64,000 bases of DNA from an uncultured Candidatus Saccharibacteria bacterium (GTDB lineage Bacteria; Patescibacteriota; Minisyncoccia; UBA6257; 2-01-FULL-56-20). Made by a program: the position numbers and the translations under genes. The stretch lies in contig CAYWDX010000002.1 of assembly GCA_964456235.1 (NCBI GenBank), forward strand, positions 142,061 through 206,060. Direction: 5' to 3'. Below the pieces are notes generated by a model that saw only the letters and a program-made list of their open reading frames with translations, was not told the DNA's origin and did no database searches. Of the stretch, positions 1 to 64,000 are shown piece after piece (the stretch's first letter is position 1; the number at the start of each line of letters is the position of its first letter).

Positions 1-219
1 GGTTTTTAAACCGAGACGACTCGCACCAACCGCGACATTAGAAGCATTCCCCACCGCGGGAGCAACAAAAAGAGATTCGTAGGGAATCTTATCGGCAAAC
101 GACATGCACAGCTGGCATCGTTCGTGGTTCAGGTCGCAATGCACCGACGCCTCATGCAGCTGGATGAACGCGTCGATCACAACGTCGCCAATGCAAACCA
201 AATCATAACCCTGCCTCAT
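1..219 (-). CDS. PfkB-family carbohydrate kinase (ribokinase-like), N-terminal fragment running off the window start
   Basis: Minus-strand translation from the ATG at 219 gives MRQGYDLVCIGDVVIDAFIQ...VAPAVGNASNVAVGASRLG, a ribokinase/PfkB N-terminal glycine-rich motif. The gene continues beyond position 1. Confidence 0.5.
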   Translation of the reverse strand, partial: MRQGYDLVCIGDVVIDAFIQLHEASVHCDLNHERCQLCMSFADKIPYESLFVAPAVGNASNVAVGASRLGLKT

Positions 220-238
220 GAGGTCTATTATACCGTTA

Positions 239-1228
239 TTAAGTTTTCCTTAAAACCCGCTTGACAGCCGCCTTGATGCCGGCAACGTCCATGCCATATT
301 TTTCGAGAAGCGCCTCGGGCGCGCCGGATTCGCCGAACATATCCTGCATGCCGACCAGTTCCATCGGCGTCGGCGCGTGCTTTGCGAGCGCTTCGGCGAC
401 GGCGCCACCCAAGCCGCCATTCACCTGATGCTCCTCCACCGTCACGACGGCGCCGATCTTCTTTGCGAGGTCGGTTATGGCTGTCGTGTCGAGCGGTTTT
501 ATCGTGTGTACGTTCAATACCACCGTCCCGATTTTTTCGCGGTCGAGGTCGCGGGCGGCGAGGAGCGCGTTGTGAAGCATAGCGCCGCAGGCGATGACGA
601 GCGCCCGGGGATTTTTTGATTCCCAAAAAATTTGCGCTTTGCCAGGAATGAAGGGCGTCGCCTCGGTCGTGAGGACCGGGGTCTTCTCGCGCTGGAAGCG
701 GAGGTAGACCGGGCCCCACATTTGGGATGCGGCCATCGTGGCCTTCTTGGCTTCGATCGCGTCGCACGGAACGATCACGCGCATGTTGGGCATCGCGCGC
801 ATCATCGCGATGTCCTCGGTCGCCTGGTGCGTTGCGCCGTCCGGCCCCACCGAAATCCCAGCGTGATGCCCCGCGATTTTCACATTTGAATTATTGTACG
901 CAATCGTCGTCCGGATTTGCTCCCAGTTGCGGCCCGGCGAAAACGTCGCATACGAAGCGATGAACGGGATCTTTCCGCTCACGCCCAATCCTGCGGCAAC
1001 GGTCGCCATGTTTTGTTCGGCGACGCCAAGTTCGACGAAGCGTTCAGGAAATTTTTTTGCGAACGCTTCGGTCCGCGTTGATTCCGTAAGGTCGGCGCAG
1101 AGCGCGACCACATTCGGATTTTTTTCTCCCGCCGCAACCAATCCCTCGCCGTACCCGTTGCGGGTCGGCGCCATCTCGACGTCAGAGGCGAAAAGTTTTT
1201 GGTTCAATTTTGCGGCGGCGGTGAGCAT
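239..1228 (-). CDS. tktB: transketolase, C-terminal (pyrimidine-binding) subunit of a split transketolase
   Basis: 329-aa ORF with ...EAFAKKFPERFVELGVAEQNMATVAAGL...GPDGATHQATEDIAMMRAMPNMRVIVPCDA..., the hallmark transketolase Pyr/C-terminal domain. Confidence 0.9.
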   Translation of the reverse strand: MLTAAAKLNQKLFASDVEMAPTRNGYGEGLVAAGEKNPNVVALCADLTESTRTEAFAKKFPERFVELGVAEQNMATVAAGLGVSGKIPFIASYATFSPGRNWEQIRTTIAYNNSNVKIAGHHAGISVGPDGATHQATEDIAMMRAMPNMRVIVPCDAIEAKKATMAASQMWGPVYLRFQREKTPVLTTEATPFIPGKAQIFWESKNPRALVIACGAMLHNALLAARDLDREKIGTVVLNVHTIKPLDTTAITDLAKKIGAVVTVEEHQVNGGLGGAVAEALAKHAPTPMELVGMQDMFGESGAPEALLEKYGMDVAGIKAAVKRVLRKT

Positions 1229-1232
1229 CTCG

Positions 1233-2195
1233 TTAGTAGGTCACCGGTCGCGGCAAAGCTTGAACAGGAACGTAACCTTTAGGATAGAGTTCTGGGTCGA
1301 TAATGCGATTGAAGCAAACCCTGCCAGCTTGGTGATCCCAGCTGTCATTAATCTTCTGAGGATAAAGATAAGCACCGGACGGCCCATTGGGCGCTGGCAG
1401 ATTAAAGTCAGCACACAGTTTAAACGTCGACGTACTTGCTGTTTCGTAGCCATACGATGCCCCTGATTGCGGATCCATGGGCGCTTTGTATCCAGAAATA
1501 CTATCGGTCAGGGCATCCAACGAATTGGGCAGATAGCGCTTATTCGTCCAATAATAAATAATTTGGCCTTGGATCCCGGAAAGGTCGCTCACTTTTTGCT
1601 GGTCAAATCGAACAAGGCGCGCACGAAAGGGCGATCCCGCCGTGAAGAAACCGCCAACCACCACGGCAATCACGCAGACTATCGCGACCCACACAAAAAG
1701 CTTTGCGCGATTCGAGAACCCAGTCGCGCCCGAGCGAAGATCGTAAAGGTAATACCAGAAGATCCCCACCCCCACGGCAAGAACGGCAAACACTTTAAGG
1801 ATAAAGCGGGTAGTAATTTCACCACCTAAAAAGTTATAGAGCAGCGCAACGAGGTCACCGATCACGAGAAGGGCGGCAAGAAAAAGGGTGAAATAGAGAA
1901 GCCATTTGCGGATGCGGATCTCGCTCCGGCTTGTGTTTGCCAAAAGTTCTTTATGCAAGTACCGTGCCACCCAAACAAAAACCGGGAAGACGATGATGAG
2001 TAGCGCAAGAGGCCATCGGATCGTACTTCCGGCACCATAATAGTAGTAATAGCCGTCGAGCTGGTCCGGGAAAGACATATTCGTGTATTCAAAGAGCAAA
2101 TTAATGATACTCCCCGCGCTCACATAGAGCGTTATGGTGGCGAGCAAATACATAAATACTTCTCGCGGAGTGCTTTTTATTGTTTGCGTATCCAT
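1233..2195 (-). CDS. polytopic membrane protein, DUF5671-like
   Basis: 320 aa with multiple hydrophobic helices and a YYYYGAG motif. It sits 5 nt upstream of tktB in the same operon. Confidence 0.5.
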   Translation of the reverse strand: MDTQTIKSTPREVFMYLLATITLYVSAGSIINLLFEYTNMSFPDQLDGYYYYYGAGSTIRWPLALLIIVFPVFVWVARYLHKELLANTSRSEIRIRKWLLYFTLFLAALLVIGDLVALLYNFLGGEITTRFILKVFAVLAVGVGIFWYYLYDLRSGATGFSNRAKLFVWVAIVCVIAVVVGGFFTAGSPFRARLVRFDQQKVSDLSGIQGQIIYYWTNKRYLPNSLDALTDSISGYKAPMDPQSGASYGYETASTSTFKLCADFNLPAPNGPSGAYLYPQKINDSWDHQAGRVCFNRIIDPELYPKGYVPVQALPRPVTY

Positions 2196-2212
2196 AGTAT
2201 TAGTTAGTTTTT

Positions 2213-3781
2213 TTATTCGTACTCATTCCTAATCTTACCGCGTAAGGTGCGGAGTTCGACGAGCGCTTTGCGCGCCTCTCCGGGCTTGAATGGTTTGCTG
2301 TGCCATAAATAGTCGTGCTCCATGAAATCAACTCCTTTGCCTGGAATCGTGTGCGCGATCACGCAGGTCGGTTTTTCATAGACAGCGCGCGCTTCGTTCA
2401 CCGCGGCAACGATTTCTTCAAAGTTGTGGCCGTCGATTTCGAGGACGTGCCAACCAAACGCTTCGTATTTTGCGCGGAGCGGTTCGAGCGGCATGATATT
2501 TTCCGTAAACCCGTCGATCTGGATATTATTGCGGTCCACGATCGCCGTGAGGTTGTTTAATTTATTTTTTCCGGCGAACATTACGGCCTCCCAGGTGTTC
2601 CCCTCCTCGTGCTCGCCATCCGACATCAGGCAATAGGTTCGCCACGAGGCGTGGTCGAGACGGGCCGCGAGCGCCATGCCGCACGCTTGCGAGAGGCCGC
2701 TGCCGAGCGGCCCGGAGGTGGTTTCGATGCCGGGCAAACTGCCACGGTGAGGGTGGCCCTGGAGGCGCGTGCCAATTTTCCGGAGCGTGCGCAATTCATC
2801 TACCGGGAAATATCCCGCGCGGGCAAGCGCCGCGTACTGCACCGGGCACACGTGTCCATTCGACAAGACAACGCGATCACGCCCCGGCCAACCCGGCCGC
2901 TTCGGATCGTGTTTCAAAAGATGGAAATAGAGCGCCGTTATCACTTCTGCCATATCGAGCGGCCCCGCAATATGGCCGGACCCTGCGCGCGAGACCATTT
3001 CAATCACGTCTTCCCGCAAGCGATTCGCCATAAATGCCATTTCCTCCAGCCGCTTTTCGGTAAGCGCTTCGGTGATCCGCGAACCCGACATCCGCGCCCG
3101 CTTCTCGAGCGTCTCACGGTACCATGTGGAACGCACCGGCGGCAGCGTCACGAGTTCGTCGTAGGCCTCAGCCGGATTTTTGCTCTTTAATATATAGCTT
3201 TCCGACGTAACCATGTCCGCACCCGCCTTTTTTGCCTGCCGCGCTGTCGTCGGCGTGATGCCGCCATCCACTTCGATCGTCGCGCCCGGCATGTGCTTGC
3301 GAATCCACTGCACCTTCCGCATCGTGAGCGGCAAAAACCGCTGCCCCGCCGGACCCGGATACACCGAAAGCACCTGGAACCATGACGTGTGTTTGAAAAA
3401 TGGTTCGAGCTTGCGCGCTTGCGTCTGCGGATTCGATGAGAGCATCACCTGCACGCCGCGCTTGTGGCATCGCGCAACGATCGCCGCAAACGTTTCTTCG
3501 CTCACCGTCTCCACGTGCACTACGAAGCGCTTCGCACCCGCCGCAAGCCATGATTCAATATGTTTTTCCGGATGTTCTACCATCAAGTGGACTTCGAGCG
3601 GAACGTGCGAGCGAAGATTTGCCCACTCCGTCGCATTCGCCCACGTCTTGTGGAACGTAAACGCGCCGTCCGCGACATCAAGATGCACGAAATCCCCGTC
3701 GCCCAAAAATGATTTTGCGATCTCAAGATGTTCGCGTGCCGTGCGAAAATCCGGACAATTGATGACGGGCAGAATTTTCAT
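2213..3781 (-). CDS. rpe-tktA: fusion protein: ribulose-phosphate 3-epimerase (N-terminal ~215 aa) + transketolase N-terminal TPP-binding subunit (C-terminal ~300 aa)
   Basis: N-terminal part has HLDVADG...EVHLMVEHPE...VYPGPAGQRF...EVDGGI (Rpe TIM-barrel motifs). C-terminal part has SGHIAGPLDMAEV...LSNGH...GPLGSGL...DGEHEEG (transketolase TPP domain). Single uninterrupted ORF. Confidence 0.85.
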   Translation of the reverse strand: MKILPVINCPDFRTAREHLEIAKSFLGDGDFVHLDVADGAFTFHKTWANATEWANLRSHVPLEVHLMVEHPEKHIESWLAAGAKRFVVHVETVSEETFAAIVARCHKRGVQVMLSSNPQTQARKLEPFFKHTSWFQVLSVYPGPAGQRFLPLTMRKVQWIRKHMPGATIEVDGGITPTTARQAKKAGADMVTSESYILKSKNPAEAYDELVTLPPVRSTWYRETLEKRARMSGSRITEALTEKRLEEMAFMANRLREDVIEMVSRAGSGHIAGPLDMAEVITALYFHLLKHDPKRPGWPGRDRVVLSNGHVCPVQYAALARAGYFPVDELRTLRKIGTRLQGHPHRGSLPGIETTSGPLGSGLSQACGMALAARLDHASWRTYCLMSDGEHEEGNTWEAVMFAGKNKLNNLTAIVDRNNIQIDGFTENIMPLEPLRAKYEAFGWHVLEIDGHNFEEIVAAVNEARAVYEKPTCVIAHTIPGKGVDFMEHDYLWHSKPFKPGEARKALVELRTLRGKIRNEYE

Positions 3782-3787
3782 AAAAAT

Positions 3788-4240
3788 TTAATGGCTGTTT
3801 TCAATTTGAGAAATTTTTGACAGGCGCCGCGAATATTTTTCTTCTTTCGCAAACGGCGTCGTCAAAAAAACTTTCGCCGTCTTCACCGCCGCGACCTCAT
3901 CAATAAAATCCGCGGCGAGGGCGAGCACATTCACATCGTCGTCGTGGCGGCCCTGGTAGGCGTGGTCCGGCGACATCGCAAGTCCCGCGCGCACCCCCGG
4001 GAATTTATTCGCCACGATATCTACGCCGAACCCGGACCGGCAGATCACGATCCCCCGCGCCGCATCCGGCGCCTCCGCCACCTTCCGCGCAACCGGCGCC
4101 GCATAATCCGGATAGTCATCGTCTATCGTCGGCGCCGCCGCACCCAGATCAACGACGTCGTAGGCCTCAGTCTTCAACGCGGCCTTCAGGCGCTCCTTCA
4201 ACGCAAAGCCGCCATGATCAGCGCCGAGGTAGATCGTCAT
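3788..4240 (-). CDS. rpiB: ribose-5-phosphate isomerase B
   Basis: 150 aa, MTIYLGADHGGFALKE...GIVICRSGFGVDIVANKFPGVRA: RpiB/LacAB family. Confidence 0.85.
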   Translation of the reverse strand: MTIYLGADHGGFALKERLKAALKTEAYDVVDLGAAAPTIDDDYPDYAAPVARKVAEAPDAARGIVICRSGFGVDIVANKFPGVRAGLAMSPDHAYQGRHDDDVNVLALAADFIDEVAAVKTAKVFLTTPFAKEEKYSRRLSKISQIENSH

Positions 4241-4293
4241 ACAAAAAATTATAACACGCCGCTATTCGAACGCCCGCCTTCCACGTTTCAGGA

Positions 4294-5325
4294 TTAGTGC
4301 GTTGCCGCAATCTTCTCCACGTGCTTCACAAGCGTGCTCACGTACCCCGCTTCGTTGTCGTACCAGGAAAGCACTTTCACAAGATCACCGTCCACCACTT
4401 TCGTAAAACCGAGATCAACGATCGCGCCGAAGGGCTCGCCCACAATATCATGCGAGACGAGTTGGTCGTTCGTCACTTTCAAAACTCCCTGCCAGCGCGG
4501 CGACGCCGCCGCATCCGTTAAAATTTTATTAACTTCCTCAACCGTCGTCGGTCGCTTCGCAACAAATGTGATGTCAGAAATTGACCCAACGATAGACGGC
4601 ACGCGGAACGACATGCCGTCGAACTTGCCCGCAAGCAACGGGATCGCGCGCGTGACGGCGATCGCCGCGCCCGTCGTTGACGGCGAAATGTTTTGCGCCG
4701 CAGCCCGCCCGCGCCGATAATCATGACTCCCCCGCACCGGTCCATCAACAACGCCCTGGGTCGCGGTGTACGAATGCACCGTAGAAAGCATCGCTTTCAC
4801 GATGCCAGGATTTTCTGAAAGAACCTGGATCACGGGTGACGCGGAATTCGTCGTGCACGACCCGTTCGACGTGATTTGGCAGGTATTGATCTCCGCATCG
4901 TTCACGCCCATCAAAACCGTCTTGCCATCGGCGCCATCTTCATCTTTCGCCGGCGCCGTGATCACGACGTGCTTCGCACCCGCCGCCAGATGAACTTTAT
5001 TTGCCGCGTATGATTCAAAAAGGCCCGTGGATTCCACGACGATATCAATATTCAACGCTCCCCACGGCAGCTGTGACGGATCCTTGACCTGCAAAAACTT
5101 CACCGGCATGCCATCTGCAAATAACGTGCCGCTTGCGGCATCGGCCGTCACTTCCTTATCATAGCGGCCGTAGACCGTGTCGTACTTCAAAAGATACGCC
5201 AGATTGTCTGCGTCCCCCAGGTCATTGAGCGCGACGATCTCGATGTTCGGATTGCCAAATGCCTGGCGGAAAAACAGGCGCCCGATGCGCCCAAACCCGT
5301 TAATCGCCACGCGGACTTTTGCCAT
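4294..5325 (-). CDS. gap: glyceraldehyde-3-phosphate dehydrogenase
   Basis: MAKVRVAINGFGRIGR...SNGSCTTN...WYDNEAGY; an AGAGGA RBS lies immediately upstream of the ATG at 5325. The ORF-track start at 5394 is an upstream in-frame extension. Confidence 0.9.
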   Translation of the reverse strand: MAKVRVAINGFGRIGRLFFRQAFGNPNIEIVALNDLGDADNLAYLLKYDTVYGRYDKEVTADAASGTLFADGMPVKFLQVKDPSQLPWGALNIDIVVESTGLFESYAANKVHLAAGAKHVVITAPAKDEDGADGKTVLMGVNDAEINTCQITSNGSCTTNSASPVIQVLSENPGIVKAMLSTVHSYTATQGVVDGPVRGSHDYRRGRAAAQNISPSTTGAAIAVTRAIPLLAGKFDGMSFRVPSIVGSISDITFVAKRPTTVEEVNKILTDAAASPRWQGVLKVTNDQLVSHDIVGEPFGAIVDLGFTKVVDGDLVKVLSWYDNEAGYVSTLVKHVEKIAATH

Positions 5326-5332
5326 TCCTCTA

Positions 5333-5845
5333 TTATATACCAAGCCGTACCGGATCGCCCACTTTAATTCCGGCTTTTGCGACGGATCCGGCATTCACTT
5401 CAAGAACTTTGTCCGTGCCATCGGGCGACTGGTAGATTTTCAGATTCCAAAGCGCCACGCCCGGCTGCGGGGCAGCATTTTCTGCAAATCCCAAAACCAC
5501 TTCGCCGTTCATGCCGCCATTCGCCTGTCCGCCCGCCGCGGCCGGTCCGATCCAGATCACGTCGATCGCAAAATTCATATCCTTCATCCAAAAGTTTTGG
5601 ACGGATGGTTTGCTAAATTCGAAAAGCATGCCGTGCCCGTCAAGAAGTGACGGACGGTAAGAAAGCCCGCGCGCTTGCGCCAAGCTCGACGTCGCAAGTT
5701 CAACCGTAAATGTCGCGGAGCCCACACGCACCTGATTGCCCGCGAGAGCCGGGTTTGCCCGGCGAAAAACCAGGACGTATGCCATGACCGCCCCGACGAT
5801 GAGCACGATGCCAATGATCGCGAGCATCATTTTCAATTTCAACAT
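5333..5845 (-). CDS. DUF192-family protein with N-terminal membrane anchor
   Basis: Internal ATG (MLKLKMMLAIIGIVLIVG...) chosen because it avoids overlap with the upstream gene. Contains the DUF192-like core GHGMLFEF...MKDMNFAIDVIW. Confidence 0.5.
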   Translation of the reverse strand: MLKLKMMLAIIGIVLIVGAVMAYVLVFRRANPALAGNQVRVGSATFTVELATSSLAQARGLSYRPSLLDGHGMLFEFSKPSVQNFWMKDMNFAIDVIWIGPAAAGGQANGGMNGEVVLGFAENAAPQPGVALWNLKIYQSPDGTDKVLEVNAGSVAKAGIKVGDPVRLGI

Positions 5846-5858
5846 TTTTCTTATGGTA

Positions 5859-6971
5859 TCACATGTTCGTAAAATCGTTCGCGTTATTATCGGTATCGAC
5901 AATCACCCCACTTTCAATTTTGCGCTGGAGGACCTGGCCAGCTGTCGGATTGGCTGCGACCGGCGCTCCTTCAAAAAATTGTCCCGCTCCTTCGCCCCAG
6001 GCAACCGCGTCGATTACGACACCTGACGCATCCATAAGCGCGGCGCTATTGTTGGCCGCAAGTGTCGCGCTGCTGGTTATATTGGCGCCTATTGAATCGC
6101 CGAATCCTCCTGCAGAATTTGCCCAGGTGAAATAGGCGCCGGGTGCGACCAGACTCTCGCTCGGGAAAACTTTTATCGAATACTCTGTCCCACTGCTTGA
6201 GCGCTTCCGCAATTTCCAACCGCTCACGTCCACCGGCATCGGCGTCGGGTTAAAGATTTTTATGAAATCGTTCGCGCTCGATGCGCCGGCAATCTGAACT
6301 CCCGCAATTACGACGTGCGCGGGCGCTGCTAGTCCTGCCGTTGGTGCCGAGGTTGATGTCGGTTGTGCTGGAAGTTGCATTGGAGGTTCTGGCGCCGGCG
6401 CCGACGGCTCCGGCAGCTCTGGCGGCGACTCGCTCGGTGTTGACGAGGGCGCCGAAGAAGGATCAGCGTCGAGTTGAACCTCGATGGTGCTTGTCGCGCT
6501 TGTTGTCGCGATTGTGGTCGCAGTTGTCGTGGTCATCACAATCACCGGAACAACCATCACGCTCGAAGATGGCATCGGCGGCTCCACCGGCAAAGCCAGC
6601 TTCGAAGTTGAAGCTGGTGGCGGATTAGGAATAGTACTCGTGATCAGATGTGGCGCCGGGGCAGGTCCAGGAGGAAGCGTCACTACTTTCGCCACGGATT
6701 TCGCCGGTGCCACAGTGGTTGTTTCTGCAGTTGTTTCTGCAGTCGTTTCTCTATAAATATTAGTGCGGGCTGCGATGTCGGCAGCATATCCCCCACTTCC
6801 GGGAGCGACTGCCTCCTGCCATGATTGCGCAATAACATCTTTGATGCGTATCGGCAGCTGCATCGCCTGCGCCGGAAACAGCGCGAACGCCGCCGCGACG
6901 CAAGCCGCAGAAATAGAGCTGGTCAAAATCAGCCGTCGTCTTCGCTTTTTCCTCACTTCTTCCAAAAACAT
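5859..6971 (-). CDS. secreted protein with Pro/Thr-rich linker and C-terminal lamin-tail (LTD) domain
   Basis: N-terminal signal-like segment and a low-complexity TTAETTAETTT/PAPAP linker. C-terminus has IKIFNPTPMPVDVSGWKL...VIDAVAWG, typical of the LTD fold. Confidence 0.55.
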   Translation of the reverse strand: MFLEEVRKKRRRRLILTSSISAACVAAAFALFPAQAMQLPIRIKDVIAQSWQEAVAPGSGGYAADIAARTNIYRETTAETTAETTTVAPAKSVAKVVTLPPGPAPAPHLITSTIPNPPPASTSKLALPVEPPMPSSSVMVVPVIVMTTTTATTIATTSATSTIEVQLDADPSSAPSSTPSESPPELPEPSAPAPEPPMQLPAQPTSTSAPTAGLAAPAHVVIAGVQIAGASSANDFIKIFNPTPMPVDVSGWKLRKRSSSGTEYSIKVFPSESLVAPGAYFTWANSAGGFGDSIGANITSSATLAANNSAALMDASGVVIDAVAWGEGAGQFFEGAPVAANPTAGQVLQRKIESGVIVDTDNNANDFTNM

Positions 6972-7078
6972 GACGGCATGCTAGCATATTGGTCATTAAA
7001 AAATGCTTAAGAAAATTTTGCGGCGGACGCCGCGCGCACGCTGACGTCCATGCCGAACGCGCGTGCTAGAATAAACGA

Positions 7079-7726
7079 ATGCGGCCCACGAACAGCCAGC
7101 TAAAAAAGACGCTCATTATCCTTACGGCGATTGCGCTCGCCCTCGGCGTGATTGTTGTGCTGGTCGTTTTCTATCCGGGTGATGTCGGCATCGGCGGCGT
7201 CGGCAGCTTTGTGCAAAATATAACCCCATCTGGATCTTCGAACGGATCGAATCAAACAATGGCTCCCTCGACGAGTGCAAGTATTCCCACGAGCTCGCAA
7301 AATATTGCTGCGGGCACGGGCGCGAGTTTTGTGAGCACATTTTCTGCGCCCTATCCGGTCAATTGGAATGATGCGCGCGAGCAGTTCTCGGTGATCGGTG
7401 CATCCTTCAGAGAAAACCAACTCACGCTGACGCTTTCAGTTAAGACGAGCGGGATCCCCGAGTGCGTGCCGCTCGATGTGCGCCTCGTGAAAAACGAGAG
7501 TGGTGATTTGCAAGCGCCCGACGCGCCGCAGTTTAGTTTTCCGGATACCGGAAGCTGCACCGGCGGCGCCAATGAAACTTATAGCGAGCCCGTTACGTTT
7601 ACGATCGACTCGTCCCTCGCCGGTCCTTATTTGCTGACGACCGGCGGTACAGCGAATTTATTTTTCACGGCGGCGACGTCTTCGGCTGGCGGTATTAATG
7701 TGGCGCTGCCGTCGACTTCTGGGTAG
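7079..7726 (+). CDS. hypothetical membrane-anchored secreted protein
   Basis: 215 aa with an N-terminal TM helix (LIILTAIALALGVIVVLVVF) followed by a Ser/Thr-rich region. No recognisable family. Confidence 0.45.
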   Translation: MRPTNSQLKKTLIILTAIALALGVIVVLVVFYPGDVGIGGVGSFVQNITPSGSSNGSNQTMAPSTSASIPTSSQNIAAGTGASFVSTFSAPYPVNWNDAREQFSVIGASFRENQLTLTLSVKTSGIPECVPLDVRLVKNESGDLQAPDAPQFSFPDTGSCTGGANETYSEPVTFTIDSSLAGPYLLTTGGTANLFFTAATSSAGGINVALPSTSG

Positions 7727-7759
7727 GCGCGCAATTTGCTGTGGCCGCGCGGCCGGCGG

Positions 7760-7788
7760 TTGAATTCGCGCGCTTGCTTTGCTAAACT
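7760..7788 (+). promoter_or_regulatory. candidate sigma70-type promoter for the intron-containing tRNA
   Basis: TTGAAT – 17 nt – TAAACT, ending ~11 nt before tRNA position +1. Confidence 0.3.
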
Positions 7789-7799
7789 CCATAACGTAT

Positions 7800-8119
7800 T
7801 CCGGCGTAGCTCAATGGTAGAGCGGCTCCCTGTGGATACGCAGCTTCCCGAAGTAATTCGGGTTGAAAATCGAGGTGAATTGCTGGAAGCCTAATGCGGT
7901 AATGCGAAGGTAATCAGCAGCCAAGCCCAGTCGTGATTTCAAGATCACGACTGCGGAAGGTTCAGAGACTATCCCGTAAGGGAGTACTCCGGATTGCATA
8001 AAGTGATCCGGCGGAAGCGCCTCGCCCCTGCAACAGGGTGAAGATATAGTCCACTCCTAATGGAAACATTGGGGTTACGTGTAAGGAGATGGTTCCAGGT
8101 TCGAGTCCTGGCGCCGGAG
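7800..8119 (+). tRNA. tRNA gene interrupted by a group I intron in the anticodon loop. Anticodon is UGU (Thr) if splicing is after U33, or GUU (Asn) if after position 35
   Basis: 5' half TCCGGCG-TA-GCTC-AATGGTA-GAGC-G-GCTCC-CU gives acceptor, D arm and 5' anticodon stem. 3' half GGAGA-TGGTT-CCAGG-TTCGAGT-CCTGG-CGCCGGA-G gives 3' anticodon stem, T arm and acceptor, with perfect 7-bp acceptor pairing. The two halves are separated by ~250 nt. Confidence 0.7.
7832..8079 (+). ncRNA. group I (IC3-like) self-splicing intron inside the tRNA
   Basis: Intron begins GUG like the Azoarcus/Anabaena tRNA introns. It contains a GNRA-capped hairpin (CCCGAA-GUAA-UUCGGG), a P4–P6-like GGUGAAUUGCUGGAAGCCUAAUGCGG (cf. 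Azoarcus GGUGUCAAAUUCGGCGAAACCUAAGCGCC), a 10-bp hairpin CAGUCGUGAU...AUCACGACUG, and a P7-like GUUCAGAGACUAUCCCG (cf. Azoarcus GUAGAGACUAGACGG). It ends in G. No internal ORF. Confidence 0.65.
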
Positions 8120-8123
8120 CAGC

Positions 8124-8157
8124 AAAAAAACATCTGTCCAAGGCAGATGTTTTTTAT
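8124..8157 (+). terminator. intrinsic terminator after the tRNA (A-run/hairpin/T-run, potentially bidirectional)
   Basis: AAAAAAA-CATCTG-tccaagg-CAGATG-TTTTTT. Confidence 0.6.
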
Positions 8158-8169
8158 TACCATTGAATT

Positions 8170-8481
8170 ATGAGCAAATTGAGAAAATATCTTAGCGGAG
8201 TGATCCTCGGTAATCTGGCTATACCATCGAATATTAAGTATGGAACAATGATCAGTAAACGAGACGGTGTCGAAGTCATTGAAGAACAAGAAGCGAAAAT
8301 TGAAGCCTGGGCAGGTGGACTTACGGGCGGCGTTGCAGAGGGAGGTGGCGGGAAAAGACGAGTACAACTTTGGTTAAAAGATAAGAAACTACATTGGCAT
8401 TGTACTGGTAATCCAAAAGATCACGATATTTTTTGTAAGCACTGCATTGCGGTCACCCTTTTTTTAAGAAAAAACCATTAA
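8170..8481 (+). CDS. hypothetical small protein in a low-GC island; C-terminal HxHC...CxHC zinc-finger-like motif
   Basis: 103-aa ORF in a conspicuously AT-rich ~570-bp segment. It carries LHWHCTGNPKDHDIFCKHC and has no clear RBS. Confidence 0.3.
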   Translation: MSKLRKYLSGVILGNLAIPSNIKYGTMISKRDGVEVIEEQEAKIEAWAGGLTGGVAEGGGGKRRVQLWLKDKKLHWHCTGNPKDHDIFCKHCIAVTLFLRKNH

Positions 8482-8731
8482 ATATTTGGGATAATCATTT
8501 GTTTAACTTATTTGAGAAATTGGGGACTGCAAAATGAAAAGTCGCTCTCCGGCGATTTTTCTTTTGTGAACATCACGTGAACGGCTGATCTCTGCCACTA
8601 TCGCTACCTCACCATTGTTTCATCCAGGGCACTTTATCGTTCAAAGGCGTGCCTTTCTGAATAGTCGAACCGGAGAGGAGCGCCGACAATAACGTCGAAA
8701 CAAAACAAACGAAAACGAAAATTAAAAAATC

Positions 8732-10261
8732 ATGAAAGGAAAATTGACAAGGATTGCTATTGCTTCCGCGCTGGTGATCGCCTTCGCCTTGCCCACGTCT
8801 TCAGTAATCGTGGCCATGGCTGCATCGAAATCGCACGGCAGTAACAGCAACGAAAGTAACGGTAACGAAAACGAGCACGGGGTGAGTATAGGCGCAAACG
8901 TACGAACGTCTGTCAGCGCCAATAGCAACTCCATAACCGTCAGCGATGACGAGGACACGAACGCTACCGACACAGAAGACGGCAGTGGAGAATGTCCCGG
9001 ATTCGTTCCGCCCGGCCACCTGATCGCTCCAGGTTGGTTGAAGCATCATGGTGACGAAGAGCCGACGGTTCCGGACTGTGAAGATTTGCCGCCGGGCATC
9101 GGCATGAGGTTTGGAACTTCAACGCACAATGGCGATCATGAGCACCAATTCACGCTCAGCTCCGTGAGCGCCAGCGCTGCGACGAGTACGGCGACGATCA
9201 CTTGGAACACGAACAAGCCCGCCAGTTCGCAGGTCTTCTACGGATTGACGGCGGCTCACGGTTCTAGTACGAGCGTCGACTCGGCTCTCGTAACCTCGCA
9301 TTCAGAAATGCTCTCGGGTCTCACGCCGAACACGACCTACCACTTCCAGGTAAAATCGGCTGACGCGGATGGCGATGTCGTCATCTCCGCGGATGCCACC
9401 TTCACGACAGCTGCTTTGCCGGCGGATACCATCCCGCCGACGGTGTCGATAACTTCACCGCTGAGCAGCACGACGGTTTCATCCACGATTACCGTAAGCG
9501 CGACGTCTACCGACAATGTTGGCGTGGCGAACGTGCAATTCTTGCTGGACGGCGCTAACCTCGGATCTGCGGTGACGAGCACGCCTTACTCGATTTTGTG
9601 GGACACGAAAACCGCGACGAACGGCGCTCACACCCTGACGGCGATTGCGCACGACACGTCGAGCAACGTCGCTACATCGAGCGCGATCAGCGTGATCGTT
9701 GACAACGGCGCTCCGGTCATCTCGAGCACGACCGCCGCTGCCGTGACAAGCACGGTGACCATCTCCTGGATGACGGATGAACCCGCAAACTCCCAAGTCT
9801 TCTACGGCTTGACGACGGCATATGGATCCACAACCCCGATTGATGCGACGCTCGTGACCTCACACTCGGTCACCATCGCAGGCCTCACCCCGGGCACCCT
9901 GTATCACTTCGAAGTGCTTTCGATGGACGGCGTCGGCAACCTGGCGACCTCGAGCGATAACAGCTTCAGTACGGCGGCTCTGCCGGCAATCTTGTCGGCA
10001 ACCTCGACTGCGGCGACGAGCACCGCTACCGTCAGCTGGACTACGAATGTGTCCACGACCGGAACCGTGTACTACTCCACTTCGACGCCGGTCAACGCGA
10101 GCACGTCGGCTTCGGTAAGCGACGCCTCCTCCACGACCGCCCACGCGGTTGCCCTCACCGGACTGAATAGTAGCAGCACCTACTTCTTCGTCGTCAAAGC
10201 GACGGACAGCTTCGGTGATACGATAACCTCAAGCGAGGGATCGTTCACGACTGGGCCGTAA
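8732..10261 (+). CDS. secreted protein with three FN3-like repeats and bacterial Ig-like domain(s)
   Basis: Signal peptide. Three repeats of ...TITWNTNKPASSQVFYGLT...TTYHFQVKS... (FN3-like, as in purple acid phosphatase N-terminal domains). One Ig-like unit DNVGVANVQFLLDGANLGSAVTSTPYSILWDT...NGAHTLTAIAHDTSSN. Confidence 0.6.
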   Translation: MKGKLTRIAIASALVIAFALPTSSVIVAMAASKSHGSNSNESNGNENEHGVSIGANVRTSVSANSNSITVSDDEDTNATDTEDGSGECPGFVPPGHLIAPGWLKHHGDEEPTVPDCEDLPPGIGMRFGTSTHNGDHEHQFTLSSVSASAATSTATITWNTNKPASSQVFYGLTAAHGSSTSVDSALVTSHSEMLSGLTPNTTYHFQVKSADADGDVVISADATFTTAALPADTIPPTVSITSPLSSTTVSSTITVSATSTDNVGVANVQFLLDGANLGSAVTSTPYSILWDTKTATNGAHTLTAIAHDTSSNVATSSAISVIVDNGAPVISSTTAAAVTSTVTISWMTDEPANSQVFYGLTTAYGSTTPIDATLVTSHSVTIAGLTPGTLYHFEVLSMDGVGNLATSSDNSFSTAALPAILSATSTAATSTATVSWTTNVSTTGTVYYSTSTPVNASTSASVSDASSTTAHAVALTGLNSSSTYFFVVKATDSFGDTITSSEGSFTTGP

Positions 10262-10278
10262 CAATTTCCAGTTGAGGG

Positions 10279-10313
10279 AAAAAGCCCGCCACATCGGCGG
10301 GTTTTTTCTTTTT
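10279..10313. terminator. bidirectional intrinsic terminator between convergent genes
   Basis: AAAAAGCCCGCC-acatc-GGCGGGTTTTTTCTTTTT. Confidence 0.7.
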
Positions 10314-10578
10314 CGGAAACCATCACCGATGCATGCACCCGGCCCAGCAGCAGGGGCGGCGCATCCCTTCTATAAGTTCATCTCGCGTCCGGTGGATCCG
10401 GTGGCTGCGCGTCTCCGATTTTTTGGCAGACAGAACCCAGCACAACCACTCGTTGCGCGCGAGGGGCGTGATATCTTCCCACGCCACGCGCGCGGCCGGG
10501 GCAGCAACAAGCACTTTTCTTAAATCCCGCGGGACGCCATGGGCCACGCCACCAGAAATCCCCTTGTGAGGCATAGGG

Positions 10579-13446
10579 TTATTTGAACGTCGTGATTTCG
10601 CTTAAGAAAATCGTGGCGCCGCCCGTATTCGCCGTGCCGGCCGCAGAATAAGCGCCGGTCGCGGAAACCGACTTGTACTCTACAAATGCGGACGATCCTT
10701 CGTTCCCGAGCGAAGTCCAGCCAGAGCTCCCGCCCCATGCGGCATTGCCGGTGTAATATTGCGTCGCAAACGCAATTAAGAGCTCGTTTGCTTGCGAAGT
10801 GGCAGATGTAGGCCCAACGCTCCAATTCGTTCCGGCATCATAATTTTGGAGATGCGAAGTAAACTGATCGAACGGCGCAGAAACCGACGCGCCCGAAATT
10901 TCTACCACAAAAATGGATGTGGCGACATAGTTCGTCGTGACGGTAAAGTTTTGGACCCCGGCTTGGGCATTCGTGCGGTAATACACGCCGGCGAAATCGC
11001 GGCCGTTGACGGTGTCATACGCGCTACCTCCTAGGGTGTATGTGCTTCCTTTATTATCAGAGAACGAAACCGGGGTTTGAGAAAGTGAATTCAATAAAAC
11101 AACGACCAAATCGCCCGCCTGCGTAGGTGACGGCAAAGAAACGTTGAAGCTTCCGCCATTGCCGGATCCATGTGCGCTCTGCACAACCGACGGCCCCGAT
11201 CCGGAAGGCGGCGAGGAAACGGCATTATTCACCGTCACCGAAACATTACTCGCCGTGGCTGAATTCCCTGCCGCATCGGTAGCGACCGCTGAAATGGTAT
11301 GCGAGCCATTCGCAACGCCGGTGGTATCCCAACTGTACGTGAATGGCGCGGAGGTCAGCGCGCTTCCAATATTCGCCCCGTCCAATTTGAATTGAACGAG
11401 CACCACCCCCACATTGTCTGAAGCGCTCGCGGAGAGCGTGATCGTTCCCTGCACGGTAGCGCCGCTCGACGGTCCAGTCACCGATATCGTGGGCGGAGTC
11501 GTGTCCGGAGCCGGAGTTGCCGGTGGGGGCGTTGGGCTCGAAACATTTCCGCCGCTTCCTAATTCGACGATGTAAGCGTCGGTTTTAGTTCCGTCAGAGG
11601 TACAGTTGCGCCAATTCGAAGTGAACAACACTTTCGTGAAATCGCGGTTTGGCGTAGCATGCGGCTCATTGAAATATTGGCCCGCGCGGCACACCTGATC
11701 GTGCGCGATGCGATACACGATATTACTGTTGTCCATCTTGAGCGCAAAAATTTCACTGCCCATCGGCACCTGCGGCGACATGTCCACGGCATTCTCGTTA
11801 TAAGAAGAGCCGAGCGCATACCCGTTCATCGGATTGTTCACGCCGATATTCGCGCGCCCGCTGATATGCCACTGCCCGCTGAAGTAAGCACTGTCGGGCA
11901 TCAAGTTTTGAATCACTCCGGCAGAACTCGGGCACCCGAGCGCGAGACTAGGATCAAAAGCGTATGCTGTCGTGCGGCGATAATCATCGTGCGTGGCGCC
12001 ATCCGCAACACAGAAACCGCTATAGATGACTTCCTTACCATTGGCGAGACGCCCCATGTCAGCGTGGGTTCCATCGTCTTTGGATAGAAGTCCGCCCGCA
12101 CCAAAACCGCTCCACGGAGAGACGCGAGAAATTCTTGCGCCAGTCACCGCATCATATTCCTCGGTGCCGGTGTGCGTGTAATTGCCCGGAGTGTTCCACG
12201 CCACCTCAACATAATCGCCGTCGGGACTAATGCACGCTTGAGCCGGTCGTTTATTTTCCGGCGCGTTGGTGTTCACGAGATCCCCTGGCGTCGTAAGTTT
12301 ATGGAACCAGAAATAATGATTTGGCGTCGTAAGATCAAACACGCCAAATCCCCACGGCGCACCCGTCTGGCCGTACACAATTTTCGATGCAAGTTTTGTG
12401 CTCGCGTCATCGGTATTGCAATAGACATATGGCTTAATGGTGAGATTGTTTGCAACGAGATCCAACGTATTCCCCTGCGTATCGGTCAGGGTATTGAAGG
12501 TGCCGATAGTCGCGATAGCATCGTTATGGCAAACATCCAGCGTTCTAATCTGCCGCGCATAGGTGTAGTAAAAAATGCATCGATCACGATTGCTCCATAT
12601 CGGCCCAAGCTGGTCGACGCCATCGCCGGCGATATTGATGGTCCGTATGTAGTTATAAGGATCATTCCCGTTCATCAGCACCAAGCCGCCGCCCTGGAAA
12701 TAATTAAGGATCATATAACTGCCATCAAGATTCCATGCCTGGTTCGGGGCATAGACCGGGAAATATCCGTTTGCGGGCATTCCGGCCTGCGACGTGATCC
12801 GCTTAAGCTGGGTGTGGAAAATAGGATCGGTGTAAATCGTGCCGGCAGTTCCATCATAGACGGCCGGTTTCGAATCCGCCGGACTTGCGATCGCCGAACA
12901 GCCATCGTAAGGCGTAGTGCCTGCGGTCGGTGAAGAATTATAACCACTCGCCGTGCGCTGACACATTAATAAATTCGCGAACTGGGCCGGCGTGCCTGCG
13001 GGGGCCGGCGTAGGAGTTGGCGTTGGTGTCGGGGTGGGGCTTGGCGGCGGTATGGGAACGGGCACGGGCGTGGGAGTGGGAACCGGATAAATAGGATTGG
13101 GAGTGGGAGTAGGCGTGGGAGTGGAAATACTGCCAGGGGCTCCGGGGGTTCCGATACTCGGATTGTTTGCACTTGTCGACGTTGATGTCACCGTGGAAAC
13201 GGGCTGATGCGACAACAGCGCGACAAATTGCGCCTGAAGTTGGGCCAGGTACTGCGTGAGCAATATAATGAGCTGCTGCATGAGCGTCACCAAAAGCTGC
13301 TGCTGGGCGATCGTTGAAGTTACTGTCGCAGCCAAAAAATCGCTCCCGATTTGGCTCAATGGAGCATGGGGAACGAAAAATAAAAGAACGAGCAGAAAGA
13401 GCACGACGATACCGACAAAAATCAATTTCCGAAAACGTCCAAACAT
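10579..13446 (-). CDS. large (955 aa) membrane-anchored secreted protein: N-terminal TM, coiled/Q-rich segment, TP-repeat linker, large globular domain, Ig-like domain, C-terminal domain
   Basis: N-terminus MFGRFRKLIFVGIVVLFLLVLLFF, a (TP)n/PxP linker, and the Ig-like motif DNVGVVLVQFKLDGANIGSALTSAPFTYSWDT...NGSHTISAVATDAAGN shared with the neighbouring gene. Confidence 0.6.
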   Translation of the reverse strand: MFGRFRKLIFVGIVVLFLLVLLFFVPHAPLSQIGSDFLAATVTSTIAQQQLLVTLMQQLIILLTQYLAQLQAQFVALLSHQPVSTVTSTSTSANNPSIGTPGAPGSISTPTPTPTPNPIYPVPTPTPVPVPIPPPSPTPTPTPTPTPAPAGTPAQFANLLMCQRTASGYNSSPTAGTTPYDGCSAIASPADSKPAVYDGTAGTIYTDPIFHTQLKRITSQAGMPANGYFPVYAPNQAWNLDGSYMILNYFQGGGLVLMNGNDPYNYIRTINIAGDGVDQLGPIWSNRDRCIFYYTYARQIRTLDVCHNDAIATIGTFNTLTDTQGNTLDLVANNLTIKPYVYCNTDDASTKLASKIVYGQTGAPWGFGVFDLTTPNHYFWFHKLTTPGDLVNTNAPENKRPAQACISPDGDYVEVAWNTPGNYTHTGTEEYDAVTGARISRVSPWSGFGAGGLLSKDDGTHADMGRLANGKEVIYSGFCVADGATHDDYRRTTAYAFDPSLALGCPSSAGVIQNLMPDSAYFSGQWHISGRANIGVNNPMNGYALGSSYNENAVDMSPQVPMGSEIFALKMDNSNIVYRIAHDQVCRAGQYFNEPHATPNRDFTKVLFTSNWRNCTSDGTKTDAYIVELGSGGNVSSPTPPPATPAPDTTPPTISVTGPSSGATVQGTITLSASASDNVGVVLVQFKLDGANIGSALTSAPFTYSWDTTGVANGSHTISAVATDAAGNSATASNVSVTVNNAVSSPPSGSGPSVVQSAHGSGNGGSFNVSLPSPTQAGDLVVVLLNSLSQTPVSFSDNKGSTYTLGGSAYDTVNGRDFAGVYYRTNAQAGVQNFTVTTNYVATSIFVVEISGASVSAPFDQFTSHLQNYDAGTNWSVGPTSATSQANELLIAFATQYYTGNAAWGGSSGWTSLGNEGSSAFVEYKSVSATGAYSAAGTANTGGATIFLSEITTFK

Positions 13447-13558
13447 AGAAAGTTATTTTATCTTAACATCTGTCGTGTGTTTTTCCAGCTTGTCGGACGG
13501 CAGGAGTACTGATGAGTGGCGGGTTTTAAAGCCTCAAAAAGCGAGGTTTTAGCGGATA

Positions 13559-13587
13559 TTGACAAAAAATATAATATATAGTATAAT
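13559..13587 (+). promoter_or_regulatory. consensus sigma70 promoter (TTGACA–17–TATAAT) with a strong RBS downstream
   Basis: TTGACA at 13559–13564, a 17-nt spacer, TATAAT at 13582–13587. GAGGAGG lies 7 nt before the ATG at 13648. Confidence 0.55.
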
Positions 13588-13647
13588 GCAGCCAGATACT
13601 TAAGTTCTGGTATCCAACCTTGCACGGCGCTTTGAGGAGGCGCAATT

Positions 13648-14235
13648 ATGACAATGCTCGGCTTAGCAACCTACCCCGGACTGTTCATCATCCAGGAAAC
13701 CGATGAGCAGGCGGAGGATCAGGCACGCATCGTCTACAACGACATACACCGCCGTCCCACCGATGAAGAGTGGGAAGCGTACCAAACCCGGACTGCCCAC
13801 GCCCGCAGAAGTGAGCCCTCCGAGTTTTTCATCGATGAGCTCGATTCAACCGCAGCTCTCCTCGGGGACGCCGCAATCACGGAGGAATCCGTGAGTGCAG
13901 CGGCACTGGTCGCGATCGAGAGCCCCGAGCTGCTCGTCACCCTCTACCGCAGCGCCCTCGACACCCATGGTGTCGAACCGAAGAGGAAGAAGGTGGTGCG
14001 GGAGAAGATTTTCCACCTGACCTCCTGCATCTTCGTGGCGATGGTCGACGCGCGGGGCGCGGAGACGATCAAGCGATCCCTCATGATGCGCCGCGATGTC
14101 GAAACGGGCGCCACGCTCCTCTCGACGCTTGGGCGTTTTGCCCGCACCGAGATCAAGCACGACTTCCGGCACCGCACCGCCGTCAAGATGTTCGAGGGCT
14201 TTCAACTCGACCCCTTCGACTCGATCCTCGGCTAG
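13648..14235 (+). CDS. hypothetical cytoplasmic protein (195 aa)
   Basis: ORF with a perfect promoter, RBS and downstream terminator; acidic N-terminus. No family recognised. Confidence 0.5.
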   Translation: MTMLGLATYPGLFIIQETDEQAEDQARIVYNDIHRRPTDEEWEAYQTRTAHARRSEPSEFFIDELDSTAALLGDAAITEESVSAAALVAIESPELLVTLYRSALDTHGVEPKRKKVVREKIFHLTSCIFVAMVDARGAETIKRSLMMRRDVETGATLLSTLGRFARTEIKHDFRHRTAVKMFEGFQLDPFDSILG

Positions 14236-14265
14236 CAAGTTCCTGTTCGCTTTTACAGCTCTACA

Positions 14266-14296
14266 GCCGCCCCACCCCCGGGCGGCTTTTTCTTTT
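14266..14296 (+). terminator. intrinsic terminator
   Basis: GCCGCCC-caccccc-GGGCGGC-TTTTTCTTTT. Confidence 0.7.
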
Positions 14297-14337
14297 AAAA
14301 ATTTCTTTTTGAAGTTTTCATTAAAGTGCAGCACGGC

Positions 14338-14380
14338 CCCAAAAGAAAAACCCGCCGCGTCATACAACATGACGCGACGG
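14338..14380 (-). terminator. intrinsic terminator for the minus-strand gene 14390–14866
   Basis: Minus strand: CCCGTCGCGTCAT-gttgt-ATGACGCGGCGGG-TTTTTCTTTT. Confidence 0.7.
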
Positions 14381-14389
14381 GCACAAATC

Positions 14390-14866
14390 TTAAATGTAGA
14401 GGTCGGCAGCCGCATCCCGCAGTTTCTTGATCCGCTCGCTCGGCAGAAAACGCCTCGTTCCGCGCAAATCCGCCTGAGCATTCATGAGTGGTACCTCGAG
14501 CGAATCGAGAAGTTCTCCGAGGCGTTTACCCGCGAATCTCACCTGGACACCTCCAGTCTGTCGCCCCATATCAAACTTAGTACTCAGGAACCCCGTAATG
14601 ACGTCTGCCGCAAATATGGCGCGCGACAGTCTTCTTGCCTCGAAGCTGATCGTAGTGTGGGGACCGACGGAAGTATGGCCATGGAAAGGTTCCCCATGGT
14701 TCAGTATAACGAGGTCCACGAGTGCGGCCAGAGCGATGGCCGAAAGTGTTGTTGCGTGTTCAAGTTCCTTCTGGATGGCCTCCAGGGCCACCGCAAATAC
14801 CGGATCGCTGGAGAACCAGGACATGGTTACCGTTACGGTGTCCTTCTTCCTCTGTTGTTTTGGCAT
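14390..14866 (-). CDS. hypothetical protein (158 aa)
   Basis: Minus-strand ORF with AAGGAGG 4 nt upstream of the ATG. Contains NHGEPFHGHTSVGPHTT. Preferred over the overlapping +strand ORF 14096–14983. Confidence 0.55.
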   Translation of the reverse strand: MPKQQRKKDTVTVTMSWFSSDPVFAVALEAIQKELEHATTLSAIALAALVDLVILNHGEPFHGHTSVGPHTTISFEARRLSRAIFAADVITGFLSTKFDMGRQTGGVQVRFAGKRLGELLDSLEVPLMNAQADLRGTRRFLPSERIKKLRDAAADLYI

Positions 14867-14981
14867 CCCGCCTCCTTATTGCATTTTCGTGGCATGCAAT
14901 CGCCAGAAGTGTTGAGATATTACTGCTTAGACAGTAACATATTATTAAAAATCTGTCAAGATTGCGCGTTGAGCGCAGATT

Positions 14982-15011
14982 AAAAAGAAAAGCCCGCCGC
15001 AGACGACGGGC
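14982..15011 (-). terminator. intrinsic terminator for the DUF1059 gene
   Basis: Minus strand: GCCCG-tcgtctgcgg-CGGGC-TTTTCTTTTT. Confidence 0.55.
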
Positions 15012-15039
15012 TCATTCGCTACAAGCGATCCAGTTGCGG

Positions 15040-15255
15040 TTACGCGTCTGGCGTCATCTCCCACTTTTTCATAAACTCGGCACGCCATTTGTCCCCGTCC
15101 TCTTTCGGCATGGCTTTCATATCCGCGAGCATGTCGGGATGTGCCTTGTTTAAGTGCTTCATGCCATTGGCAATCATCTCCTCCGGCGTTTCTCCACTGA
15201 TTACGACACTACACGAGGCCGGACCGCCCATATCTGCACAGGTCATCTTTTTCAT
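15040..15255 (-). CDS. DUF1059-family small metal-binding protein
   Basis: 71 aa, MKKMTCADMGGPASCSVVISGETPEEMIANGMKHLNKAHPDMLADMKAM: the characteristic Cys pair plus GETxEE. Confidence 0.5.
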   Translation of the reverse strand: MKKMTCADMGGPASCSVVISGETPEEMIANGMKHLNKAHPDMLADMKAMPKEDGDKWRAEFMKKWEMTPDA

Positions 15256-15340
15256 AATTTTTTAATTAAGAATTTATTAACTGCCGCACTATCCACTACA
15301 CTATGACTGCACTATCGCGACCTTTTCTGCAGAATCATCA

Positions 15341-15499
15341 TCACCTCATACGGAAAGAATTGTACACGATCAGCAGAAGCACGATGACGCCGATAAACAA
15401 GGCGACACGAATGCTCAACTGAAGAATCCCCTCGAGCCCCATGCTCAGGAGCACCAAGAAGATAATAGCTAAAATGAGAAGGATGGCGATGACTTCCAT
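15341..15499 (-). CDS. candidate 52-aa hydrophobic micro-protein (two TM helices); not in the supplied ORF track
   Basis: Minus-strand ATG at 15499 gives MEVIAILLILAIIFLVLLSMGLEGILQLSIRVALFIGVIVLLLIVYNSFRMR*. The overlapping ORF-track 68-aa frame looks non-protein-like. Confidence 0.3.
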   Translation of the reverse strand: MEVIAILLILAIIFLVLLSMGLEGILQLSIRVALFIGVIVLLLIVYNSFRMR

Positions 15500-15546
15500 A
15501 GTTCCAGACAAACCTCAAGCAGCGTAGCCGGAGGAAAGTGATAATT

Positions 15547-16107
15547 TCATGAAGATTTATTGAGCGCCCCTTTAATTTTAACCAACAGAAAATCTCGCAC
15601 CTCTTCAGGCGTCATACGTGTCGTGTCGCACACAACATCAAAAAGAGCTGGATCAAGATGGTCATTGATGCCGTAAAGTTTTTTATATCGCTCGCGCTCG
15701 GTGCGCTCGCGCTCGTCGTGGATCTCCATAACCTCATCTACATTTTTACCTGCATATACCCCTTCATCTATTTTCCGTTTCGCACGGACCTCGGGCGATG
15801 CATCCAAGAAAATATTGACGATTGGGAATTTGCTCTGCCTCGCAAAAAAGAATGCCACACGACCTTGGATCACCATATTATCCTGTTGTTGCATGAGCGT
15901 TGCTTGCATAACGTCCACACTCTTCTCAAGCTCCGGACTTTCACCCAACTGTTCATAGAACTTCTCTATAGAAAGATTGTGCTTGCGGGCTATATCTCGG
16001 AAAATACCACCCATATATACAGTCTCATAATTAAGAGCATGGGCAACAAGTGGCGCTACGGTTGTCTTGCCCCCCCCAACTCTCCCGCCAAAGGTGATAA
16101 TCGCCAT
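15547..16107 (-). CDS. cytidylate kinase-like P-loop NMP kinase
   Basis: P-loop ITFGGRVGGGKTTVA at the N-terminus; ~186 aa, typical of the short (d)CMP kinase family. Confidence 0.55.
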   Translation of the reverse strand: MAIITFGGRVGGGKTTVAPLVAHALNYETVYMGGIFRDIARKHNLSIEKFYEQLGESPELEKSVDVMQATLMQQQDNMVIQGRVAFFFARQSKFPIVNIFLDASPEVRAKRKIDEGVYAGKNVDEVMEIHDERERTERERYKKLYGINDHLDPALFDVVCDTTRMTPEEVRDFLLVKIKGALNKSS

Positions 16108-16342
16108 ACGCCACTAACGGTATCATAAAAATTGACTGGTCTGTTGATAACTACTTGTTTTCTATTGCGGATGTGGTAATATGTGATGAGAAATACCCTG
16201 ACGCAGCGGAAAAGTCGCATGGCTGGTGCGATCCGCTCTCAGGTGGTTCCATCCTATGCCCCAAACACCCCAGCGAGCTAAACGACTCGCCGGGGTGTTT
16301 TTTTATCTCTGGCTACCTCTCCTCTTTCAAATGTCCTGACTA

Positions 16343-17332
16343 CTAGAACCCGAAGAGGCGCTGGAAGAATCCACCCACGGAGCGAAACACCCCCATGAAG
16401 TCAGGACCCTTGCCCGCTCTATCCTCATTGGGCTTTCCGGGACTATTGCCTGGCCCGCTCTGTACGATGATCGAGCTCGCGGTCACCACATTGCCCGAGA
16501 CAGCGCCCTGAACAATCACATTATCACCAACGGCAACATTCGCGATCGTTGAAGTGGTATTGCCCTTCACAACCGTCGCGCTCGAGGCGTTGACCGTATA
16601 GGTCACATTACCCTGCGCCGTCACCACCGTGATTGTGCCGCTCGCAACCGCCGTAACTTTGCCGGCAATCACCGGCTGGCCATTCCCCTGGATCAGATTT
16701 ACCGGCTTGCCTTTACCCTCCCGGTTAGGCGTACTCGTCGCAGTGGACGTTGAGTGCTTGTGTTCATCACCCTCTTTTTCTCCACGACCAATAGGCGGCA
16801 ATGGACGCGGCATCGGACCAACGATAATCGATTGCGCCGTCACGCTGGTACCGCTTACCAAGCCAAAAACATAGACCATGTCGCCGACACTGATGGCTCC
16901 CACCGTTGAACTCGCGCCGTTCTTCATAACAACCGCGCCCGAAGCGTCAACCGTAAACGTCATCGGACCACCTTTCGGATTTGTTTTTGTCGAAGTCGGC
17001 ATCGGCATGGTGCTCGACGGCGTGCCTGATGGCATCATCGGCATCATGTGCTCGTCACCATTCTCAACGCCTTCCGGATGCTCCAAGAAATTGCGGCCCA
17101 TTACCGTAATCGTTGTTCCGCTCACCGCAGAAACTTTGCCGGCAATCCCCGGCTGCATAGGACGCATCAACATACTCGTGATCGCGGCCTTGATCGAACC
17201 GAGGCCGCCGGGACCACCATCAAACTGACCGCTTGAGGTCCCCGTACCAGTCCCTTCCGCAAACACCAACCCGCCTGCGAGCAACACGCCCGCCACCACC
17301 GCACCACCCACCAACCATGAATTTTTCTTCAT
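16343..17332 (-). CDS. secreted protein with three tandem DUF5666-like beta-repeat domains and Met/His-rich linkers
   Basis: Signal peptide. Three repeats of AGKVSAVSGTTITV...TVDASGAVV...VGDMVYVFG...VTAQSIIV. Linkers are HPEGVENGDEHMMPMMPSGTPSSTMPMPTS and GEKEGDEHKH. Confidence 0.55.
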   Translation of the reverse strand: MKKNSWLVGGAVVAGVLLAGGLVFAEGTGTGTSSGQFDGGPGGLGSIKAAITSMLMRPMQPGIAGKVSAVSGTTITVMGRNFLEHPEGVENGDEHMMPMMPSGTPSSTMPMPTSTKTNPKGGPMTFTVDASGAVVMKNGASSTVGAISVGDMVYVFGLVSGTSVTAQSIIVGPMPRPLPPIGRGEKEGDEHKHSTSTATSTPNREGKGKPVNLIQGNGQPVIAGKVTAVASGTITVVTAQGNVTYTVNASSATVVKGNTTSTIANVAVGDNVIVQGAVSGNVVTASSIIVQSGPGNSPGKPNEDRAGKGPDFMGVFRSVGGFFQRLFGF

Positions 17333-17465
17333 ACTTATATATTAGTTTAATTACTTATTTATTGGAAGACCTTTAGCCCCCATTCGTGGGCTCATTACCT
17401 ATAACGAACTAGCTCAGAAAAGGTTGCGCGCGCAAGTCGCTCGCATCCGCCCGCATCCGATTCGC

Positions 17466-17494
17466 GCCGATTCATGATTGCAAAGTGATATAAT
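17466..17494 (+). promoter_or_regulatory. extended -10 promoter (TGaTATAAT) 9 nt upstream of the ATG at 17504; possibly a leaderless transcript
   Basis: gTGaTATAAT at 17486–17494 with a weak -35. No SD is possible in the 9-nt interval. Confidence 0.35.
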
Positions 17495-17503
17495 CGAAAC
17501 GAT

Positions 17504-17866
17504 ATGCGGCACCATGCGGTCGTGATACGTTCGGTCATAGTCTTCCATTTCGCATGGACCGTTTTTTTGTGGGGCGGTATGGTCCTTGCCTTGTTTTGGA
17601 AACCCTACATACCCACCGAGCTTTTGATCTTGAGCATAACGCTCTTGAGCAACGTCCCCTTCCGCGGCGGCTGCCCCCTCACCATCCTTGAAGAACATTA
17701 CCGCGAAAAAATTTCGCCCGGCTATGAACGCAAGCGCTCGTTCATGACAACCTACATTAATAAATTATTAAAAACGGATTTTACCGTGAAGCAGGTCAAC
17801 ATCACGATCGCCGTCATCTATGTGCTCGCCTATGCGATTCTCATGTGGCGCCTGATCCCCTCGTAA
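17504..17866 (+). CDS. DUF2784-like small membrane protein
   Basis: 120 aa, two predicted TM segments, CPLTILEEHYRE motif. Confidence 0.5.
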   Translation: MRHHAVVIRSVIVFHFAWTVFLWGGMVLALFWKPYIPTELLILSITLLSNVPFRGGCPLTILEEHYREKISPGYERKRSFMTTYINKLLKTDFTVKQVNITIAVIYVLAYAILMWRLIPS

Positions 17867-17890
17867 TGCTGGTCTGATATACTATTCTTC

Positions 17891-18982
17891 ATGCATTTTT
17901 ACTACGCGTGGAAAAATGGCGGGCACCAAAAAAAATTTACGACTGGCGTGTCGCTCCACGGGCACACGGCGGATTCAAGGGAGAGTTTGGCGTTTTTGCC
18001 GGTCGTGATCCAACAGACCTACTTCTTACCCTCCCTCCTCCGCGTGCTTGAGAAAAACTATCGAATCCAGTACAAAACAAAGCTCGACTACGCCCAAGGG
18101 TATTGGACCTCGCCCGTCCCTACCGAAGCAGCTTACATCCTCGAAGAAAAACAGATTATTGACCAGGGACTCATGCCGCTCGTTTCGATTACGAACCACG
18201 ACGAGATCTCCGCATGTAAAAATATCATCTCGCTTGAGTGGACCGCACCCTACAACCAGAGTGTATTCCACGTCGGCATCCATAATTTGCCGAAAACAAA
18301 ATCGGCAGGATTGCTGAAGCAGCTGCATCGCGCAACCGAAGAACATAATAATGTGCTCGTGCGCGAGGCGCTCGCCGCAGTCGCGGCCCATCCGGGCACG
18401 CTTATTGTCTTAAACCATCCCCTCACCGACCAAGGGCGCATTGGCCAATCAATGCTCGCCGAGCTCGCCGAAGATTTTATGACGTATTGCAAGCCATACA
18501 TCCATGCGCTGGAGATCAACGCACTCCAGCCGTGGGCGGTGAACCAGCGAGTCATCAAGCTCGCGGAAAAATGGTCATTGCCGCTCGTCGCCGGCGGCGA
18601 TCGCCACGGCTTTGAACCGAGCGGCGCGATCAATCTTACGAATGCCAAAACGTTTAAAGAATTTGCGCGCGAAGTGCGTGATGAAAAGAAAAGTGTAATT
18701 CTTTTTATGCCGCAGTTTCGGAAATCGATCGCGATCCGCTACGGGCATGAAATTGAGGACATTATGGCGACCTATCCCACGCTCGGCAAACGGGCGCGCT
18801 GGCACGATCGCGTATTTTACATGTGTCCCGACGGCGTAACCCGCTCGGTCACCGAAATGACCGGTAAAAACTCTCGCCTCCTCACGCGCACGAAGCACAT
18901 CGTGACCGCACTCGAACTCGCGAACCTGGTGGCGAAACCGCTCGGGCCGGCGTTCGCGAAAATCAGGAGTGCTTCTCTTTAG
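17891..18982 (+). CDS. putative PHP-domain metal-dependent phosphoesterase
   Basis: SLHGHTADS near the N-terminus and LVAGGDRHGFEP later resemble the PHP His/Asp metal motifs. No closer assignment. Confidence 0.4.
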   Translation: MHFYYAWKNGGHQKKFTTGVSLHGHTADSRESLAFLPVVIQQTYFLPSLLRVLEKNYRIQYKTKLDYAQGYWTSPVPTEAAYILEEKQIIDQGLMPLVSITNHDEISACKNIISLEWTAPYNQSVFHVGIHNLPKTKSAGLLKQLHRATEEHNNVLVREALAAVAAHPGTLIVLNHPLTDQGRIGQSMLAELAEDFMTYCKPYIHALEINALQPWAVNQRVIKLAEKWSLPLVAGGDRHGFEPSGAINLTNAKTFKEFAREVRDEKKSVILFMPQFRKSIAIRYGHEIEDIMATYPTLGKRARWHDRVFYMCPDGVTRSVTEMTGKNSRLLTRTKHIVTALELANLVAKPLGPAFAKIRSASL

Positions 18983-18994
18983 AAGATTTTAATT

Positions 18995-19025
18995 AAAAAT
19001 TCCGGCACTGGTGCCGGAATTTTTA
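18995..19025. terminator. bidirectional intrinsic terminator (perfect 10-bp stem)
   Basis: AAAAATTCCGGCAC-tg-GTGCCGGAATTTTT. Confidence 0.75.
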
Positions 19026-19029
19026 ATCA

Positions 19030-19392
19030 CTATTTAATGTGACGCGCGCCACCACCACCCGTATTCGGGAGACCTGGCGTACCGTTCACCGCAACTGACG
19101 CGGCGCGACTCGCCAGGAGAGCGATCGTGCCATTGATGGAACCGAGCGTTCCGCGGATCGCCGCCAGACTGTCACTGACGCCCGACGCGTTCGCTATCGT
19201 TCCGGCATCAAGACGATTCTGGACGATGACGAGCGATGAGCCGAGCACGAAAAGTCCCTGCTCAAGCGCCGTGGTGTTTGAAGCACCAATCGCATCGGAT
19301 GCGCTCACGGTCTGGGCAGAAGTTTGTGCGTGCGCAGCCGAAACCATAAACCCCGCCGCGAGAAACCCGATGATCGCGAGAAATATTTTCAT
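19030..19392 (-). CDS. small secreted protein ending in an LPNTG-like motif
   Basis: Internal start MKIFLAIIGFLAAGFMVSAAHAQ (signal peptide). C-terminus is ...GTPGLPNTGGGGARHIK*, with no hydrophobic anchor after LPNTG. Confidence 0.45.
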   Translation of the reverse strand: MKIFLAIIGFLAAGFMVSAAHAQTSAQTVSASDAIGASNTTALEQGLFVLGSSLVIVQNRLDAGTIANASGVSDSLAAIRGTLGSINGTIALLASRAASVAVNGTPGLPNTGGGGARHIK

Positions 19393-19550
19393 CGTAATTG
19401 ATTGATCGTAATTTCCTTGCTCGACCTTTGCATTCATGGAAACGGTTGCGTAGTGAACTGAAAATGAACGCCGTGCAGGCACGCTAATTCACCTCCGCTT
19501 CACCAAGTCAAAACTGGAAAAGTTTCTCGCGGCGGGTATAATGGGTTCTA

Positions 19551-20771
19551 TTGACTGAAACCATCCGGCATATCGCCGTTGCCTCACTCGCGGCGATCAT
19601 AGGAGCGCTCCACGCCGTGCAACCGGTGGCCCAAGCGCCGCTCACCCCAGCAGTAATTTCCTCAGACCAAACGATAGCGCAGACCGCTATTGTTTCGGCG
19701 ATCATGTCGAACATCCCCATCGAGTTATTGCCGAGTGCGCCGAGCGGCACGACCTTACTACCTTCGACATTCGCCACCTCCACCCGCGCCACGACCATCG
19801 GCCGCCTCCCGGTGATAAAACTTAATAAATTTTTAATCAACGGCAGCACCGCAGGATTCACGACGGGAACCGGAACCGTGCGCACGACCGCAGGAAGCAC
19901 CCCGAGCGTGGCAGCGGCCACCGCGAATATCGCAAACGCATCGCAACTCTTGACGAACGCGACGGCGACGCTCCAGCAGCACCTCGGCGATGTCTTTGCG
20001 GTCCTGTTCAAACTGGGGAGCGGTATTGGCGGATATCGTTGGAATTATGGCGATGCGACGATTGCGCCGGGTGGGAAGCTTGGGCCACAATTTTCTGCGA
20101 CGTATAATTGCGACCCACCAGCAACCGACGAAGGATATTTTGCATTAAATACGTCGTACACTTGCACGCTCACCGTAAATCCGCTGACCGGCAGCGACCG
20201 GCGCATCCAATCAAAAGACTTCAAATTTAAAACGGGCGGCGGCCAGCTCACGGCATTCATCCCACCCTCGGCAAGCGTACATCTCGTGAGCGACGAAGAC
20301 GACGGCGGCTTCGCGTTTAAAAACAGCGACACGCGCCCCGTCACGATAACTTCTGAAAGTTTTGATGTCTCGTTCACCGGTTTGAGCGTGAACGATGGAC
20401 CGGTCGTGTTGCGCCTGGTTGATCCGCACGATATCACCAATTATCTCGACTACCACATGGAAACGTTTTCGCCCGATCCCAACCGCCAATTTAGCTACGC
20501 CGGGCATGTAACCCTCGCCTTCCCTATTGTGGTCGGCGCGGGAAATCAGAAATTATTGCCGGTTGATGTGCTTGGCGTCCACAAACTAAGTATCACCGGA
20601 TATGATCCAACGATCCGCATAACCCTGCGCAGCGTGACGACGGACCGGCCTGATCTACCCGTCAATCTCGGGGCGCCCACGGTCATGTGGAGCTGCAAGG
20701 TGGTGATTGGTTCCTATGATCCGAATGTAACGAGCAGCGCGTTCGCAACCGGCGAAGCGTGCACCAATTAA
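19551..20771 (+). CDS. hypothetical secreted protein (406 aa)
   Basis: N-terminal hydrophobic signal (IAVASLAAIIGALHAVQPVAQA), Thr/Ala-rich region, two Cys pairs. No family recognised. Confidence 0.5.
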   Translation: MTETIRHIAVASLAAIIGALHAVQPVAQAPLTPAVISSDQTIAQTAIVSAIMSNIPIELLPSAPSGTTLLPSTFATSTRATTIGRLPVIKLNKFLINGSTAGFTTGTGTVRTTAGSTPSVAAATANIANASQLLTNATATLQQHLGDVFAVLFKLGSGIGGYRWNYGDATIAPGGKLGPQFSATYNCDPPATDEGYFALNTSYTCTLTVNPLTGSDRRIQSKDFKFKTGGGQLTAFIPPSASVHLVSDEDDGGFAFKNSDTRPVTITSESFDVSFTGLSVNDGPVVLRLVDPHDITNYLDYHMETFSPDPNRQFSYAGHVTLAFPIVVGAGNQKLLPVDVLGVHKLSITGYDPTIRITLRSVTTDRPDLPVNLGAPTVMWSCKVVIGSYDPNVTSSAFATGEACTN

Positions 20772-20902
20772 AATTTCATTAAAATTAGACGGCCGCCAGC
20801 ATAAAGAGCGCGGCTGCGAACTTGGTTGCGCCGCCTGCTCGGCATGGTAGGATGCAGGCAGAACGTTACCATACGTCCGACTGCAGCAAGGAGCAGTACT
20901 TC

Positions 20903-21754
20903 ATGGAAAAACTGTTGCGTCTCCCAGCCGTTACCGACGCGGAATCCTTGGAGTCCTTGGTATCGCTCCTGAGAGCGGTCACGAGATTCCTTCGATACAT
21001 TCATGTTTCGGTGGACTACGACCGGCGAGTCGCGGCTCACACGAAAGCTCTCAGGGCGCACGGGACAGCCGAATTGTTGATGAGCCTACTTCCGGTCGTG
21101 AGCGCCTTCGTGGAGATGGAGCGCGATTGGAGCGAGGCGGTCATCAACGAAGACCTTCACCTGTTTCGCCGCCCATTCCTCAATCTCTTGTTTCGGCGCC
21201 TCGGCGAGGCGGACCAGAACCAGGAGGCGGTGCGAAACCTCTTCCCGCTCTATGTCCTCTGCTGGGACTACGATCGGGTCAAGAAACTGAACAGTCGCTG
21301 CGGAGGGAATTATCCGATGGCGAATATGATCCTCTCTGGCGGGAACAAGATCCTACGAGCAGTGGCACGAGGCCACCCGTCGGCTGCTCCGGGCAACCGA
21401 CTGGCATCGGATGCATCTGCAACCGAGGTTCGGCTGCCAGATATTCCGTGCCAATTCCAAAGCGGCGACGAGAACGTCCTGGTACTCCCCTATGCACGAA
21501 GCATGGCCGACGCCCTACGCGTAGGTGAACGGTTTCAGGAAAAACTTGCGGAGCAGCCGCTCATCGGGCACAGCGGGGAAACCGGGAAAGGGCGCCGTAT
21601 CGTACGGTGGAATCTTTCAGCGAAGATCGCCTGCTGCGAGATCACCCACCTGGGACCCGACGTAAAACCGGGAAGGATCATAGGCAGCTCTTTCGAGCAG
21701 ATCCACGACCTCAAGGGATCAGGCCTCGGAAGAGGAAACGAGTCAGCCTTCTGA
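20903..21754 (+). CDS. hypothetical cytoplasmic protein
   Basis: Start chosen at MEKLLRLP with AAGGAG 7 nt upstream. The ORF-track start at 20822 is an in-frame extension. Confidence 0.5.
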   Translation: MEKLLRLPAVTDAESLESLVSLLRAVTRFLRYIHVSVDYDRRVAAHTKALRAHGTAELLMSLLPVVSAFVEMERDWSEAVINEDLHLFRRPFLNLLFRRLGEADQNQEAVRNLFPLYVLCWDYDRVKKLNSRCGGNYPMANMILSGGNKILRAVARGHPSAAPGNRLASDASATEVRLPDIPCQFQSGDENVLVLPYARSMADALRVGERFQEKLAEQPLIGHSGETGKGRRIVRWNLSAKIACCEITHLGPDVKPGRIIGSSFEQIHDLKGSGLGRGNESAF

Positions 21755-21770
21755 ATCCTGCTAAGCATCC

Positions 21771-21803
21771 GCCGCCGGCACTCCGTGCCGGCGGCTTTTT
21801 TAT
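21771..21803 (+). terminator. intrinsic terminator
   Basis: GCCGCCGGCAC-tcc-GTGCCGGCGGC-TTTTTTAT. Confidence 0.75.
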
Positions 21804-21889
21804 AATTTTTTAATGAAAATTAAATTAATAAAAAATGAAAACCGGTCCAGGGGTGGGCCGGCAAAAAAGGTTGAGGTGTTGGTTTCGTT

Positions 21890-22099
21890 TTAGATGCGGG
21901 ACGGAAGAGACCCCGTCGGCCGACATCGTTTGTCGATTTCCTGCTGGAGCTCGGCGACCAACACATCCGGAGTGATACGATTTCCGTGTGGATGCCGCCT
22001 GGCAACGGCGATCGCCGCCGCTTCGAGTTTCGACTTCGTGAGTCCGGGACAGTAATCTTGGAGGGAGCGGTAAAGCAACTGTTCAAATTCCTTGCACAT
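21890..22099 (-). CDS. small hypothetical protein (~69 aa)
   Basis: Start at MCKEFEQLL... with AAGGAG 12 nt upstream. Confidence 0.4.
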   Translation of the reverse strand: MCKEFEQLLYRSLQDYCPGLTKSKLEAAAIAVARRHPHGNRITPDVLVAELQQEIDKRCRPTGSLPSRI

Positions 22100-22142
22100 G
22101 TAGCAGGAACTCCTTATGGGGCTGGAATAAGTGCCGAAGGTT

Positions 22143-22694
22143 TTATATCCGACTTTCGGCAATCTGTCCACCCTGCGAGAAGTGACGCCGGGCGCGCGAA
22201 AGCAATTCCTGCTGCACCATCTTGGCTTTGTGGCGCGCGATGGCGGGCAGCGTGATCATCGAATGTTCGGAATCGCGATCGGCGCCAGTCATGAAAATGA
22301 TGACCTCGCTCACGCCGAGTAATCGGTTCATCGGCGAACGATTAATGTTCACGTTTTGGATTTGATGATAGAGCGCGGCGACTTCCTTCCGCATGGCGAT
22401 GCCGGTCGTCATGACAAACGCCTCATTGCTAAACGTATAGGTATTCGCGCGATATTCAATATAGGCGAGGATGCCCAAGAGCACCGTGAGCGCGATCGCA
22501 GCGACGAGCGTCACCTGGCCCGCATAAGCAATCCAGGGCGCCACATCAGGGGATGCGAACGAAGAGGCGTACGTGGCAAGGGCAGCAATGCAAAAGAAAA
22601 TAAGCGGGATTTTCATTTTCCGAAGCAAGATGAGCAAGAAGGCGCGCTGGCCAAAAAAATGGATGCGCTGGCCCTGAAATTGGTCGGTCGTCAT
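22143..22694 (-). CDS. membrane protein with bacterial PH-like (YdbT/bPH_2-type) domain
   Basis: Two N-terminal TM helices followed by a ~100-aa soluble domain, the architecture of membrane-flanked bPH proteins. Confidence 0.45.
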   Translation of the reverse strand: MTTDQFQGQRIHFFGQRAFLLILLRKMKIPLIFFCIAALATYASSFASPDVAPWIAYAGQVTLVAAIALTVLLGILAYIEYRANTYTFSNEAFVMTTGIAMRKEVAALYHQIQNVNINRSPMNRLLGVSEVIIFMTGADRDSEHSMITLPAIARHKAKMVQQELLSRARRHFSQGGQIAESRI

Positions 22695-22720
22695 ATAAAT
22701 GTTGCTATAATTATAACATC

Positions 22721-23176
22721 ATGCAGGCATCCCGAATTCCTCACACGCTGAAGCTAACGATCCTCCTGCTGCGCCTCGCTCTCGGCCTAAACTTTTTCTA
22801 TTTTGGCGCGAGCACGCTTTTCTCTGCGTTTGGTAAGAGTCCCGTGCCGCCGCTCATTTCATTTTCAGCAACCGTGAGCGCGCCCTTCAGCGCGTCGCTG
22901 CCCGCAGCATTTTGGCCATGGGTTTCGCTCATCATAGGCGCCTGCCTGGTATTCGGATTTTTCACCCGCGTCGCATCGATCGCCGGCATCGTCCTCATCC
23001 TTCTTAGCTACAATCCCTTTGCCGGTGGCACGCCATTTTCCCTGTGGCATCTCGCCAATACCGGGACGCTCGTCGTCTTGTGCTTCCTCATCCTCCTATT
23101 TTCGAACGCGGGAGAATATTTTGGCCTCGACCGATTTATTCATTTGCGAGTCTCCAAAAATAAGGAGAAATATTAG
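22721..23176 (+). CDS. DoxX-family membrane protein
   Basis: 151 aa, four TM helices, LRLALGLNFFYFGASTLFSAFG N-terminal helix typical of DoxX. Confidence 0.55.
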   Translation: MQASRIPHTLKLTILLLRLALGLNFFYFGASTLFSAFGKSPVPPLISFSATVSAPFSASLPAAFWPWVSLIIGACLVFGFFTRVASIAGIVLILLSYNPFAGGTPFSLWHLANTGTLVVLCFLILLFSNAGEYFGLDRFIHLRVSKNKEKY

Positions 23177-23225
23177 GGATCTTTTCTTTCATATTCCTTT
23201 CATAAACCTTCGGCATGATGAAGGT

Positions 23226-23597
23226 ATGCTTTTAGTCGTTGATGATAACCGGCGTGCAGCGCAGGCCCTCGGAAAACTTCTTTCGAAGGATGGCTATGAA
23301 GTGACCGTTGCCTATGATGGCGAAGCGGCGCTTTCGATTGCCCAACAGACGAAGCCGGATGCGATCATTTTAGATATTGATCTGCCAGGGAAAAATGGCT
23401 ACGAAGTAGCGCGTGCGTTGAAGTACGAATTAAACTGTCCTGCCACACTCATCGCCCTCACTGGTTATTACGGCCAGCTCGAGGATAAGGATGAGGCGCG
23501 GGATGCAGGGTTCGACTACCATCTCACGAAGCCGGTTTTGGTCGCTGACATTGAAAAACTGCTTAATAAACCGAAGCCCCACGCGCAAGAACACTAG
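23226..23597 (+). CDS. single-domain response regulator (CheY-like receiver)
   Basis: MLLVVDDNRRAAQALGKLL...DAIILDIDLPGKNGYEV...LIALTGY...HLTKP: the receiver D-D-K residues are present. Confidence 0.7.
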   Translation: MLLVVDDNRRAAQALGKLLSKDGYEVTVAYDGEAALSIAQQTKPDAIILDIDLPGKNGYEVARALKYELNCPATLIALTGYYGQLEDKDEARDAGFDYHLTKPVLVADIEKLLNKPKPHAQEH

Positions 23598-23671
23598 GAG
23601 CGGCAGTTATTAAGTATTCATTAAAACGGCGTGACAAATCGCCCGCGGGGTGCATAGTATAAGGCATATCG

Positions 23672-23685
23672 ATCTTCATGAAGAT
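23672..23685. promoter_or_regulatory. perfect 14-bp palindrome ATCTTCATGAAGAT upstream of the OmpR-type regulator gene; candidate operator
   Basis: Exact dyad symmetry read directly from the sequence, ~40 bp before the ATG at 23727, next to a TATAAG -10-like element. Confidence 0.3.
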
Positions 23686-23726
23686 TTCATAGATTGGTCG
23701 TTACCTTTGATATATAAATTGAAAAT

Positions 23727-24404
23727 ATGAGAATCCTGATCATTGAAGACGAAGAAAAGCTGGCGCAGTCACTGAAAAGGGGGTTCGAAAAAAACGGCTA
23801 CGCCGTGGACTATCTCATGGACGGCGAATCCGGCCTGCGTCGCTTGGAGGTTTCACATGGCGACTATGACCTCGTGATCCTTGACCTCATGCTTCCGAAG
23901 AAAACGGGCTTTGAGGTGTGTAAAGAACTTCGCGCGCAGAGCATCATGATTCCCGTACTCATTTTGACCGCGCGCGATTTGATGAATGACAAGGTGAGCG
24001 CGCTCGATGCTGGCGGCGACGACTATCTCGTGAAACCATTTTCCTTCGATGAATTGCTCGCCCGGGTGCGCGCGCTCCTTCGGCGTCCCGCGCAGGGGTT
24101 CGTCGCGGAACTCGCGGTCGGCGATATCGTATTGAAACCGGCGGAACGGGAGGTCTATTGCGCAGGACAGCGCGTTGATCTTACTCTTAAGGAGTTCGAG
24201 CTTCTCCAGCACTTGATGCGGCACCCGGGCGAAGTGTTGAACCGCGAAGAAATCTACGCTCACCTCTGGGATTTCGCGGACAACTCGATGAGCAACACGA
24301 TCGACGTGCACGTCAAAAATCTGCGCAGGAAGCTCGGCGACCGCAACCGCGATGAAAAATTGGTTGAAACGATTCGGGGCGTGGGTTATCGCCTCAAGAA
24401 ATAA
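23727..24404 (+). CDS. OmpR/PhoB-family response regulator
   Basis: MRILIIEDEEKLA...LVILDLMLPKKTG...(receiver) and ...LKEFELLQHLMRHPGEVLNREEI...IRGVGYRL (winged helix). Confidence 0.85.
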   Translation: MRILIIEDEEKLAQSLKRGFEKNGYAVDYLMDGESGLRRLEVSHGDYDLVILDLMLPKKTGFEVCKELRAQSIMIPVLILTARDLMNDKVSALDAGGDDYLVKPFSFDELLARVRALLRRPAQGFVAELAVGDIVLKPAEREVYCAGQRVDLTLKEFELLQHLMRHPGEVLNREEIYAHLWDFADNSMSNTIDVHVKNLRRKLGDRNRDEKLVETIRGVGYRLKK

Positions 24405-25476
24405 ACTCGTCGGCGGCGACCTGTTCGCAACCGCCCGTTTTAAAATAATTTTCTGGTACGCGGTCGTCGGCCTCATCATCCTCGCCGTGGCCGGCGCGCT
24501 CGTCTACACCTACCTTATCACGACGATTCAGCACACCGTGGCGACGATCCAATCGCTCCTCTTCTCGCCTCATGCCATCAACGACCAAGCCACGTCGGCC
24601 GCTATCACCAATTCAATAAACGCAGACCTCGAAAAGATGAGTGTCGTCGTGGGCGGCTGGATCGTCTTCACGATGGTCCTTTCGGCGTACGTGCTTTCTG
24701 AAATTATTTTGTGGCCAATCCGCCGCGCGATGAGCCGCCAAAAGCGTTTTATCGCCGATGTTTCGCATGAACTGCGCACGCCGCTTTCGGTAATGCGCAT
24801 GACTACGGAAGTTGCGTTAATGGAATATCCACTGGAAGGATCCCCAACGGGCGAGGAACGTCCGCATGCCCATGAGCTCGTCGAGGCGATGCGTAATAAT
24901 CTCGAGGAAGTCGATCGGATGACGAGGGTGACACAATTCCTACTCGATTTCTCGAATCCTGAACGTCGGCGCGCCACGTACGAGCGCGCGCCCGTTGACG
25001 TAACCGAAGTCGCCCACACGACAACGAAATCCATGTTGCCGCTTGCCGCTGGTAAAAATATTACTTTGACGTTTCTCGAGCCTGCGGAACGGATAGCCGT
25101 GCTCGGCAATACCACTGCGATCGGTGAACTGCTCACCAACCTCATAAAAAATGCGGTCGCCTACACGCCCCAGGGCGGCAGCGTATCGGTACACATTTCC
25201 CGCACCGGGAGGCGCTGGGGCGATAGCGTAACGCTCTCGGTCAAAGATACCGGCATCGGCATTCCGCCAGAAGATTTGCCAAATATTTTTGAGCCATTTT
25301 ACCGAGCCATGAATGCGCGCAGGGACGGCAGCTCGACGAACAGCGGCTTAGGCCTTGCTATCGTGAGAGATATTGCAGAAATGCACGGCGCAACCATTGC
25401 TACGAAGAGCGAAGTTGGCAAAGGCACTTCAATTTCCATAAGTTTCCCGGCATTTTCACGAAAGCTTCACAATTGA
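24352..25476 (+). CDS. sensor histidine kinase (two TM helices, HisKA, HATPase_c)
   Basis: H-box FIADVSHELRTPLSVM, then N, G1 (DTGIGI) and G2 (GLGLAIV) boxes. The first ATG overlaps the regulator's 3' end by 53 nt, with no alternative in-frame start after the regulator stop. Confidence 0.8.
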   Translation: MKNWLKRFGAWVIASRNKLVGGDLFATARFKIIFWYAVVGLIILAVAGALVYTYLITTIQHTVATIQSLLFSPHAINDQATSAAITNSINADLEKMSVVVGGWIVFTMVLSAYVLSEIILWPIRRAMSRQKRFIADVSHELRTPLSVMRMTTEVALMEYPLEGSPTGEERPHAHELVEAMRNNLEEVDRMTRVTQFLLDFSNPERRRATYERAPVDVTEVAHTTTKSMLPLAAGKNITLTFLEPAERIAVLGNTTAIGELLTNLIKNAVAYTPQGGSVSVHISRTGRRWGDSVTLSVKDTGIGIPPEDLPNIFEPFYRAMNARRDGSSTNSGLGLAIVRDIAEMHGATIATKSEVGKGTSISISFPAFSRKLHN

Positions 25477-25797
25477 TCGTGTAGAGTGTCCGGATGGTGC
25501 GCGCGCGGCCACCAAATCACCACCCATAAAGGTCGGGAGTAGTAATAAAAACAAAAAAATCACGACTACCGTGAACCAACGTTCTCACTCTCCCTAAACA
25601 TTGCCCATTGAAACGTCAATAATGAAATATAGTTGGGGTGCTCTTCCTCACGGACAACGCGAAAACAGCGGCCATTAGCCAGCTGTTTTCGTTGAGACGT
25701 AGCTTCATGAATGAAGTCGGCTGTGCTCGAATAGGGCGCTAAAAAATGCCGCCGCATCGGTCTTCATTTTTTAATAAAAAATTAATATAATGGCCGG

Positions 25798-26874
25798 GTG
25801 GAAATCCTAGCGATTGAAACTTCGTGCGATGAAACCGGCATTGCGCTCCTTCGTGCGACCGGCGGCTTGCGCGCCCCACGGTTTGAGGTCGTCGAGAACC
25901 TCGTCGCCTCGCAAATCGCCATCCATCGGCCCTTTGGCGGCGTGGTTCCCAACCTCGCGAAACGCGAGCATTTAAAAAATCTTCCGGTCCTACTTCATGA
26001 ACTCCTCGAACGGCTCGAAAAGAAGGGGCGTCGCGGGGCGCAACCATTTGCGCCGGACCTCATTGCGGTGACCGTAGGGCCGGGGCTTGAGCCGGCGCTC
26101 TGGACCGGCATCACGTTCGCAAAAGAATTAGCAAAGCGGTATCGGGCGCCCCTCGTCGGGGTAAATCATCTCGAGGGGCATCTCTATAGTTTTTTGCTGC
26201 CCTCGCGGTCATCGGAAGGATACGCATCCGCGCTTATGCCGGGCCGACATAAACTTTTTCCCGCAATCGCGCTCATCGTTTCGGGCGGTCACACGATTCT
26301 CTTGCGGATGGAATCGTTTTCAAAGTGGCGGCGACTCGGGGAAACACGAGACGACGCGGCCGGCGAAGCCTACGACAAAGTGGCGCGCCTCCTCGGCCTC
26401 CCCTATCCCGGCGGTCCAGAGATAGAGAAGCTCGCGCGCATTGGCAATCCATTCACCGCCACCTTCCCGCGTCCCATGCTTGATCAGAAAAACTACGACT
26501 TCAGCTTTTCCGGATTGAAAACATCCGTCCTCTACTATATGAAAGACCACCCAGCGACGCTTCGATCAGCGGCGCGGAAAGCAGACGTCGCGGCGAGCTT
26601 CGAGCAAGCGGTAATCGACGTGCTGGTTGCAAAAACGCGCCGCGCGGCGGAAGACTGCGCGGCGGAATCCATTTTGCTCTCTGGCGGCGTCGCTGCCAAC
26701 AAACATCTGCGCCGTTCGCTTTCCCGCATGGCCAGCCTGATCGGCGCGAACTGCTACGTCCCCGACTTTAAATACAATCTCGACAACGCCGCGATGATCG
26801 GCGCCGCCGGTTATTTTGCCCACCTGCGCAAAAAACGCTATCCGCTCCGCGCCAACGGCGCACTTGACATTTAG
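25798..26874 (+). CDS. tsaD: tRNA N6-adenosine threonylcarbamoyltransferase
   Basis: GTG start. VEILAIETSCDETGIALL...GVNHLEGHL...SGGVAANKHLR: Kae1/TsaD family. TATAAT at 25783–25788 is ~9 nt before the start codon. Confidence 0.85.
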   Translation: MEILAIETSCDETGIALLRATGGLRAPRFEVVENLVASQIAIHRPFGGVVPNLAKREHLKNLPVLLHELLERLEKKGRRGAQPFAPDLIAVTVGPGLEPALWTGITFAKELAKRYRAPLVGVNHLEGHLYSFLLPSRSSEGYASALMPGRHKLFPAIALIVSGGHTILLRMESFSKWRRLGETRDDAAGEAYDKVARLLGLPYPGGPEIEKLARIGNPFTATFPRPMLDQKNYDFSFSGLKTSVLYYMKDHPATLRSAARKADVAASFEQAVIDVLVAKTRRAAEDCAAESILLSGGVAANKHLRRSLSRMASLIGANCYVPDFKYNLDNAAMIGAAGYFAHLRKKRYPLRANGALDI

Positions 26875-26919
26875 GGAAAGAACTGTATAGTTTTTAGCAG
26901 AAATCTTAAGGAGGTGCTC

Positions 26920-27339
26920 ATGTACCACAAAGGCGAGGACCGGCCCGTAAGTCCGCTCTGGGTTGCCGCCTCGTTCCTGGGTTGGCGGATGCTCTGCATC
27001 ACGTGGACCATCGTGGTCGGAGTGCTCGTCGCGGTTGGCCCTTTGATCGCATTCGCGTCTCTCGCGTATTACCTGACAGGCCATGTCCCCGCCCTCGTGA
27101 GGGTCGCTACAGGGATCTGGTTTGCGGGGTTTGCTCTTTTCCGAGAGAGCTCCTGCGACCACGGCGATCCGAACAATATCCTCCTCGCACGGGCAGGAAC
27201 ATTGTTCATATGCTGTGGACTCGCCTTCCGAGCATTCGGTTTCGAGACGGGGCTCGCCATCACCTTCACGACGTGCGTGGCCGCCCTGATCGGCGCCTTG
27301 ATCAACGCCCTGGAGAACCGCAGATCCCCCACAACTTAA
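26920..27339 (+). CDS. hypothetical membrane protein (4 TM)
   Basis: AAGGAGGTG RBS 5 nt before the ATG at 26920. Preferred over the overlapping antisense 198-aa ORF. Confidence 0.45.
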   Translation: MYHKGEDRPVSPLWVAASFLGWRMLCITWTIVVGVLVAVGPLIAFASLAYYLTGHVPALVRVATGIWFAGFALFRESSCDHGDPNNILLARAGTLFICCGLAFRAFGFETGLAITFTTCVAALIGALINALENRRSPTT

Positions 27340-27353
27340 TGTGTCCGCCCCCG

Positions 27354-27409
27354 CCCCCGCCTCAGCTACCAGCAGTTGTTGGCTAGCTGAGGCGGGGGCT
27401 ATTTTTTTA
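27354..27409 (+). terminator. intrinsic terminator with a 15-bp stem
   Basis: CCCCCGCCTCAGCTA-(15-nt loop)-TAGCTGAGGCGGGGG-CTATTTTTTT. Confidence 0.75.
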
Positions 27410-27471
27410 AGAATCCTTTCATTAAGTTTTAATTAAAATTTCCTGAAAAATTTCTAATTCTAAAAAATCCA

Positions 27472-27506
27472 TCAGCGTAAGAAAAGCCCGCGCCTTCGGC
27501 GCGGGC
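27472..27506 (-). terminator. intrinsic terminator for the zinc-ribbon gene
   Basis: Minus strand: GCCCGCGCC-gaa-GGCGCGGGC-TTTTCTTAC. Confidence 0.7.
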
Positions 27507-27537
27507 TGATTTGTATCATTCTCATTCTCGCCGCCAA

Positions 27538-28188
27538 TCAGTGGATGATGATCGCCGGCACCGACTCGGACCTCCAGGGTTTCTTCCGCATCATCGCGGC
27601 GCGGATGGGCTTGCCGTTTGCACGGCACTCCTCATACCAGCGCTCGCGCCGATCGCGACGCTTCGCAAGATGCTCCTTCGCCTCCTGCGGAAGCTGTGAG
27701 AAGAGTGCCTTGCTGTCCCAGGACTCCGTGGCGCGGCACTGCGGGCAGCGCCAGTAACGCGAGCCGCGCCCTTTGCCGTAGCAAATGCCCATCGGCAAAG
27801 AACATTGCTCGCAGAACGGGCGGAACCGGACGCGCATACGCGCAATCCTCGCTTCCATGACGATCCTCGCCGCAAACCCTTCGCGGCGCGGGACCGGCAA
27901 CGCGTAACGCTTCGTGCCACGTTCCTCGATGATGACCCAGCCGCAATCGCGCCGCCGAGGTTTCGACTCCGCGGGGAGCCACGACGTCCACACCACGACC
28001 GCGAGATCCTCTCGCTCGTACACAAGGCCAAATTCAGCTCGCGCGCGCGGTCCGGGAGCGATAGCGGTCATTCCCGGATTGGCCCTCCGGAAACGGTCGA
28101 GTCCGAGCGTCGGGAAAAAACTTCGACGCCGAAGCTCTCGCACGATGAAGTCGATATCTGCTTGCGTGACAACGTATTTCGCCTCCAC
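27538..28188 (-). CDS. hypothetical Arg-rich protein with a CxxC...CxxC zinc-ribbon
   Basis: 216 aa with CEQCSLPMGICYGKGRGSRYWRCPQCR. Very GC-rich, Arg-rich composition. Confidence 0.45.
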   Translation of the reverse strand: MEAKYVVTQADIDFIVRELRRRSFFPTLGLDRFRRANPGMTAIAPGPRARAEFGLVYEREDLAVVVWTSWLPAESKPRRRDCGWVIIEERGTKRYALPVPRREGFAARIVMEARIARMRVRFRPFCEQCSLPMGICYGKGRGSRYWRCPQCRATESWDSKALFSQLPQEAKEHLAKRRDRRERWYEECRANGKPIRAAMMRKKPWRSESVPAIIIH

Positions 28189-28276
28189 CCAGCATCACCT
28201 CCCTTTTCGTAAGATAAAAAGCTGCCTGTGTTATACCAGAAATTTTTGATTTATTCCAGCCGGGCACCGTGCACCC

Positions 28277-29047
28277 TTACCATTTATAAATAACGTCCTT
28301 GCGCTCAACCACCACCTTCCAGCCATTCTTTTTTGCCACGCGATATAATTTTTCGTTCGGATTGAAACAGATCGGGCGGGATACGAGCTTCAAGAATGGG
28401 ATATCACTTTCGGTGTCGCCGACGCCGATGGATCCGCGCAGCGTGAGTCCCCCGCCCGCGAGCGTGCGCGCGACGAGTTTATCTTTATCCATCACGATTT
28501 CCGGGAACAAAATATTCCCCGTGAATCGTTCCTCGTCGCTCATTGCATACATAATCCCATACACCTTATTGAACCCGAGCGTCTTCGCAAAGGCTTCGGC
28601 CGCAATTTTTGGAGAATGCGAAACGGCGAGCACGTAGTAGCCGCGCGCCTTCAGGTCGCGGACGAGATCGCGCGTGTAGCGGTACGTCCGATTTTTTTGT
28701 TCAGCCACCACGCGGTACGAAACGCGCCGCAGGTCCCGATAGCGGACGCCCTGCAAATATTTTTTGAACGCCGCGATCACGACCGCCAAATAATCTTCGT
28801 AGGTCCCCTGCCGATCGAGCCAATCACGATGCGCCCGCGCGCAAACCGCGACCGCTTCCGGGGGGAAAATTTTTTCGGCGACGAGGGCGTGCACGAGTTC
28901 AATGAGTAAACTCGAACGAAAAATAGTCCCGTCGATGTCAAAAATGGCGAGTGGTTTTTGCCTGATCCGAACCGCCTTCGCCGCGCGCACCGCTCTTTTC
29001 ATCCGCTTATCGCTTGACGATTTTTTTACCGAACTTGTCCGCGACAT
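28277..29047 (-). CDS. HAD-superfamily hydrolase (subfamily IB, phosphoserine-phosphatase-like)
   Basis: Motif I FDIDGTI, motif IV GVGDTESD, Lys-rich N-terminal tail. Confidence 0.75.
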   Translation of the reverse strand: MSRTSSVKKSSSDKRMKRAVRAAKAVRIRQKPLAIFDIDGTIFRSSLLIELVHALVAEKIFPPEAVAVCARAHRDWLDRQGTYEDYLAVVIAAFKKYLQGVRYRDLRRVSYRVVAEQKNRTYRYTRDLVRDLKARGYYVLAVSHSPKIAAEAFAKTLGFNKVYGIMYAMSDEERFTGNILFPEIVMDKDKLVARTLAGGGLTLRGSIGVGDTESDIPFLKLVSRPICFNPNEKLYRVAKKNGWKVVVERKDVIYKW

Positions 29048-29097
29048 AACGTAAGTATATCATCAGTAGTACAGCGCCGCGGCGCGAATACGGCACG

Positions 29098-31284
29098 ATG
29101 GAATCGCGATACGACATTAAAGAAGTCGAGACAAGAATCTATAAATCTTGGGAAGAATCCGGACTGTTTAATCCGGATGTCTGCGTCGAGAAAGGCGTAG
29201 CCCGCCCGGACGCCGAAATTTTCTCCATTATATTGCCGCCGCCGAACGTGACGGGCGAACTCCACATGGGGCACGTGGCCATGCTCGTAATCGAAGACAT
29301 CATGGTCCGCACGGCCCGCATGCAAGGAAAACGCACGCTCTGGGTGCCGGGGACGGACCATGCCGCCATCGCCACGCAAGCGCGCGTCGAAAAAGATCTC
29401 TATAAAAAAGAGAAAAAAACGCGCCACGATTTTGGCCGGGAAGAATTTTTGAACCTCGTGCGCAAATTCGCCGAGGAAAGCCGCTCGACCATCGTGCGCC
29501 AAGTGAAACGCATGGGCGCCTCGCTCGACTGGAGCCGCGAGGCATATACGCTCGACGACACGCGCGAACGGGCGGTCCGCACCGCGTTCAAAAAAATGCA
29601 TGACCTCGGCCTCATTTACCGCGGAAACCGCATCGTGAACTGGGATCCCAATTTGCAAACGACCGTTTCGGATGACGAAGTCGAATGGGTGGAGAAAACC
29701 GAGCCCCTCTATTATCTCACGTACGGGCCGTTTACGATCGCGACCGCGCGACCCGAAACAAAGTTTGGTGATAAATACGTAGTGATGCACCCGGACGATG
29801 AGCGCTATGCTCGCTATAAGCATGGAGAAAAAATTGATGTCGAATGGATCAACGGCCCGATCACCGCAACCGTGATCAAGGATCCGTCGATCGACATGGC
29901 CTTCGGCACGGGCGTCATGACAATCACGCCCTGGCACGACATGACCGATTTTGAAATCGCGGAGCGGCACTCGCTCGACCGCGAGCAAATTATTGATCTC
30001 CACGGGAAGCTCGCGCCGATCGCCGGTGAATTTGCCGGCATGCATATCAACAAGGCGCGCGGCGCGATCGTTGAAAAATTGCGCGCGAAGGGCCTTATCA
30101 AAAAAATAGATGAAGCGTACCTGCACCGCGTCGCGACGGACAGCCGGGGCGGCGGCGTGATCGAACCGCAGATTTTGAAACAGTGGTTCGTCGCGGTGAA
30201 TAAGGCTTTTAAAGCAGGGGGCCACGGCAAAGCGGGCCACGGCGCGGCCGGCGGGAAGACGCTGAAGGAACTCATGCGCGAAGCGGTGGCGAGCGGATCG
30301 ATCAAAATTATTCCGGAGCGATTCGAAAAAATTTATTTCAACTGGATTGATCATTTGCACGACTGGTGCATATCGCGCCAGATTTGGTTTGGACACCGCA
30401 TCCCCGCCTGGTATCGGGTCGGCGCGACTGGCGAAGGTGCGGAGCAAGAAATTTTTGTTGGCGTCGAAGCGCCCGCGGGCGACGGATGGGAGCAAGACCC
30501 CGACACGCTCGACACATGGTTCTCATCCGGCCTCTGGCCATTTTCAACGCTCGGGTGGCCTGCAGAAACGAACGATTTAAAAACGTACTTCCCGAATTCG
30601 GTTTTGGAAACCGGTTACGACATTATTTTCTTTTGGGTCGCACGAATGATCCTTATGTCGGAAGCGCTCACGGGCACGATCCCCTTCTATAAGGTGTATT
30701 TGCACGGACTGGTGCGCGACGAAAAGGGCCGCAAGATGTCGAAGTCGCTCGGGAATGGGATCGATCCGCTCGAGATGGCCGATAAATATGGCGCCGACGC
30801 CACCCGCCTCTCCCTGATCATCGGCGCTTCGGCCGGAAGCGACATCAAACTTTCGGAAGATCGCATTCGCGGCTACCGAAATTTCGCCACAAAAATTTGG
30901 AACATCGCCCGCTTCGTGATGATGAATAAACCAGCCGACGGGAAAACGGTCGGAGCCGCAAACACTTCCTCCCGTAAAGAAATAAAAGAATTGGCCGAAC
31001 TCAAAAAGGAAATTGACACGCATATCACGCAGTTCGAATTCCATCTTGCGGCAGAAAAACTCTACCATTACATCTGGCACACGCTTGCCGATACCATCGT
31101 GGAACAGGAGAAGGCGAGGCTGCGCGACGCCGGCGCAGCTGAAAAGGCAGCGAGCTACGCGCTCCTTGAGCACCTCCTCCTCGGTTCGATTAAAATGCTC
31201 CACCCCTTCATGCCATTCATAACCGAAGAGGTCTACCAAACGTTCCGACCGGGCGAGATGCTCATGGCATCTCCGCAAGAGTGA
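29098..31284 (+). CDS. valS: valine--tRNA ligase (short form, 728 aa)
   Basis: PPPNVTGELHMGH (HIGH), KMSKSLGN (KMSKS), ValRS-type CP1/editing region. No C-terminal coiled-coil extension. Confidence 0.85.
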   Translation: MESRYDIKEVETRIYKSWEESGLFNPDVCVEKGVARPDAEIFSIILPPPNVTGELHMGHVAMLVIEDIMVRTARMQGKRTLWVPGTDHAAIATQARVEKDLYKKEKKTRHDFGREEFLNLVRKFAEESRSTIVRQVKRMGASLDWSREAYTLDDTRERAVRTAFKKMHDLGLIYRGNRIVNWDPNLQTTVSDDEVEWVEKTEPLYYLTYGPFTIATARPETKFGDKYVVMHPDDERYARYKHGEKIDVEWINGPITATVIKDPSIDMAFGTGVMTITPWHDMTDFEIAERHSLDREQIIDLHGKLAPIAGEFAGMHINKARGAIVEKLRAKGLIKKIDEAYLHRVATDSRGGGVIEPQILKQWFVAVNKAFKAGGHGKAGHGAAGGKTLKELMREAVASGSIKIIPERFEKIYFNWIDHLHDWCISRQIWFGHRIPAWYRVGATGEGAEQEIFVGVEAPAGDGWEQDPDTLDTWFSSGLWPFSTLGWPAETNDLKTYFPNSVLETGYDIIFFWVARMILMSEALTGTIPFYKVYLHGLVRDEKGRKMSKSLGNGIDPLEMADKYGADATRLSLIIGASAGSDIKLSEDRIRGYRNFATKIWNIARFVMMNKPADGKTVGAANTSSRKEIKELAELKKEIDTHITQFEFHLAAEKLYHYIWHTLADTIVEQEKARLRDAGAAEKAASYALLEHLLLGSIKMLHPFMPFITEEVYQTFRPGEMLMASPQE

Positions 31285-31298
31285 TATAATCCCTAGAA

Positions 31299-32000
31299 AT
31301 GGTTGTCCTCACCTTTATCTTCGGACTCTTACCCGGGTTCGCTTGGCTCATCTTCTACATGACGGAAGATCCGCATCCGGAACCAAAACGGATGATCATC
31401 CTCACCTTCCTCGCCGGCATCGCCTTTGGATTTTTCACGATCGCCATTGAAAACTGGTGGAGTATCGCGCTCAACACGGTCGGCGTCGCGACCCTTTCTG
31501 TCGTTTCGCTTTTGGGGCTCGCGACAATCGAGGAATGCATGAAATTCTGCGCCGCATATTTTGCCGTCGGCAAAAGCGAGGTTCTCGAGGAACCGATCGA
31601 GCACATGCTCTACATGATCGTCGCGGCCCTCGGCTTCGCAACGCTTGAAAACCTGGGCGCGATCGCAACGATTCCCGCGCAAGCGGCGTTCATCGGCGCA
31701 TTCTTCACGACGGCGTCGTTCCGGTTCGTAGGCGCAACCCTCCTCCACTCCCTCACCTCGGCCGTGGTCGGGTACCACTGGGCGAAGGGCGTGGCACGGC
31801 AAAAAGTGGCGCTGAACATCACGATCGGCCTCGTGATCGCCACATTATTGCACGCACTATTTAACTACCTTATACTTTCTTACGGAGAGATTGCGTACAC
31901 CGTCGTTCTCCTCGTCATTGTAGGCTTCTTCGTCTTGAACGACTTCGAAGAATTGAAGACGAAGAAAATTCCGACCGCCACGTCGTGGACCACACTTTAG
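31299..32000 (+). CDS. PrsW-family intramembrane metalloprotease-like protein
   Basis: Polytopic; motifs IEECMKF, FATLENL, HALFN match the PrsW E-E/F-x-x-x-E/H-x-x-x-N signature. Confidence 0.6.
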   Translation: MVVLTFIFGLLPGFAWLIFYMTEDPHPEPKRMIILTFLAGIAFGFFTIAIENWWSIALNTVGVATLSVVSLLGLATIEECMKFCAAYFAVGKSEVLEEPIEHMLYMIVAALGFATLENLGAIATIPAQAAFIGAFFTTASFRFVGATLLHSLTSAVVGYHWAKGVARQKVALNITIGLVIATLLHALFNYLILSYGEIAYTVVLLVIVGFFVLNDFEELKTKKIPTATSWTTL

Positions 32001-32020
32001 AAATTTTTAATTAAAACGTT

Positions 32021-32506
32021 ATGAATTCGCAGGATGAAAAATATTTTGAATCGTTGGTGGGCGCGAAGCCAGAGGCGGAAGCAGAATATGACGTTGAGCT
32101 CGCAAAAGCAGAAACGGCGGCTCCCACGCCACGCGCCCGCGCACGCGTTCCAAAAATGAGTGACCCCGCCGAGCCCGAAGGCCAGCTCACGGTAGACGTG
32201 TTCCAAACACCCGACACGATCATCGTGGAATCCGCGATTGCCGGCGTACGCCCCGAAGACATCGACATCAACGTGACGCCTGACTCGGTTTCGATTCGCG
32301 GATCGCGTGAGCGCGAGCAACAAGCAGACATGGAAGACTACCTTTACCAGGAGTGTTACTGGGGCCGCTTTGCGCGCTCTATTATATTGCCGCAGGAGGT
32401 GGATCCAGAGAACGCCGACGTCAAGCTCAAAAACGGTATTCTCACGATCCGTCTCCCAAAAGCAAATAAGCGGAAGTCGCGAAAACTTTCGGTGCGGACT
32501 GAATAG
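32021..32506 (+). CDS. Hsp20/alpha-crystallin small heat-shock protein
   Basis: LTVDVFQTPDTIIVESAIAGVRPEDIDI...GILTIRLPK: alpha-crystallin domain. Confidence 0.8.
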   Translation: MNSQDEKYFESLVGAKPEAEAEYDVELAKAETAAPTPRARARVPKMSDPAEPEGQLTVDVFQTPDTIIVESAIAGVRPEDIDINVTPDSVSIRGSREREQQADMEDYLYQECYWGRFARSIILPQEVDPENADVKLKNGILTIRLPKANKRKSRKLSVRTE

Positions 32507-32588
32507 CGCGTTCCCGCGACGGGCAGCGCGTAACGGCCTGTTTAGTTGCAAATTTTAAGGACTCCCGCTATACTGTTTCCACAAAACT

Positions 32589-32807
32589 ATGAGACAGTGC
32601 GCCATCTGCCACAAGGGTTCCCGCATGGGCGGTGCCCGCAAATTGCTCCGCGGCCATTACAACCCGGTAAACTGGAGTCGTAAATATCCCAACCTTCAAT
32701 ACGCGAAGGTGGATGGGAAGCGTGCCCTCATCTGCACGAACTGTTTGAAGACGCTCACAAAACAACCCCGCGTCCGCAAAGCTGCGCTCGCAACCGCGGC
32801 GGCCTAA
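32589..32807 (+). CDS. rpmB: 50S ribosomal protein L28
   Basis: MRQCAICHKGSRMGGARKLLRGHYNP...ALICTNCLK: the L28 CxxC...CxxC zinc-ribbon form. Confidence 0.75.
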   Translation: MRQCAICHKGSRMGGARKLLRGHYNPVNWSRKYPNLQYAKVDGKRALICTNCLKTLTKQPRVRKAALATAAA

Positions 32808-32834
32808 AAATCGCCTAGTTCTCTAGGCGATTTT
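32806..32834. terminator. bidirectional hairpin terminator between rpmB and the convergent gene
   Basis: AAAAATCGCCTAG-ttct-CTAGGCGATTTTT. The minus-gene stop codon lies inside the 5' arm. Confidence 0.55.
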
Positions 32835-33189
32835 CTATCTGCCGAAACACTTCTCGCAAGGTCGCTTCTGGATCATCGGAGTGGAGAATCCCTCCGGCGA
32901 TTTCTTTTATTTTTTTGAACAATTGTTCAGCAACTTCTTCTGCCTTCTCCGGAGGAACGCGCTGCAAAAATTCGGTCACCATGGGAAGATCCCGATATGG
33001 AATTTCATTGATAAGATCTTTCACCCACATCTTTTCTTTGGGAATCCGCGTGTCCTTCTGAAGCACTTTATTGAGCGGGCTCGACAATGAACCCGACCGT
33101 TCCTCTGGCTGAAATCCTTCCTTATGCATATCCAAAATATATATCAAAATATTGCGATTGACAATGTCCGATTGAGCCGATAAACTCAT
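32815..33189 (-). CDS. hypothetical protein (~124 aa)
   Basis: Lower-GC ORF with protein-like composition (...EFLQRVPPEKAEEVAEQLFKKIKEIAGGIL...). Start chosen at MSLSAQSD. Confidence 0.4.
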   Translation of the reverse strand: MSLSAQSDIVNRNILIYILDMHKEGFQPEERSGSLSSPLNKVLQKDTRIPKEKMWVKDLINEIPYRDLPMVTEFLQRVPPEKAEEVAEQLFKKIKEIAGGILHSDDPEATLREVFRQIENRLEN

Positions 33190-33262
33190 CTCAGAGTAAC
33201 CGTTCTTATCTTCTCCCCAAACGCTTGCTGCCGACGACGAATGATGGCAGCACGTGCAGTCC

Positions 33263-33299
33263 GGGCGCCGCATCAGAATGCGGCGCCCTTTCCTTTTTT
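33263..33299 (+). terminator. strong plus-strand intrinsic terminator with no obvious upstream plus-strand gene
   Basis: GGGCGCCGCAT-caga-ATGCGGCGCCC-TTTCCTTTTTT, immediately upstream of tRNA-Pro. Confidence 0.5.
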
Positions 33300-33326
33300 A
33301 CTCGATACTTATAGGATAGAACCGTG

Positions 33327-33397
33327 CGGGCCGTAGTATACCGGCAGTACGAGCGCATGGGGTGCGTTTAGACCGGGTTCGATTCCCGGCGGCCCGA
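33327..33397 (+). tRNA. tRNA-Pro (anticodon GGG)
   Basis: CGGGCCG-TA-GTAT-ACCGGCA-GTAC-G-AGCGC-AUGGGGU-GCGTT-TAGA-CCGGG-TTCGATT-CCCGG-CGGCCCG-A. Canonical cloverleaf with a 7-bp acceptor, TΨC loop and anticodon loop AU-GGG-GU. No encoded CCA. Confidence 0.8.
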
Positions 33398-33402
33398 CTC
33401 AC

Positions 33403-33741
33403 ATGGAAAACGACTTCACGAAAAAGCATTGCGTCCCGTGCGAGGGCGGCACGCCGCCGCTCCCCGCCGAGAGCATCAAAGATTATTTGAAATACGCGCC
33501 GGGATGGATTGCAGCGACCGACAGCAAAAAAATTACGCGCGAATTCAAATTCAAAAATTTCAAAGGCGCTATGGCGTTCGTGAACGACGTTGCGAAGATC
33601 GCCGAAGGCGAGGGGCACCATCCTGATCTCCATATTTTTTATAACGTCGTTCGCGTGGAACTTTCAACGCACGCGATCGGCGGCCTCTCCGAAAACGATT
33701 TCATCCTCGCCGCCAAAATAAATGAGCGGCTCGCAAAATAA
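33403..33741 (+). CDS. pterin-4a-carbinolamine dehydratase (PCD/DCoH)
   Basis: 112 aa with EGEGHHPDL and the C-terminal ...RVELSTHA...LSENDFILAAKI typical of PhhB/PCD. Start is 6 nt after the tRNA-Pro 3' end. Confidence 0.7.
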   Translation: MENDFTKKHCVPCEGGTPPLPAESIKDYLKYAPGWIAATDSKKITREFKFKNFKGAMAFVNDVAKIAEGEGHHPDLHIFYNVVRVELSTHAIGGLSENDFILAAKINERLAK

Positions 33742-33987
33742 AAGAGCGAATTAGCTTGGAGGCATTCAAGGGAGCCCATGCCGACAAACTAATTCGCTCT
33801 TTTATTATCCCGCCCGATCTCTGGCATTACGCCATGGGGGTGAATTCAGTTGCGGTCCACGGACTGCAACACTGTTATTCTCCCGTAAAAAATTATTTGA
33901 TCCGAGATCTGCGACGGGATACTTATAGTATACAGCCGACCCCGTGATTATTAACACCATGGAGCAAGTGAGCTACAATCAACCGGT

Positions 33988-35298
33988 ATGACGCGCCGCA
34001 CGCGCCGGATCCTCTTTTATATGCTGGTGGCCCTGTTCCCGGTGATTAGCATAGGCGTAGTGCTCTATGCGGAAGGCTGGCGCCTCAGCATCCAGCCCTG
34101 GAAATTCGAGAAGGTGGGGGCCATTCTCGTGCGGCCCTACCCCGCGGACGCAGCGATAACCCTGGACAACCAGCCGATCACCGATCGAGCCGGACTCCTT
34201 TCCCAAAATATCCTCATTTCTGACCTTTTGCCAGGAAATTATGAACTGGGCCTCACGCGCAACGGCTACCGGCCGTGGCATGAAACCGCAACCGTACTCC
34301 CTTCCCTCGTCACCGAATTTCATGCCGCGGTACTCATACCAAAAAAACCCGCATCGCGTTCGACGACAACGATCGCTCATTTTTATATCGCGTCTGACGA
34401 ACTGGTAATGCAGAGCCCGAATGGCACCATTGCGTGGCGCGGAAAAACGATTGGCAATGGCACCATCGTGAGCGTGACTAATAATTTAGGAGCTCTCATG
34501 TTCCAGAATCGCGGCGGCATCTACGCGCGTTACGATTTTTCGGCGGCGACGACGACAAAACTTTTTTCGCTCACGAATGATGATGTCTCACTCGATGCGT
34601 ATGACCCGGCGATCATGGTAATAAGAAATTCTGGGAGCGTTTGGGTGCGGAACACGACCGCGGCAACGACCACGCTCGTTGATCGGGTGTCGTCGCCCAC
34701 GATCATCGGCGAACCGATCGCGTCGTTCACGGCGGCGCTCGCCTGGACGCACGTCGCGCCAAAAAATATCGGCGAGGGCGTTTCGTCATCGATCGTCGCA
34801 TACGATCCGCTTTCCCAAACCGTGACGACGAGCAGCATAACGATCGCGGGCAGGACCGCCGCCCTCGCGTGGATCGATAATAACCGACTTGGCGTGCTAC
34901 AAGATGACGGATCGCTCTTCATCTATAGCGCGGAGGCAGAAGATTTCCAGAAAATCGCGGACGATGTGAAAAATTTTTCAGTTGCGCCCGATGCTTCTGC
35001 GATTGCCGCCGTCGAACACTCGGGCTTTGAGATCATCCCGCTCGACGACTCGCAAACCTACCACCGCTTCAACATCCCCGACGTCGGCAGCATCACCCAA
35101 GCCATCTGGTACCGCGACGCGAACCACCTTTTCCTCGCCTCCCCCGCCTCCGTCGCCTTCCTCGACCTCCAGGACCTCGGCCTCCATAACCTCCAAACGG
35201 TGGCCGAAGGCACGAACCCCCTTTACAATCCCAGCAAAAATATTCTTTATCTCATAAATTCGGCAGGAAATCTGGAGCAGTTTGACTTCCCTTCATAA
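33988..35298 (+). CDS. PEGA-domain protein with N-terminal TM anchor and large C-terminal beta-rich domain
   Basis: PEGA signature LPGNYELGLTRNGYRPW after a TM helix. C-terminal half rich in beta-strand-like Ser/Thr/Ala repeats. Confidence 0.55.
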   Translation: MTRRTRRILFYMLVALFPVISIGVVLYAEGWRLSIQPWKFEKVGAILVRPYPADAAITLDNQPITDRAGLLSQNILISDLLPGNYELGLTRNGYRPWHETATVLPSLVTEFHAAVLIPKKPASRSTTTIAHFYIASDELVMQSPNGTIAWRGKTIGNGTIVSVTNNLGALMFQNRGGIYARYDFSAATTTKLFSLTNDDVSLDAYDPAIMVIRNSGSVWVRNTTAATTTLVDRVSSPTIIGEPIASFTAALAWTHVAPKNIGEGVSSSIVAYDPLSQTVTTSSITIAGRTAALAWIDNNRLGVLQDDGSLFIYSAEAEDFQKIADDVKNFSVAPDASAIAAVEHSGFEIIPLDDSQTYHRFNIPDVGSITQAIWYRDANHLFLASPASVAFLDLQDLGLHNLQTVAEGTNPLYNPSKNILYLINSAGNLEQFDFPS

Positions 35299-35405
35299 AG
35301 ATTGCGGACTATCCCTTTTTGGGGATAACTGGCTCACCCAAAAATCACCCGCCGGGATTAAAATTGTCTTACGTCGACACAAACTTTTAATTATTTTTTA
35401 ATCTC

Positions 35406-37697
35406 ATGATGTTCGGCCGGCATGGGTTCAGCGAGGTGCGAAAAAGGGATGGGCGGGTTGTTACGTTTGACCAAACCAAGATCACGAATGCGATCGCTAA
35501 AGCGATGCATGTGACGGGCGAAGCCAAATCGCACGAGGATGCACAGAAAGTTTCGGAGCAGGTGGTGGTTGCGCTCTCAAAAAGATTCCCCAAGGAGCAC
35601 ATTCCGACGATTGAGGAGGTCCAAGACATCGTCGAATCGCAGCTGATCCTCATGGACTACGCAAAAACGGCGAAGGCGTACATTTTGTACCGCGCCGACC
35701 GCGCCGAGATCCGCGAAAAGAAGCGCGAGATCCCCGCGCGCGTAAAACAACTCGCCGAAGAGAGTAAAAAATATTTCCGCAACCAACTCGCGGAGTTTGT
35801 GTACTACCGCACCTATGCCAATTGGATTCCCGAAGAAGGCCGCCGCGAAACTTGGATTGAAACCGTGGATCGCTATATGAGTTTCATGCGCGAGAACCTC
35901 GGGAGCAAATTGACCGAAGCAGAATACAACGAAGTGCGCGAAGGAATTTTGCGCCAGGAAGCGATGCCTTCGATGCGCCTCATGCAATTTGCCGGCAAGG
36001 CGGCGCGCAAAACAAATGTGGCGGCATACAACTGTTCGTACATCGCTCCGCAAAAATTAGAGGACTTCGCCGAGATTATGTACGTCTCGATGTGCGGCAC
36101 TGGCGCGGGATTCTCGGTAGAAAGTTCGAACGTGCAGAAATTGCCGCAGATCAAAAAACAAACTGGCAAGAAACTCGACACATTCGTCATCCCCGACAGC
36201 AAAGAAGGATGGTGCGACTCGCTCACGCTCGGTTTGAAAACCTGGTTTGACGGCAAAGATATTGAATTCGATTTCTCGCAGCTCCGCCCCGCAGGCGCTC
36301 GCTTGATGACGATGGGCGGCAAGAGTTCCGGCCCCGATCCCCTCCGCTCACTGCTCGCCTTTGCCCGCAACAAAATCATTTCCCGCCAGGGCCGGCGACT
36401 CTCCAATGTAGATGTGCACGATATTTGCTGCAAAGTCGGCGAAATCGTGGTTGCGGGAGGCGTCCGCCGCAGTGCGATGATCTCGCTTTCCGATCTCGAT
36501 GACGTCGAAATGCGCACGGCAAAGACCGGCCAGTTCTGGATGACGGAACCGCAGCGCGCGATGGCGAACAATTCGGCGGTCTACAGCGAAAAGCCGAACT
36601 CAACGACCTTTATGGAAGAATGGCTTTCGCTTGCGAAGAGTCGGACCGGCGAGCGCGGCATTTTCAATCGCGATGGCCTTTCAAAACAAATTCCGGAGCG
36701 ACGCATAAAAGCGCTCCGCGGCGACACGTCGCGCATCGGCACGAATCCGTGCGGCGAAATTCTTTTGCAGTCGAAACAATTCTGCAATCTCTCTGAAGTG
36801 GTAGCGCGCGCGGAAGACACGACGGAATCACTCTTGAGAAAAACGCGCCTCGCGACCATCCTCGGCACGTACCAGTCGACGCTCACGAACTTCCCCTATC
36901 TTTCAAAAGAGTGGCGCGAGAATTGCGAGAAGGAACGATTGCTCGGCGTTTCCATCACCGGCCAGTGGGATTGCCCCGCCGTGCGTAACGACGACATGCT
37001 CACGAAGATGCGCGAGCTTGCGATCAGCGTCAATCAGGAATATGCAAAGCGGTTTGGCGTGAACGCTTCGACCTCGATTACCTGCGTGAAGCCGTCGGGC
37101 ACCGTGTCGCAAACCGTTGACGCGGCATCCGGCATGCACCCGCGCCACGCGAAATACTATATCCGCCGCGTGCGCATCTCGGCGACCGACGGACTCTTCC
37201 AGATGATGAAGGACCAGAAGATGCAATACTTCCCGGAAGTTGGCCAATCGCTTTCCGCCGCGAGCACCTATGTGTTGGAATTCCCCGTGAAGGCGCCGGA
37301 TGGCGCGGTGACGAAAGACGATCTTCCCGCGCTCGCCCAGCTCGAACATTGGAAGCGCGTGAAGACGAATTTCACCGAACACAATCCATCCGTGACGGTT
37401 TCGATCGGCGACAACGAATGGGTGGGGGTCGCGAACTGGATCTACGAGAACTGGGACATGGTGGGCGGGCTTTCCTTCCTCCCCCGCGAAGACCACGCCT
37501 ACCTGCTTGCCCCGTATGAAGAGATTAATAAAGAGCGCTACGAAGCCATGTCAGCGAAAATGCCCGCGATCGACTTCTCGCAGATTCTCCTCTATGAAAA
37601 GGAAGATATGACTGACGTGAAGAAAGAGCTCGCTTGCGTGGGCGGCGTGTGCGAGATCGAAGACGTGGCGGCCACGACTGAAGTAACTACCAAATAA
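35406..37697 (+). CDS. nrdJ: class II ribonucleotide reductase (adenosylcobalamin-dependent), with N-terminal ATP-cone
   Basis: ATP-cone RVVTFDQTKITNAIAKA; RNR core motifs NPCGEI and CNLSEV; C-terminal CVGGVCEIED Cys pair. Confidence 0.85.
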   Translation: MMFGRHGFSEVRKRDGRVVTFDQTKITNAIAKAMHVTGEAKSHEDAQKVSEQVVVALSKRFPKEHIPTIEEVQDIVESQLILMDYAKTAKAYILYRADRAEIREKKREIPARVKQLAEESKKYFRNQLAEFVYYRTYANWIPEEGRRETWIETVDRYMSFMRENLGSKLTEAEYNEVREGILRQEAMPSMRLMQFAGKAARKTNVAAYNCSYIAPQKLEDFAEIMYVSMCGTGAGFSVESSNVQKLPQIKKQTGKKLDTFVIPDSKEGWCDSLTLGLKTWFDGKDIEFDFSQLRPAGARLMTMGGKSSGPDPLRSLLAFARNKIISRQGRRLSNVDVHDICCKVGEIVVAGGVRRSAMISLSDLDDVEMRTAKTGQFWMTEPQRAMANNSAVYSEKPNSTTFMEEWLSLAKSRTGERGIFNRDGLSKQIPERRIKALRGDTSRIGTNPCGEILLQSKQFCNLSEVVARAEDTTESLLRKTRLATILGTYQSTLTNFPYLSKEWRENCEKERLLGVSITGQWDCPAVRNDDMLTKMRELAISVNQEYAKRFGVNASTSITCVKPSGTVSQTVDAASGMHPRHAKYYIRRVRISATDGLFQMMKDQKMQYFPEVGQSLSAASTYVLEFPVKAPDGAVTKDDLPALAQLEHWKRVKTNFTEHNPSVTVSIGDNEWVGVANWIYENWDMVGGLSFLPREDHAYLLAPYEEINKERYEAMSAKMPAIDFSQILLYEKEDMTDVKKELACVGGVCEIEDVAATTEVTTK

Positions 37698-38262
37698 ACG
37701 GGATGAGGCGCTTGGTACGCGCCCGATAGCCAGGATGTTCTGATGGGAATTGCTGCGCCATAATCGCGTCCTCGTTATACGTTCGGATAATAAAAGCGGT
37801 GACGCCGCAGATGAAGCCGAGGTAGGCGGTGAGCGTGCCGATGAGAAGGGCAGTGCCAAAGAGGGCGAAGGCCATCCCGGTGTAAATAGGGTGGCGAACC
37901 AGTGCATAGGGCCCGCGCTGAACGAGCGCGGGGTTCTCCTTGACGGCGATCATGCCCGACCAGTTGCGGCCGAGGATGATGCGCGCCCAAATGGCGAAAG
38001 CGATGCCGCAAAGATCAATCAGAAGGCCGATCACGCCAAGGGGCAGCGTCTTCGGCGTCAGCTGAATAAGATGCGGGGGCGGAGGCGTTCCGGCGTTTGA
38101 AAAAATGAAAGTGATTGCGAGCATGATCAGGATGGTCGCGATCACCTGGGCCGCGGTGCGCTCAACGCGCACATTTTTCTTCGCCGTAACATATCCGGGC
38201 AGCCAAACCAAAAGCAAGAGCAGCCACGAATAAAATGCGATGTCGGTATACGTGAGCGGCAT
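37687..38262 (-). CDS. isoprenylcysteine carboxyl methyltransferase (ICMT)/PEMT-family membrane methyltransferase
   Basis: Polytopic, with RHPIYTG...FGTALL and EEDAIMAQQFP-type C-terminal motifs. Confidence 0.6.
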   Translation of the reverse strand: MPLTYTDIAFYSWLLLLLVWLPGYVTAKKNVRVERTAAQVIATILIMLAITFIFSNAGTPPPPHLIQLTPKTLPLGVIGLLIDLCGIAFAIWARIILGRNWSGMIAVKENPALVQRGPYALVRHPIYTGMAFALFGTALLIGTLTAYLGFICGVTAFIIRTYNEDAIMAQQFPSEHPGYRARTKRLIPFIW

Positions 38263-38271
38263 GCCCCGATC

Positions 38272-38805
38272 TCAAAGTGCGCCGAGCGAGTTCCCGATGA
38301 GCTCGTACTGTTTCCCGTTCAATGCGACGAGATCGTTTGCGATCGTGTGTGAGCTCGCGGCAAAACTTGCGCCAAGCGGCAGTTCGGCAATATCGAACAT
38401 AATGCCGCCCTGATTCAGCATCGCAACGAGAAAATAATTGGCGCTGCCCAGGGGTGTTATCTTTTTTACGACAACCGCAGCATCGTCAACGCCATCGTGG
38501 TTCAAATCACCAAACGAAGTGTCTTCTTGCATAAGCTGGACCGAGCTGCCGAGGCGCACCCACTTCCCGCTCGCGTCGCGGTACGGCGCGTTCAAAAGAT
38601 CATTCATGTTGGGCCACCTGCCATTATTTTCTACGACGGGGAAACCAACCGGCGCCATCGCCTGCGTGGCGATTTGGACTGCATTGCCAGCGACGTTCAC
38701 GACGGCCTGGGCCGTAGCAGGCACGATCGCGCTGCCCGCGCCTCGGACGCCCGTCAAAAGAAGGGTCGCGGCCTGCAAAAGCGATGCAAGAGCGGCTAGA
38801 TTCAT
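38272..38805 (-). CDS. hypothetical secreted protein
   Basis: Start at MNLAALASLLQAATLLLTGVRGAGSA (signal peptide). Contains DLNHDGVDD. Confidence 0.45.
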   Translation of the reverse strand: MNLAALASLLQAATLLLTGVRGAGSAIVPATAQAVVNVAGNAVQIATQAMAPVGFPVVENNGRWPNMNDLLNAPYRDASGKWVRLGSSVQLMQEDTSFGDLNHDGVDDAAVVVKKITPLGSANYFLVAMLNQGGIMFDIAELPLGASFAASSHTIANDLVALNGKQYELIGNSLGAL

Positions 38806-38869
38806 ACGCGTAACTATATCACAAAAAGAACGCCCCGCCGAAATTCGACGGGGCACATGGCGCGCGCCA

Positions 38870-39934
38870 TTACTCTCGCTTGCGCCAGTAACGGGTAAAG
38901 TTGTGGTCGCCGTAACGACGGAAGCTCAACTCTTCGTACTCGAAAGAAGGTTGCGCATCCGGCGGCAGCGCGACGTCGGGATCCGAAAAAGCCATTTGCG
39001 GGAAAAAATTCAGCTCTCTCCCCTCGAAGATCCGCTTGCGCGGATTCCCTTTTCCGTCTTTTCCGTACGCCAAACGCGGCGCCGTGGTGACCAAGATCTC
39101 ATCCATGAGATCCTTCTTGAGGAAGTCGCCGATCGTGCTCGGCCCACCCTCCGCCATCACATAGTCCACCTTAAAGTCGCGCTTCAGGGTTTCAAGCGCG
39201 AACCGAGGCAGGTCGCCGCGCTCACCGGTGAAGGTGACGATGTTCGTGTTCGCAAAGCCATCCCTACTCTTCGTCATCGCCTCGAGCTTCTTCGCTCCTT
39301 CGGGAGTCGTGAAGATCACGATGCGCTGGCCCTTGAGATCAAAGATCGCCGCGTCCTCGGGCAACTCACCGCTTCCCGAAAAAATAGCGATCATCGGATG
39401 GCGTTCGCCCTTGTTTTTGAGGCGCCAATCGGCAAGCTCGGGATCCTCGACGGTGACGGCAAAACCATTAACCGGTTCGCCATCAATCCGAAAATCCAAT
39501 TTGCCGTTTGCGATGCTCTTTTTGAACTCGCGGTCTTCGGCGCGAACCGTTTCCGCCCCAAGGAGGACCGCGTCCGCATGCGTGCGGCCGATATCCATCA
39601 CCCAGCGATCGGCGGCGAGCAGTGAAAGCGCCCCGCCGCCGGAGTATCCCTCGATGCCGTAGCTTCCCACGCCGTCGATCGACGAGACGAAATTCGTCAT
39701 CGCGATGCTGCGGTCCGGGCGCGGCTCCTGCATCCTTACCTCGCCCCAAAGCCGCAAAACTTTTTCGGCCGTAGGAACGACCACGCCGAGCGTGCGGTCA
39801 GGAAGAGCCTCAAAAGGATGGAGGCCTTCCCAATAATTCTTGCCCTCGTCTTGCGCCTCCATAGCTTTGGCCACCTTTCCCCCTCTATGAAATTTATCCG
39901 CCTCGTCTTTCATGAGTTGTAAATTTGACTCCAT
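38870..39934 (-). CDS. RibD C-terminal-domain/DHFR-like reductase family protein
   Basis: ...AVLLGAETVRAEDREF...RHPMIAIFSGSGELP...DYVMAEGGPSTIGDFLKKDLMDEILVTTAPRL... resembles the RibD_C (pyrimidine reductase/DHFR-like) fold. Start chosen at MESNLQLM. Confidence 0.45.
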   Translation of the reverse strand: MESNLQLMKDEADKFHRGGKVAKAMEAQDEGKNYWEGLHPFEALPDRTLGVVVPTAEKVLRLWGEVRMQEPRPDRSIAMTNFVSSIDGVGSYGIEGYSGGGALSLLAADRWVMDIGRTHADAVLLGAETVRAEDREFKKSIANGKLDFRIDGEPVNGFAVTVEDPELADWRLKNKGERHPMIAIFSGSGELPEDAAIFDLKGQRIVIFTTPEGAKKLEAMTKSRDGFANTNIVTFTGERGDLPRFALETLKRDFKVDYVMAEGGPSTIGDFLKKDLMDEILVTTAPRLAYGKDGKGNPRKRIFEGRELNFFPQMAFSDPDVALPPDAQPSFEYEELSFRRYGDHNFTRYWRKRE

Positions 39935-39994
39935 AAGGAGTGTAAATGAACACCTTTTGAAAGGCAACCTCGCGGGTGATGGTTCGGGAATAGA

Positions 39995-40294
39995 TTACCA
40001 AGCCCGGTAGATTTCGCGGCTGCCGGTCAAATACATGTCGGTGTATCCCTCCATCTTCTTCATGGACTCTTTCATTTCGGGCGTCGGGTTCATGTACATC
40101 TCAAAACTTTTTTCGTAGGCCGCGAGATTTTCGAACTGCGAAACCATGACGACGCGGTTGTACTGGCCGGTCATGTCGGTCATGATGACGTTCTTTTCCG
40201 CGCCCGGCATTGCCTTCATTGATTCTTTAAAAAGCTTCGCGAGTTTCGAAGCGTTGCCCGGCTTGCAAACGAAAATGTCGTGGACGATGATCAT
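39995..40294 (-). CDS. hypothetical small protein (99 aa)
   Basis: Clean ORF with protein-like composition. No family recognised. Confidence 0.4.
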   Translation of the reverse strand: MIIVHDIFVCKPGNASKLAKLFKESMKAMPGAEKNVIMTDMTGQYNRVVMVSQFENLAAYEKSFEMYMNPTPEMKESMKKMEGYTDMYLTGSREIYRAW

Positions 40295-40365
40295 TGGATT
40301 ATTATACTACATTATTATGGTTAGATGAGGCCGCCTTTAACGATCGGCTCGTGAATTTTTGAAAA

Positions 40366-40608
40366 TCACCTCACTCCGCTTCCAAAATCAGTCACCTTAA
40401 ACGCTTTTCCTCTGGTGTCGTAGGTAGTCCATTTGCCAACCTGCTTGCCGTTTTTAAAATAGCCGGAACGCATTTTAGATCCTCCTTTTCTGAACCATTC
40501 CCAATAACCCTCCGGCACGCTGTTCCTCATAGTTCCTTTCGCCCAGACGGTGCCGTTGTTGTGGTATTTGATGTATTTCTTTTGAGGAGATCTTTGTTTC
40601 ACAGGCAT
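40366..40608 (-). CDS. MORN-repeat (YwqK-like) small protein
   Basis: GTVWAKGTMRNSVPEGYWEWFRKGGSKMRSGYFKNGKQVGKWTTYD: tandem G-x-W/Y...NGK-x-G-x-W repeats. Confidence 0.45.
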   Translation of the reverse strand: MPVKQRSPQKKYIKYHNNGTVWAKGTMRNSVPEGYWEWFRKGGSKMRSGYFKNGKQVGKWTTYDTRGKAFKVTDFGSGVR

Positions 40609-40720
40609 AATACTATTTATACATGTGCAAATTATAACAGGCGCGAGCCGTCACTTGACAATAAACCACTTTGCCATTATAATACAATCTCCCAGCAGAA
40701 CCTTGTCATGGAGAATATAT

Positions 40721-40948
40721 ATGGCCTGCCCCAAATGCAACGACACTGGAGTCATTGAAACCGGGAATAACGATTTGCCTTGCGACTGCCCCGCAGCAGA
40801 CACCGTTCTTTTCAACCAGGCGGGCGTCAACGGCCCGGTGACGGGCAGCGAGGTAAAGCGGCACTTCCTGAACCATTCGCTGGAACCCATCATCCTGGGA
40901 CGCGAAGGAATTCCTGCTTCTTCGCTTCCCGGCAGACCCAAGAGCTAG
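40721..40948 (+). CDS. small Cys-rich (zinc-ribbon-like) protein
   Basis: MACPKCNDTGVIE...LPCDCP, with GGAG 9 nt upstream. Partly overlaps an antisense ORF, so uncertain. Confidence 0.3.
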   Translation: MACPKCNDTGVIETGNNDLPCDCPAADTVLFNQAGVNGPVTGSEVKRHFLNHSLEPIILGREGIPASSLPGRPKS

Positions 40949-40961
40949 CGGCAAGGGAAAA

Positions 40962-40996
40962 CAAAAGCCCCGGCACACGTCGGGGCTTTTTCTTTT
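40962..40996. terminator. bidirectional intrinsic terminator downstream of rpsI
   Basis: AAAAGCCCCG-gcacacgt-CGGGGC-TTTTTCTTTT. Confidence 0.75.
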
Positions 40997-41019
40997 GGCG
41001 ATTACTTTTCGATGTTCCC

Positions 41020-41568
41020 CTACCGCTTCGCCCACTGGGGCGCCCGGCGAGCTTTCCTTAAGCCGTACTTTTTGCGTTCCACCATGCGGGAGTCGCGGGT
41101 AAGGTAGCCCATCGCGCGGAGGCGCGATTTCCATTCGGGCGTGTGCAAGATAATCGCGCGGGAGATGCCGTGACGCACCGCTTCGGCCTGTGCCATGACG
41201 CCGCCGCCGACCACCTTCACCGTCACATCAAACTGTTTCAAAAGATTCATTTGCGAGAGCGGGGCCATCGCCGAAGAAACGAGGCGCGGCAAATTGAAGT
41301 AGTGCTTAAAATCCTTCCCGTTCACCGTCATCTTACCGCTGCCCGCAAAAAGGCGGACGCGCGCGATAGCGGTCTTGCGGCGGCCAACTGCTTCGCGATA
41401 CCGTTCGGCCTTCCCCTGAGCGGCGGGCGCGGTGTGCGCCGCAGACGCTCCGTGCCCTGAAGCGCGGGGTTTGTGGCCGGTTGCGTGCGAAGTATTCGCC
41501 GTCGCGCGGTGCGCGGGCGCGTGCGGCGCGGCATGCTTTTTGGTTTCGTGTTTTGTTTCGGATGACAT
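41020..41568 (-). CDS. rpsI: 30S ribosomal protein S9 with ~55-aa His/Ala-rich N-terminal extension
   Basis: C-terminal 130 aa is canonical S9 (...GRRKTAIARV...GGGVMAQAEAVRHGISRAI...KYGLRKARRAPQWAKR). N-terminal 55 aa is low-complexity (HAAPHAPAHRATANTSHATGHKPRASGHGASAAH). Confidence 0.85.
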   Translation of the reverse strand: MSSETKHETKKHAAPHAPAHRATANTSHATGHKPRASGHGASAAHTAPAAQGKAERYREAVGRRKTAIARVRLFAGSGKMTVNGKDFKHYFNLPRLVSSAMAPLSQMNLLKQFDVTVKVVGGGVMAQAEAVRHGISRAIILHTPEWKSRLRAMGYLTRDSRMVERKKYGLRKARRAPQWAKR

Positions 41569-41583
41569 AAATTCGGTGCGTTG

Positions 41584-41937
41584 TTATTCTTCGCTATTTT
41601 CAACAAACACCAGATTTTTAATCCGCTTCTGGTTCAAAAAGTTTTTCGGGAGCATTTTGCGGACCGCTTGGCGCAGCACCGACTTCGGATCCTTCGCAAA
41701 TTTCTGCTCGAAGGTAAGTTCTTTAAGGTGGCCGACATACCCGGTGTGGCGGTAATAAATTTTTTGCGTCGCCTTATCCCCTGTCACCTTGATGTCGCGA
41801 TAGTTCTTCACCAACACGCGGTCATTCGAAACGCGGTTCGGCTGGAAGGATGCGCTCTTTTTCCCCTGAAGGATGTAAGCGATCTCCGAGGCCACGCGGC
41901 CGAGCACTTTATTTTTTGCATCAATACGATGTTCCAT
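41584..41937 (-). CDS. rplM: 50S ribosomal protein L13 (short form)
   Basis: IDAKNKVLGRVASEIAYILQGK...NYRDIKVTGDKATQKIYYRHTGY. Confidence 0.85.
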   Translation of the reverse strand: MEHRIDAKNKVLGRVASEIAYILQGKKSASFQPNRVSNDRVLVKNYRDIKVTGDKATQKIYYRHTGYVGHLKELTFEQKFAKDPKSVLRQAVRKMLPKNFLNQKRIKNLVFVENSEE

Positions 41938-41960
41938 GGTACTTGTTCGTCTCCAAGAAT

Positions 41961-42314
41961 TTATACAAATTCGACGCGGGCCATGCGGGCGCCGTCGCGC
42001 TTGCGGGTTTTTGCGAGCTTGGTGATCCGGAGATACCCACCGGCGCGTTCGGTATAGCGCGGACCGAGGTCGTGATAAAGTTTCTCGACCACTTTTTCGT
42101 TGTGCACGCGGCTCTGGAGTTCGCGGCGCGCGGCAAGCGTCTGTTTTTTTGCAAACGTCACCAAGCGCTCAACGATCGGACGGATCGCCTTCGCGCGCGT
42201 CTCGGTCGTCTCAATCTTCCCGGCGCGAATAAGGTCGTTCGAAAGGTTTCTTAAAAAAGAAATCCGCGGTCCACGCAAACGATTAAATTTCTTGCCTTTT
42301 TTGAGATGTCTCAT
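41961..42314 (-). CDS. rplQ: 50S ribosomal protein L17
   Basis: MRHLKKGKKFNRLRGPRISFLRNLSNDLIRAGKIETTETRAKAIRPIVERLVT. Confidence 0.9.
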   Translation of the reverse strand: MRHLKKGKKFNRLRGPRISFLRNLSNDLIRAGKIETTETRAKAIRPIVERLVTFAKKQTLAARRELQSRVHNEKVVEKLYHDLGPRYTERAGGYLRITKLAKTRKRDGARMARVEFV

Positions 42315-42334
42315 CGCGCGTAATAATAGTGGAA

Positions 42335-43153
42335 CTAGGCTGCTTCTGCAACTTCCCCTTCGTTTTCAGCTTCCGCCTTCTTCGCTTTTGTCGCGCGCTT
42401 CTTCGCACCTGCCGCGCTCGAAGATTTTGCCGGCGCTTTCGTCGCCTCAAATTCCTGGACCGGAACCTCGCTCACCTTTCCAAAGTGGTCCTTCAAAATA
42501 TTCGCCGCCTTGTGGAGCGCCGAAGACGGGCTGATCGTGCCGTCGGTTTCCACCTCGAGGCGAAGACGGTTATAGTCGGTGCGGTCGCCCACGCGCATGT
42601 CTTCTACTGAATAATTCACGCGCGTGACCGGCGTGAAGATTGCGTCTATCGCGATCGTGCCGATCGGCAAGCGGCCCTCCGCTTTGCGCGCCTCAACCGG
42701 CGCGTAACCAAGCCCGCGCTCAACTTTCACTTCGATGTCGAGTTCAGCGCCCTTCTCGGTCAACGTCGCGAGCGTTTCGCCCGGATTCATAATCTCCACG
42801 CTGCTGTTCAGCTCGATGTCGCCGCCCATGACGGACTTTTCGCCCTTCACTTTCAACGCGAGGACCTGCGGCTCGTCAACGTGCAAGCGGAAGCGGAGCT
42901 TTTTGAAATTCAGAGCAAGCTCCACGATGTCTTCCTTCACGCCCGGCAGCGTCGAAAATTCGTGCGGGACGCCTTTGATTTTGATTTCCGTCACCGCGGC
43001 GCCCGGCAATGAGGAAAGAAGCGCGCGGCGCAACGCGTTCCCGACCGTGAGGCCGTACCCCGCAAACAATCCTTCCACTTCAAAAACCCCCTTCGTTGCC
43101 TCTTCGGAAACGGTTTTGATGGAGACGGTTGAGCTCAAGTATGCGTATTCCAT
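42335..43153 (-). CDS. rpoA: DNA-directed RNA polymerase alpha subunit, N-terminal domain only (no recognisable αCTD)
   Basis: GYGLTVGNALRRALLSSLPGAAV (alpha NTD). The 272-aa protein ends in a Lys/Ala/Glu-rich tail (ATKAPAKSSSAAGAKKRATKAKKAEAENEGEVAEAA) in place of the ~90-aa C-terminal domain. Confidence 0.85.
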   Translation of the reverse strand: MEYAYLSSTVSIKTVSEEATKGVFEVEGLFAGYGLTVGNALRRALLSSLPGAAVTEIKIKGVPHEFSTLPGVKEDIVELALNFKKLRFRLHVDEPQVLALKVKGEKSVMGGDIELNSSVEIMNPGETLATLTEKGAELDIEVKVERGLGYAPVEARKAEGRLPIGTIAIDAIFTPVTRVNYSVEDMRVGDRTDYNRLRLEVETDGTISPSSALHKAANILKDHFGKVSEVPVQEFEATKAPAKSSSAAGAKKRATKAKKAEAENEGEVAEAA

Positions 43154-43173
43154 TGGTTTTGTTGTTTGGTGGT

Positions 43174-43794
43174 TTATTTTGAGAATGATTCGACTAAGAG
43201 TTTGACATCAAAGGGGATATCGGGAGTTTCTGGCGGAGAAAGCACTTGGCCTTCCATTTTCTCCGGATGAAGTGCGAGCCAGGGCGGCGCATCGAAATCT
43301 TTGAGCAGTTCGCGCCGCTTCACGATCGCCTGCTTCGTTTCGGATCCCTCGCGAATGCCGATCACGTCGCCTTTCTTCACGCAGAAGCTTGGCGAAGTTG
43401 TTTTGCGCTTGTTCACGGTAATGTGCCCGTGCCGCACAATCTGGCGCGCGGCTATGCGCGTCGGCGCAAATCCGAGGCGATACACGACGTTGTCGAGGCG
43501 GCGTTCTAAGAATTCCACCATCTTTGCGCCCGACCCCCCCTTCGCAGCAACCGCCATCGTAAACAAGCCCTTCAAATTGCGCTCATCAACGCCGTAGGTA
43601 AGTTTGAATTTGCGCTTTTCGCGGATCTGCAAACCAAATTCAGAAAGCGCCTTTGGCCGGCGGCCCTTCGGACCATGCACACCCGGCCGGTACGGTTTGC
43701 GCAACAGCGCCGACTTCGGCGACATGCCGCGCTCGCCCTTCAAGCCGAGGTTTTCGCCAAGGGCGCGCTGCTTTTTTTCCTTAGGACCCATCAT
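43174..43794 (-). CDS. rpsD: 30S ribosomal protein S4
   Basis: ...KLTYGVDERNLKGLF...RLDNVVYRLGFAPTRIAARQIVRHGHITVN.... Confidence 0.9.
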   Translation of the reverse strand: MMGPKEKKQRALGENLGLKGERGMSPKSALLRKPYRPGVHGPKGRRPKALSEFGLQIREKRKFKLTYGVDERNLKGLFTMAVAAKGGSGAKMVEFLERRLDNVVYRLGFAPTRIAARQIVRHGHITVNKRKTTSPSFCVKKGDVIGIREGSETKQAIVKRRELLKDFDAPPWLALHPEKMEGQVLSPPETPDIPFDVKLLVESFSK

Positions 43795-43858
43795 GGTTTT
43801 GTTGGTTAGAAAATTTTAGGAAAAATTTATCAGGATTTTAACTGGGATATGATAGCGT

Positions 43859-44311
43859 CTATACGCGGCGCACTTTGGGAGGGCGCGGACCATTGTGGGG
43901 CACCGGCGTCGCATCCTTAATAGAGAGAACGTTGAAACCGTGATTGGCAAGCGAGCGGATCGCCGAGTCGCGCCCGGATCCGATCCCCTTCACGATGACG
44001 TGCAAGTCCTGCGGCCCGGTCGCCTGGATCTTTTCCGCAATCGCGGCTATCACCTTTGAAGACGCAAATGGCGTCGCCTTTTTAGGACCCGAGAAGCCGA
44101 GCGAGCCGGCCGACGCCCACGTGAGGACGTTCCCCGTGAGATCCGTAATTGTGACGGTCGTGTTGTTATAGGTCGCGTTGATATAGGCGTTCCCCTGGTC
44201 CACCTTCTTGGATTTCCTGCCTGTTGCCGCTTTTGCGACCGCCGTTTCCACGCTCGCCTGCTCCTTGAGCGTCTTCTCGTCGGTTTGCGCTGTGACTTTT
44301 TTCTTTCCCAT
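43859..44311 (-). CDS. rpsK: 30S ribosomal protein S11
   Basis: ...AYINATYNNTTVTITDLTGNVLTWASAGSLGFSGPKKATPFAS.... Confidence 0.9.
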   Translation of the reverse strand: MGKKKVTAQTDEKTLKEQASVETAVAKAATGRKSKKVDQGNAYINATYNNTTVTITDLTGNVLTWASAGSLGFSGPKKATPFASSKVIAAIAEKIQATGPQDLHVIVKGIGSGRDSAIRSLANHGFNVLSIKDATPVPHNGPRPPKVRRV

Positions 44312-44325
44312 AAAATTAGATTGGG

Positions 44326-44709
44326 CTACTTGAGGTCAACCTTGCGTTTGCCGCTGCCCGCCGTCTTGCGGACGTTGCCGCGGACGGTGCGCGAGTTGGT
44401 GCGCGTGCGCTGGCCGCGGACCGGCAACCGGCGCAAATGGCGGAGGCCGCGATAGGCCTGCAGTTCTTTCAAGCGGTTGATGTTCGCGCGGATGCGTTGG
44501 CGCAACTCACCTTCGACCGGGAAATTCTTCTCGATAAAACCCTGGATGCGCGCGACTTCGTCGGCCGTGAGGTCTTTCGCGCGCTTGCTCAAGTCCACTT
44601 TTGCGGCGGTCAACGCCCGCACGCTCAAAACACGCCCGATGCCGTAGAGGTAGGTGAGCGAAATTTCGACTCGTTTATTGTCGGGGATGTTGACTCCAAA
44701 AATACGCAT
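44326..44709 (-). CDS. rpsM: 30S ribosomal protein S13
   Basis: MRIFGVNIPDNKRVEISLTYLYGIGR.... Confidence 0.9.
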   Translation of the reverse strand: MRIFGVNIPDNKRVEISLTYLYGIGRVLSVRALTAAKVDLSKRAKDLTADEVARIQGFIEKNFPVEGELRQRIRANINRLKELQAYRGLRHLRRLPVRGQRTRTNSRTVRGNVRKTAGSGKRKVDLK

Positions 44710-44711
44710 AA

Positions 44712-44825
44712 TTATCCTTGGCGCTGTTTATGTTTAGGGTTCTTGCAGAGGATATAAATTTTGCCACGGCGTTTCACCACCTGGCATTTCGCACAGATTT
44801 TTTTGACTGAACTACGCACTTTCAT
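44712..44825 (-). CDS. rpmJ: 50S ribosomal protein L36; not in the supplied ORF track (<60 aa)
   Basis: Minus-strand translation gives [37 protein letters not shown], the canonical L36 zinc-ribbon. Sits 2 nt upstream of rpsM. Confidence 0.8.
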
Positions 44826-44829
44826 TTTT

Positions 44830-45033
44830 TTATAATCTCCGAACTATCCGCCCGCGGGTACCGTCGGGACTCATCTCAACGAGCACCCGGTCGCCAGGCA
44901 AAACGCGCACGTGGTGCAGTTTCATCTTCCCGGCAAGATGTGCGAGGATCGCATCATCAGCCCCCGCAAACTTCACGCGAAATAGTAAACCCGGCAAGGC
45001 TTCCAAAACAACTCCTTCCTTGCCGGTGTTCAT
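44830..45033 (-). CDS. infA: translation initiation factor IF-1
   Basis: [22 protein letters not shown]...[36 protein letters not shown]: S1-like OB fold of IF-1. Internal ATG chosen; a TATAAT lies 21 nt upstream. Confidence 0.8.
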
Positions 45034-45094
45034 AGTCGGGAGAACGGTACGATTATAGCCGAAATAAGCATTTCCTGTCAACCGGAAGGCCCGG

Positions 45095-46855
45095 CTAGTT
45101 CGTTGTTATTTGGATTTTATCGGGGTTCGATGGGATGCTCCAAAGCCACATCGGCCACACCGCGAGCTTCCCGTTCGTAAGCCCCGGGATCGCCGCGATC
45201 GCGGCCCGCGCCTCATTCACGCTTTTCCCCTCGATCATTGCCTTAAAATTATCTGCCGGAAACGACCGCTCCAGAGTTCCATTCACCGCTGCGGCAAAAG
45301 AAACTTTGCCTTTCACAAAATCAGCATGGATGTTGCTGTATGAAATAACGATCGACTTCCACATCGGATTCTGGATCGAAGTTTGGGTACCTGCAACGCC
45401 GAGCAAATCATCCCTGAATGCCGCCTCATCAAAACCGATCGCCTGGAGCGTGGCCTGACCGAAGACGCTGAAATTGCCATTCGCGTCGGTTGACGTGCTC
45501 ACGGTCAGTTTTGTGACCGCGATGTTCGTCGCGCCATCCAAAATTCTGAAATTATTCGGGTAGCTCGCGGTGAGGTTGCTCGAAAGGCTCGATTGCAGCA
45601 ATGCCGTCACTTTGGTGCGGGCGTTCGCGATGTCCGCAGGCGTGGGAACGGGGTGGGTGCCGGTGGCTCCGCCTGAAGCGCCGTTCAAGAGTGCTCCGGA
45701 GAAGCCGTTATATTTTGGCGTACCCTGGAAACCCGGGATGGTGAGTTTAGAAACCACGCCCACGTTGTAACTCGGGCCCGGCTGATCCGCCACGACGGTC
45801 GCGGTAATAGAAGACGGCGTGATTTTGCCCCCAGACACTTGGGCGCCTGGCACCGTCACGCTCGCGGCCAGGCGGAAAATCTTGCCATCAGGCGTGACAA
45901 ACCGCGTTTTCGCGACCAACTCCTGCGCCGCCGAGCTGTAGGCGTTATATATAGTGAGCGTCCCCTGCGCTTTGGTCGAAACATTCGCGCTCCCCGAGGC
46001 CGGATAGAGCTGCGTCGTGTTCTTGCTCGCCGTGAAGACCTGGCCCGGGATCACGTTCGTCGTCATAGTGGGCGCAGAAATAGTTTTGTCAGCCGCGTAG
46101 AGCGCGGTATTGCTCCACGGCGTCTTTTGAAAATCGATCGCGATTGCGGCGTGACCGAAGGCGCTGGTTACGAACCACAGAACGAGCAGGACGACGAGGA
46201 AAATTCCCGCAATCCAAACCCACGCCCGGCCCTTCCCGCGGCGACCGTTCCGGCGGCTCCGATGTTGCCCGCCGCCATCCTCATCTTCATCATCCATATC
46301 ATCCTCAAAAGAATCTTTGCCGCGCTTTCTGAAAAAGCGCTGCTCCCCTTCTTCAAAAGCCGCCTCTTCGGATGCGGCTGCCTCTCGCTCATCCGCATTT
46401 TCATCATCGTCTTCGCTCCGCACCACAAGACGGGTTGACTTCGTCTCTTCGGATTTTTTCTTGCCACGCCTGGCGGTTATTTTTTTAGTCGTGCGTCCAA
46501 TTTTCGCAACGGCGAGCGTTGCCTCAGGCAACATTTCCTCTGGCAACACTTCTTCGGCGACGGGAACGATGTCAGACATCCCGCCGGCCGCGCCTTGCAC
46601 CCCCCTCCACAGCGGGTGGCTCGCCTCAAGTTCGCTCTCTTTCGCAAGCGCGAGAATTGAGTCGTCAACCGACTCGATCGTTACGGTTTTGCCCGCCGCA
46701 TCAGCCTGCCTTTTCAACAAATGGAAATTCGCCGCCGAGCGCGCGAGGGGCGACCCCTTCGGGACCATAAGCATTATTTCGTTGTCGGGTTCGCTCAAGA
46801 GGAGTTCGATGACGTCGGCAATCTCCTGATCTTTTTCCACCGTAATTTTTTTCAC
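45095..46855 (-). CDS. hypothetical bitopic membrane protein (586 aa): cytoplasmic N-domain, acidic linker, one TM, large external domain
   Basis: N-terminal ~100-aa domain, acidic linker DDDENADEREAAASEEAAFEEGE, TM WVWIAGIFLVVLLVLWFV, Ser/Thr/Ala-rich external region. Confidence 0.5.
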   Translation of the reverse strand: MKKITVEKDQEIADVIELLLSEPDNEIMLMVPKGSPLARSAANFHLLKRQADAAGKTVTIESVDDSILALAKESELEASHPLWRGVQGAAGGMSDIVPVAEEVLPEEMLPEATLAVAKIGRTTKKITARRGKKKSEETKSTRLVVRSEDDDENADEREAAASEEAAFEEGEQRFFRKRGKDSFEDDMDDEDEDGGGQHRSRRNGRRGKGRAWVWIAGIFLVVLLVLWFVTSAFGHAAIAIDFQKTPWSNTALYAADKTISAPTMTTNVIPGQVFTASKNTTQLYPASGSANVSTKAQGTLTIYNAYSSAAQELVAKTRFVTPDGKIFRLAASVTVPGAQVSGGKITPSSITATVVADQPGPSYNVGVVSKLTIPGFQGTPKYNGFSGALLNGASGGATGTHPVPTPADIANARTKVTALLQSSLSSNLTASYPNNFRILDGATNIAVTKLTVSTSTDANGNFSVFGQATLQAIGFDEAAFRDDLLGVAGTQTSIQNPMWKSIVISYSNIHADFVKGKVSFAAAVNGTLERSFPADNFKAMIEGKSVNEARAAIAAIPGLTNGKLAVWPMWLWSIPSNPDKIQITTN

Positions 46856-46940
46856 CTAAGTAGTATAACACAGCACCGGCGGGGCTTAGAACTGCTTGGC
46901 GCCCTGCCGGAGCCCTGCCCGAGCCGCGGCTATTTGGATG

Positions 46941-48110
46941 CTACGTCCGAGCCAACCAGTGGAGACGCCGGCGCAATTTCCGATTGATCGTGGAATCGCC
47001 CTTATCGAAATATGCCTCAAGAAAATAAAGCAGCGGATGAAGGGCGGCATCTTTTTTGTCTTCGCCTTCGAGATCCGGCGCGGTAAATCCGAGACCGGCG
47101 AGAATGTCCCGGACCGGCTCTTCCTCGATAGTGGTCGCGCCATGTTTGTGCGGCAGACTGAATGGCAATGGGTGTGGCGCGTCGATATGGAGAACACCTT
47201 CGACTTTCGCGCGGTCGAGTTCTGCGAGAAGTGCTCCAAGCGGCGGTTCAAGAATTTTTTTGAATGCGCGGCGCGAAGCGTCGGACATGGCGTCGCGATG
47301 GTAGAGGCAATACAGCTGGTCCGCAACGCCATCGCTCACGGCAAATTCTTTTTTGATTGCTTCGGTGAGCGCGCTGAAATTCCAAGGCAAGGATTCGCGG
47401 TATAACACGGGGTGCTCTTTCGCCTTCATGAAAACAAAAAGTGAGCTGGCGGCGCGGTCAGCGGTGATGAGGTTCAGCGGGAGGCGGCGGAAACGGGAAA
47501 GCGCTTTGAGCGAGGCTTGTGGCGCTTCAGAAAAATAGAACGCTCGCCTTCCCTCATCGTTGAAAAGCGGCTTCAAGATCTCGAACAGTTCGCGGGTCGT
47601 GAATGTGAGCGTGAGCAATAGTGAAACTTTTTTACCAGGAAGGCCGATCGGGGTGCGCGCCGGATTGCCGTCGATCGCAAAGTCTTCGGTGGCGGCCCCG
47701 ACGAGCACTGCATCGAGAACGGCGACGTTCAAGCGCTTCGAGGCCTCCGCGCGGCATCCGTTAAAAATTTTTGCCATGCCTTGGGCGATCAGGTTTTCAA
47801 GCTCCGCAAGGGTAATTTTTGTGCTGCCCGCCGCGTTGTCGCGCGTGAGGTTGAGTGGGATCGGGATCGTTGTCGCGAGCGTCGAATCCGCCACGGCGAT
47901 CACGCGCCGAGACTTACGGCGAAACATTGCGGGGAGCCAGCGCTCCCCGCTCCAACCGCCGTCGACAAATTCCCACAGCTGCCCGCGGACGCGTTTTTCA
48001 AAAACAATGCGCCGATCCTCATCGACGCTCATAGAGGTCGCGCGCGCAGACCCGGGCACAATCTCCAATATTAAGAATTTTTCTTTGGAGCGCAGAAATC
48101 CTGGTATCAC
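46941..48110 (-). CDS. putative actin-like ATPase (FtsA/PilM-like fold)
   Basis: N-terminal FLILEIVPGSARATSMSV resembles the phosphate-1 loop of FtsA/PilM/MreB-family ATPases. Length 389 aa. Confidence 0.35.
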   Translation of the reverse strand: MIPGFLRSKEKFLILEIVPGSARATSMSVDEDRRIVFEKRVRGQLWEFVDGGWSGERWLPAMFRRKSRRVIAVADSTLATTIPIPLNLTRDNAAGSTKITLAELENLIAQGMAKIFNGCRAEASKRLNVAVLDAVLVGAATEDFAIDGNPARTPIGLPGKKVSLLLTLTFTTRELFEILKPLFNDEGRRAFYFSEAPQASLKALSRFRRLPLNLITADRAASSLFVFMKAKEHPVLYRESLPWNFSALTEAIKKEFAVSDGVADQLYCLYHRDAMSDASRRAFKKILEPPLGALLAELDRAKVEGVLHIDAPHPLPFSLPHKHGATTIEEEPVRDILAGLGFTAPDLEGEDKKDAALHPLLYFLEAYFDKGDSTINRKLRRRLHWLART

Positions 48111-48148
48111 AATCTAAGTGTAACGCCCGATTAAAATTTCGTTAAGGA

Positions 48149-49999
48149 TCAATTGACAACGCCCCGCACGCGGCGGACGCCCTGACCGACCGCCTCCTCT
48201 TTAGCGATGCGGAATTGGCCGATTGCGCCCGTGCGTGTGACATGCGGACCACCACAGAACTCCTTACTCCACGCGGTTTTGAGATCGTGGCCAACAAAAT
48301 ATACTTTCACGCGATCCGGATATTTTTCGCGGAAGAAGTGCAGCGCGTCAACTTTTTCAGCTTCCTCTTTCGACATTTCCTCGAACTGCACCGGTAGATC
48401 CTCTTTTATTTTTTCATTGACAAGCGCTTCAACGCGGGCAATTTCTTCGGGCGTAAGCTTGCGCGGAAACGGAAAATCGAACCGCGTGCGCTCCGGCGTG
48501 ATGTCCGATCCGAGCTGGTGCACTTCCGGCCCGAGCACGTCGCGAAGCGCGCGCTGCAGCAAGTGCGTGGCCGTGTGGAGGCGCAGCACTTTTTTTAATT
48601 CTTCTTCGTTGCCGGCTTTCAACTCGCCCGTGTCGAGGATCAAGCCATGGCCGCCGAATTTTTTTTCAGCGCCCGTCCGGGATTTTTCCTGGTGCTTGCG
48701 GAACTCGATCATGAATTGTTCCAGGCTGAATTTATAAAACCTATCTTCGAGCAATTCTCGGATAAGTTCCAGCGGGAACCCATAGCTCTGATAAAGATCG
48801 AATGCCTCTTTCCCGACTTCTTGGTACATAACAAAAGGATGGTATGATTCACCGCTTTTCCCATCTTCAGCTTGCATACCAGGAAATCTTTGCTGAAATT
48901 CCCTCAGTCCTTTTTTAATAGTCTTATTAAAAAAATCAAGCTCAACCTCAAAAACCCCTAATATATTTTGTTTTTTCAACGCTAGCTCTGAATAAGATGC
49001 TTCTACTGCATAGAAATCGATCGTGTTGTCCAGCAAATTCATTAGATAATCTTTACCAAGTAAAAAATTATTTTCTTGAATCTCTGATTTATTGGCGTGT
49101 ATCATGGCTCGTCGGATCAATCTTCGAAGAATATAACCAGCTCCCTTGCTAGATGGAACTACGCCATCCGCAATGAGGAAAGCGGATCCACGGAGATGAT
49201 CGGCAATGATTCTCGCACTCTTTATATCTTCGCCGCCCCTAGAGAGTATATTGCGAAAAGGCGCAAAAAGATCGGTCTCAAAAATATTTTTCTTTTGCTG
49301 GGAAATCATCGCCAAGCGCTCCATCCCCATGCCGGTGTCAATGCCCTGGATTCCAAGCTTGGCGAGATTCGCCTTGCCCTGTAACAAAAGCTCGCGTGAG
49401 CCGTCGCAAAGAAACTCGTTAAAAACGACATTCCAAATCTCCACATCCTTGCCGGCCTCATTCTTGCAATAGATCTCGGTCGTTGGGCCGCAGGGGCCTG
49501 ACGTCCCGGTTGGACCCCAAAAAACGTCTTCCATCCCCTCTTCGCGAATATTTTCATCGGCAATGCCAAGCTGGCGCCAAATTGCGCGCGACTCATTATC
49601 TTTCGGCACCGCATCTGAACCCTTAAACACCGTCACGTAAGAAATCGGGAGGCCCATCTCCTTCGTGATGAAGTCGTGTGCAAATTTTATCGCTTCTTTT
49701 TTCCAGTAACCGCCAAAGCTGAAATTGCCGAGCATCTCGAAGAACGTCAGGTGCGATTCATCGCCCACTGCGTCGATGTCGGACGTGCGGAACGATTTCT
49801 GGATCGAGGCGGTGTTCTTCGATTTGAAATCCGCCATGGGATCAAGCTCTCCCGTATAGTAGCGCTTGAACTGCTGCATGCCGGCCGTCGTTAAAAGCAC
49901 CGACGGATCGTCCGGAATTAATGAGGATGAGGGCACGACGGCGTGGCCATTGCGAGCAAAAAAATCCAAAAATTTCTTCCTGATGCCAGCGGAATCCAT
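48149..49999 (-). CDS. alaS: alanine--tRNA ligase (short form, 616 aa, no C-Ala domain)
   Basis: MDSAGIRKKFLDFFARNGHAVVPSSSLIPDDPSVLLTTAGMQQFK (AlaRS N-terminus), class II motifs, editing-domain HTATHLL...CGGPHV. Contains a conspicuously AT-rich in-frame segment at ~48850–49110. Confidence 0.85.
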   Translation of the reverse strand: MDSAGIRKKFLDFFARNGHAVVPSSSLIPDDPSVLLTTAGMQQFKRYYTGELDPMADFKSKNTASIQKSFRTSDIDAVGDESHLTFFEMLGNFSFGGYWKKEAIKFAHDFITKEMGLPISYVTVFKGSDAVPKDNESRAIWRQLGIADENIREEGMEDVFWGPTGTSGPCGPTTEIYCKNEAGKDVEIWNVVFNEFLCDGSRELLLQGKANLAKLGIQGIDTGMGMERLAMISQQKKNIFETDLFAPFRNILSRGGEDIKSARIIADHLRGSAFLIADGVVPSSKGAGYILRRLIRRAMIHANKSEIQENNFLLGKDYLMNLLDNTIDFYAVEASYSELALKKQNILGVFEVELDFFNKTIKKGLREFQQRFPGMQAEDGKSGESYHPFVMYQEVGKEAFDLYQSYGFPLELIRELLEDRFYKFSLEQFMIEFRKHQEKSRTGAEKKFGGHGLILDTGELKAGNEEELKKVLRLHTATHLLQRALRDVLGPEVHQLGSDITPERTRFDFPFPRKLTPEEIARVEALVNEKIKEDLPVQFEEMSKEEAEKVDALHFFREKYPDRVKVYFVGHDLKTAWSKEFCGGPHVTRTGAIGQFRIAKEEAVGQGVRRVRGVVN

Positions 50000-50053
50000 T
50001 TCTCAAAATTAAGCCAAAACAAGGCGAATTGCAATTTTCCCGCCCTCCTCACC

Positions 50054-50137
50054 CGTGGAACCGCCGGGACTTGCACCCGGTTCGCCAGGTGGTAACCATG
50101 GCATCCTACTCCATGAACGACGGTCCCATGTTCCACG
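50054..50137 (-). ncRNA. structured RNA element in the alaS 5' leader: 10-bp inverted repeat closing a multi-hairpin core; candidate regulatory leader
   Basis: CCCGTGGAAC...GTTCCACGGG (10 bp perfect) encloses internal hairpins (CATGG-9nt-CCATG; CCGGG-TGCAAGT-CCCGG). An alternative tRNA-like fold is possible, with acceptor GGGACCG/CGGTTCC containing a G3·U70-type pair. Confidence 0.3.
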
Positions 50138-50187
50138 GGTATCACAACCCTACCAAAAGAGTGTTAAATTTTGGCTCAATTTTTTAT

Positions 50188-50224
50188 TAAAAATAAAAAA
50201 TATAAATAGCTGCCGAAGCAGCTA
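50188..50224 (-). terminator. intrinsic terminator downstream of rpoD (UUCG tetraloop)
   Basis: Minus strand: AGCTGC-TTCG-GCAGCT-ATTTATATTTTTTATTTTT. Confidence 0.65.
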
Positions 50225-50356
50225 CTTATATACCACCTGGCTTTCATACCGACGTCACGGGACTTCGGATACCATGTCTGAATAATGCTATGGCGGCAGT
50301 CGCCAAAAGTCAACGGTCTCTTAATTATTTTTTAATGAAGGTCGCCGGCGAACGCA

Positions 50357-51592
50357 CTAGGTAAGGCTTTCGAACCCCTCGAGTGCCGGCGCCTTGCCGT
50401 GTTCCCGAACTTTCTCAAGCGCTTTCGCTTCAATCTGGCGGATGCGCTCACGCGTGACGCCGAACGCCTTCCCTACTTCTTCAAGCGTGTGGCTAATACC
50501 GTCCTCAAGGCCGAACCGCATCTTTAAAATCTGTTGTTCACGCTCGGTGAGATCGATCATAATTTCCTTAATGAGGTCGCGGAGCATGGCGCGGGCGGTG
50601 AGCTGGGACGGCGTCGCGTTGCGTTCGTCCGGAATAAAGTCGGAAAGCGTGGAATCTTCCTCGTCGCCGATCGGCGTTTCAATCGAAAGCACTTCTTGCG
50701 AAATTTTTTGGATGTGGCGGACTTTATCAACGTCGATGCCCATCTCGGCGGCCACCTCTTCGGCGAGCGGATCGCGCCCAAGTTCCTGGATAAGCTGCCG
50801 GCGCACCTGCGTGTACTTGGAGATCGTTTCTACCATGTGGACCGGGATGCGGACGGTGCGCGATTGGTCGGCGAGCGCGCGCGTGATCGCCTGGCGAATC
50901 CACCACGTCGCGTAAGTGCTGAATTTAAAACCACGGCGATAATCAAACTTTTCAACCGCGCGCGAAAGGCCGATGTTCCCTTCCTGGATCAAATCCAAAA
51001 TGGAAAGATGCGGCGTGCGGTTCACATATCGCTTCGCAATCGAGACGACGAGGCGCAGGTTCGCCTTCATCAATCTTTGACGGGCCTCTTCGTCGCCCTT
51101 CTCCGCACGCTTCGCGAGCTCGCGCTCTTCGTCTTTTGAAAGCAGCGGCGTTTTGCCGATTTCTTTCAGGTACATCTGCACGGCGTCGGGCACGTCGCCT
51201 TCAAATGCGAGCGAGTCGTCAACGCTCGCGCCGTTTTCATCTTTTGAGAAATCAATGAGGGCGCTCGTCTCGATCACCTTGATGCCCGCCTTCTCGAGGC
51301 GGTCATAAATCTCGTCGAGCAGTTCAACGCTGTCCTCAATCTTGGGGAAATAATAGAGGATCTCGTTATCAGTCACAAAACCGCGCGGCCGCCCCCGGTC
51401 AATGAGCTCGTTGATCTCGCCGTTATGCTTCGCGAGATCTTTTTCAAACTTGGTAAGCGGCTTTTTCTTGGCATGTTTCTTGGGCGTCCGGCGGGCCGGG
51501 CGGCTTGATTTCGAGGCCTTTTTGAAATGTTTCTTAGGCGGACGCTTCTTAACGCCGCCTTTTTTATGAGGTTTGCGAGGCATAGCCATCAA
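50357..51592 (-). CDS. rpoD: RNA polymerase sigma-70 factor
   Basis: Region 2 [40 protein letters not shown], region 4 ...[24 protein letters not shown]. Lys-rich N-terminal tail. Confidence 0.9.
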
Positions 51593-51646
51593 TCAATAAT
51601 ACATTCTGTCTTATTTTTTGCGGGATGTCCAGACCGATCGCATGAG

Positions 51647-53473
51647 TCACGCCTCCGGCGCGGTCGGGAGCTTGCTCAATTCTTCAAGCGCGGCGCCCAA
51701 TTCAGATTCGTTGCCCCGCGCCTCCGCATTTTTGATTGCCTTCTCGAGGATGAGGCGGCGTTCCTTATAGAACTCTTTTGCAAGTTCGATCTTAAGCGTT
51801 GCTATTTCCTCGGCGGCACGTTCGCCGGAAGCGCGGAGCACGATGCCGTCGATCATTGCATCGAGCGCGGGGTCTTCGCTCTTTCGTTTGCCGGCTGCGA
51901 GCAAGCGCAGAATTTCTTTCTGGGTTGGATTGAAAAATGGCGCGCAGTCGTCAAGCATCTCGAAATCGTTTTTTGAAACCGCCGCGGCAAAAAGTTCTTC
52001 AGCGATCAGCTGGCTCCGCGATGCTTCCCGCCTCGCCGCCTCCCCCTCCTCCCGTGCTCCGGCCGCGACGGGGACGCTCGGCACCGTCGCTTTTTCGGCC
52101 TCTTCTTCTAAGGTTTTTACGGAGATGCCGGTGCGCGAAGCGAGTTCCGTAAACCACGCCGAACGCTCCACGGGGCTTGAAATATTTTTTAGCTTCGCGA
52201 GCACGGCGCGGAGCGCGCGCAATCCCTCGCGCGTTTTGAGGGCGGTCACATTCACGGCGCCGCTCGCGCCGGCCGCGGCACCCCCCATGCCGCCGGCCGC
52301 GCCGGTCACGCCTGGCAAATACTTTGCAAAATAAAATCGTGGCGCCGGAACGGCATCCACCACCGCGCGCCTGATATTTTCTGGATCGGCCTGTGCCGCC
52401 TCCGCGGCATCTTTAAACTGCTTCGGAAATTGCGCGACCTTCACGCCAAAATCGTTCGCTTCAGCAAGCTCGATCGCACGCTCGGCTGCTTCGGATCCGG
52501 CCTCATCATTATCAAAACTGACGACGAGCTCTTCGGCGAGGCGCCGCAACGTCCGCAAATGATCTGCGGTCAAAGCGGTGCCCGAGCTCGCGATCACGTT
52601 CCGCACGCCCGATTGGTACGTCATCAAAAAATCCATCTGCCCTTCCACGAGAAACGCCGACTTTGCATCGCGCACGGCGTCTTTACTTTTCCAATAGCCA
52701 TAGAGAAGGCGCGACTTCTGGAAGATGGGCGTCTCGGGGCTGTTTACATATTTTGCGATATCGGCGCCGCTGCCGAGATTCCTGCCCTCACCGGCCGTTC
52801 CCGCCGCGCGCGCGGCAATCGCCTTTTCGATTTGCGGCAGGATGCGCCCGGTAAAACCGACCACCTTCCCCTGATGGTTGTGGATGGGGAACATGATCCG
52901 GCCGCGAAAACGATCAAGCATCATGCCGCGCTCCGTCTTTATAGAGAGGCCCGCTTGGATCAAGTCCTGGGGCGCGGCGCCAGAGTTCAATAAATTCATT
53001 GAAAGCGCTTCGGGTTCGTTGGGCGCCCACCCCAATTCAAACTCCTCTATTATTTGCGGCGTGAGGCCGCGGCTTTTTAAATAATCCTTGGCAACCTGCG
53101 CCGCCGCGAGCGCCTTTTGGAAATATTTTTTTGCAGAATCATTCAAGTCGTAGAGCAAACCGGCATAGCGATACTCGGCGGGATTTTCTTTGCGGAGCTC
53201 GACGCCCGTCCGTTCGGCGAGCATCCGCAGCGCTTCGCCAAATTCGATATTTTCATAACGCATCAAAAAACCGAATACATCGCCCCCGAGACTGCACCCG
53301 AAACAGCGCCACGACTGGCGCTCCGGAGACACCATGAATGACGGCGTTTTTTCGTGATGGAAGGGGCAGAGCCCCTTGAAATTTTTGCCGGCCGGCGTGA
53401 GCGTGAGATAGCCGCGCAAAAAATCCACGATATCTAATTTATTTTTAATGAGTTCGGTCGTGGGCGAGGGCAT
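51647..53473 (-). CDS. dnaG: DNA primase
   Basis: Zinc-ribbon CPFHHEKTPSFMVSPERQSWRCFGC, and TOPRIM EGQMDFL...DNDEAGSEA. Confidence 0.9.
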   Translation of the reverse strand: MPSPTTELIKNKLDIVDFLRGYLTLTPAGKNFKGLCPFHHEKTPSFMVSPERQSWRCFGCSLGGDVFGFLMRYENIEFGEALRMLAERTGVELRKENPAEYRYAGLLYDLNDSAKKYFQKALAAAQVAKDYLKSRGLTPQIIEEFELGWAPNEPEALSMNLLNSGAAPQDLIQAGLSIKTERGMMLDRFRGRIMFPIHNHQGKVVGFTGRILPQIEKAIAARAAGTAGEGRNLGSGADIAKYVNSPETPIFQKSRLLYGYWKSKDAVRDAKSAFLVEGQMDFLMTYQSGVRNVIASSGTALTADHLRTLRRLAEELVVSFDNDEAGSEAAERAIELAEANDFGVKVAQFPKQFKDAAEAAQADPENIRRAVVDAVPAPRFYFAKYLPGVTGAAGGMGGAAAGASGAVNVTALKTREGLRALRAVLAKLKNISSPVERSAWFTELASRTGISVKTLEEEAEKATVPSVPVAAGAREEGEAARREASRSQLIAEELFAAAVSKNDFEMLDDCAPFFNPTQKEILRLLAAGKRKSEDPALDAMIDGIVLRASGERAAEEIATLKIELAKEFYKERRLILEKAIKNAEARGNESELGAALEELSKLPTAPEA

Positions 53474-53567
53474 ACCTATGCCTCGAGTTTACGCCGCGCC
53501 GCGGCGGCGCGCAAATGAAAAAGAAGCGGCCGCAGATGCGGCTTCGACGATGGTATACTGTAATTAA

Positions 53568-54461
53568 GTGCTTACTCTTTTTAATCCCCGGGGGATTGTT
53601 GCCGCCGCGCAAAGCAGCCTGATGCTTTTTTCGCTCGCGGTCATGATTTCGGTCGCGCTCGTCACGCTCGGCATCGCGTATTATTGTGCACAGAAGTATC
53701 GCGTGCGCGGCGCGAAAAAGCCTGCCGCGTCCCGCGCCAGAGCCGCAGCGCAGATCCGCGTGCAAACGCCGCCCCATAAGGCGATCGAAGCCCTGGAGCA
53801 AATCGGCATCTGGCTCATCCCGATCGCCATTGTCGTGATCCTTGGCCCCATCACCTGGCGCGCCGCGCACGCACTCGATCCGTATCGCCCACTCGCCGCG
53901 GAGATGACGCAGAAGCCGCTCACGGTGCAGGTGGTCGCGCTCAACTGGAAATGGCTTTTCATTTATCCGGAACAAAATATTGCTGCGGTGAATATTTTGG
54001 AAATTCCTGCGGGAGTTCCGGTTGATTTTGAACTTACCGCGAGCAATGCGCCGATGAATTCGTTTTGGATTCCGGCTCTCGGCGGCCAAATTTATGCTAT
54101 GCCCGGGATGATGACGCAACTGCACCTGATGGCTGACGCGCCCGGCGTGTTTGCCGGCAAAGCCGCGGAGATCAATGGGCCAGGATACGCCGGCATGACT
54201 TTCATAACCAAAGCCGCCACGCAACAAGAGTTTGACGCGTGGGTCACCTTGGTGAAAAAGGGCTCAAACCCGCTTTCTAAAGACTCTTTCGATATGCTGA
54301 AGCAGCCAAGCCAAAATATTCCCCCCGCATATTATTCATCGGTTGAAAATGGATTATTTAATGAAATTTTAATGGAAAATATGAGTGGCATGGGATCTTC
54401 GACGGACGGCGGATCCTCCATGGACAGCATGGGGAGCATGAACCATTCGATGAGCTATTAA
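53568..54461 (+). CDS. cyoA: cytochrome bo3-type quinol oxidase subunit II (no CuA ligands)
   Basis: Two TM helices then a cupredoxin fold with ...FELTASNAPMNSFWIPALGGQIYAMPGM..., matching E. coli CyoA (SNSVMNSFFIPRLGSQ) rather than the CuA-binding HxxxxxC.C..H motif. GTG start assumed; an alternative ATG lies at ~53622. Confidence 0.8.
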   Translation: MLTLFNPRGIVAAAQSSLMLFSLAVMISVALVTLGIAYYCAQKYRVRGAKKPAASRARAAAQIRVQTPPHKAIEALEQIGIWLIPIAIVVILGPITWRAAHALDPYRPLAAEMTQKPLTVQVVALNWKWLFIYPEQNIAAVNILEIPAGVPVDFELTASNAPMNSFWIPALGGQIYAMPGMMTQLHLMADAPGVFAGKAAEINGPGYAGMTFITKAATQQEFDAWVTLVKKGSNPLSKDSFDMLKQPSQNIPPAYYSSVENGLFNEILMENMSGMGSSTDGGSSMDSMGSMNHSMSY

Positions 54462-56449
54462 TGAATGCCATGACATCAAAATTTCTTTTGGGAAGATTGA
54501 CCTGGGATGCATTGCCACATGCGTGGTACACCGTCTGCGGGACTGCCGCACTCATCACCATGCTGGTAGCCGCCGCCGCGCTCCTCACCTATTACCGACG
54601 TTGGACGTGGCTTTGGAAAGAATGGCTCACCTCAACCGATCCAAAAAAAATCGGCATCATGTACATCATCATCGCATCGCTCATGCTCTTCCGCGGGGCG
54701 CTCGACGCCGCCATGATCTGGGCGCAACAGGCAACCGCCGTCGGGTCGCAGAGGCTTCTTGACGCCAGCCACTTCCAGCAGATCTTCACCGCACACGGCG
54801 ACATCATGGTATTTTTCGTCACGATGGGATTTTTGTTTGGCTTGATCAACCTTATCGTTCCCTTGCAGATCGGCGCGCGCGATCTCGCGTTCCCCTTTCT
54901 CAACTCGCTTGGGTTTTGGCTCTACGCCGCAGGAGCGGCACTCGTCAATCTGTTTTTCGTGTTGGGCGGTGAATTTGCCGCGACCGGCTGGCTCGCAACC
55001 GCGCCGCTCTCCGAACTTTCATTCAGCCCGGGCGTCGGCATGGATTATTGGATTTGGAGCTTGCAGATTTCCGGCATCGGCACGCTGATCGGCGGCATCA
55101 ATTTCCTCGTCACTATTATAAAGATGCGCGCGCCCGGCATGACGCTCATGAAAATGCCGCTCTTTGCCTGGTCATCGCTCTGCAGCATGCTCCTCGTCGT
55201 TTCCGTATTCCCCATTCTCACCATTACCATCGGCCTTCTCTTCCTCGATCGTTTTTTTGGGATGCATTTTTTCACCCTGACGGGTGGCGGCAACATCATG
55301 ATGTACACGAACATGATTTGGATGTGGGGGCATCCGGAAGTTTACATCCTCGTACTGCCCACGTTTGGCATTTGGTCCGAAATCATCGCGACGTTCACGG
55401 GGCGTCCGGTAAAAGGATACGGGTCGCTCGTGATCGCGCTCCTCGGCATCACCGCGCTCTCCTATCTCGTGTGGCTGCACCATTTTTTCACGATGGGCGC
55501 CGGCGCGGACGTGAACGCATTCTTCGGCATCATGACGATGTTCATCGCAATCCCAACGGCGGTGCAAATTTTCAATTGGATCCGAACGATGTACCGCGCG
55601 CGGATCATTTTTAAAACGCCCATGTATTGGTTCATGGGATTCGTGAGCACGTTCACGTTCGGCGGGATTGCGGGCGTTTTGATGGCGTCCCCCGCCGCAG
55701 ATTTCCAACTCCACAATAGCTTATTTCTCGTCGCGCACTTCCACACGATGGTGATCGGCGGCGCACTCTTCGGAATTTTTGCGGGCATCACCTACTGGTG
55801 GCCGAAGATCATGGGTTTCACGCTGGATGAGCGTCTGGGCCGCATGGCATTCTGGTTTTGGCTGGTCGGCTTTTTCGTCTCGTTCGTTCCCCTCTATATA
55901 TTAGGGTTCATGGGCGCCACCCGGCGTCTCGACCATTACGACGCCTCGACCGGGTTTCAGATCTGGTTCATCATGGCGGCGGTGGGTCTCGTCATTATCG
56001 GGATCGGCGCCGCGATCCAGGTGGTGCAAGTTTGGGTGAGCGTGAAGCGGCGCCGAAAGAATCGCGTCGGCGGCGACCCGTGGGATGGCCGCACGCTTGA
56101 ATGGAGCACGCCATCGCCGGTGCCTTTCTACAATTTTGCAGTGATTCCGCGCGTGCACGAGCGTGACGCGTGGGCGGCGATGAAAGAGCAGGCGGATCGC
56201 GAGGGAGGATTCAAAAAGCCGCGCTATCAAAAGATTGAGATGGCGAAGAATACCCCGCTCGGCATTTATATTGCGGTTTTTGCGTTCCTCTTCGGATTCG
56301 CGATGATATGGCACATCACCTGGCTCGCCTTTGGGTCGCTCGCGGGAGCCATCATTTGCGTCATCATGCATGCCTTTGACGAACGCACCGAATACGTGGT
56401 CCCCGCCCACGAAGTCGAAGTCGTGGAAGCGAATTTAATAAAATCTTAA
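54461..56449 (+). CDS. cyoB: heme-copper quinol oxidase subunit I
   Basis: 662 aa, 12+ TM. ...WMWGHPEVYILVLP...HHFFTMG...FFGIMTMFIAIPTAV...HNSLFLVAHFH...: canonical HCO subunit I histidine ligands. ATGA overlap with cyoA. Confidence 0.9.
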   Translation: MNAMTSKFLLGRLTWDALPHAWYTVCGTAALITMLVAAAALLTYYRRWTWLWKEWLTSTDPKKIGIMYIIIASLMLFRGALDAAMIWAQQATAVGSQRLLDASHFQQIFTAHGDIMVFFVTMGFLFGLINLIVPLQIGARDLAFPFLNSLGFWLYAAGAALVNLFFVLGGEFAATGWLATAPLSELSFSPGVGMDYWIWSLQISGIGTLIGGINFLVTIIKMRAPGMTLMKMPLFAWSSLCSMLLVVSVFPILTITIGLLFLDRFFGMHFFTLTGGGNIMMYTNMIWMWGHPEVYILVLPTFGIWSEIIATFTGRPVKGYGSLVIALLGITALSYLVWLHHFFTMGAGADVNAFFGIMTMFIAIPTAVQIFNWIRTMYRARIIFKTPMYWFMGFVSTFTFGGIAGVLMASPAADFQLHNSLFLVAHFHTMVIGGALFGIFAGITYWWPKIMGFTLDERLGRMAFWFWLVGFFVSFVPLYILGFMGATRRLDHYDASTGFQIWFIMAAVGLVIIGIGAAIQVVQVWVSVKRRRKNRVGGDPWDGRTLEWSTPSPVPFYNFAVIPRVHERDAWAAMKEQADREGGFKKPRYQKIEMAKNTPLGIYIAVFAFLFGFAMIWHITWLAFGSLAGAIICVIMHAFDERTEYVVPAHEVEVVEANLIKS

Positions 56450-56466
56450 TTAAAATTTTATTAACG

Positions 56467-57024
56467 ATGGAAAACGATAAAACTATTTTCGGTTTCTGGG
56501 TCTACTTGATGACGGACCTCATCATGTTCGCCGCGCTTTTCGCCGTATTCGCCGTCCTGCGCACGAGTACCGCCGGCGGTCCCTCGAGCGAGCATCTTTT
56601 CGACCTTCCGTTCGCCCTCAATGAAACGTTAATCTTGCTCACGAGCAGCTTCACGTGCGGCCTCGCGATGATTGCGGCTCATCGCAACAAAAAGGGCCCA
56701 GCCCTATTCGGGTTCTCAATAACCTTCGCGCTCGGCGCTGCGTTCATCGCCCTCGAACTGAACGAATTTTCGCGGTTCATCGGCACGGGAGCGAGCTGGA
56801 CCCGCAGCGCTTTCCTTTCCTCATATTTTGCGCTCGTCGGGATGCACGGACTCCACATTTTGGTGGGCCTTCTCTGGATCCTTGCGAGCATCATCTACCT
56901 TGCCGCGCGGGGGCTGACCAAATCAGGCATTTCAAGACTCACGCGCCTCGCGCTCTTCTGGCACTTTCTCGACATCGTCTGGATCTTCATCTTCACCATC
57001 GTCTACCTCGTGGGGGTGCTTTAA
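56467..57024 (+). CDS. cyoC: quinol oxidase subunit III
   Basis: 185 aa, 5 TM, ...LVGMHGLHILVGLLWI...FWHFLDIVWIFIFTIVYL. Confidence 0.85.
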   Translation: MENDKTIFGFWVYLMTDLIMFAALFAVFAVLRTSTAGGPSSEHLFDLPFALNETLILLTSSFTCGLAMIAAHRNKKGPALFGFSITFALGAAFIALELNEFSRFIGTGASWTRSAFLSSYFALVGMHGLHILVGLLWILASIIYLAARGLTKSGISRLTRLALFWHFLDIVWIFIFTIVYLVGVL

Positions 57025-57039
57025 TAAATTTTTAATCTC

Positions 57040-57387
57040 ATGCGCATCATCACCTACCTCACCGGATTCATCCTCTCCCTTACACTCACCCTCGCCGCGT
57101 ACTTCATCGTCACGGCACACGTGGCGTCAGGGCACGTATTCCTCACGCACCACTTCGTCATGATCGCCGCCCTCATCCTCGCGCTCGCGCAGCTGATCGT
57201 GCAGATGATTTTCTTCCTCCATCTCCACGAAGAAACCGGCCCGCGTTGGAATCTCGCGATTTTCATCTCGACGATCGGCCTCGTGCTCATCATTGTCGTT
57301 GGTTCGCTCTGGATCATGAACCATCTAAACTACAACATGATGCCGGCCGAACTACAGGCACAAAGCACGGTCCTGAACCACGAATAA
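57040..57387 (+). CDS. cyoD: quinol oxidase subunit IV
   Basis: 115 aa, 3 TM, positioned as the fourth gene of the operon. Confidence 0.75.
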   Translation: MRIITYLTGFILSLTLTLAAYFIVTAHVASGHVFLTHHFVMIAALILALAQLIVQMIFFLHLHEETGPRWNLAIFISTIGLVLIIVVGSLWIMNHLNYNMMPAELQAQSTVLNHE

Positions 57388-57391
57388 CGCC

Positions 57392-58270
57392 ATGAAATTT
57401 GGGGATTATTATTCTCTCGCCAAACCGGGCATCGTATATGGAAACGTACTGATGACGCTCGGCGGATTTCTGCTCGCCACGCGAGTGGATGCCTTCCCAC
57501 TCGGCGCCAATGTACCGCTCCTCCTCTGGACACTCCTCGGCATGGCGCTCGTCATCGCGTCCGCCGGTGCATTCAATAATTATCTTGACCGCGATATCGA
57601 CGGCGCGATGGCGCGCACCAGGCACCGGCCGCTCGTCGCAAAGCGCATCACCACGCGGGCGAGCCTAACCCTCGGCGCGGTCTTCGGCGTTCTTGGATTT
57701 TTTATCCTCATCGCGCACGTAAATATCATCACCGCGGTCGTTGCCGCTGTTGGATTCGTTTTCTACCTATTCGTCTACACCCTGTGGTCCAAACGACGCT
57801 CGGTATTTGGCACCATCCTCGGAAGCATCGCGGGCGCCGTGCCGCCGGTGGCTGGTTACGCGGCGGTCAGCGGACGCGTTGATGCGAACGCGCTCATATT
57901 GTTTGCCATTCTCGTCCTTTGGCAAATGCCGCACTTTTTTGCGATCGGCATTTATCGGCGCGAAGATTATCTCAATGCGAACATTCCCATCATGCCGGTG
58001 AAACACGGTGTGCGGGCGACGAAGCGGGCCATTCTCGCCTACGTCGTCGCATTCGCGATCGTCGCGATCCTGCTCGGGGTGATGGGCTACGCCGGCATCA
58101 GTTATTTTGTCGTCGCCGCGTCTCTCTCTATTATTTGGCTCATCTATTCGGTCAGCGGATTCTGGACGCGCGATGATCGCCGCTGGGCCCGCCAAATGTT
58201 TTTCATATCGCTCGCCGTCATCGTTTTTCTCTTCGCCGCCATCGCCATAGACGCCCTCTTCCGGGCGTGA
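57392..58270 (+). CDS. cyoE: protoheme IX farnesyltransferase (heme O synthase)
   Basis: UbiA-family: ...NNYLDRDIDGAMARTRHRPL... and ...QMPHFFAIGIYRREDY.... Confidence 0.85.
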   Translation: MKFGDYYSLAKPGIVYGNVLMTLGGFLLATRVDAFPLGANVPLLLWTLLGMALVIASAGAFNNYLDRDIDGAMARTRHRPLVAKRITTRASLTLGAVFGVLGFFILIAHVNIITAVVAAVGFVFYLFVYTLWSKRRSVFGTILGSIAGAVPPVAGYAAVSGRVDANALILFAILVLWQMPHFFAIGIYRREDYLNANIPIMPVKHGVRATKRAILAYVVAFAIVAILLGVMGYAGISYFVVAASLSIIWLIYSVSGFWTRDDRRWARQMFFISLAVIVFLFAAIAIDALFRA

Positions 58271-58310
58271 TACACTCGGGGCAGCTCATTTCCTACGTCG
58301 GAGGAAGCCC

Positions 58311-58745
58311 ATGGTCGTGTCGATTCTTTTTGGGACAATCGCCCTGGCACTCGTCGTGCTACTTGACCAGCTGATCCACTACGCTCGCGAAGCTCGCCGA
58401 GTGTGGGCTATCACCGCGGATGAACGTTTCACGAGCAAGGTGAATAATCATCGGTGGTACGCGAGAATACTGCTCGGCTGCGCAATCGGCATACCCATCA
58501 CCCTGTTCGCGCTCGCTCCAATCCTCGCGCGCGAACAACAGCATGTGCCGCCGCGAGTTTTGATCCTTGCGAGCCGAGCCATTTCCACGACGCTGATCGT
58601 GACAATGATGATCACCCTATTCTGGCTGAACGGGCTGAAAAAAGGGCGCAAAGCGCTCCACCGGATCCTCGGCTGGGCCGTGGTAGCGCAATTCGGCGTA
58701 CTCATGGCGATCGGTACCGTTCTTTTGGTCACAACCTATTATTAG
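58311..58745 (+). CDS. hypothetical membrane protein (4 TM) distal to the cyo operon
   Basis: 144 aa, hydrophobic. Followed by a strong terminator. Confidence 0.5.
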   Translation: MVVSILFGTIALALVVLLDQLIHYAREARRVWAITADERFTSKVNNHRWYARILLGCAIGIPITLFALAPILAREQQHVPPRVLILASRAISTTLIVTMMITLFWLNGLKKGRKALHRILGWAVVAQFGVLMAIGTVLLVTTYY

Positions 58746-58763
58746 CGGATCGACCTCCGCGTT

Positions 58764-58792
58764 GGCGTCCCTGAAGGGACGCCGTTTTTTTA
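58764..58792 (+). terminator. intrinsic terminator ending the cyo transcription unit
   Basis: GGCGTCCC-tgaa-GGGACGCC-GTTTTTTT. Confidence 0.8.
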
Positions 58793-58850
58793 AGAAATTT
58801 TTAATTAAAAACGCCGCCCGGTGATGGGCGGCGGAGACGTACCGACGAAG

Positions 58851-59240
58851 CTACGGCATTGAAAGGAGTCGCCCAGAAATGCCGGCTCCGTTCAGCACCG
58901 GGGTCTTCTCGCCTAGCATGCCGACCAGTTCCGACAGAAACCGGCGGATGTCCTTGTCTGGCCGACTCAGGACTCGCCGTTCTGCGATATCCGCGATCAT
59001 GAGCCTGTCGTGGATGGCGGAGGTACGCAGATCCTCTTCCTCCTCCTTCCGTTCGCTCACCTCCCTGGGTGATTCGTAGCAGGAAAGCAGGTATTCGAGA
59101 TCCACCAGGAACTGCTCAACATCATCTGCGAGATTCTTGCTGTCGGCGACCTTTACCCGAAATCGCTCAATCAATTCGGGAATCGGATCGTCTACTAATA
59201 GGTCATTAACTCCCGCAGAGGGAGTCTTCGCCGCTGTCAT
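58851..59240 (-). CDS. hypothetical acidic cytoplasmic protein
   Basis: Start at MTAAKTPSAG with GGAGGAGG 8 nt upstream. Confidence 0.5.
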   Translation of the reverse strand: MTAAKTPSAGVNDLLVDDPIPELIERFRVKVADSKNLADDVEQFLVDLEYLLSCYESPREVSERKEEEEDLRTSAIHDRLMIADIAERRVLSRPDKDIRRFLSELVGMLGEKTPVLNGAGISGRLLSMP

Positions 59241-59302
59241 CGTTGCATCCTCCTCCCAAACTCTGGGATCCTGGAAGGTAATATAAGCCGCCCCCAAAAT
59301 TT

Positions 59303-60403
59303 TTACAAGATGACCGCCCCGGCTCCGTGCTGGTTCAAAACAATGAGGAGGCCCGCAACCAGAATCACGAGCATACCGCCCAAAATGACTTGGGGATGCT
59401 GGATGTGGACCTTAATGAAAATATTGAGGAGCAGGGCGAAAGCAAAGAAAATGGCGATCACGAGGTAAACATAGTCAACGGTGCGCCGCGGATCGACAGC
59501 GGCTGACTGGACAAAGTTCGGCGCAAACGAGGAAGCGGGGGCGGGGGCAGTCGCCGTAGAACTTTCGACGGGCGCGGCAGGCGTAGCTGTCGTTGTATTC
59601 GCTGGAGCCGGTGCGTTTGCGAATCCTGTCTCCGCACCTTTAACCGTAACCGCGATCGGCTGTGAAGTGGTTTCTGTTCCCGTGGCCGGCGTCACAATCA
59701 CGGGCATCACCGACGCCGGCTTATTCACCGCAACCGGCTTCGGTGCAGGTTTTGGCGTTGTTGGCGCGGCCAGTTTGGTAGCCGCACTCGCGGTCGGCAC
59801 CGACGCGGCGCTCGGCGCAAACGCGAACGAAGGCACCGGCGTACCAAACAGTTCAACTACGAAAATGGTGTCGTGGCCCTGGAATTGGCCTTCGGCCGTC
59901 GCCATACCAATTTCAGTGTAGCCGGCCTGCATGATGTTCGCGCGATGCTCGGGCGAATTGAGCCACGCGGTCGTCACATCGGCGGAGTCGGTGAAATCCA
60001 CCGCCAGATTTTCACCGGCGGCAATGAAATTGTATCCAACATTTTCAAACCAGAACCACGGCGTGACGCCCGACGGACTCGTGTGCGCAAAATATCCATT
60101 CCGCACCATATCGTTCGCCTTCTGCTGCGCGGCAAGATCCAGGAGCGCGTTTTCTTTGAGGGCAGGAAGGGTGGATGAGAGGCGCGCTTCATTTGTACCA
60201 TCCACGAGCGCGTTTACGAGGATCGTGCCGAAGAGGCGCGAGCGCGGGATCACATACGATGATCCGAAAAGGAATGTCGCTTCGATGACAATCGCGATGA
60301 GGCAGACAAATACAATTGCCTGCGGACGCAAAATATGCGGGCGATGGTCGTTCCCCTCGTGCGGGATTAAATATTTCTTAAGCGTCGCGCCAAGCCGGTT
60401 CAT
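59303..60403 (-). CDS. CAP/SCP (PR-1-like) domain protein with Pro/Thr/Ala-rich linker and C-terminal TM anchor
   Basis: ...AAQQKANDMVRNGYFAHTSPSGVTPWFWFENVGYNFIAAGENLAVDF...AWLNSPEHRANIM... (CAP motifs). Followed by low-complexity PTTPKPAPKP and a C-terminal hydrophobic helix. Confidence 0.6.
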   Translation of the reverse strand: MNRLGATLKKYLIPHEGNDHRPHILRPQAIVFVCLIAIVIEATFLFGSSYVIPRSRLFGTILVNALVDGTNEARLSSTLPALKENALLDLAAQQKANDMVRNGYFAHTSPSGVTPWFWFENVGYNFIAAGENLAVDFTDSADVTTAWLNSPEHRANIMQAGYTEIGMATAEGQFQGHDTIFVVELFGTPVPSFAFAPSAASVPTASAATKLAAPTTPKPAPKPVAVNKPASVMPVIVTPATGTETTSQPIAVTVKGAETGFANAPAPANTTTATPAAPVESSTATAPAPASSFAPNFVQSAAVDPRRTVDYVYLVIAIFFAFALLLNIFIKVHIQHPQVILGGMLVILVAGLLIVLNQHGAGAVIL

Positions 60404-60596
60404 GCAAAAAGAAAATTAAATTTCCATTAACCTCAATTTGACAAAAATATTATCTCATAAAATGCCCGAAAACGCAAACACCCCGCCTAGATGGGGGTGT
60501 TTGTGTTTTGTGCGGATGGCTGCTGCAGCAGCCATGAATCGGCCCACACTGCCGCCCTGATAGCTTTTCCGGGCCTCGCCCGGAACGCATCCTTCT

Positions 60597-63500
60597 TTAT
60601 GGAGGAAGCGGGCGACCAGGATAGTAGACCTGCAAGTTCGGCATCGGCAAGTTCAGGGCCTGACACTGGAGCATATTGATCCAGCGCCGGGTCGTCTGAT
60701 AGACGAAACCGGTTGGGGTCTGTGCGGTCGGGAGGCCAAGCGGTACCCACGGCGCCAAAACGGGGCCGTTGTACTTCACCTGGAAACGCTCCACCGCCGC
60801 AAAATCAGCTTGGCTGTAAACTCCGGTGATCGGAAGATTCAAGCCAAGATTCTGGTTCAGGAAGATCTGGAGTTTAGCGACTTCGTTACGGTCATTGTTC
60901 CAGCCGAGATGGATATAATCACGGAGGTAAATGCCGCACGTGCTCGCACCCAAGACCTGTCCGCCGAGAAGCGTGATTGACGCGTTCACTGTCGCAAGAA
61001 GGGTATTGTTCACGCCATAGAAGCGTGCGTACACCGTCTTCAAGCCGGGAACTGGAAGGAGTGTCCACGGCATCGTCGTCGCATACGGGATTTTGCCGGT
61101 TGAAGTGGCGAAATCCGAGTAGTTGGAAATTTCCATTTGGTATGCACCGGTGCCATAGAGCGAGAGCATGACGCTCGTCGTCGGAGTGGATGATGCACCG
61201 TTGTTGATAGCAATGAAGTAAGCACTGCCACCACCACCGGTCGTCACCACAACTCCACCTCCACCGCCACCTCCCCCGCCGCCGCCACCACCACCCCCTC
61301 CACCGCCACCTCCGCCTCCGCCGCCGCTGCCCGAACTCGTCGGGTTAACAACAATGGAAACAGTAGAGCTGGTGTTGGGATTCGTGTTGGTAGACGAAGC
61401 GTTTTCGCCGATCGTCGCGGTGTTCGTGATCGTCGTTCCGGCAGTGCCGGCATTGACGGTCGCCGCGATCGTGAGCGTTGCGGTTGTCGAGGCTGTCATA
61501 TCACCAATCGTCCACGTGCCCGTCGAGCTCGCGTAGGAACCCTGGGTCGCCGTGGCATTCACGAAGGTAAGGCTGGACGACAGCGTGTCGGTCGCAACCA
61601 CTCCCGTAGAAGTGGACGGGCCGAGCGCGGAGGCGGTCAAGGTGAAATGCACCGTGCTGCCTTCGGTCGTTGACGTCACATCAGCGATCTTTGTGATCGT
61701 GAGATTTGCCGTTGGGATCGTAGACGAAGGCGTGGTCGTTGAACCACCGCCTCCACCACCGCCTCCCCCGCCGCCTGACGTCTGCACGTTCATCGTAACG
61801 GACGAAGAGTTGTTCGCGGGATTGTTGTCCACGAGCGAACTCAATTCGCTGATCGTCGCCGTGTTCGTGATCGCCTGGCCCGCTTGGTTCGCGTTCACCA
61901 TGACCGTGATCGCAAGGGTTGCGGTCGCGTTCGGGTTGAGCGTTCCAATCGTCCAGTCGCCGGTCGTCAAGCTGTACGAGCCCTGTGAGGCTGCCACCGA
62001 CACGAAGCTCACGCCCGAAGGCAAGAGATCGTGCGCTGCGACAACCGTCGAGCTCGCCGGACCGAACGCCGTAGCGGTCAGCGTATAGATGACCGTGGCG
62101 CCCGCAGTCGGCGTTGCATTGTTCACCGTTTTCACGATGGCAATGTCAGCCGTCGTCGTCGCGGTCGTCGGCGTGGAAGTGGTATTCCCGCCGCCGTTCG
62201 GCGCGACCGTCACTGATACCGAAGCGTTGTTGTTCCCCGGATTTTGGTCCGTGGAAGAAGCGCTCTCGTTTACGATCGCGGTGTTCGTGATCGTCGTGCC
62301 TGCGGTTCCCGGATTCACGTGTACCGTGATCGTCAGCGTACTCGTCGAGTGCGCCGCCATGTCGCCGATCGTCCACGTGCCGGTAAGCGGTGCGTAGGAT
62401 CCGCGCGAGGCGGTCGAGCTTACGAAGCTCGTGCCGGACGGGAGCGTGTCGGTCGCCACAACGCCGGTTGACGTTGCGGGGCCGAGCGCGGACACCGTGA
62501 GCGTATAGTTCACCGTGCCGCCTTCAACCGTCGACGTGACATCCGCCATTTTTGCGATCGCAAGATCAGCCGAAGGAGGATTGTTGCCTCCGGTCGTCCC
62601 TGCGACCGTAATCGTTACGGACACGCTGTTATTTCCCGGATTGGGATCCGTGGAAGAAGCGTCCTCGAGAGCCGTTGCCGTGTTCGTGATCGTCGTCCCC
62701 GCGGTCCCCGCGTTTACGGTAACCGTAAGCGCGAGTGTCGCCGTTGTTGAGGCTGCCATGTCACCGATCGTCCACGTGCCGTTTCCGGCCGTGTACACAC
62801 CGATGCTTGGCGTCGCGCCCACAAACGTAAGGCCAGCGGGCAACGTATCGGTCGCGACCACGCCCGTTGAGGTAGACGGCCCCAACGCGCTCACGGTCAC
62901 GAGATAATGGATCGTTTGTCCCTCGTTCGGGTTTGAATTGTCAACCGTCTTGCTCACCATGAGATCGCCGTTCGATGCTGTTGCTACCGGCGGCGGAACT
63001 ACTCCTGGTTGAGCATTCAAGATGACTCCCGTGATCCCCGACGCCTGCGTGCAGTTCGACTGCACGAAGGTGACGCTTGGGCCGATGACGATCGGCCCCG
63101 ATGCGGCGATCCGCGCCCGCACGGTCAGCTGCGCAAACCCTGCGCCATTCACCGTGCCAAGACTCCAGACGCCCGTCGCGTTGTCATACGTTCCCGGAGA
63201 AACGGAAGACGACAGAAACGAGAGTGCGGGCTGCGCGAGACCGGTCGTTACCGTGATGATGGTGTTGGTCGTCACCGCCGGCGCACCCGTGAAGGTGAAC
63301 GTGACGATGTCGCCAACATTCGGCGTTTGGTTGTCCGCGCTCGCAGTGAATCCTGCGGCGACGGAACAAACCGCCGTACCAACGGCAGCGAATGCCTGTG
63401 CGGAAACCTGGCCAATGGCACCGAGCGTGTCCTGGGCAGCAACACAATAATTGTAGTTGCCATTCGGGACACTCAAATCGGTCAACGTGATGCCGTTCGT

Positions 63501-63761
63501 TTGAGCGAGTAAATCGTTCAAATTACTGGTGCAGGTGCCGGACGTCGTCCGGTACACGTTATAGGCGCCGATGCCGTTGCTCGCCGTAGCCGTTTGCCAC
63601 GCAAGCGTGACATCATTGCCAGCGACCGTTGCCACGAGACCTTGAACCTGGCTTACCGACGGAGAAGATGCAAGAGTTGGTGTGCCGAGCCCCGGTACCA
63701 TGACCAGGGACAGAAGCAGCAAGCCTCCTCCGGCGATCTTTTTAATCGTAGTAATTTTCAT
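60597..63761 (-). CDS. giant (1054 aa) surface protein: signal peptide, several DUF11 repeats, poly-Gly spacers, C-terminal peptidoglycan-binding-like domain
   Basis: N-terminal signal peptide. Repeats of ...TLTVSALGP(A/S)TSTGVVATDTLP(A/S)G(L/T)(T/S)FV...Y...TGTWTIGDMAA..TLT(I/V)TV.VN.GTAGTTITNTA... (DUF11). Gly runs of ~24 and ~12. C-terminus has ...VAKLQIFLNQNLGLNLPITGVYSQADFAAVERFQVKYN... (PG_binding_1-like). Confidence 0.65.
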   Translation of the reverse strand: MKITTIKKIAGGGLLLLSLVMVPGLGTPTLASSPSVSQVQGLVATVAGNDVTLAWQTATASNGIGAYNVYRTTSGTCTSNLNDLLAQTNGITLTDLSVPNGNYNYCVAAQDTLGAIGQVSAQAFAAVGTAVCSVAAGFTASADNQTPNVGDIVTFTFTGAPAVTTNTIITVTTGLAQPALSFLSSSVSPGTYDNATGVWSLGTVNGAGFAQLTVRARIAASGPIVIGPSVTFVQSNCTQASGITGVILNAQPGVVPPPVATASNGDLMVSKTVDNSNPNEGQTIHYLVTVSALGPSTSTGVVATDTLPAGLTFVGATPSIGVYTAGNGTWTIGDMAASTTATLALTVTVNAGTAGTTITNTATALEDASSTDPNPGNNSVSVTITVAGTTGGNNPPSADLAIAKMADVTSTVEGGTVNYTLTVSALGPATSTGVVATDTLPSGTSFVSSTASRGSYAPLTGTWTIGDMAAHSTSTLTITVHVNPGTAGTTITNTAIVNESASSTDQNPGNNNASVSVTVAPNGGGNTTSTPTTATTTADIAIVKTVNNATPTAGATVIYTLTATAFGPASSTVVAAHDLLPSGVSFVSVAASQGSYSLTTGDWTIGTLNPNATATLAITVMVNANQAGQAITNTATISELSSLVDNNPANNSSSVTMNVQTSGGGGGGGGGGGSTTTPSSTIPTANLTITKIADVTSTTEGSTVHFTLTASALGPSTSTGVVATDTLSSSLTFVNATATQGSYASSTGTWTIGDMTASTTATLTIAATVNAGTAGTTITNTATIGENASSTNTNPNTSSTVSIVVNPTSSGSGGGGGGGGGGGGGGGGGGGGGGGGVVVTTGGGGSAYFIAINNGASSTPTTSVMLSLYGTGAYQMEISNYSDFATSTGKIPYATTMPWTLLPVPGLKTVYARFYGVNNTLLATVNASITLLGGQVLGASTCGIYLRDYIHLGWNNDRNEVAKLQIFLNQNLGLNLPITGVYSQADFAAVERFQVKYNGPVLAPWVPLGLPTAQTPTGFVYQTTRRWINMLQCQALNLPMPNLQVYYPGRPLPP
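61254..61325 (-). repeat. ~24 consecutive glycine codons (GGN)n inside the giant surface protein gene
   Basis: Plus strand reads (NCC)24 in frame. A second run of ~12 Gly codons lies at ~61743–61775. Confidence 0.8.
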
Positions 63762-63924
63762 TTCTTTCTTATATTGGTTTTCGACCTTTTTGAATATTAA
63801 ATTCTCAAAAAGCGCCGAAAATCGTTTGTAAAAGAGCGGTCAAAGAGCAGAACATTTATACAGAAAACCGTGAAAAAAATCAAGAGCAGATTTCATAATG
63901 CGTTCATGAGGGGCGCATGGTAAC

Positions 63925-64000
63925 ATGGAGCCAATGTCCCGTATCCTCACGGTCCACGATCTTTCCGTCTCATTCGATGGGGACGTGGCCCTCAAAAATC
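63925..64000 (+). CDS. ABC transporter ATP-binding protein, N-terminal fragment (runs off window end)
   Basis: MEPMSRILTVHDLSVSFDGDVALKN...: typical ABC ATPase start (I..V..LS.SF...AL). Confidence 0.45.
   Translation, partial: MEPMSRILTVHDLSVSFDGDVALKN

Follow-up and report, generated by a model that had tools for sequence, protein, structure and literature searches.

Among the group I introns that interrupt tRNA genes, those of cyanobacterial and plastid tRNA-Leu(UAA) and of Azoarcus tRNA-Ile(CAU) belong to subgroup IC3. Their insertion sites are 34/35 for tRNA-Leu and 3' of the anticodon for Azoarcus. Subgroup IA is recognized by a hallmark, the P7.1/P7.2 hairpins located between the P7 5' strand and P3' (Michel-Westhof). 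Phage introns of this subgroup, such as T4 td and Twort orf142-I2, reside in protein-coding genes, are often larger and carry endonuclease ORFs.

In Patescibacteria, introns between positions 35 and 36 of tRNA-Asn(GUU) were described by Nakagawa, Amikura, Omae & Suzuki (mSystems 2026; PMC13011429; preprint 10.1101/2025.07.03.662931). Group I introns are carried by ~40% of complete Patescibacteria genomes, with tRNA-Asn 35/36 as the commonest tRNA site (PMC13011429); the view expressed in an earlier note on this DNA, that such introns are seldom met beyond cyanobacteria and a few proteobacteria, is therefore out of date. The tRNA-Asn intron of GCA_016700035.1 self-splices in vitro precisely at 35/36, and the change of its equivalent omega-G to C blocked exon ligation (PMC13011429). 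Guanosine-dependent self-splicing in vitro was also obtained for the Asp intron of GCA_001029755.1 (PMC13011429). Four tRNA-Asn 35/36 introns bearing an HNH endonuclease were reported, and ARAGORN was found to miscall introns at this site as Thr 33/34 (PMC13011429).

The locus considered here belongs to a 64-kb stretch of DNA that was analysed as a whole and is called the window. Its positions 7800-8119 (+ strand) hold a single tRNA gene into which a group I intron of 248 nt is inserted. The earlier note had recognized a group I intron of ~250 nt that divides a tRNA gene in its anticodon loop, and this is borne out by the score against Rfam model RF00028 (75.2 bits) and by the cloverleaf that forms once the intron is removed. 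With a probability of about 0.93, we read the locus as a gene for tRNA-Asn(GUU) in which a 248-nt group I ribozyme of the common 35/36 family of Patescibacteria, devoid of a homing-endonuclease gene, separates U35 from U36 within the anticodon. It is a further, fairly divergent example of an arrangement described and validated in 2025-2026, not a discovery. The gene and its flanks comprise:

7760..7788, + strand: weak promoter-like sequence TTGAAT-17 nt-TAAACT, seen by eye, ending 11 nt before tRNA position 1
7800-8119, + strand: tRNA gene, exactly from tRNA position 1 through discriminator G73
7800..7833, + strand: predicted 5' exon of tRNA-Asn(GUU), with acceptor 5' strand, D arm, 5' anticodon stem and C32 U33 G34 U35
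7834..8081, + strand: intron, 248 nt, 51% G+C, placed between tRNA positions 35 and 36
8081, + strand: putative omega-G, last intron nucleotide, at the 3' splice site; G precedes UAA in 57/57 homologues among the matches listed
8082..8119, + strand: predicted 3' exon, with U36 A37 A38, 3' anticodon stem, variable loop, T arm, acceptor 3' strand and G73
8125..8155, + strand: A-tract / 14-bp hairpin / U-tract, 6 nt after the tRNA; dG -15.6 kcal/mol and z -4.6 on folding

In the 5' half of the gene, the acceptor strand UCCGGCG leads into the D arm, after which come the 5' anticodon stem strand GCUCC and the nucleotides C32 and U33 (U33 = 7831). The 3' half contributes the anticodon stem strand GGAGA, the variable loop UGGUU, the T arm CCAGG-UUCGAGU-CCUGG and the acceptor strand CGCCGGA. 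Splicing in silico, by removal of the 248 nt, leaves a clean 72/73-nt cloverleaf whose anticodon stem includes a G27.A43 mismatch, the same mismatch being present in identical intron-less genes. CCA is not encoded at the tRNA 3' end, where CAG follows G73.

The RF00028 scan that the earlier note had proposed is significant, with 75.2 bits where the gathering threshold is 50 (E 2.8e-17), the match spanning positions 7783-8073 and the full model (1-253). An explicit P1-P9 plus P7.1/P7.2 model was confronted with a covariation alignment of 10 sequences (A1), in which 84.8% of cells pair, compared with 70.3% in shuffles and 33-51% with slid partners, the latter control being biased toward the model since the helices were drawn up on the window sequence itself. 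Compensatory changes affect 37 pairs, and the observed values were reached by 0/500 shuffles. Helices P2, P3, P4 and P9 covary in A1 and P7 is invariant. This covariation supports a predicted P1-P9 fold with a P3/P7 pseudoknot, composed of:

7830..7843, + strand: P1, exon CUGU (7830-7833) with guide GCAG (7840-7843), loop GGAUAC
7847..7862, + strand: P2 hairpin, CCCGAA-GUAA-UUCGGG; 100% of cells paired, 5/6 pairs compensatory
7871..7877, + strand: P3 5' strand, CGAGGUG, pairing with 8018-8024; 90% of cells paired, 3 compensatory pairs
7878-7880, + strand: J3/4, AAU
7881..7919, + strand: P4, 7881-7886 with 7914-7919, enclosing P5; 100% paired, 4 covarying pairs
7890-7892 with 7908-7910, + strand: P5, short (3 bp), 86% paired, loop poorly structured
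7926..7956, + strand: P6, 7926-7927 with 7955-7956; outer pairs covary
7928-7937 with 7944-7953, + strand: P6a, perfect 10-bp hairpin
7967..7972, + strand: P7 5' strand, GACUAU, pairing with AUAGUC 8046-8051; 5/6 pairs invariant in 10/10
7973..7982, + strand: P7.1 hairpin, CCC-GUAA-GGG
7989..8011, + strand: P7.2 hairpin, CCGGAU-(11 nt)-AUCCGG
8018..8024, + strand: P3 3' strand, CGCCUCG; AGCGCC invariant in alignment A2
8026..8038, + strand: P8 hairpin, CCCUG-CAA-CAGGG; length variable among homologues
8039..8051, + strand: J8/7 and P7 3' strand, UGAAGAU + AUAGUC, matching the Rfam consensus UgAAGAUAUAGUC
8056..8073, + strand: P9 hairpin, CCUAAUG-GAAA-CAUUGGG; 90.5% of cells paired, 6/7 pairs covary

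All four P1 pairs, U.G included, are invariant in 10/10 aligned homologues. The guide GCAG is found <=60 nt from the 5' splice site in 43/57 homologues among the matches listed, a count that, like the other homologue and metagenome counts given below, is a sample from collection scans and not a census. P7 forms the pseudoknot with P3 and is preceded by an invariant J6/7, AAGGU.CAGA; CAGAGACUA is invariant in A2, an alignment that includes the validated intron, and AUAGUCC is invariant among homologues. The inner part of P6/P6a is variable in length among homologues and was poorly aligned by MAFFT. No convincing P10 pairing between the 3' exon UAAGG and the P1 loop GGAUAC was seen by eye.

Several motifs singled out in the earlier note find their place in this fold. 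It had noticed a GNRA-capped hairpin, and three are present (P2 GUAA 7853-7856, P7.1 GUAA 7976-7979 and P9 GAAA 8063-8066). Its 'P4-P6-like' GGUGAAUUGCUGGAAGCC corresponds to the 3' part of P3, J3/4, P4, J4/5 and P5 (7874-7899), its 'P7-like' GUUCAGAGACUAUCCCG to J6/7, the P7 5' strand and the start of P7.1 (7960-7976), and its long perfect hairpin to P6a, with 10 bp. An intron start GUG resembling that of Azoarcus exists only with the wrong 33/34 junction; the comparison carries no weight because the correct junction gives the intron start GGAUAC.

The alternative that survives best concerns the subgroup. An unlikely reading, favoured by the earlier note, would group the ribozyme with the cyanobacterial tRNA-Leu and Azoarcus tRNA-Ile introns in IC3. 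The intron is indeed of compact build, GNRA loops cap both P2 and P9, and its P3-P4, J6/7-P7 and J8/7 regions are near the Rfam consensus (GAAUUGC.GGAA, GGUAAUC.GCAGCCAA, AAGGUUCA.AGACUA, UGAAGAUAUAGUC). Moreover, four introns of the same sequence type (L028, L080, L104 and L065) are devoid of P7.1/P7.2 and run from P7 straight into P3' in an IC3-like manner. In the window, however, a 45-nt insert with two hairpins, aligned by Rfam as a 44-nt insertion, separates the P7 5' strand from P3', and this P7.1 (7973-7982) plus P7.2 (7989-8011) insert leaves the IC3 assignment unsupported. P7.1 is found in the window, L081, L101, L117, L143 and GCA_016699245.1, with CCC/GGG changed into GGGC/GCCC in L117. 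The P7.2 stem is wholly different in L081, L101, L117 and L143, each of which still forms a hairpin, with conserved GUAC and GGAAG on the flanks. Covariation statistics for P7.1/P7.2 are weak because few sequences have the insert, and within one sequence type the P7-P3' insert comprises none, one or two hairpins. The literature also speaks against IC3: no Patescibacteria tRNA intron was assigned to IC, 25/28 introns at 35/36 were assigned to IA, and in entries of Table S5 tRNA-Asn 35/36 introns with the same core are labelled IA1 and IA2 (PMC13011429). The P7.1/P7.2 hallmark of the predicted fold, together with these labels, places the intron most probably in subgroup IA.

By its structure, the window intron can be likened to T4 td and Twort orf142-I2, which share the extra P7.1/P7.2 between P7 and P3'. 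With the tRNA-Leu and Azoarcus IC3 introns it shares the group I type in a bacterial tRNA anticodon loop, compactness, the lack of an ORF and GNRA tetraloops on P2 and P9, and it would also share self-splicing by the two-step guanosine-initiated mechanism. It differs from them in its tRNA and insertion site and in its P7.1/P7.2, since their P7 leads directly into P3', as well as in its subgroup according to PMC13011429.

The likeness to the Patescibacteria tRNA-Asn introns is more extensive. It covers the host gene, the 35/36 site, the CUGU|...GCAG P1, the omega-G followed by UAA, the core blocks GGUGAAUU, AGCCAAG, AAGGU.CAGAGACUA, AGCGCC and AUAGUCC, the ARAGORN miscall as Thr(UGU) 33/34, the lack of an endonuclease gene and, apparently, the reduced CPR-type genome (PMC13011429). 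In A2 the window intron is 58-66% identical to the published introns, with 75 invariant columns over all core junctions; its identity to the validated GCA_016700035.1 intron is 64%, and the two align through every core element. Its 248 nt compare with a mean of 257 nt for all surveyed bacterial tRNA introns (PMC13011429). The two-hairpin P7.1/P7.2 insert recurs in GCA_016699245.1 (Paceibacteria), whereas a single long hairpin takes its place in the validated Saccharimonadia intron. The exact window intron does not occur among the introns in the accessible portion of the supplementary tables of PMC13011429. Collection scans returned no close copy either, the best among the matches listed being L143 (73% over 300 nt). 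L143 has an identical anticodon-arm exon sequence and a ribozyme with the P2 GUAA loop, P7.1, P7.2 and P9; unlike the window intron, it carries in its P1 loop a 107-aa CxxC...HH...CANCH ORF whose end overlaps the guide and P2. This ORF is a borderline HNH match, its 21.2 bits lying just under the gathering score of 21.4. The window copy cannot home by itself because its P1 loop has only 6 nt and holds no ORF. The locus adds one member, 58-66% identical, to a known family and opens no new question.

In all likelihood the intron is functional, the splicing of the window copy being extrapolated from the 64%-identical homologue. Transcription would stop at the hairpin 8125-8155 and yield a precursor of about 330 nt, in which the intron would fold into a P3-P9 core with the P3/P7 pseudoknot. 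The guide GCAG (7840-7843) would then pair with the exon CUGU to form P1 with its U7833.G7840 wobble, and a free guanosine nucleotide bound by P7 would attack the bond after U7833. The freed 3'-OH of U35 would in turn attack the bond after omega-G8081 and join the exons, giving the loop C-U-G-U-U-A-A; ordinary 5' and 3' end processing and CCA addition would complete the tRNA.

A bolder proposal, which we regard as quite improbable, is that the interrupted gene would be the organism's sole tRNA-Asn, that asparagine decoding would hence depend on a guanosine-nucleotide-requiring ribozyme, and that the intron would be kept to tie the tRNA-Asn supply to the guanosine-nucleotide or Mg2+ state. It would then represent an RNA-level regulator in place of lost protein regulators in a reduced genome, an idea raised only as speculation in PMC13011429.

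Less probable still is a decayed intron that no longer splices, in which case the gene would be a tRNA pseudogene and an intact tRNA-Asn would be encoded at another place in the genome. Such a scenario could draw on the extent of the examined DNA, 64 kb from a contig of at least 207 kb, on the activity of the window copy being predicted by analogy with a homologue, and on the absence from the window intron of the homing endonuclease found in relatives (L143). However, all core helices are intact, all 75 family-invariant columns, in which the validated member is included, are retained, and the Rfam score is well over threshold. The Rfam tRNA model and ARAGORN detect no second tRNA-Asn within the 64-kb window. 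Intact intron-less genes share the exon sequences with 100% identity, so the exons show no decay.

The earlier note had rightly raised an ambiguity between Thr and Asn, depending on two candidate junctions. ARAGORN run with -i reports the gene as Thr(tgt) i(33,248), that is, a tRNA-Thr(UGU) with an intron at 7832-8079 between positions 33 and 34. Here, too, the base before the intron is a U (7831), the last intron base is a G (8079) and the joined exons fold into a clean cloverleaf. P1 speaks for the 35/36 alternative: the 5' splice site is placed after U7833 because U7833.G7840 is the sole U.G wobble of the helix, while U7831 pairs with A7842 and not with a G. Among the matches listed, the 35/36 junction shows U(-1), omega-G and a 3' exon starting with UAA in 57/57 homologous split genes; the omega-G of the 33/34 junction is present in 47/57 and missing in 10. 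Splicing at 35/36 in silico produces a clean Asn(GUU) cloverleaf with loop CUGUUAA, a predicted junction 21-mer GGCTCCCTGTTAAGGAGATGG and ligated exons reading ...GGCUCCCUGUUAAGGAGAUGG..., in place of the unspliced junction sequences CCCTGTGGATAC and TTACGTGTAAGG.

Natural intron-less genes provide the empty site for comparison. At least 121 metagenomic tRNA genes have a 24-nt 5' half identical to that of the window. Among those listed, 109 lack an intron and all of these have the loop CTGTTAA; in the other 12 an interruption follows CTGT, and Thr genes are absent from the set. Over 72 nt, three intron-less genes (L153, L163 and L209) agree base for base with the 35/36 spliced product; the 33/34 product is matched by none of the 109 intron-less orthologues listed. 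With the anticodon masked, the best full-length matches of the tRNA are annotated as tRNA-Asn; BLAST of the masked tRNA against E. coli genomes returned only uninformative matches to tRNA-Arg and tRNA-Thr at E=6. A crude global comparison with intron-less tRNAs of related loci put Thr(GGU) on top at 0.75, but it does not discriminate because the set held no tRNA-Asn, and only its position-1 statistic is usable: 40/42 intron-less tRNA-Thr of related loci start with G, whereas the window gene has U1-A72 with G73. Finally, a published case of this two-base miscall was overturned once the spliced product had been sequenced (PMC13011429). The Thr(UGU) 33/34 reading, hardly tenable, is effectively refuted, and these comparisons of sequence settle the predicted product as tRNA-Asn(GUU), with the intron at 35/36. 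Two unrelated tRNA halves, a chance similarity to a group I intron and a protein-coding reading of the region were rejected in view of, respectively, the identity of the joined exons to natural genes, the E of 2.8e-17 and the lack of family matches.

As the earlier note had anticipated, standard annotation overlooks this gene: neither ARAGORN in default mode nor the Rfam tRNA model sees it, and ARAGORN in intron mode mislabels it as Thr(UGU) with an intron at 33/34. With default tools the genome would seem to be without tRNA-Asn, and intron-aware ARAGORN would credit it with a supernumerary tRNA-Thr(UGU); both errors distort CPR completeness estimates and codon-usage inferences. The empty-site comparison, an exact 72-nt match to natural intron-less genes, fixes the junction quickly and decisively. 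The open reading frames across the intron had been dismissed as artefacts, correctly so: an antisense 132-aa ORF (7969-8367) has no family match, and 7834-8081 contains no ORF of >=30 aa wholly within it, hence no intron-encoded homing endonuclease by this search.

The hairpin 8125-8155 is probably an intrinsic terminator, judging from its predicted folding. The site 7760-7788, with 8/12 consensus positions, is under the scan threshold and might at best be a candidate promoter; the promoter/terminator consensus scan of 7500-8400 called nothing, the hairpin included. The best matches of rpoD and dnaG (57-65% and about 40-44%) are loci titled Nealsonbacteria, Saccharibacteria, Parcubacteria and similar, and Parcubacteria bacterium Licking1014_17 matches the tRNA exons at 97% identity. 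The gene content is CPR-like in appearance.

Two tRNA halves separated by about 250 nt can be read from the sequence at window positions 7800-8119 (+), and RF00028, the Rfam model of group I introns, aligns over its full length to 7783-8073 with 75.2 bits (E 2.8e-17; gathering score 50). Run in intron mode, ARAGORN places a single split gene at 7800-8120, labels it tRNA-Thr(UGU) and puts an intron of 248 nt after position 33. The Rfam match and this call together make the split gene real, far beyond chance, and bear out the group I intron of about 250 nt proposed in the earlier note. That standard annotation overlooks the gene also proved right: ARAGORN in default mode returned only tRNA-Pro(GGG) at 33327-33398 for the whole window, and the Rfam tRNA model gave no match at 7800-8119 in the window scan. 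The tRNA-Pro(GGG) scores 48.2 bits on that model (33327-33397; gathering score 29); the whole-window Rfam scan in gathering mode omitted this above-threshold gene, and absence in that mode is not evidence of absence. The ORF frames over the intron are artefacts, as had been supposed: the intron (7834-8081) contains no internal ORF, and an antisense 132-aa ORF overlapping it has no family match. The gene halves, and the helices of an explicit model drawn on the window sequence, are as follows.

Elements of the split tRNA gene and of the intron helix model
tRNA 5' half, +, read from sequence: TCCGGCG-TA-GCTC-AATGGTA-GAGC-G-GCTCC-CT...
tRNA 3' half, +, read from sequence: ...AA-GGAGA-TGGTT-CCAGG-TTCGAGT-CCTGG-CGCCGGA-G
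7830-7833 / 7840-7843, +, P1
7847-7852 / 7857-7862, +, P2, GUAA loop
7871-7877 / 8018-8024, +, P3
7881-7886 / 7914-7919, +, P4
7890-7892 / 7908-7910, +, P5
7926-7927 / 7955-7956, +, P6
7928-7937 / 7944-7953, +, P6a
7967-7972 / 8046-8051, +, P7, pseudoknotted with P3
7973-7975 / 7980-7982, +, P7.1
7989-7994 / 8006-8011, +, P7.2
8026-8030 / 8034-8038, +, P8
8056-8062 / 8067-8073, +, P9, GAAA loop
8081, +, omega-G

Two candidate junctions lie two bases apart; both follow a U, both end in G and both yield a clean cloverleaf. Removal of 7834-8081 (junction 35/36) leaves the loop CU-GUU-AA (Asn), and removal of 7832-8079 (junction 33/34) the loop CU-UGU-AA (Thr). A U.G wobble in P1 marks the 5' splice site of group I introns. 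Here, exon CUGU pairs with GCAG through four pairs, all invariant in the aligned homologues, and the sole wobble is U7833.G7840. Among the matches listed, 57 split genes were compared, namely the window's and 56 loci of species-representative genomes: the 35/36 junction shows U(-1) and omega-G, with a 3' exon that starts UAA, in 57/57. A comparison with annotated phage records, with NNN in place of the anticodon, gave tRNA-Asn genes as the best full-length matches. The window's gene has U1-A72 and G73; 40 of the 42 intron-less tRNA-Thr genes listed in related loci start with G. Metagenomes were scanned with the exact 24-nt 5' half, recovering at least 121 genes; among the matches listed, 109/121 have an uninterrupted CTGTTAA loop and 12/121 are interrupted directly after CTGT. 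The 35/36 spliced product has exact counterparts, without a difference in 72 nt, in three intron-less metagenomic tRNA-Asn genes (L153, L163 and L209); no identical intron-less gene was found for the 33/34 product among the metagenome matches listed. A tRNA-Thr(UGU) was rejected: U7831 pairs with A7842, omega-G is missing at 33/34 in 10 of the 57 split genes, and no Thr occurs among the 121 genes listed. Four independent lines pick 35/36, the intron-less orthologues being the decisive one. The earlier note had left the anticodon as UGU or GUU; the two junctions do exist, and P1, the 57/57 rules and the intron-less genes remove the ambiguity. Its observation is correct in essentials and resolves to tRNA-Asn(GUU) with a group I intron between positions 35 and 36.

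Such a two-base shift has a precedent. Nakagawa et al. (mSystems 2026; preprint 2025; PMC13011429) reported that these introns are often relabelled by ARAGORN and tFind, as Thr(UGU) or as Ala(UGC) with the junction at 33/34. They settled the splice boundary by comparing with intron-less homologues in BLAST, and obtained precise in vitro self-splicing of the Asn intron of GCA_016700035.1 and of the Asp intron of GCA_001029755.1, using an omega-G to C change as control. The validated Asn intron shares the CUGU|...GCAG P1 and core blocks with the window's, to which it is 64% identical in an alignment of ten introns that includes sequences from their Table S3 (75 invariant columns). No copy of the window's exact intron occurs among the supplementary table sequences available. 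The window's intron adds a moderately divergent new member to a family already described and experimentally validated, and the main value of the finding is correct annotation.

The helix model was evaluated on ten aligned introns of the window's type. Paired cells reach 84.8%; shuffles reach 70.3% and slid partners 33-51%, the latter control favouring the model, which was built from one aligned sequence. Both sides change in 37 pairs, mostly in P2, P3, P4 and P9, and 0/500 shuffles reach the observed values. P1 and P7 do not vary; P6a, P8 and P7.2 are variable-length hairpins imperfectly aligned by MAFFT, with lower scores.

Between the P7 5' strand and P3' lies a 45-nt insert with two hairpins (44 nt in the Rfam alignment). 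P7.1/P7.2 helices at this place define subgroup IA in the Michel and Westhof classification. The same arrangement occurs in L081, L101, L117, L143 and the published Paceibacteria intron GCA_016699245.1, with entirely different stem sequences and conserved GUAC and GGAAG linkers. No Patescibacteria tRNA intron falls in IC and 25/28 of those at 35/36 are IA (PMC13011429); in its Table S5, tRNA-Asn 35/36 introns with the window's core are IA1 and IA2. The insert and these labels speak against the IC3 label given previously, and the hallmark and the literature together point to subgroup IA. Within the window's sequence type, the insert is missing, hairpins and all, in L028, L080, L104 and L065; it has a single hairpin in L002, L111 and the Table S3 introns from Saccharimonadia, and two in the window and the five introns named above; the IA-defining element is therefore polymorphic on one core. 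In this family the line between the subgroups seems soft, and with core strands near the Rfam consensus the IC3 impression is understandable. Two sequence types share the site: the majority type GGGAUAACGGUGAA...GCGCCGUAGAGACUAGAUACC, where P7 runs straight into P3', and the window's, GGUGAAUUGCUGGAAGCC...GGUUCAGAGACUAU.

Metagenome contig Ga0315280_10090881 (L143, 1219-1768) carries a 550-nt tRNA-Asn 35/36 intron between exons whose anticodon-arm sequence is identical to the window's. It combines a window-like ribozyme (73% identity) with a 107-aa CxxC...HH...CANCH ORF in the P1 loop, whose final codons extend into the GCAGC guide and into P2; its Pfam HNH score is borderline (21.2 bits; gathering score 21.4). 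HNH genes have been reported in four Patescibacteria tRNA-Asn introns (PMC13011429). The window's P1 loop has 6 nt, and its intron is therefore endonuclease-free. An upstream 215-aa ORF (7079-7726), without family match, is syntenic with tRNA-Asn in intron-containing L208 (52% identity) and intron-less L132 (42%), so that intron presence varies among relatives.

The J8/7 motif and T-loop pattern also recovered at least 21 split tRNA-Asp(GUC), at least 12 split tRNA-Tyr(GUA) and a few 'Ser' calls (L002-L121). The alleged rarity outside cyanobacteria and a few proteobacteria does not hold as an argument. Nine of the 56 split tRNA-Asn loci listed are titled Omnitrophota and two Planctomycetales, lineages not given for 35/36 introns in the available part of PMC13011429, which covers complete genomes only. 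Several loci are titled 'uncultured Gammaproteobacteria' or 'Bdellovibrionales'; their rpoD neighbours are as near the window's as those of Patescibacteria loci, and these labels may therefore be unreliable.

The window's genes are ordinary chromosomal ones (gap, rpoD, dnaG, alaS, valS, tsaD, an nrdJ-like reductase, rpsM), its proteins being singletons at 90% identity. Its rpoD shares 57-65% identity with copies that adjoin tRNA-Asn in more than 20 loci bearing titles of Patescibacteria lineages, and the exons of the split tRNA share 97% identity with those of Parcubacteria bacterium Licking1014_17. A Logan contig of run SRR12313479 shares the gap region, ends inside the tRNA and carries neighbours typical of CPR genomes, namely DUF5671 and a fused epimerase/transketolase-N protein. 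We infer a Patescibacteria host, probably Paceibacteria-like. The tRNA-Asn of those more than 20 loci has rpoD, often accompanied by dnaG, as its immediate neighbour; in the window (50360-51592, -) the two genes stand 42 kb from the split tRNA, a separation implying rearrangement in this lineage. The neighbours of the split tRNA on both sides, at 5859-6971 (-), 8732-10261 (+) and 10579-13446 (-), encode large proteins predicted to be of surface type, with Lamin-tail, Big_7, fibronectin-III and purple-acid-phosphatase-N domains.

Downstream, an A7/14-bp hairpin/U6 element (8125-8155; folding dG -15.6 kcal/mol, z -4.6) looks like a bidirectional intrinsic terminator. A consensus promoter/terminator scan around the split tRNA made no call, perhaps missing the terminator since the stem extends through the A/U tracts. 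A weak promoter-like TTGAAT-17-TAAACT was spotted upstream by eye only. The window's tRNA-Asn does not encode CCA, G73 being followed by CAGCAAAAAAA; many homologues do encode it.

Follow-up and report, generated by a model that had tools for sequence, protein, structure and literature searches.

A complete cyoABCDE operon, followed by a further predicted membrane ORF, lies within the 64,000-nucleotide stretch of DNA analysed here (the window). We regard it, at a probability of roughly 0.75, as a genuine and most likely functional operon of a Paceibacteria/Parcubacteria genome, whose oxidase belongs to a K-less sublineage of CPR Cyo enzymes and serves O2 removal or aerotolerance. The presence of cyo in a CPR genome is not in itself new. 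Such operons have been in print since 2013-2015, so the operon finding as first stated is not new either, and the window adds one further example to a familiar set. The interest lies in natural substitutions, found in every examined member of the clade, at sites that mutagenesis had marked as 'indispensable': the K-channel lysine, the glutamate at the channel entry and an arginine beside the low-spin heme.

Operon organisation and gene identities

Five co-directional ORFs occupy positions 53568-58270 of the forward strand. They encode quinol oxidase subunit II (cyoA, 53568..54461, 297 aa from a GTG start), the catalytic subunit I (cyoB, 54461..56449, 662 aa), subunit III (cyoC, 56467..57024, 185 aa), subunit IV (cyoD, 57040..57387, 115 aa) and heme O synthase, a protoheme IX farnesyltransferase (cyoE, 57392..58270, 292 aa). 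The preliminary description had named the same complete operon, and Pfam, NCBIfam and structure matches agree with it. The Pfam matches are COX2 and COX_ARM for CyoA (COX_ARM at E=2e-13), COX1 for CyoB (E=4e-135), COX3 for CyoC, COX4_pro for CyoD and UbiA for CyoE (E=1.4e-61). The top NCBIfam models are those of CyoA, CyoB, CyoC, CyoD and heme o synthase, respectively. CyoC (230.2 bits against an equivalog cutoff of 223.75) and CyoE (NF003348 heme o synthase, 342.6 against 285; TIGR01473, 305.6 against 210.3) exceed their cutoffs. CyoB (942.7 against 1020.35), CyoA (216.7 against 266.2) and CyoD (80.7 against 81.45) fall below theirs; each subunit still scores best with Cyo models, and the NCBIfam Qox models are lower for every subunit. 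The CyoE translation contains NNYLDRDID, the Asp-rich prenyl-diphosphate motif. Among solved structures the top match is E. coli bo3 (CyoB E=1.7e-250, 60% identity), and B. subtilis aa3-600 (PDB 6KOB) is the second-best relative (E=6.6e-192).

The genes are tightly packed. Spacings of 3-17 nt had been given; the measured values are -1 (a TAATG overlap), 17, 15 and 4 nt. The cyo genes do not leave the background range of the window in either GC or GC3; the GC3 of cyoD is about 2 SD high.

Upstream, a 94-nt intergenic region (53474..53567, forward strand) separates cyoA from the divergent dnaG. The start and promoter of cyoA are uncertain. We favour the long GTG start because residues 4-18 align with residues 29-43 of E. 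coli CyoA; an automatic gene call places the start at Met19 (279 aa). An extended -10-like element, TGgTATACT, lies at 53551-53559, 8 nt upstream of the GTG. Since a consensus promoter scan returned nothing above chance, a promoter or a leaderless start for cyoA can only be inferred.

Downstream, orf144 (58311..58745, forward strand) encodes a predicted multi-pass membrane protein of 144 aa. It begins 40 nt past cyoE with a ggagg ribosome-binding site ahead of it, a sequence scan found no terminator between the cyoE stop and its start, and it is probably cotranscribed with the cyo genes as a sixth member. Pfam and NCBIfam searches gave no match for it, and it recurs only in another assembly of the same organism. 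The operon had been described as ending in a strong terminator. The strong hairpin (58763-58784) is real, with a 9-bp stem containing 7 G-C pairs followed by T7, and it lies about 500 nt downstream of the cyoE stop, past the sixth ORF. Read from the sequence, this terminator-like element (58763..58791, forward strand) is the likely operon end.

Host genome

The gene content identifies the host as a member of the Patescibacteria, class Paceibacteria/Minisyncoccia, with a reduced Parcubacteria (CPR) genome. The best named matches of its ValRS, at 75-77% identity, are proteins of Minisyncoccia or Patescibacteria. Pfam searches bear out the marks of genome reduction reported earlier: a DUF5671 protein at 1233-2195, a ValRS of 728 aa, an AlaRS truncated to 616 aa that lacks the C-terminal domain, and an RpoA of 272 aa with no alpha-CTD match. 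Other respiratory genes are, as had been said, absent from the window, and the absence extends over a further ~3 kb; the same region holds no quinone reductase, no quinone or heme biosynthesis gene and no ATP synthase, with part of the window ORFs scanned against Pfam and the rest judged by translation or from a precomputed Pfam list for L083. The operon is chromosomally embedded and its composition matches that of the host genome.

Catalytic features retained

Subunit II has the features expected of a quinol oxidase. It lacks CuA ligands, with a single Cys (C40, in TM1) and AAEINGPGYAGM in place of CxExCGxxHxxM, and the SNAPMNSFWIP motif begins at residue 159. Neither a signal peptide nor a lipobox was found in CyoA. 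In E. coli CyoB the ligands are H106 and H421 for heme b, H419 for heme o3 and H284, H333 and H334 for CuB, and Tyr288 is cross-linked. All six histidines have counterparts in the window CyoB (H112, H428, H426, H291, H340 and H341, in the same order), as does the cross-link tyrosine (Y295). The missing CuA ligands, the SNAPMNSFWIP motif and the subunit I histidines had been recognised in the preliminary description. The D channel is also kept (D141, N130, N148 and E293, for E. coli D135, N124, N142 and E286, with the motif WGHPEVY), as are the quinol-site residues Arg78, Asp82, His104 and Gln107 (E. coli R71, D75, H98 and Q101).

Conservation extends well beyond the window. In E. coli numbering, neither the window protein nor any of its 120 closest relatives in the database departs from the metal ligands, the tyrosine, Glu286, Asp135, Asn124, Asn142, Arg481/482, Arg71 or His98; Asp75 is retained in all but one of the 120, as is Gln101. 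Such invariance indicates purifying selection on a working enzyme, and the conservation pattern points to one with a remodelled proton supply.

Loss of the K-channel residues and Arg80

The K channel is defined by Lys362, Thr359, Ser299 and Tyr288 of subunit I together with Glu89 of subunit II (PMC3084760, PMC6423279, PMC9687966), and Lys362 and the subunit II glutamate are reported to be important or essential for the pathway in model enzymes (PMC9687966, PMC6423279). The window enzyme has neither. Gln369 of CyoB (codon CAA, 55565..55567, forward strand) replaces the lysine (E. coli K362, bovine K319) and Gln78 of CyoA (codon at 53799-53801, forward strand) replaces Glu89, so the enzyme is not a canonical Cyo. 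Mutation of K362 abolishes nearly all activity with O2 in both E. coli bo3 and R. sphaeroides aa3, which weighs against taking activity of the window enzyme for granted. The other channel residues are kept as Thr366, Ser306 and Tyr295, and no obvious new ionisable residue takes the place of the lysine. A third change puts Trp87 (codon TGG, 54719..54721, forward strand) at the position of an invariant arginine (E. coli R80, bovine R38). The K-channel changes had gone unnoticed in the earlier reading of this DNA.

The substitutions are shared across the clade. Of the 120 closest homologues, 114 have Q in the K362 column, 6 have L and none has K; all 60 canonical Cyo sequences have K. At Glu89 of CyoA, 98% of canonical sequences have E. 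The Gln members of the K-less clade have Q, T or E at this position, and the Leu members vary, being mostly hydrophobic, occasionally Asp or Thr, and never Glu. A codon path from AAR through CAR to CTG/TTG takes one substitution at each step.

Phylogeny and distribution

The preliminary description had proposed a CyoB phylogeny as a check. In a neighbour-joining tree (100 bootstraps, rooted on B. subtilis QoxB) the window CyoB groups with CPR CyoB, inside the bo3 radiation. The K-less clade is monophyletic in 100/100 bootstraps (96/100 with L003-L006), its branch lengths are not inflated, and the Leu group sits nested within a Gln grade. The 120 closest homologues are 67-74% identical and span several CPR classes; the named ones come from Patescibacteria lineages throughout, and all K-less members that are named or were checked are CPR. 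Gln is found in Parcubacteria/Microgenomates-type members and Leu in one Saccharibacteria group. In Saccharibacteria members an NDH-2 and a FAD-linked oxidase adjoin cyo, which fits a real quinone-linked chain. We found no paper describing K-channel loss in the CPR Cyo clade.

Proposed function and alternatives

We propose that CyoE farnesylates scavenged protoheme to heme O and that CyoABCD assembles as a heme b/heme o3-CuB quinol:O2 oxidoreductase. Electrons would pass from a membrane quinol, probably acquired from the host or the environment, to O2, which would be reduced to water. The K pathway appears to have been given up with both the Lys362 and Glu89 replacements; the D pathway and quinol site are intact. 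With the K pathway given up, active-site protons would have to come in by the D pathway or along a polar, water-filled vestige of the K route. Compared with E. coli bo3, the enzyme probably turns over more slowly or is regulated differently. Its physiological role would be to remove O2 or to confer aerotolerance, and it may also contribute some proton-motive force. O2 scavenging, which had been cited as the proposed role of isolated CPR bo3 oxidases, is how the operons of Parcubacteria, Saccharibacteria and Doudnabacteria are usually read in the literature (PMC6031116, citing Kantor 2013; PMC9938205; PMC13293708; PMC4508563).

An enzyme that pumps protons fully, as E. coli bo3 does, and terminates a complete chain encoded elsewhere in the genome would account for the gene order, the CyoB identity and the intact D channel, quinol site and metal ligands, and some authors have proposed occasional aerobic respiration for Saccharimonadia (PMC13293708). 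We consider this unlikely, given the replaced K-pathway Lys and subunit II Glu and the Trp at Arg80, the absence of a donor dehydrogenase and ATP synthase from the 64 kb, and the lack of NDH and quinone synthesis in related Parcubacteria genomes (PMC4508563). The loss of both key K-path residues across the clade, with everything else conserved, could instead mean that the chemistry has changed and that the enzyme is mainly a quinol peroxidase reducing H2O2, or another ROS- or NO-detoxifying reductase. Zaslavsky and Gennis reportedly found in 1998 that the R. sphaeroides K362M enzyme, blocked with O2, still turns over with H2O2, and this behaviour would favour such a shift. ROS defences are also scarce in CPR genomes, where cyo has been framed as detoxification (PMC9938205). 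Yet the CuB histidines, the His-Tyr cross-link residues and Glu286 are of the O2-reductase type and not the NO-reductase type, and aerobic iron oxidisers have A-family oxidases that lack a K channel (10.1101/2020.03.01.968255); we rate a change of substrate as no more probable than an ordinary bo3.

Slow decay of a non-functional relic of horizontal transfer would explain why residues held to be essential are lost and why partner genes are absent nearby. It is improbable: none of the five ORFs is truncated, the catalytic residues do not vary among homologues from several CPR classes whose branches are not inflated, and the operon organisation retains translational coupling. Least probable is an assembly or binning artefact that brought in the operon of a co-occurring proteobacterium, although Cyo is typical of Proteobacteria and several public MAGs with close relatives are labelled non-CPR. 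The operon lies mid-window between dnaG/rpoD and CPR-type surface proteins, and CPR hallmark genes flank it on either side; the exact proteins are recorded from a single 207,684 bp contig; the junctions, that of dnaG and cyo among them, recur in a Logan assembly made independently, and they seem already to be spanned by long reads; GC and GC3 match; and the closest CyoB relatives are CPR and not proteobacterial. One relative labelled 'Gammaproteobacteria' (L015) has a ClpB that contradicts the label.

We tentatively raise a stronger proposal, which we hold to be possible though somewhat less likely than its opposite. The K-less CPR Cyo may form a distinct functional subtype, in which Lys362 is replaced by Gln or Leu, the entry Glu is lost, Arg80 beside the low-spin heme becomes Trp and TM0/TM1/TM3 around the quinol site are remodelled. 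Members of this subtype would dispense with the K pathway, taking all their protons through the D pathway or preferring H2O2 over O2, and might suit scavenged, host-derived quinones. If active, the K-less Cyo shows an A-type oxidase working without a K pathway; if slow or peroxide-preferring, it would account for the detoxifying rather than respiratory appearance of cyo in ultra-small symbionts. A true subtype would be a natural experiment on the dispensability of the K pathway, and would give a mechanistic basis to the role of CPR cyo in 'O2/ROS detoxification, not respiration'.

Comparison with known systems

The closest characterised relative is E. coli bo3 (PDB 1FFT, 6WTI, 8F68), which shares the five genes in like order, a CyoB 60% identical over 642 aligned residues, the heme and CuB ligands, the Tyr cross-link residue, the D channel, the QH site and a subunit II with a C-terminal COX_ARM domain and no CuA. 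The window enzyme differs from it in K362 (Gln), CyoA E89 (Gln) and R80 (Trp), and in clade-specific changes of TM0/TM1/TM3 (S145G, S159F, L160F and a one-residue insertion). The lipoprotein signal peptide is missing from its CyoA, one more membrane ORF follows cyoE, and the host, at least locally, lacks the rest of the respiratory chain. B. subtilis aa3-600 (QoxABCD) is likewise an A-family quinol oxidase of four subunits without CuA. It differs in keeping K and R at both positions and in using heme A and menaquinol.

The window operon is a further member of the published set of CPR cyo operons. Nelson and Stegen 2015 described cyo in Parcubacteria, with ValRS on the same scaffold, in genomes from which quinone biosynthesis and NDH are absent (PMC4508563). 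Nicolas 2021 reported it in soil Saccharibacteria, Doudnabacteria and Parcubacteria (PMC8407418), and Starr 2018 in T. rhizospherense, mentioning only a 'discrepancy in the functional residues' (PMC6031116). The window operon shares with these a CPR host, cyoABCDE synteny, isolation from respiratory genes and CPR-specific CyoB clustering, and shows no essential difference; none of those papers reports that the Lys and Glu of the K channel are missing.

A parallel for that loss exists in acidophilic Fe2+ oxidisers, whose active A-family cytochrome c oxidases have neither the K-channel lysine of subunit I nor the entry glutamate of subunit II (Degli Esposti et al., bioRxiv 10.1101/2020.03.01.968255). 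In both cases the two residues are replaced non-conservatively and the D channel is kept. The acidophile enzymes are, however, CuA-containing heme A cytochrome c oxidases with a deep-branching COX1. The window enzyme does not belong to that group: it has no CuA and no heme A synthase, it has a heme O synthase, and its CyoB lies inside the bo3 radiation. Since the K-less state is derived within the bo3 quinol oxidases, the loss is convergent with that of the acidophile oxidases and not homologous to it.

Operon structure

The five co-directional genes cyoA to cyoE occupy window positions 53568-58270 on the + strand and encode proteins of 297, 662, 185, 115 and 292 aa, in that order, confirming the operon of the preliminary description, whose interpretation is also supported here. 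Pfam assigns the products to COX2 with COX_ARM, COX1 (E=4e-135), COX3, COX4_pro and UbiA, and Cyo-specific NCBIfam models rank top for every subunit; CyoC and the heme O synthase score above the curated cutoffs, and CyoB, CyoA and CyoD somewhat below them. The closest solved structure is E. coli cytochrome bo3 (E=1.7e-250 for CyoB and 1.4e-55 for CyoA), and the two CyoB proteins are 60% identical over 642 aligned residues. Subunit II was said to lack the CuA ligands and indeed does: its sole cysteine lies in TM1 and AAEINGPGYAGM stands at the CxExCGxxHxxM site of CuA oxidases, while the CyoA-like motif SNAPMNSFWIP is found from residue 159. In subunit I, all six heme-copper histidine ligands are present, as is the cross-link tyrosine. 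The start of cyoA is uncertain, as homology to E. coli CyoA runs from residue 4 of the GTG-initiated form and an automatic gene call in another assembly starts at Met19. Neither a signal peptide nor a lipobox was found in CyoA.

The short spacings reported between the genes hold (-1, 17, 15 and 4 nt along cyoA-cyoE), but the strong terminator placed right after cyoE does not. Downstream of cyoE is orf144 (58311-58745, +), a 144-aa membrane ORF that starts 40 nt 3′ of cyoE with a ggagg ribosome-binding site ahead. Since there is no terminator after cyoE and a strong hairpin with a T7 tract occurs only beyond orf144 (58763-58784), the transcription unit probably comprises six genes. A consensus scan for a promoter gave nothing above chance. 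No Pfam or NCBIfam match was found for orf144, and by similarity comparison it is unlike the DUF420-like and 85-aa membrane proteins that adjoin cyoE in related loci.

Loss of the K-channel lysine

Functional residues of the E. coli enzyme were mapped onto the window CyoB. All catalytic, D-channel and quinol-site residues are kept, the sole exception being the K-channel lysine, where E. coli PTGVK362IFNW reads PTAVQ369IFNW. The 120 nearest homologues in the database, at 67-74% identity, have Gln in this column in 114 cases, Leu in six and Lys in none; at the 18 other functional columns checked there is little or no variation. In GTDB representative genomes the K-less trait occurs in 20 loci (7 Gln and 13 Leu); Lys is kept in 60/60 of the other Cyo loci, which include a second Saccharibacteria/Nomurabacteria clade, Chlamydiae and Proteobacteria. 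Codon usage at this position is consistent with a route from Lys (AAR) via Gln (CAR) to Leu (CTG/TTG) that takes one substitution at each step.

A blind screen for columns fixed in canonical Cyo (those with Lys at 362) yet different in the K-less clade singled out just five CyoB positions: R80W (100% versus 100%; Trp87 in the window), K362Q/L, S145G, V136L and I111V. The same screen of CyoA identified E89, the K-channel entry glutamate, which is 98% conserved in canonical sequences. Gln members of the K-less clade have Q, T or E at this position (Gln78 in the window), and in Leu members the residue varies: it is usually hydrophobic, now and then Asp or Thr, and never Glu. The bovine equivalents of R80 and K362 are R38 and K319; the bovine sequence used is 100% identical to 1occ_A. 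In the bovine and Paracoccus enzymes this arginine (R38 and R54, respectively) is in contact with the low-spin heme. The reciprocal screen found W22, L81, I86, Y155, F165, F166 and a one-residue insertion fixed across the clade in TM0, TM1 and TM3, near quinol-site residues in the sequence, and it revealed no obvious ionisable stand-in for K362.

Phylogeny and origin

In an NJ tree rooted with B. subtilis QoxB (sequence rebuilt from a PDB alignment) the K-less group is monophyletic in 100/100 bootstraps, and the Leu group, also at 100/100, is nested within a Gln grade. The window CyoB groups at 96/100 with L003-L006, loci of Patescibacteria, Parcubacteria and Paceibacterota (L-numbers denote cyo or related loci from public assemblies). 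Named database homologues of the clade all belong to Patescibacteria lineages, and of the Leu loci one is labelled only ‘bacterium’ and every other one Saccharibacteria or Patescibacteria. Three K-less GTDB loci carry non-CPR labels. L015 (CAYPEN010000002.1, 407,743 bp) is labelled ‘uncultured Gammaproteobacteria’; its ClpB is 72-74% identical to Levybacteria/Patescibacteria proteins, on which basis we reject it as a non-CPR member. L007 (CAZPUU010000069.1) has the same label; its CyoB hardly differs from the one in a Levyibacteriota MAG, and it groups tightly with a Levyibacteriota locus. Both loci thus appear to be from Patescibacteria. The third, L004 (‘Methylomirabilota’, GC 0.42), may be similarly mislabelled.

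Recent horizontal acquisition is rejected. GC of the cyo genes (0.547-0.578) falls inside the window gene background of 0.565±0.034, as does their GC3 (background 0.667±0.064), cyoD being about 2 SD high, and the CyoB phylogeny called for in the preliminary description places other CPR, not Proteobacteria, as nearest relatives.

Gene order and neighbours also vary within the clade. Gln members keep cyoABCDE; in Saccharibacteria Leu members cyoE is divergent and upstream, and cyoD is longer. A conserved membrane protein of some 85 aa, unannotated, lies 3′ of cyoE in 13 K-less and 8 canonical Saccharibacteria loci (L004, L008, L011-L013, L015-L020, L022-L024, L033, L038, L039, L042, L046, L049 and L052), for example directly after cyoE at 11755-12048 of L015. 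It has an N-terminal His, a QxCxTGL-like motif and no Pfam family, is absent from the window, and might serve as a CPR-specific factor in oxidase assembly or heme handling. DUF420-like proteins occur, sub-threshold, in three Gln-clade loci. In the Leu clade, NDH-2 adjoins cyo in five loci (L010, L011, L014, L016, L049) and a FAD-linked oxidase (FAD_binding_4/FAD-oxidase_C) in eight (L010, L011, L012, L014, L016, L017, L020, L023). In this Saccharibacteria Leu-type clade the combination with cyo resembles a minimal quinone-linked chain; nothing comparable lies near the window operon.

Host context

The best named matches of the window ValRS (75-77% identity) are from a ‘Minisyncoccia bacterium’ and a ‘Patescibacteria group bacterium’, followed by Paceibacterota, Niyogi-, Wildermuth-, Jorgensen- and Harrisonbacteria. 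The reduced features noted from the sequence are borne out by Pfam, namely a 728-aa ValRS, a 616-aa AlaRS without its C-terminal domain, an RpoA with no alpha-CTD match and a DUF5671 protein; a CAP-domain surface protein is also present. No respiratory family was found among the other window proteins scanned, in agreement with the initial view of the 64 kb. A stretch of about 3 kb past the left end of the window, covered by Logan contigs, encodes PfkB and FBP aldolase.

The window also encodes a B12-dependent class II RNR with an ATP-cone (35406-37697, +), an oxygen-independent enzyme that fits an organism tolerating but not requiring O2. The tRNA-Thr(UGU) gene (7800-8120, +) has a group I intron of 248 nt in its anticodon loop (Rfam RF00028 at 7783-8073, 75 bits, E=2.8e-17); ARAGORN sees this tRNA only with introns allowed, and the intron boundaries it gives differ from those of Rfam by about 50 nt. 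By Pfam (list L083), ribulose-phosphate 3-epimerase and the N-terminal half of a split transketolase are fused in one 522-aa ORF (2213-3781, -); the C-terminal transketolase half is a separate gene (239-1228), with the DUF5671 membrane protein between the two. Positions 13450-15500 and 38260-39990 hold only low-complexity, implausible ORFs, with no Rfam match at gathering thresholds. A 1054-aa repeat-rich surface protein (60597-63761, -) has about 27 consecutive Gly and, besides, several poly-Gly tracts of lesser length; the gene-position collection has no exact copy of this protein, which may reflect variation of the repeats between assemblies.

Functional interpretation

Cyo operons are well documented in CPR genomes, so the finding as first phrased is another example. 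All four CytO subunits were described in two Parcubacteria genomes that are without quinone biosynthesis or quinone-dependent NAD(P)H dehydrogenase (Nelson & Stegen 2015, PMC4508563). Nicolas et al. 2021 (PMC8407418) reported that Saccharibacteria, Doudnabacteria and Parcubacteria from soil carry cyoABCDE syntenic with that of E. coli, and suggested acquisition from other bacteria; Beam et al. 2020 (PMC7507113) inferred transfer from Proteobacteria. A-type oxidases are defined in part by their K pathway, made up of K362, T359, S299, Y288 and the subunit II Glu (PMC3084760). It delivers one or two protons as the active site is reduced (PMC6423279), and mutational studies identify both K362 and the Glu at its entry as essential (PMC9687966). 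The window enzyme misses one defining feature of its family, clade-wide and apparently unreported: in the literature outside subscription journals, no earlier account of K-less CPR oxidases was found.

In the window enzyme both ionisable K-path residues are lost together. The remainder is strictly conserved in over 120 sequences, drawn from several CPR classes, and branch lengths are not inflated, which argues that these enzymes are functional but have ceased to depend on the K pathway. The most likely reading of the sequences, at a probability of roughly 0.75, is a working quinol:O2 oxidoreductase whose protons would be supplied through the D-channel or a water wire. Changed chemistry, for example quinol peroxidase activity, would fit the altered K path; with the catalytic residues all retained, we consider it unlikely. 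A fully canonical respiratory role, equally doubtful, has those same residues on its side and the missing lysine against it.

That the operon is a decaying relic is very improbable; the K path has indeed been lost, but branch lengths in the K-less clade are not inflated. An artefact can practically be dismissed. Misassembly or misbinning is rejected by single-contig records, with CyoB, CyoE, DnaG, ValRS, AlaRS, RpoA and RNR each recorded from a 207,684 bp contig, and by an independent Logan assembly that reproduces dnaG-cyoABCDE-orf144 and neighbours; the GC and GC3 values given above also speak against an assembly artefact.

Oxidases of this family that dispense with the K pathway have a precedent in acidophilic iron oxidisers, whose A-family cytochrome c oxidases are devoid of both the Lys and the Glu of subunit II but keep the D-channel (bioRxiv 10.1101/2020.03.01.968255). 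As to the role of the working oxidoreductase, the local absence of donors and published work on related genomes tentatively favour O2 scavenging with borrowed quinone and heme over energy conservation. Scavenging or detoxification of O2 is also the function given to the enzyme by Starr et al. 2018, with reference to Kantor 2013, and by later papers (PMC6031116, PMC9938205, PMC13293708), in line with the role first proposed.
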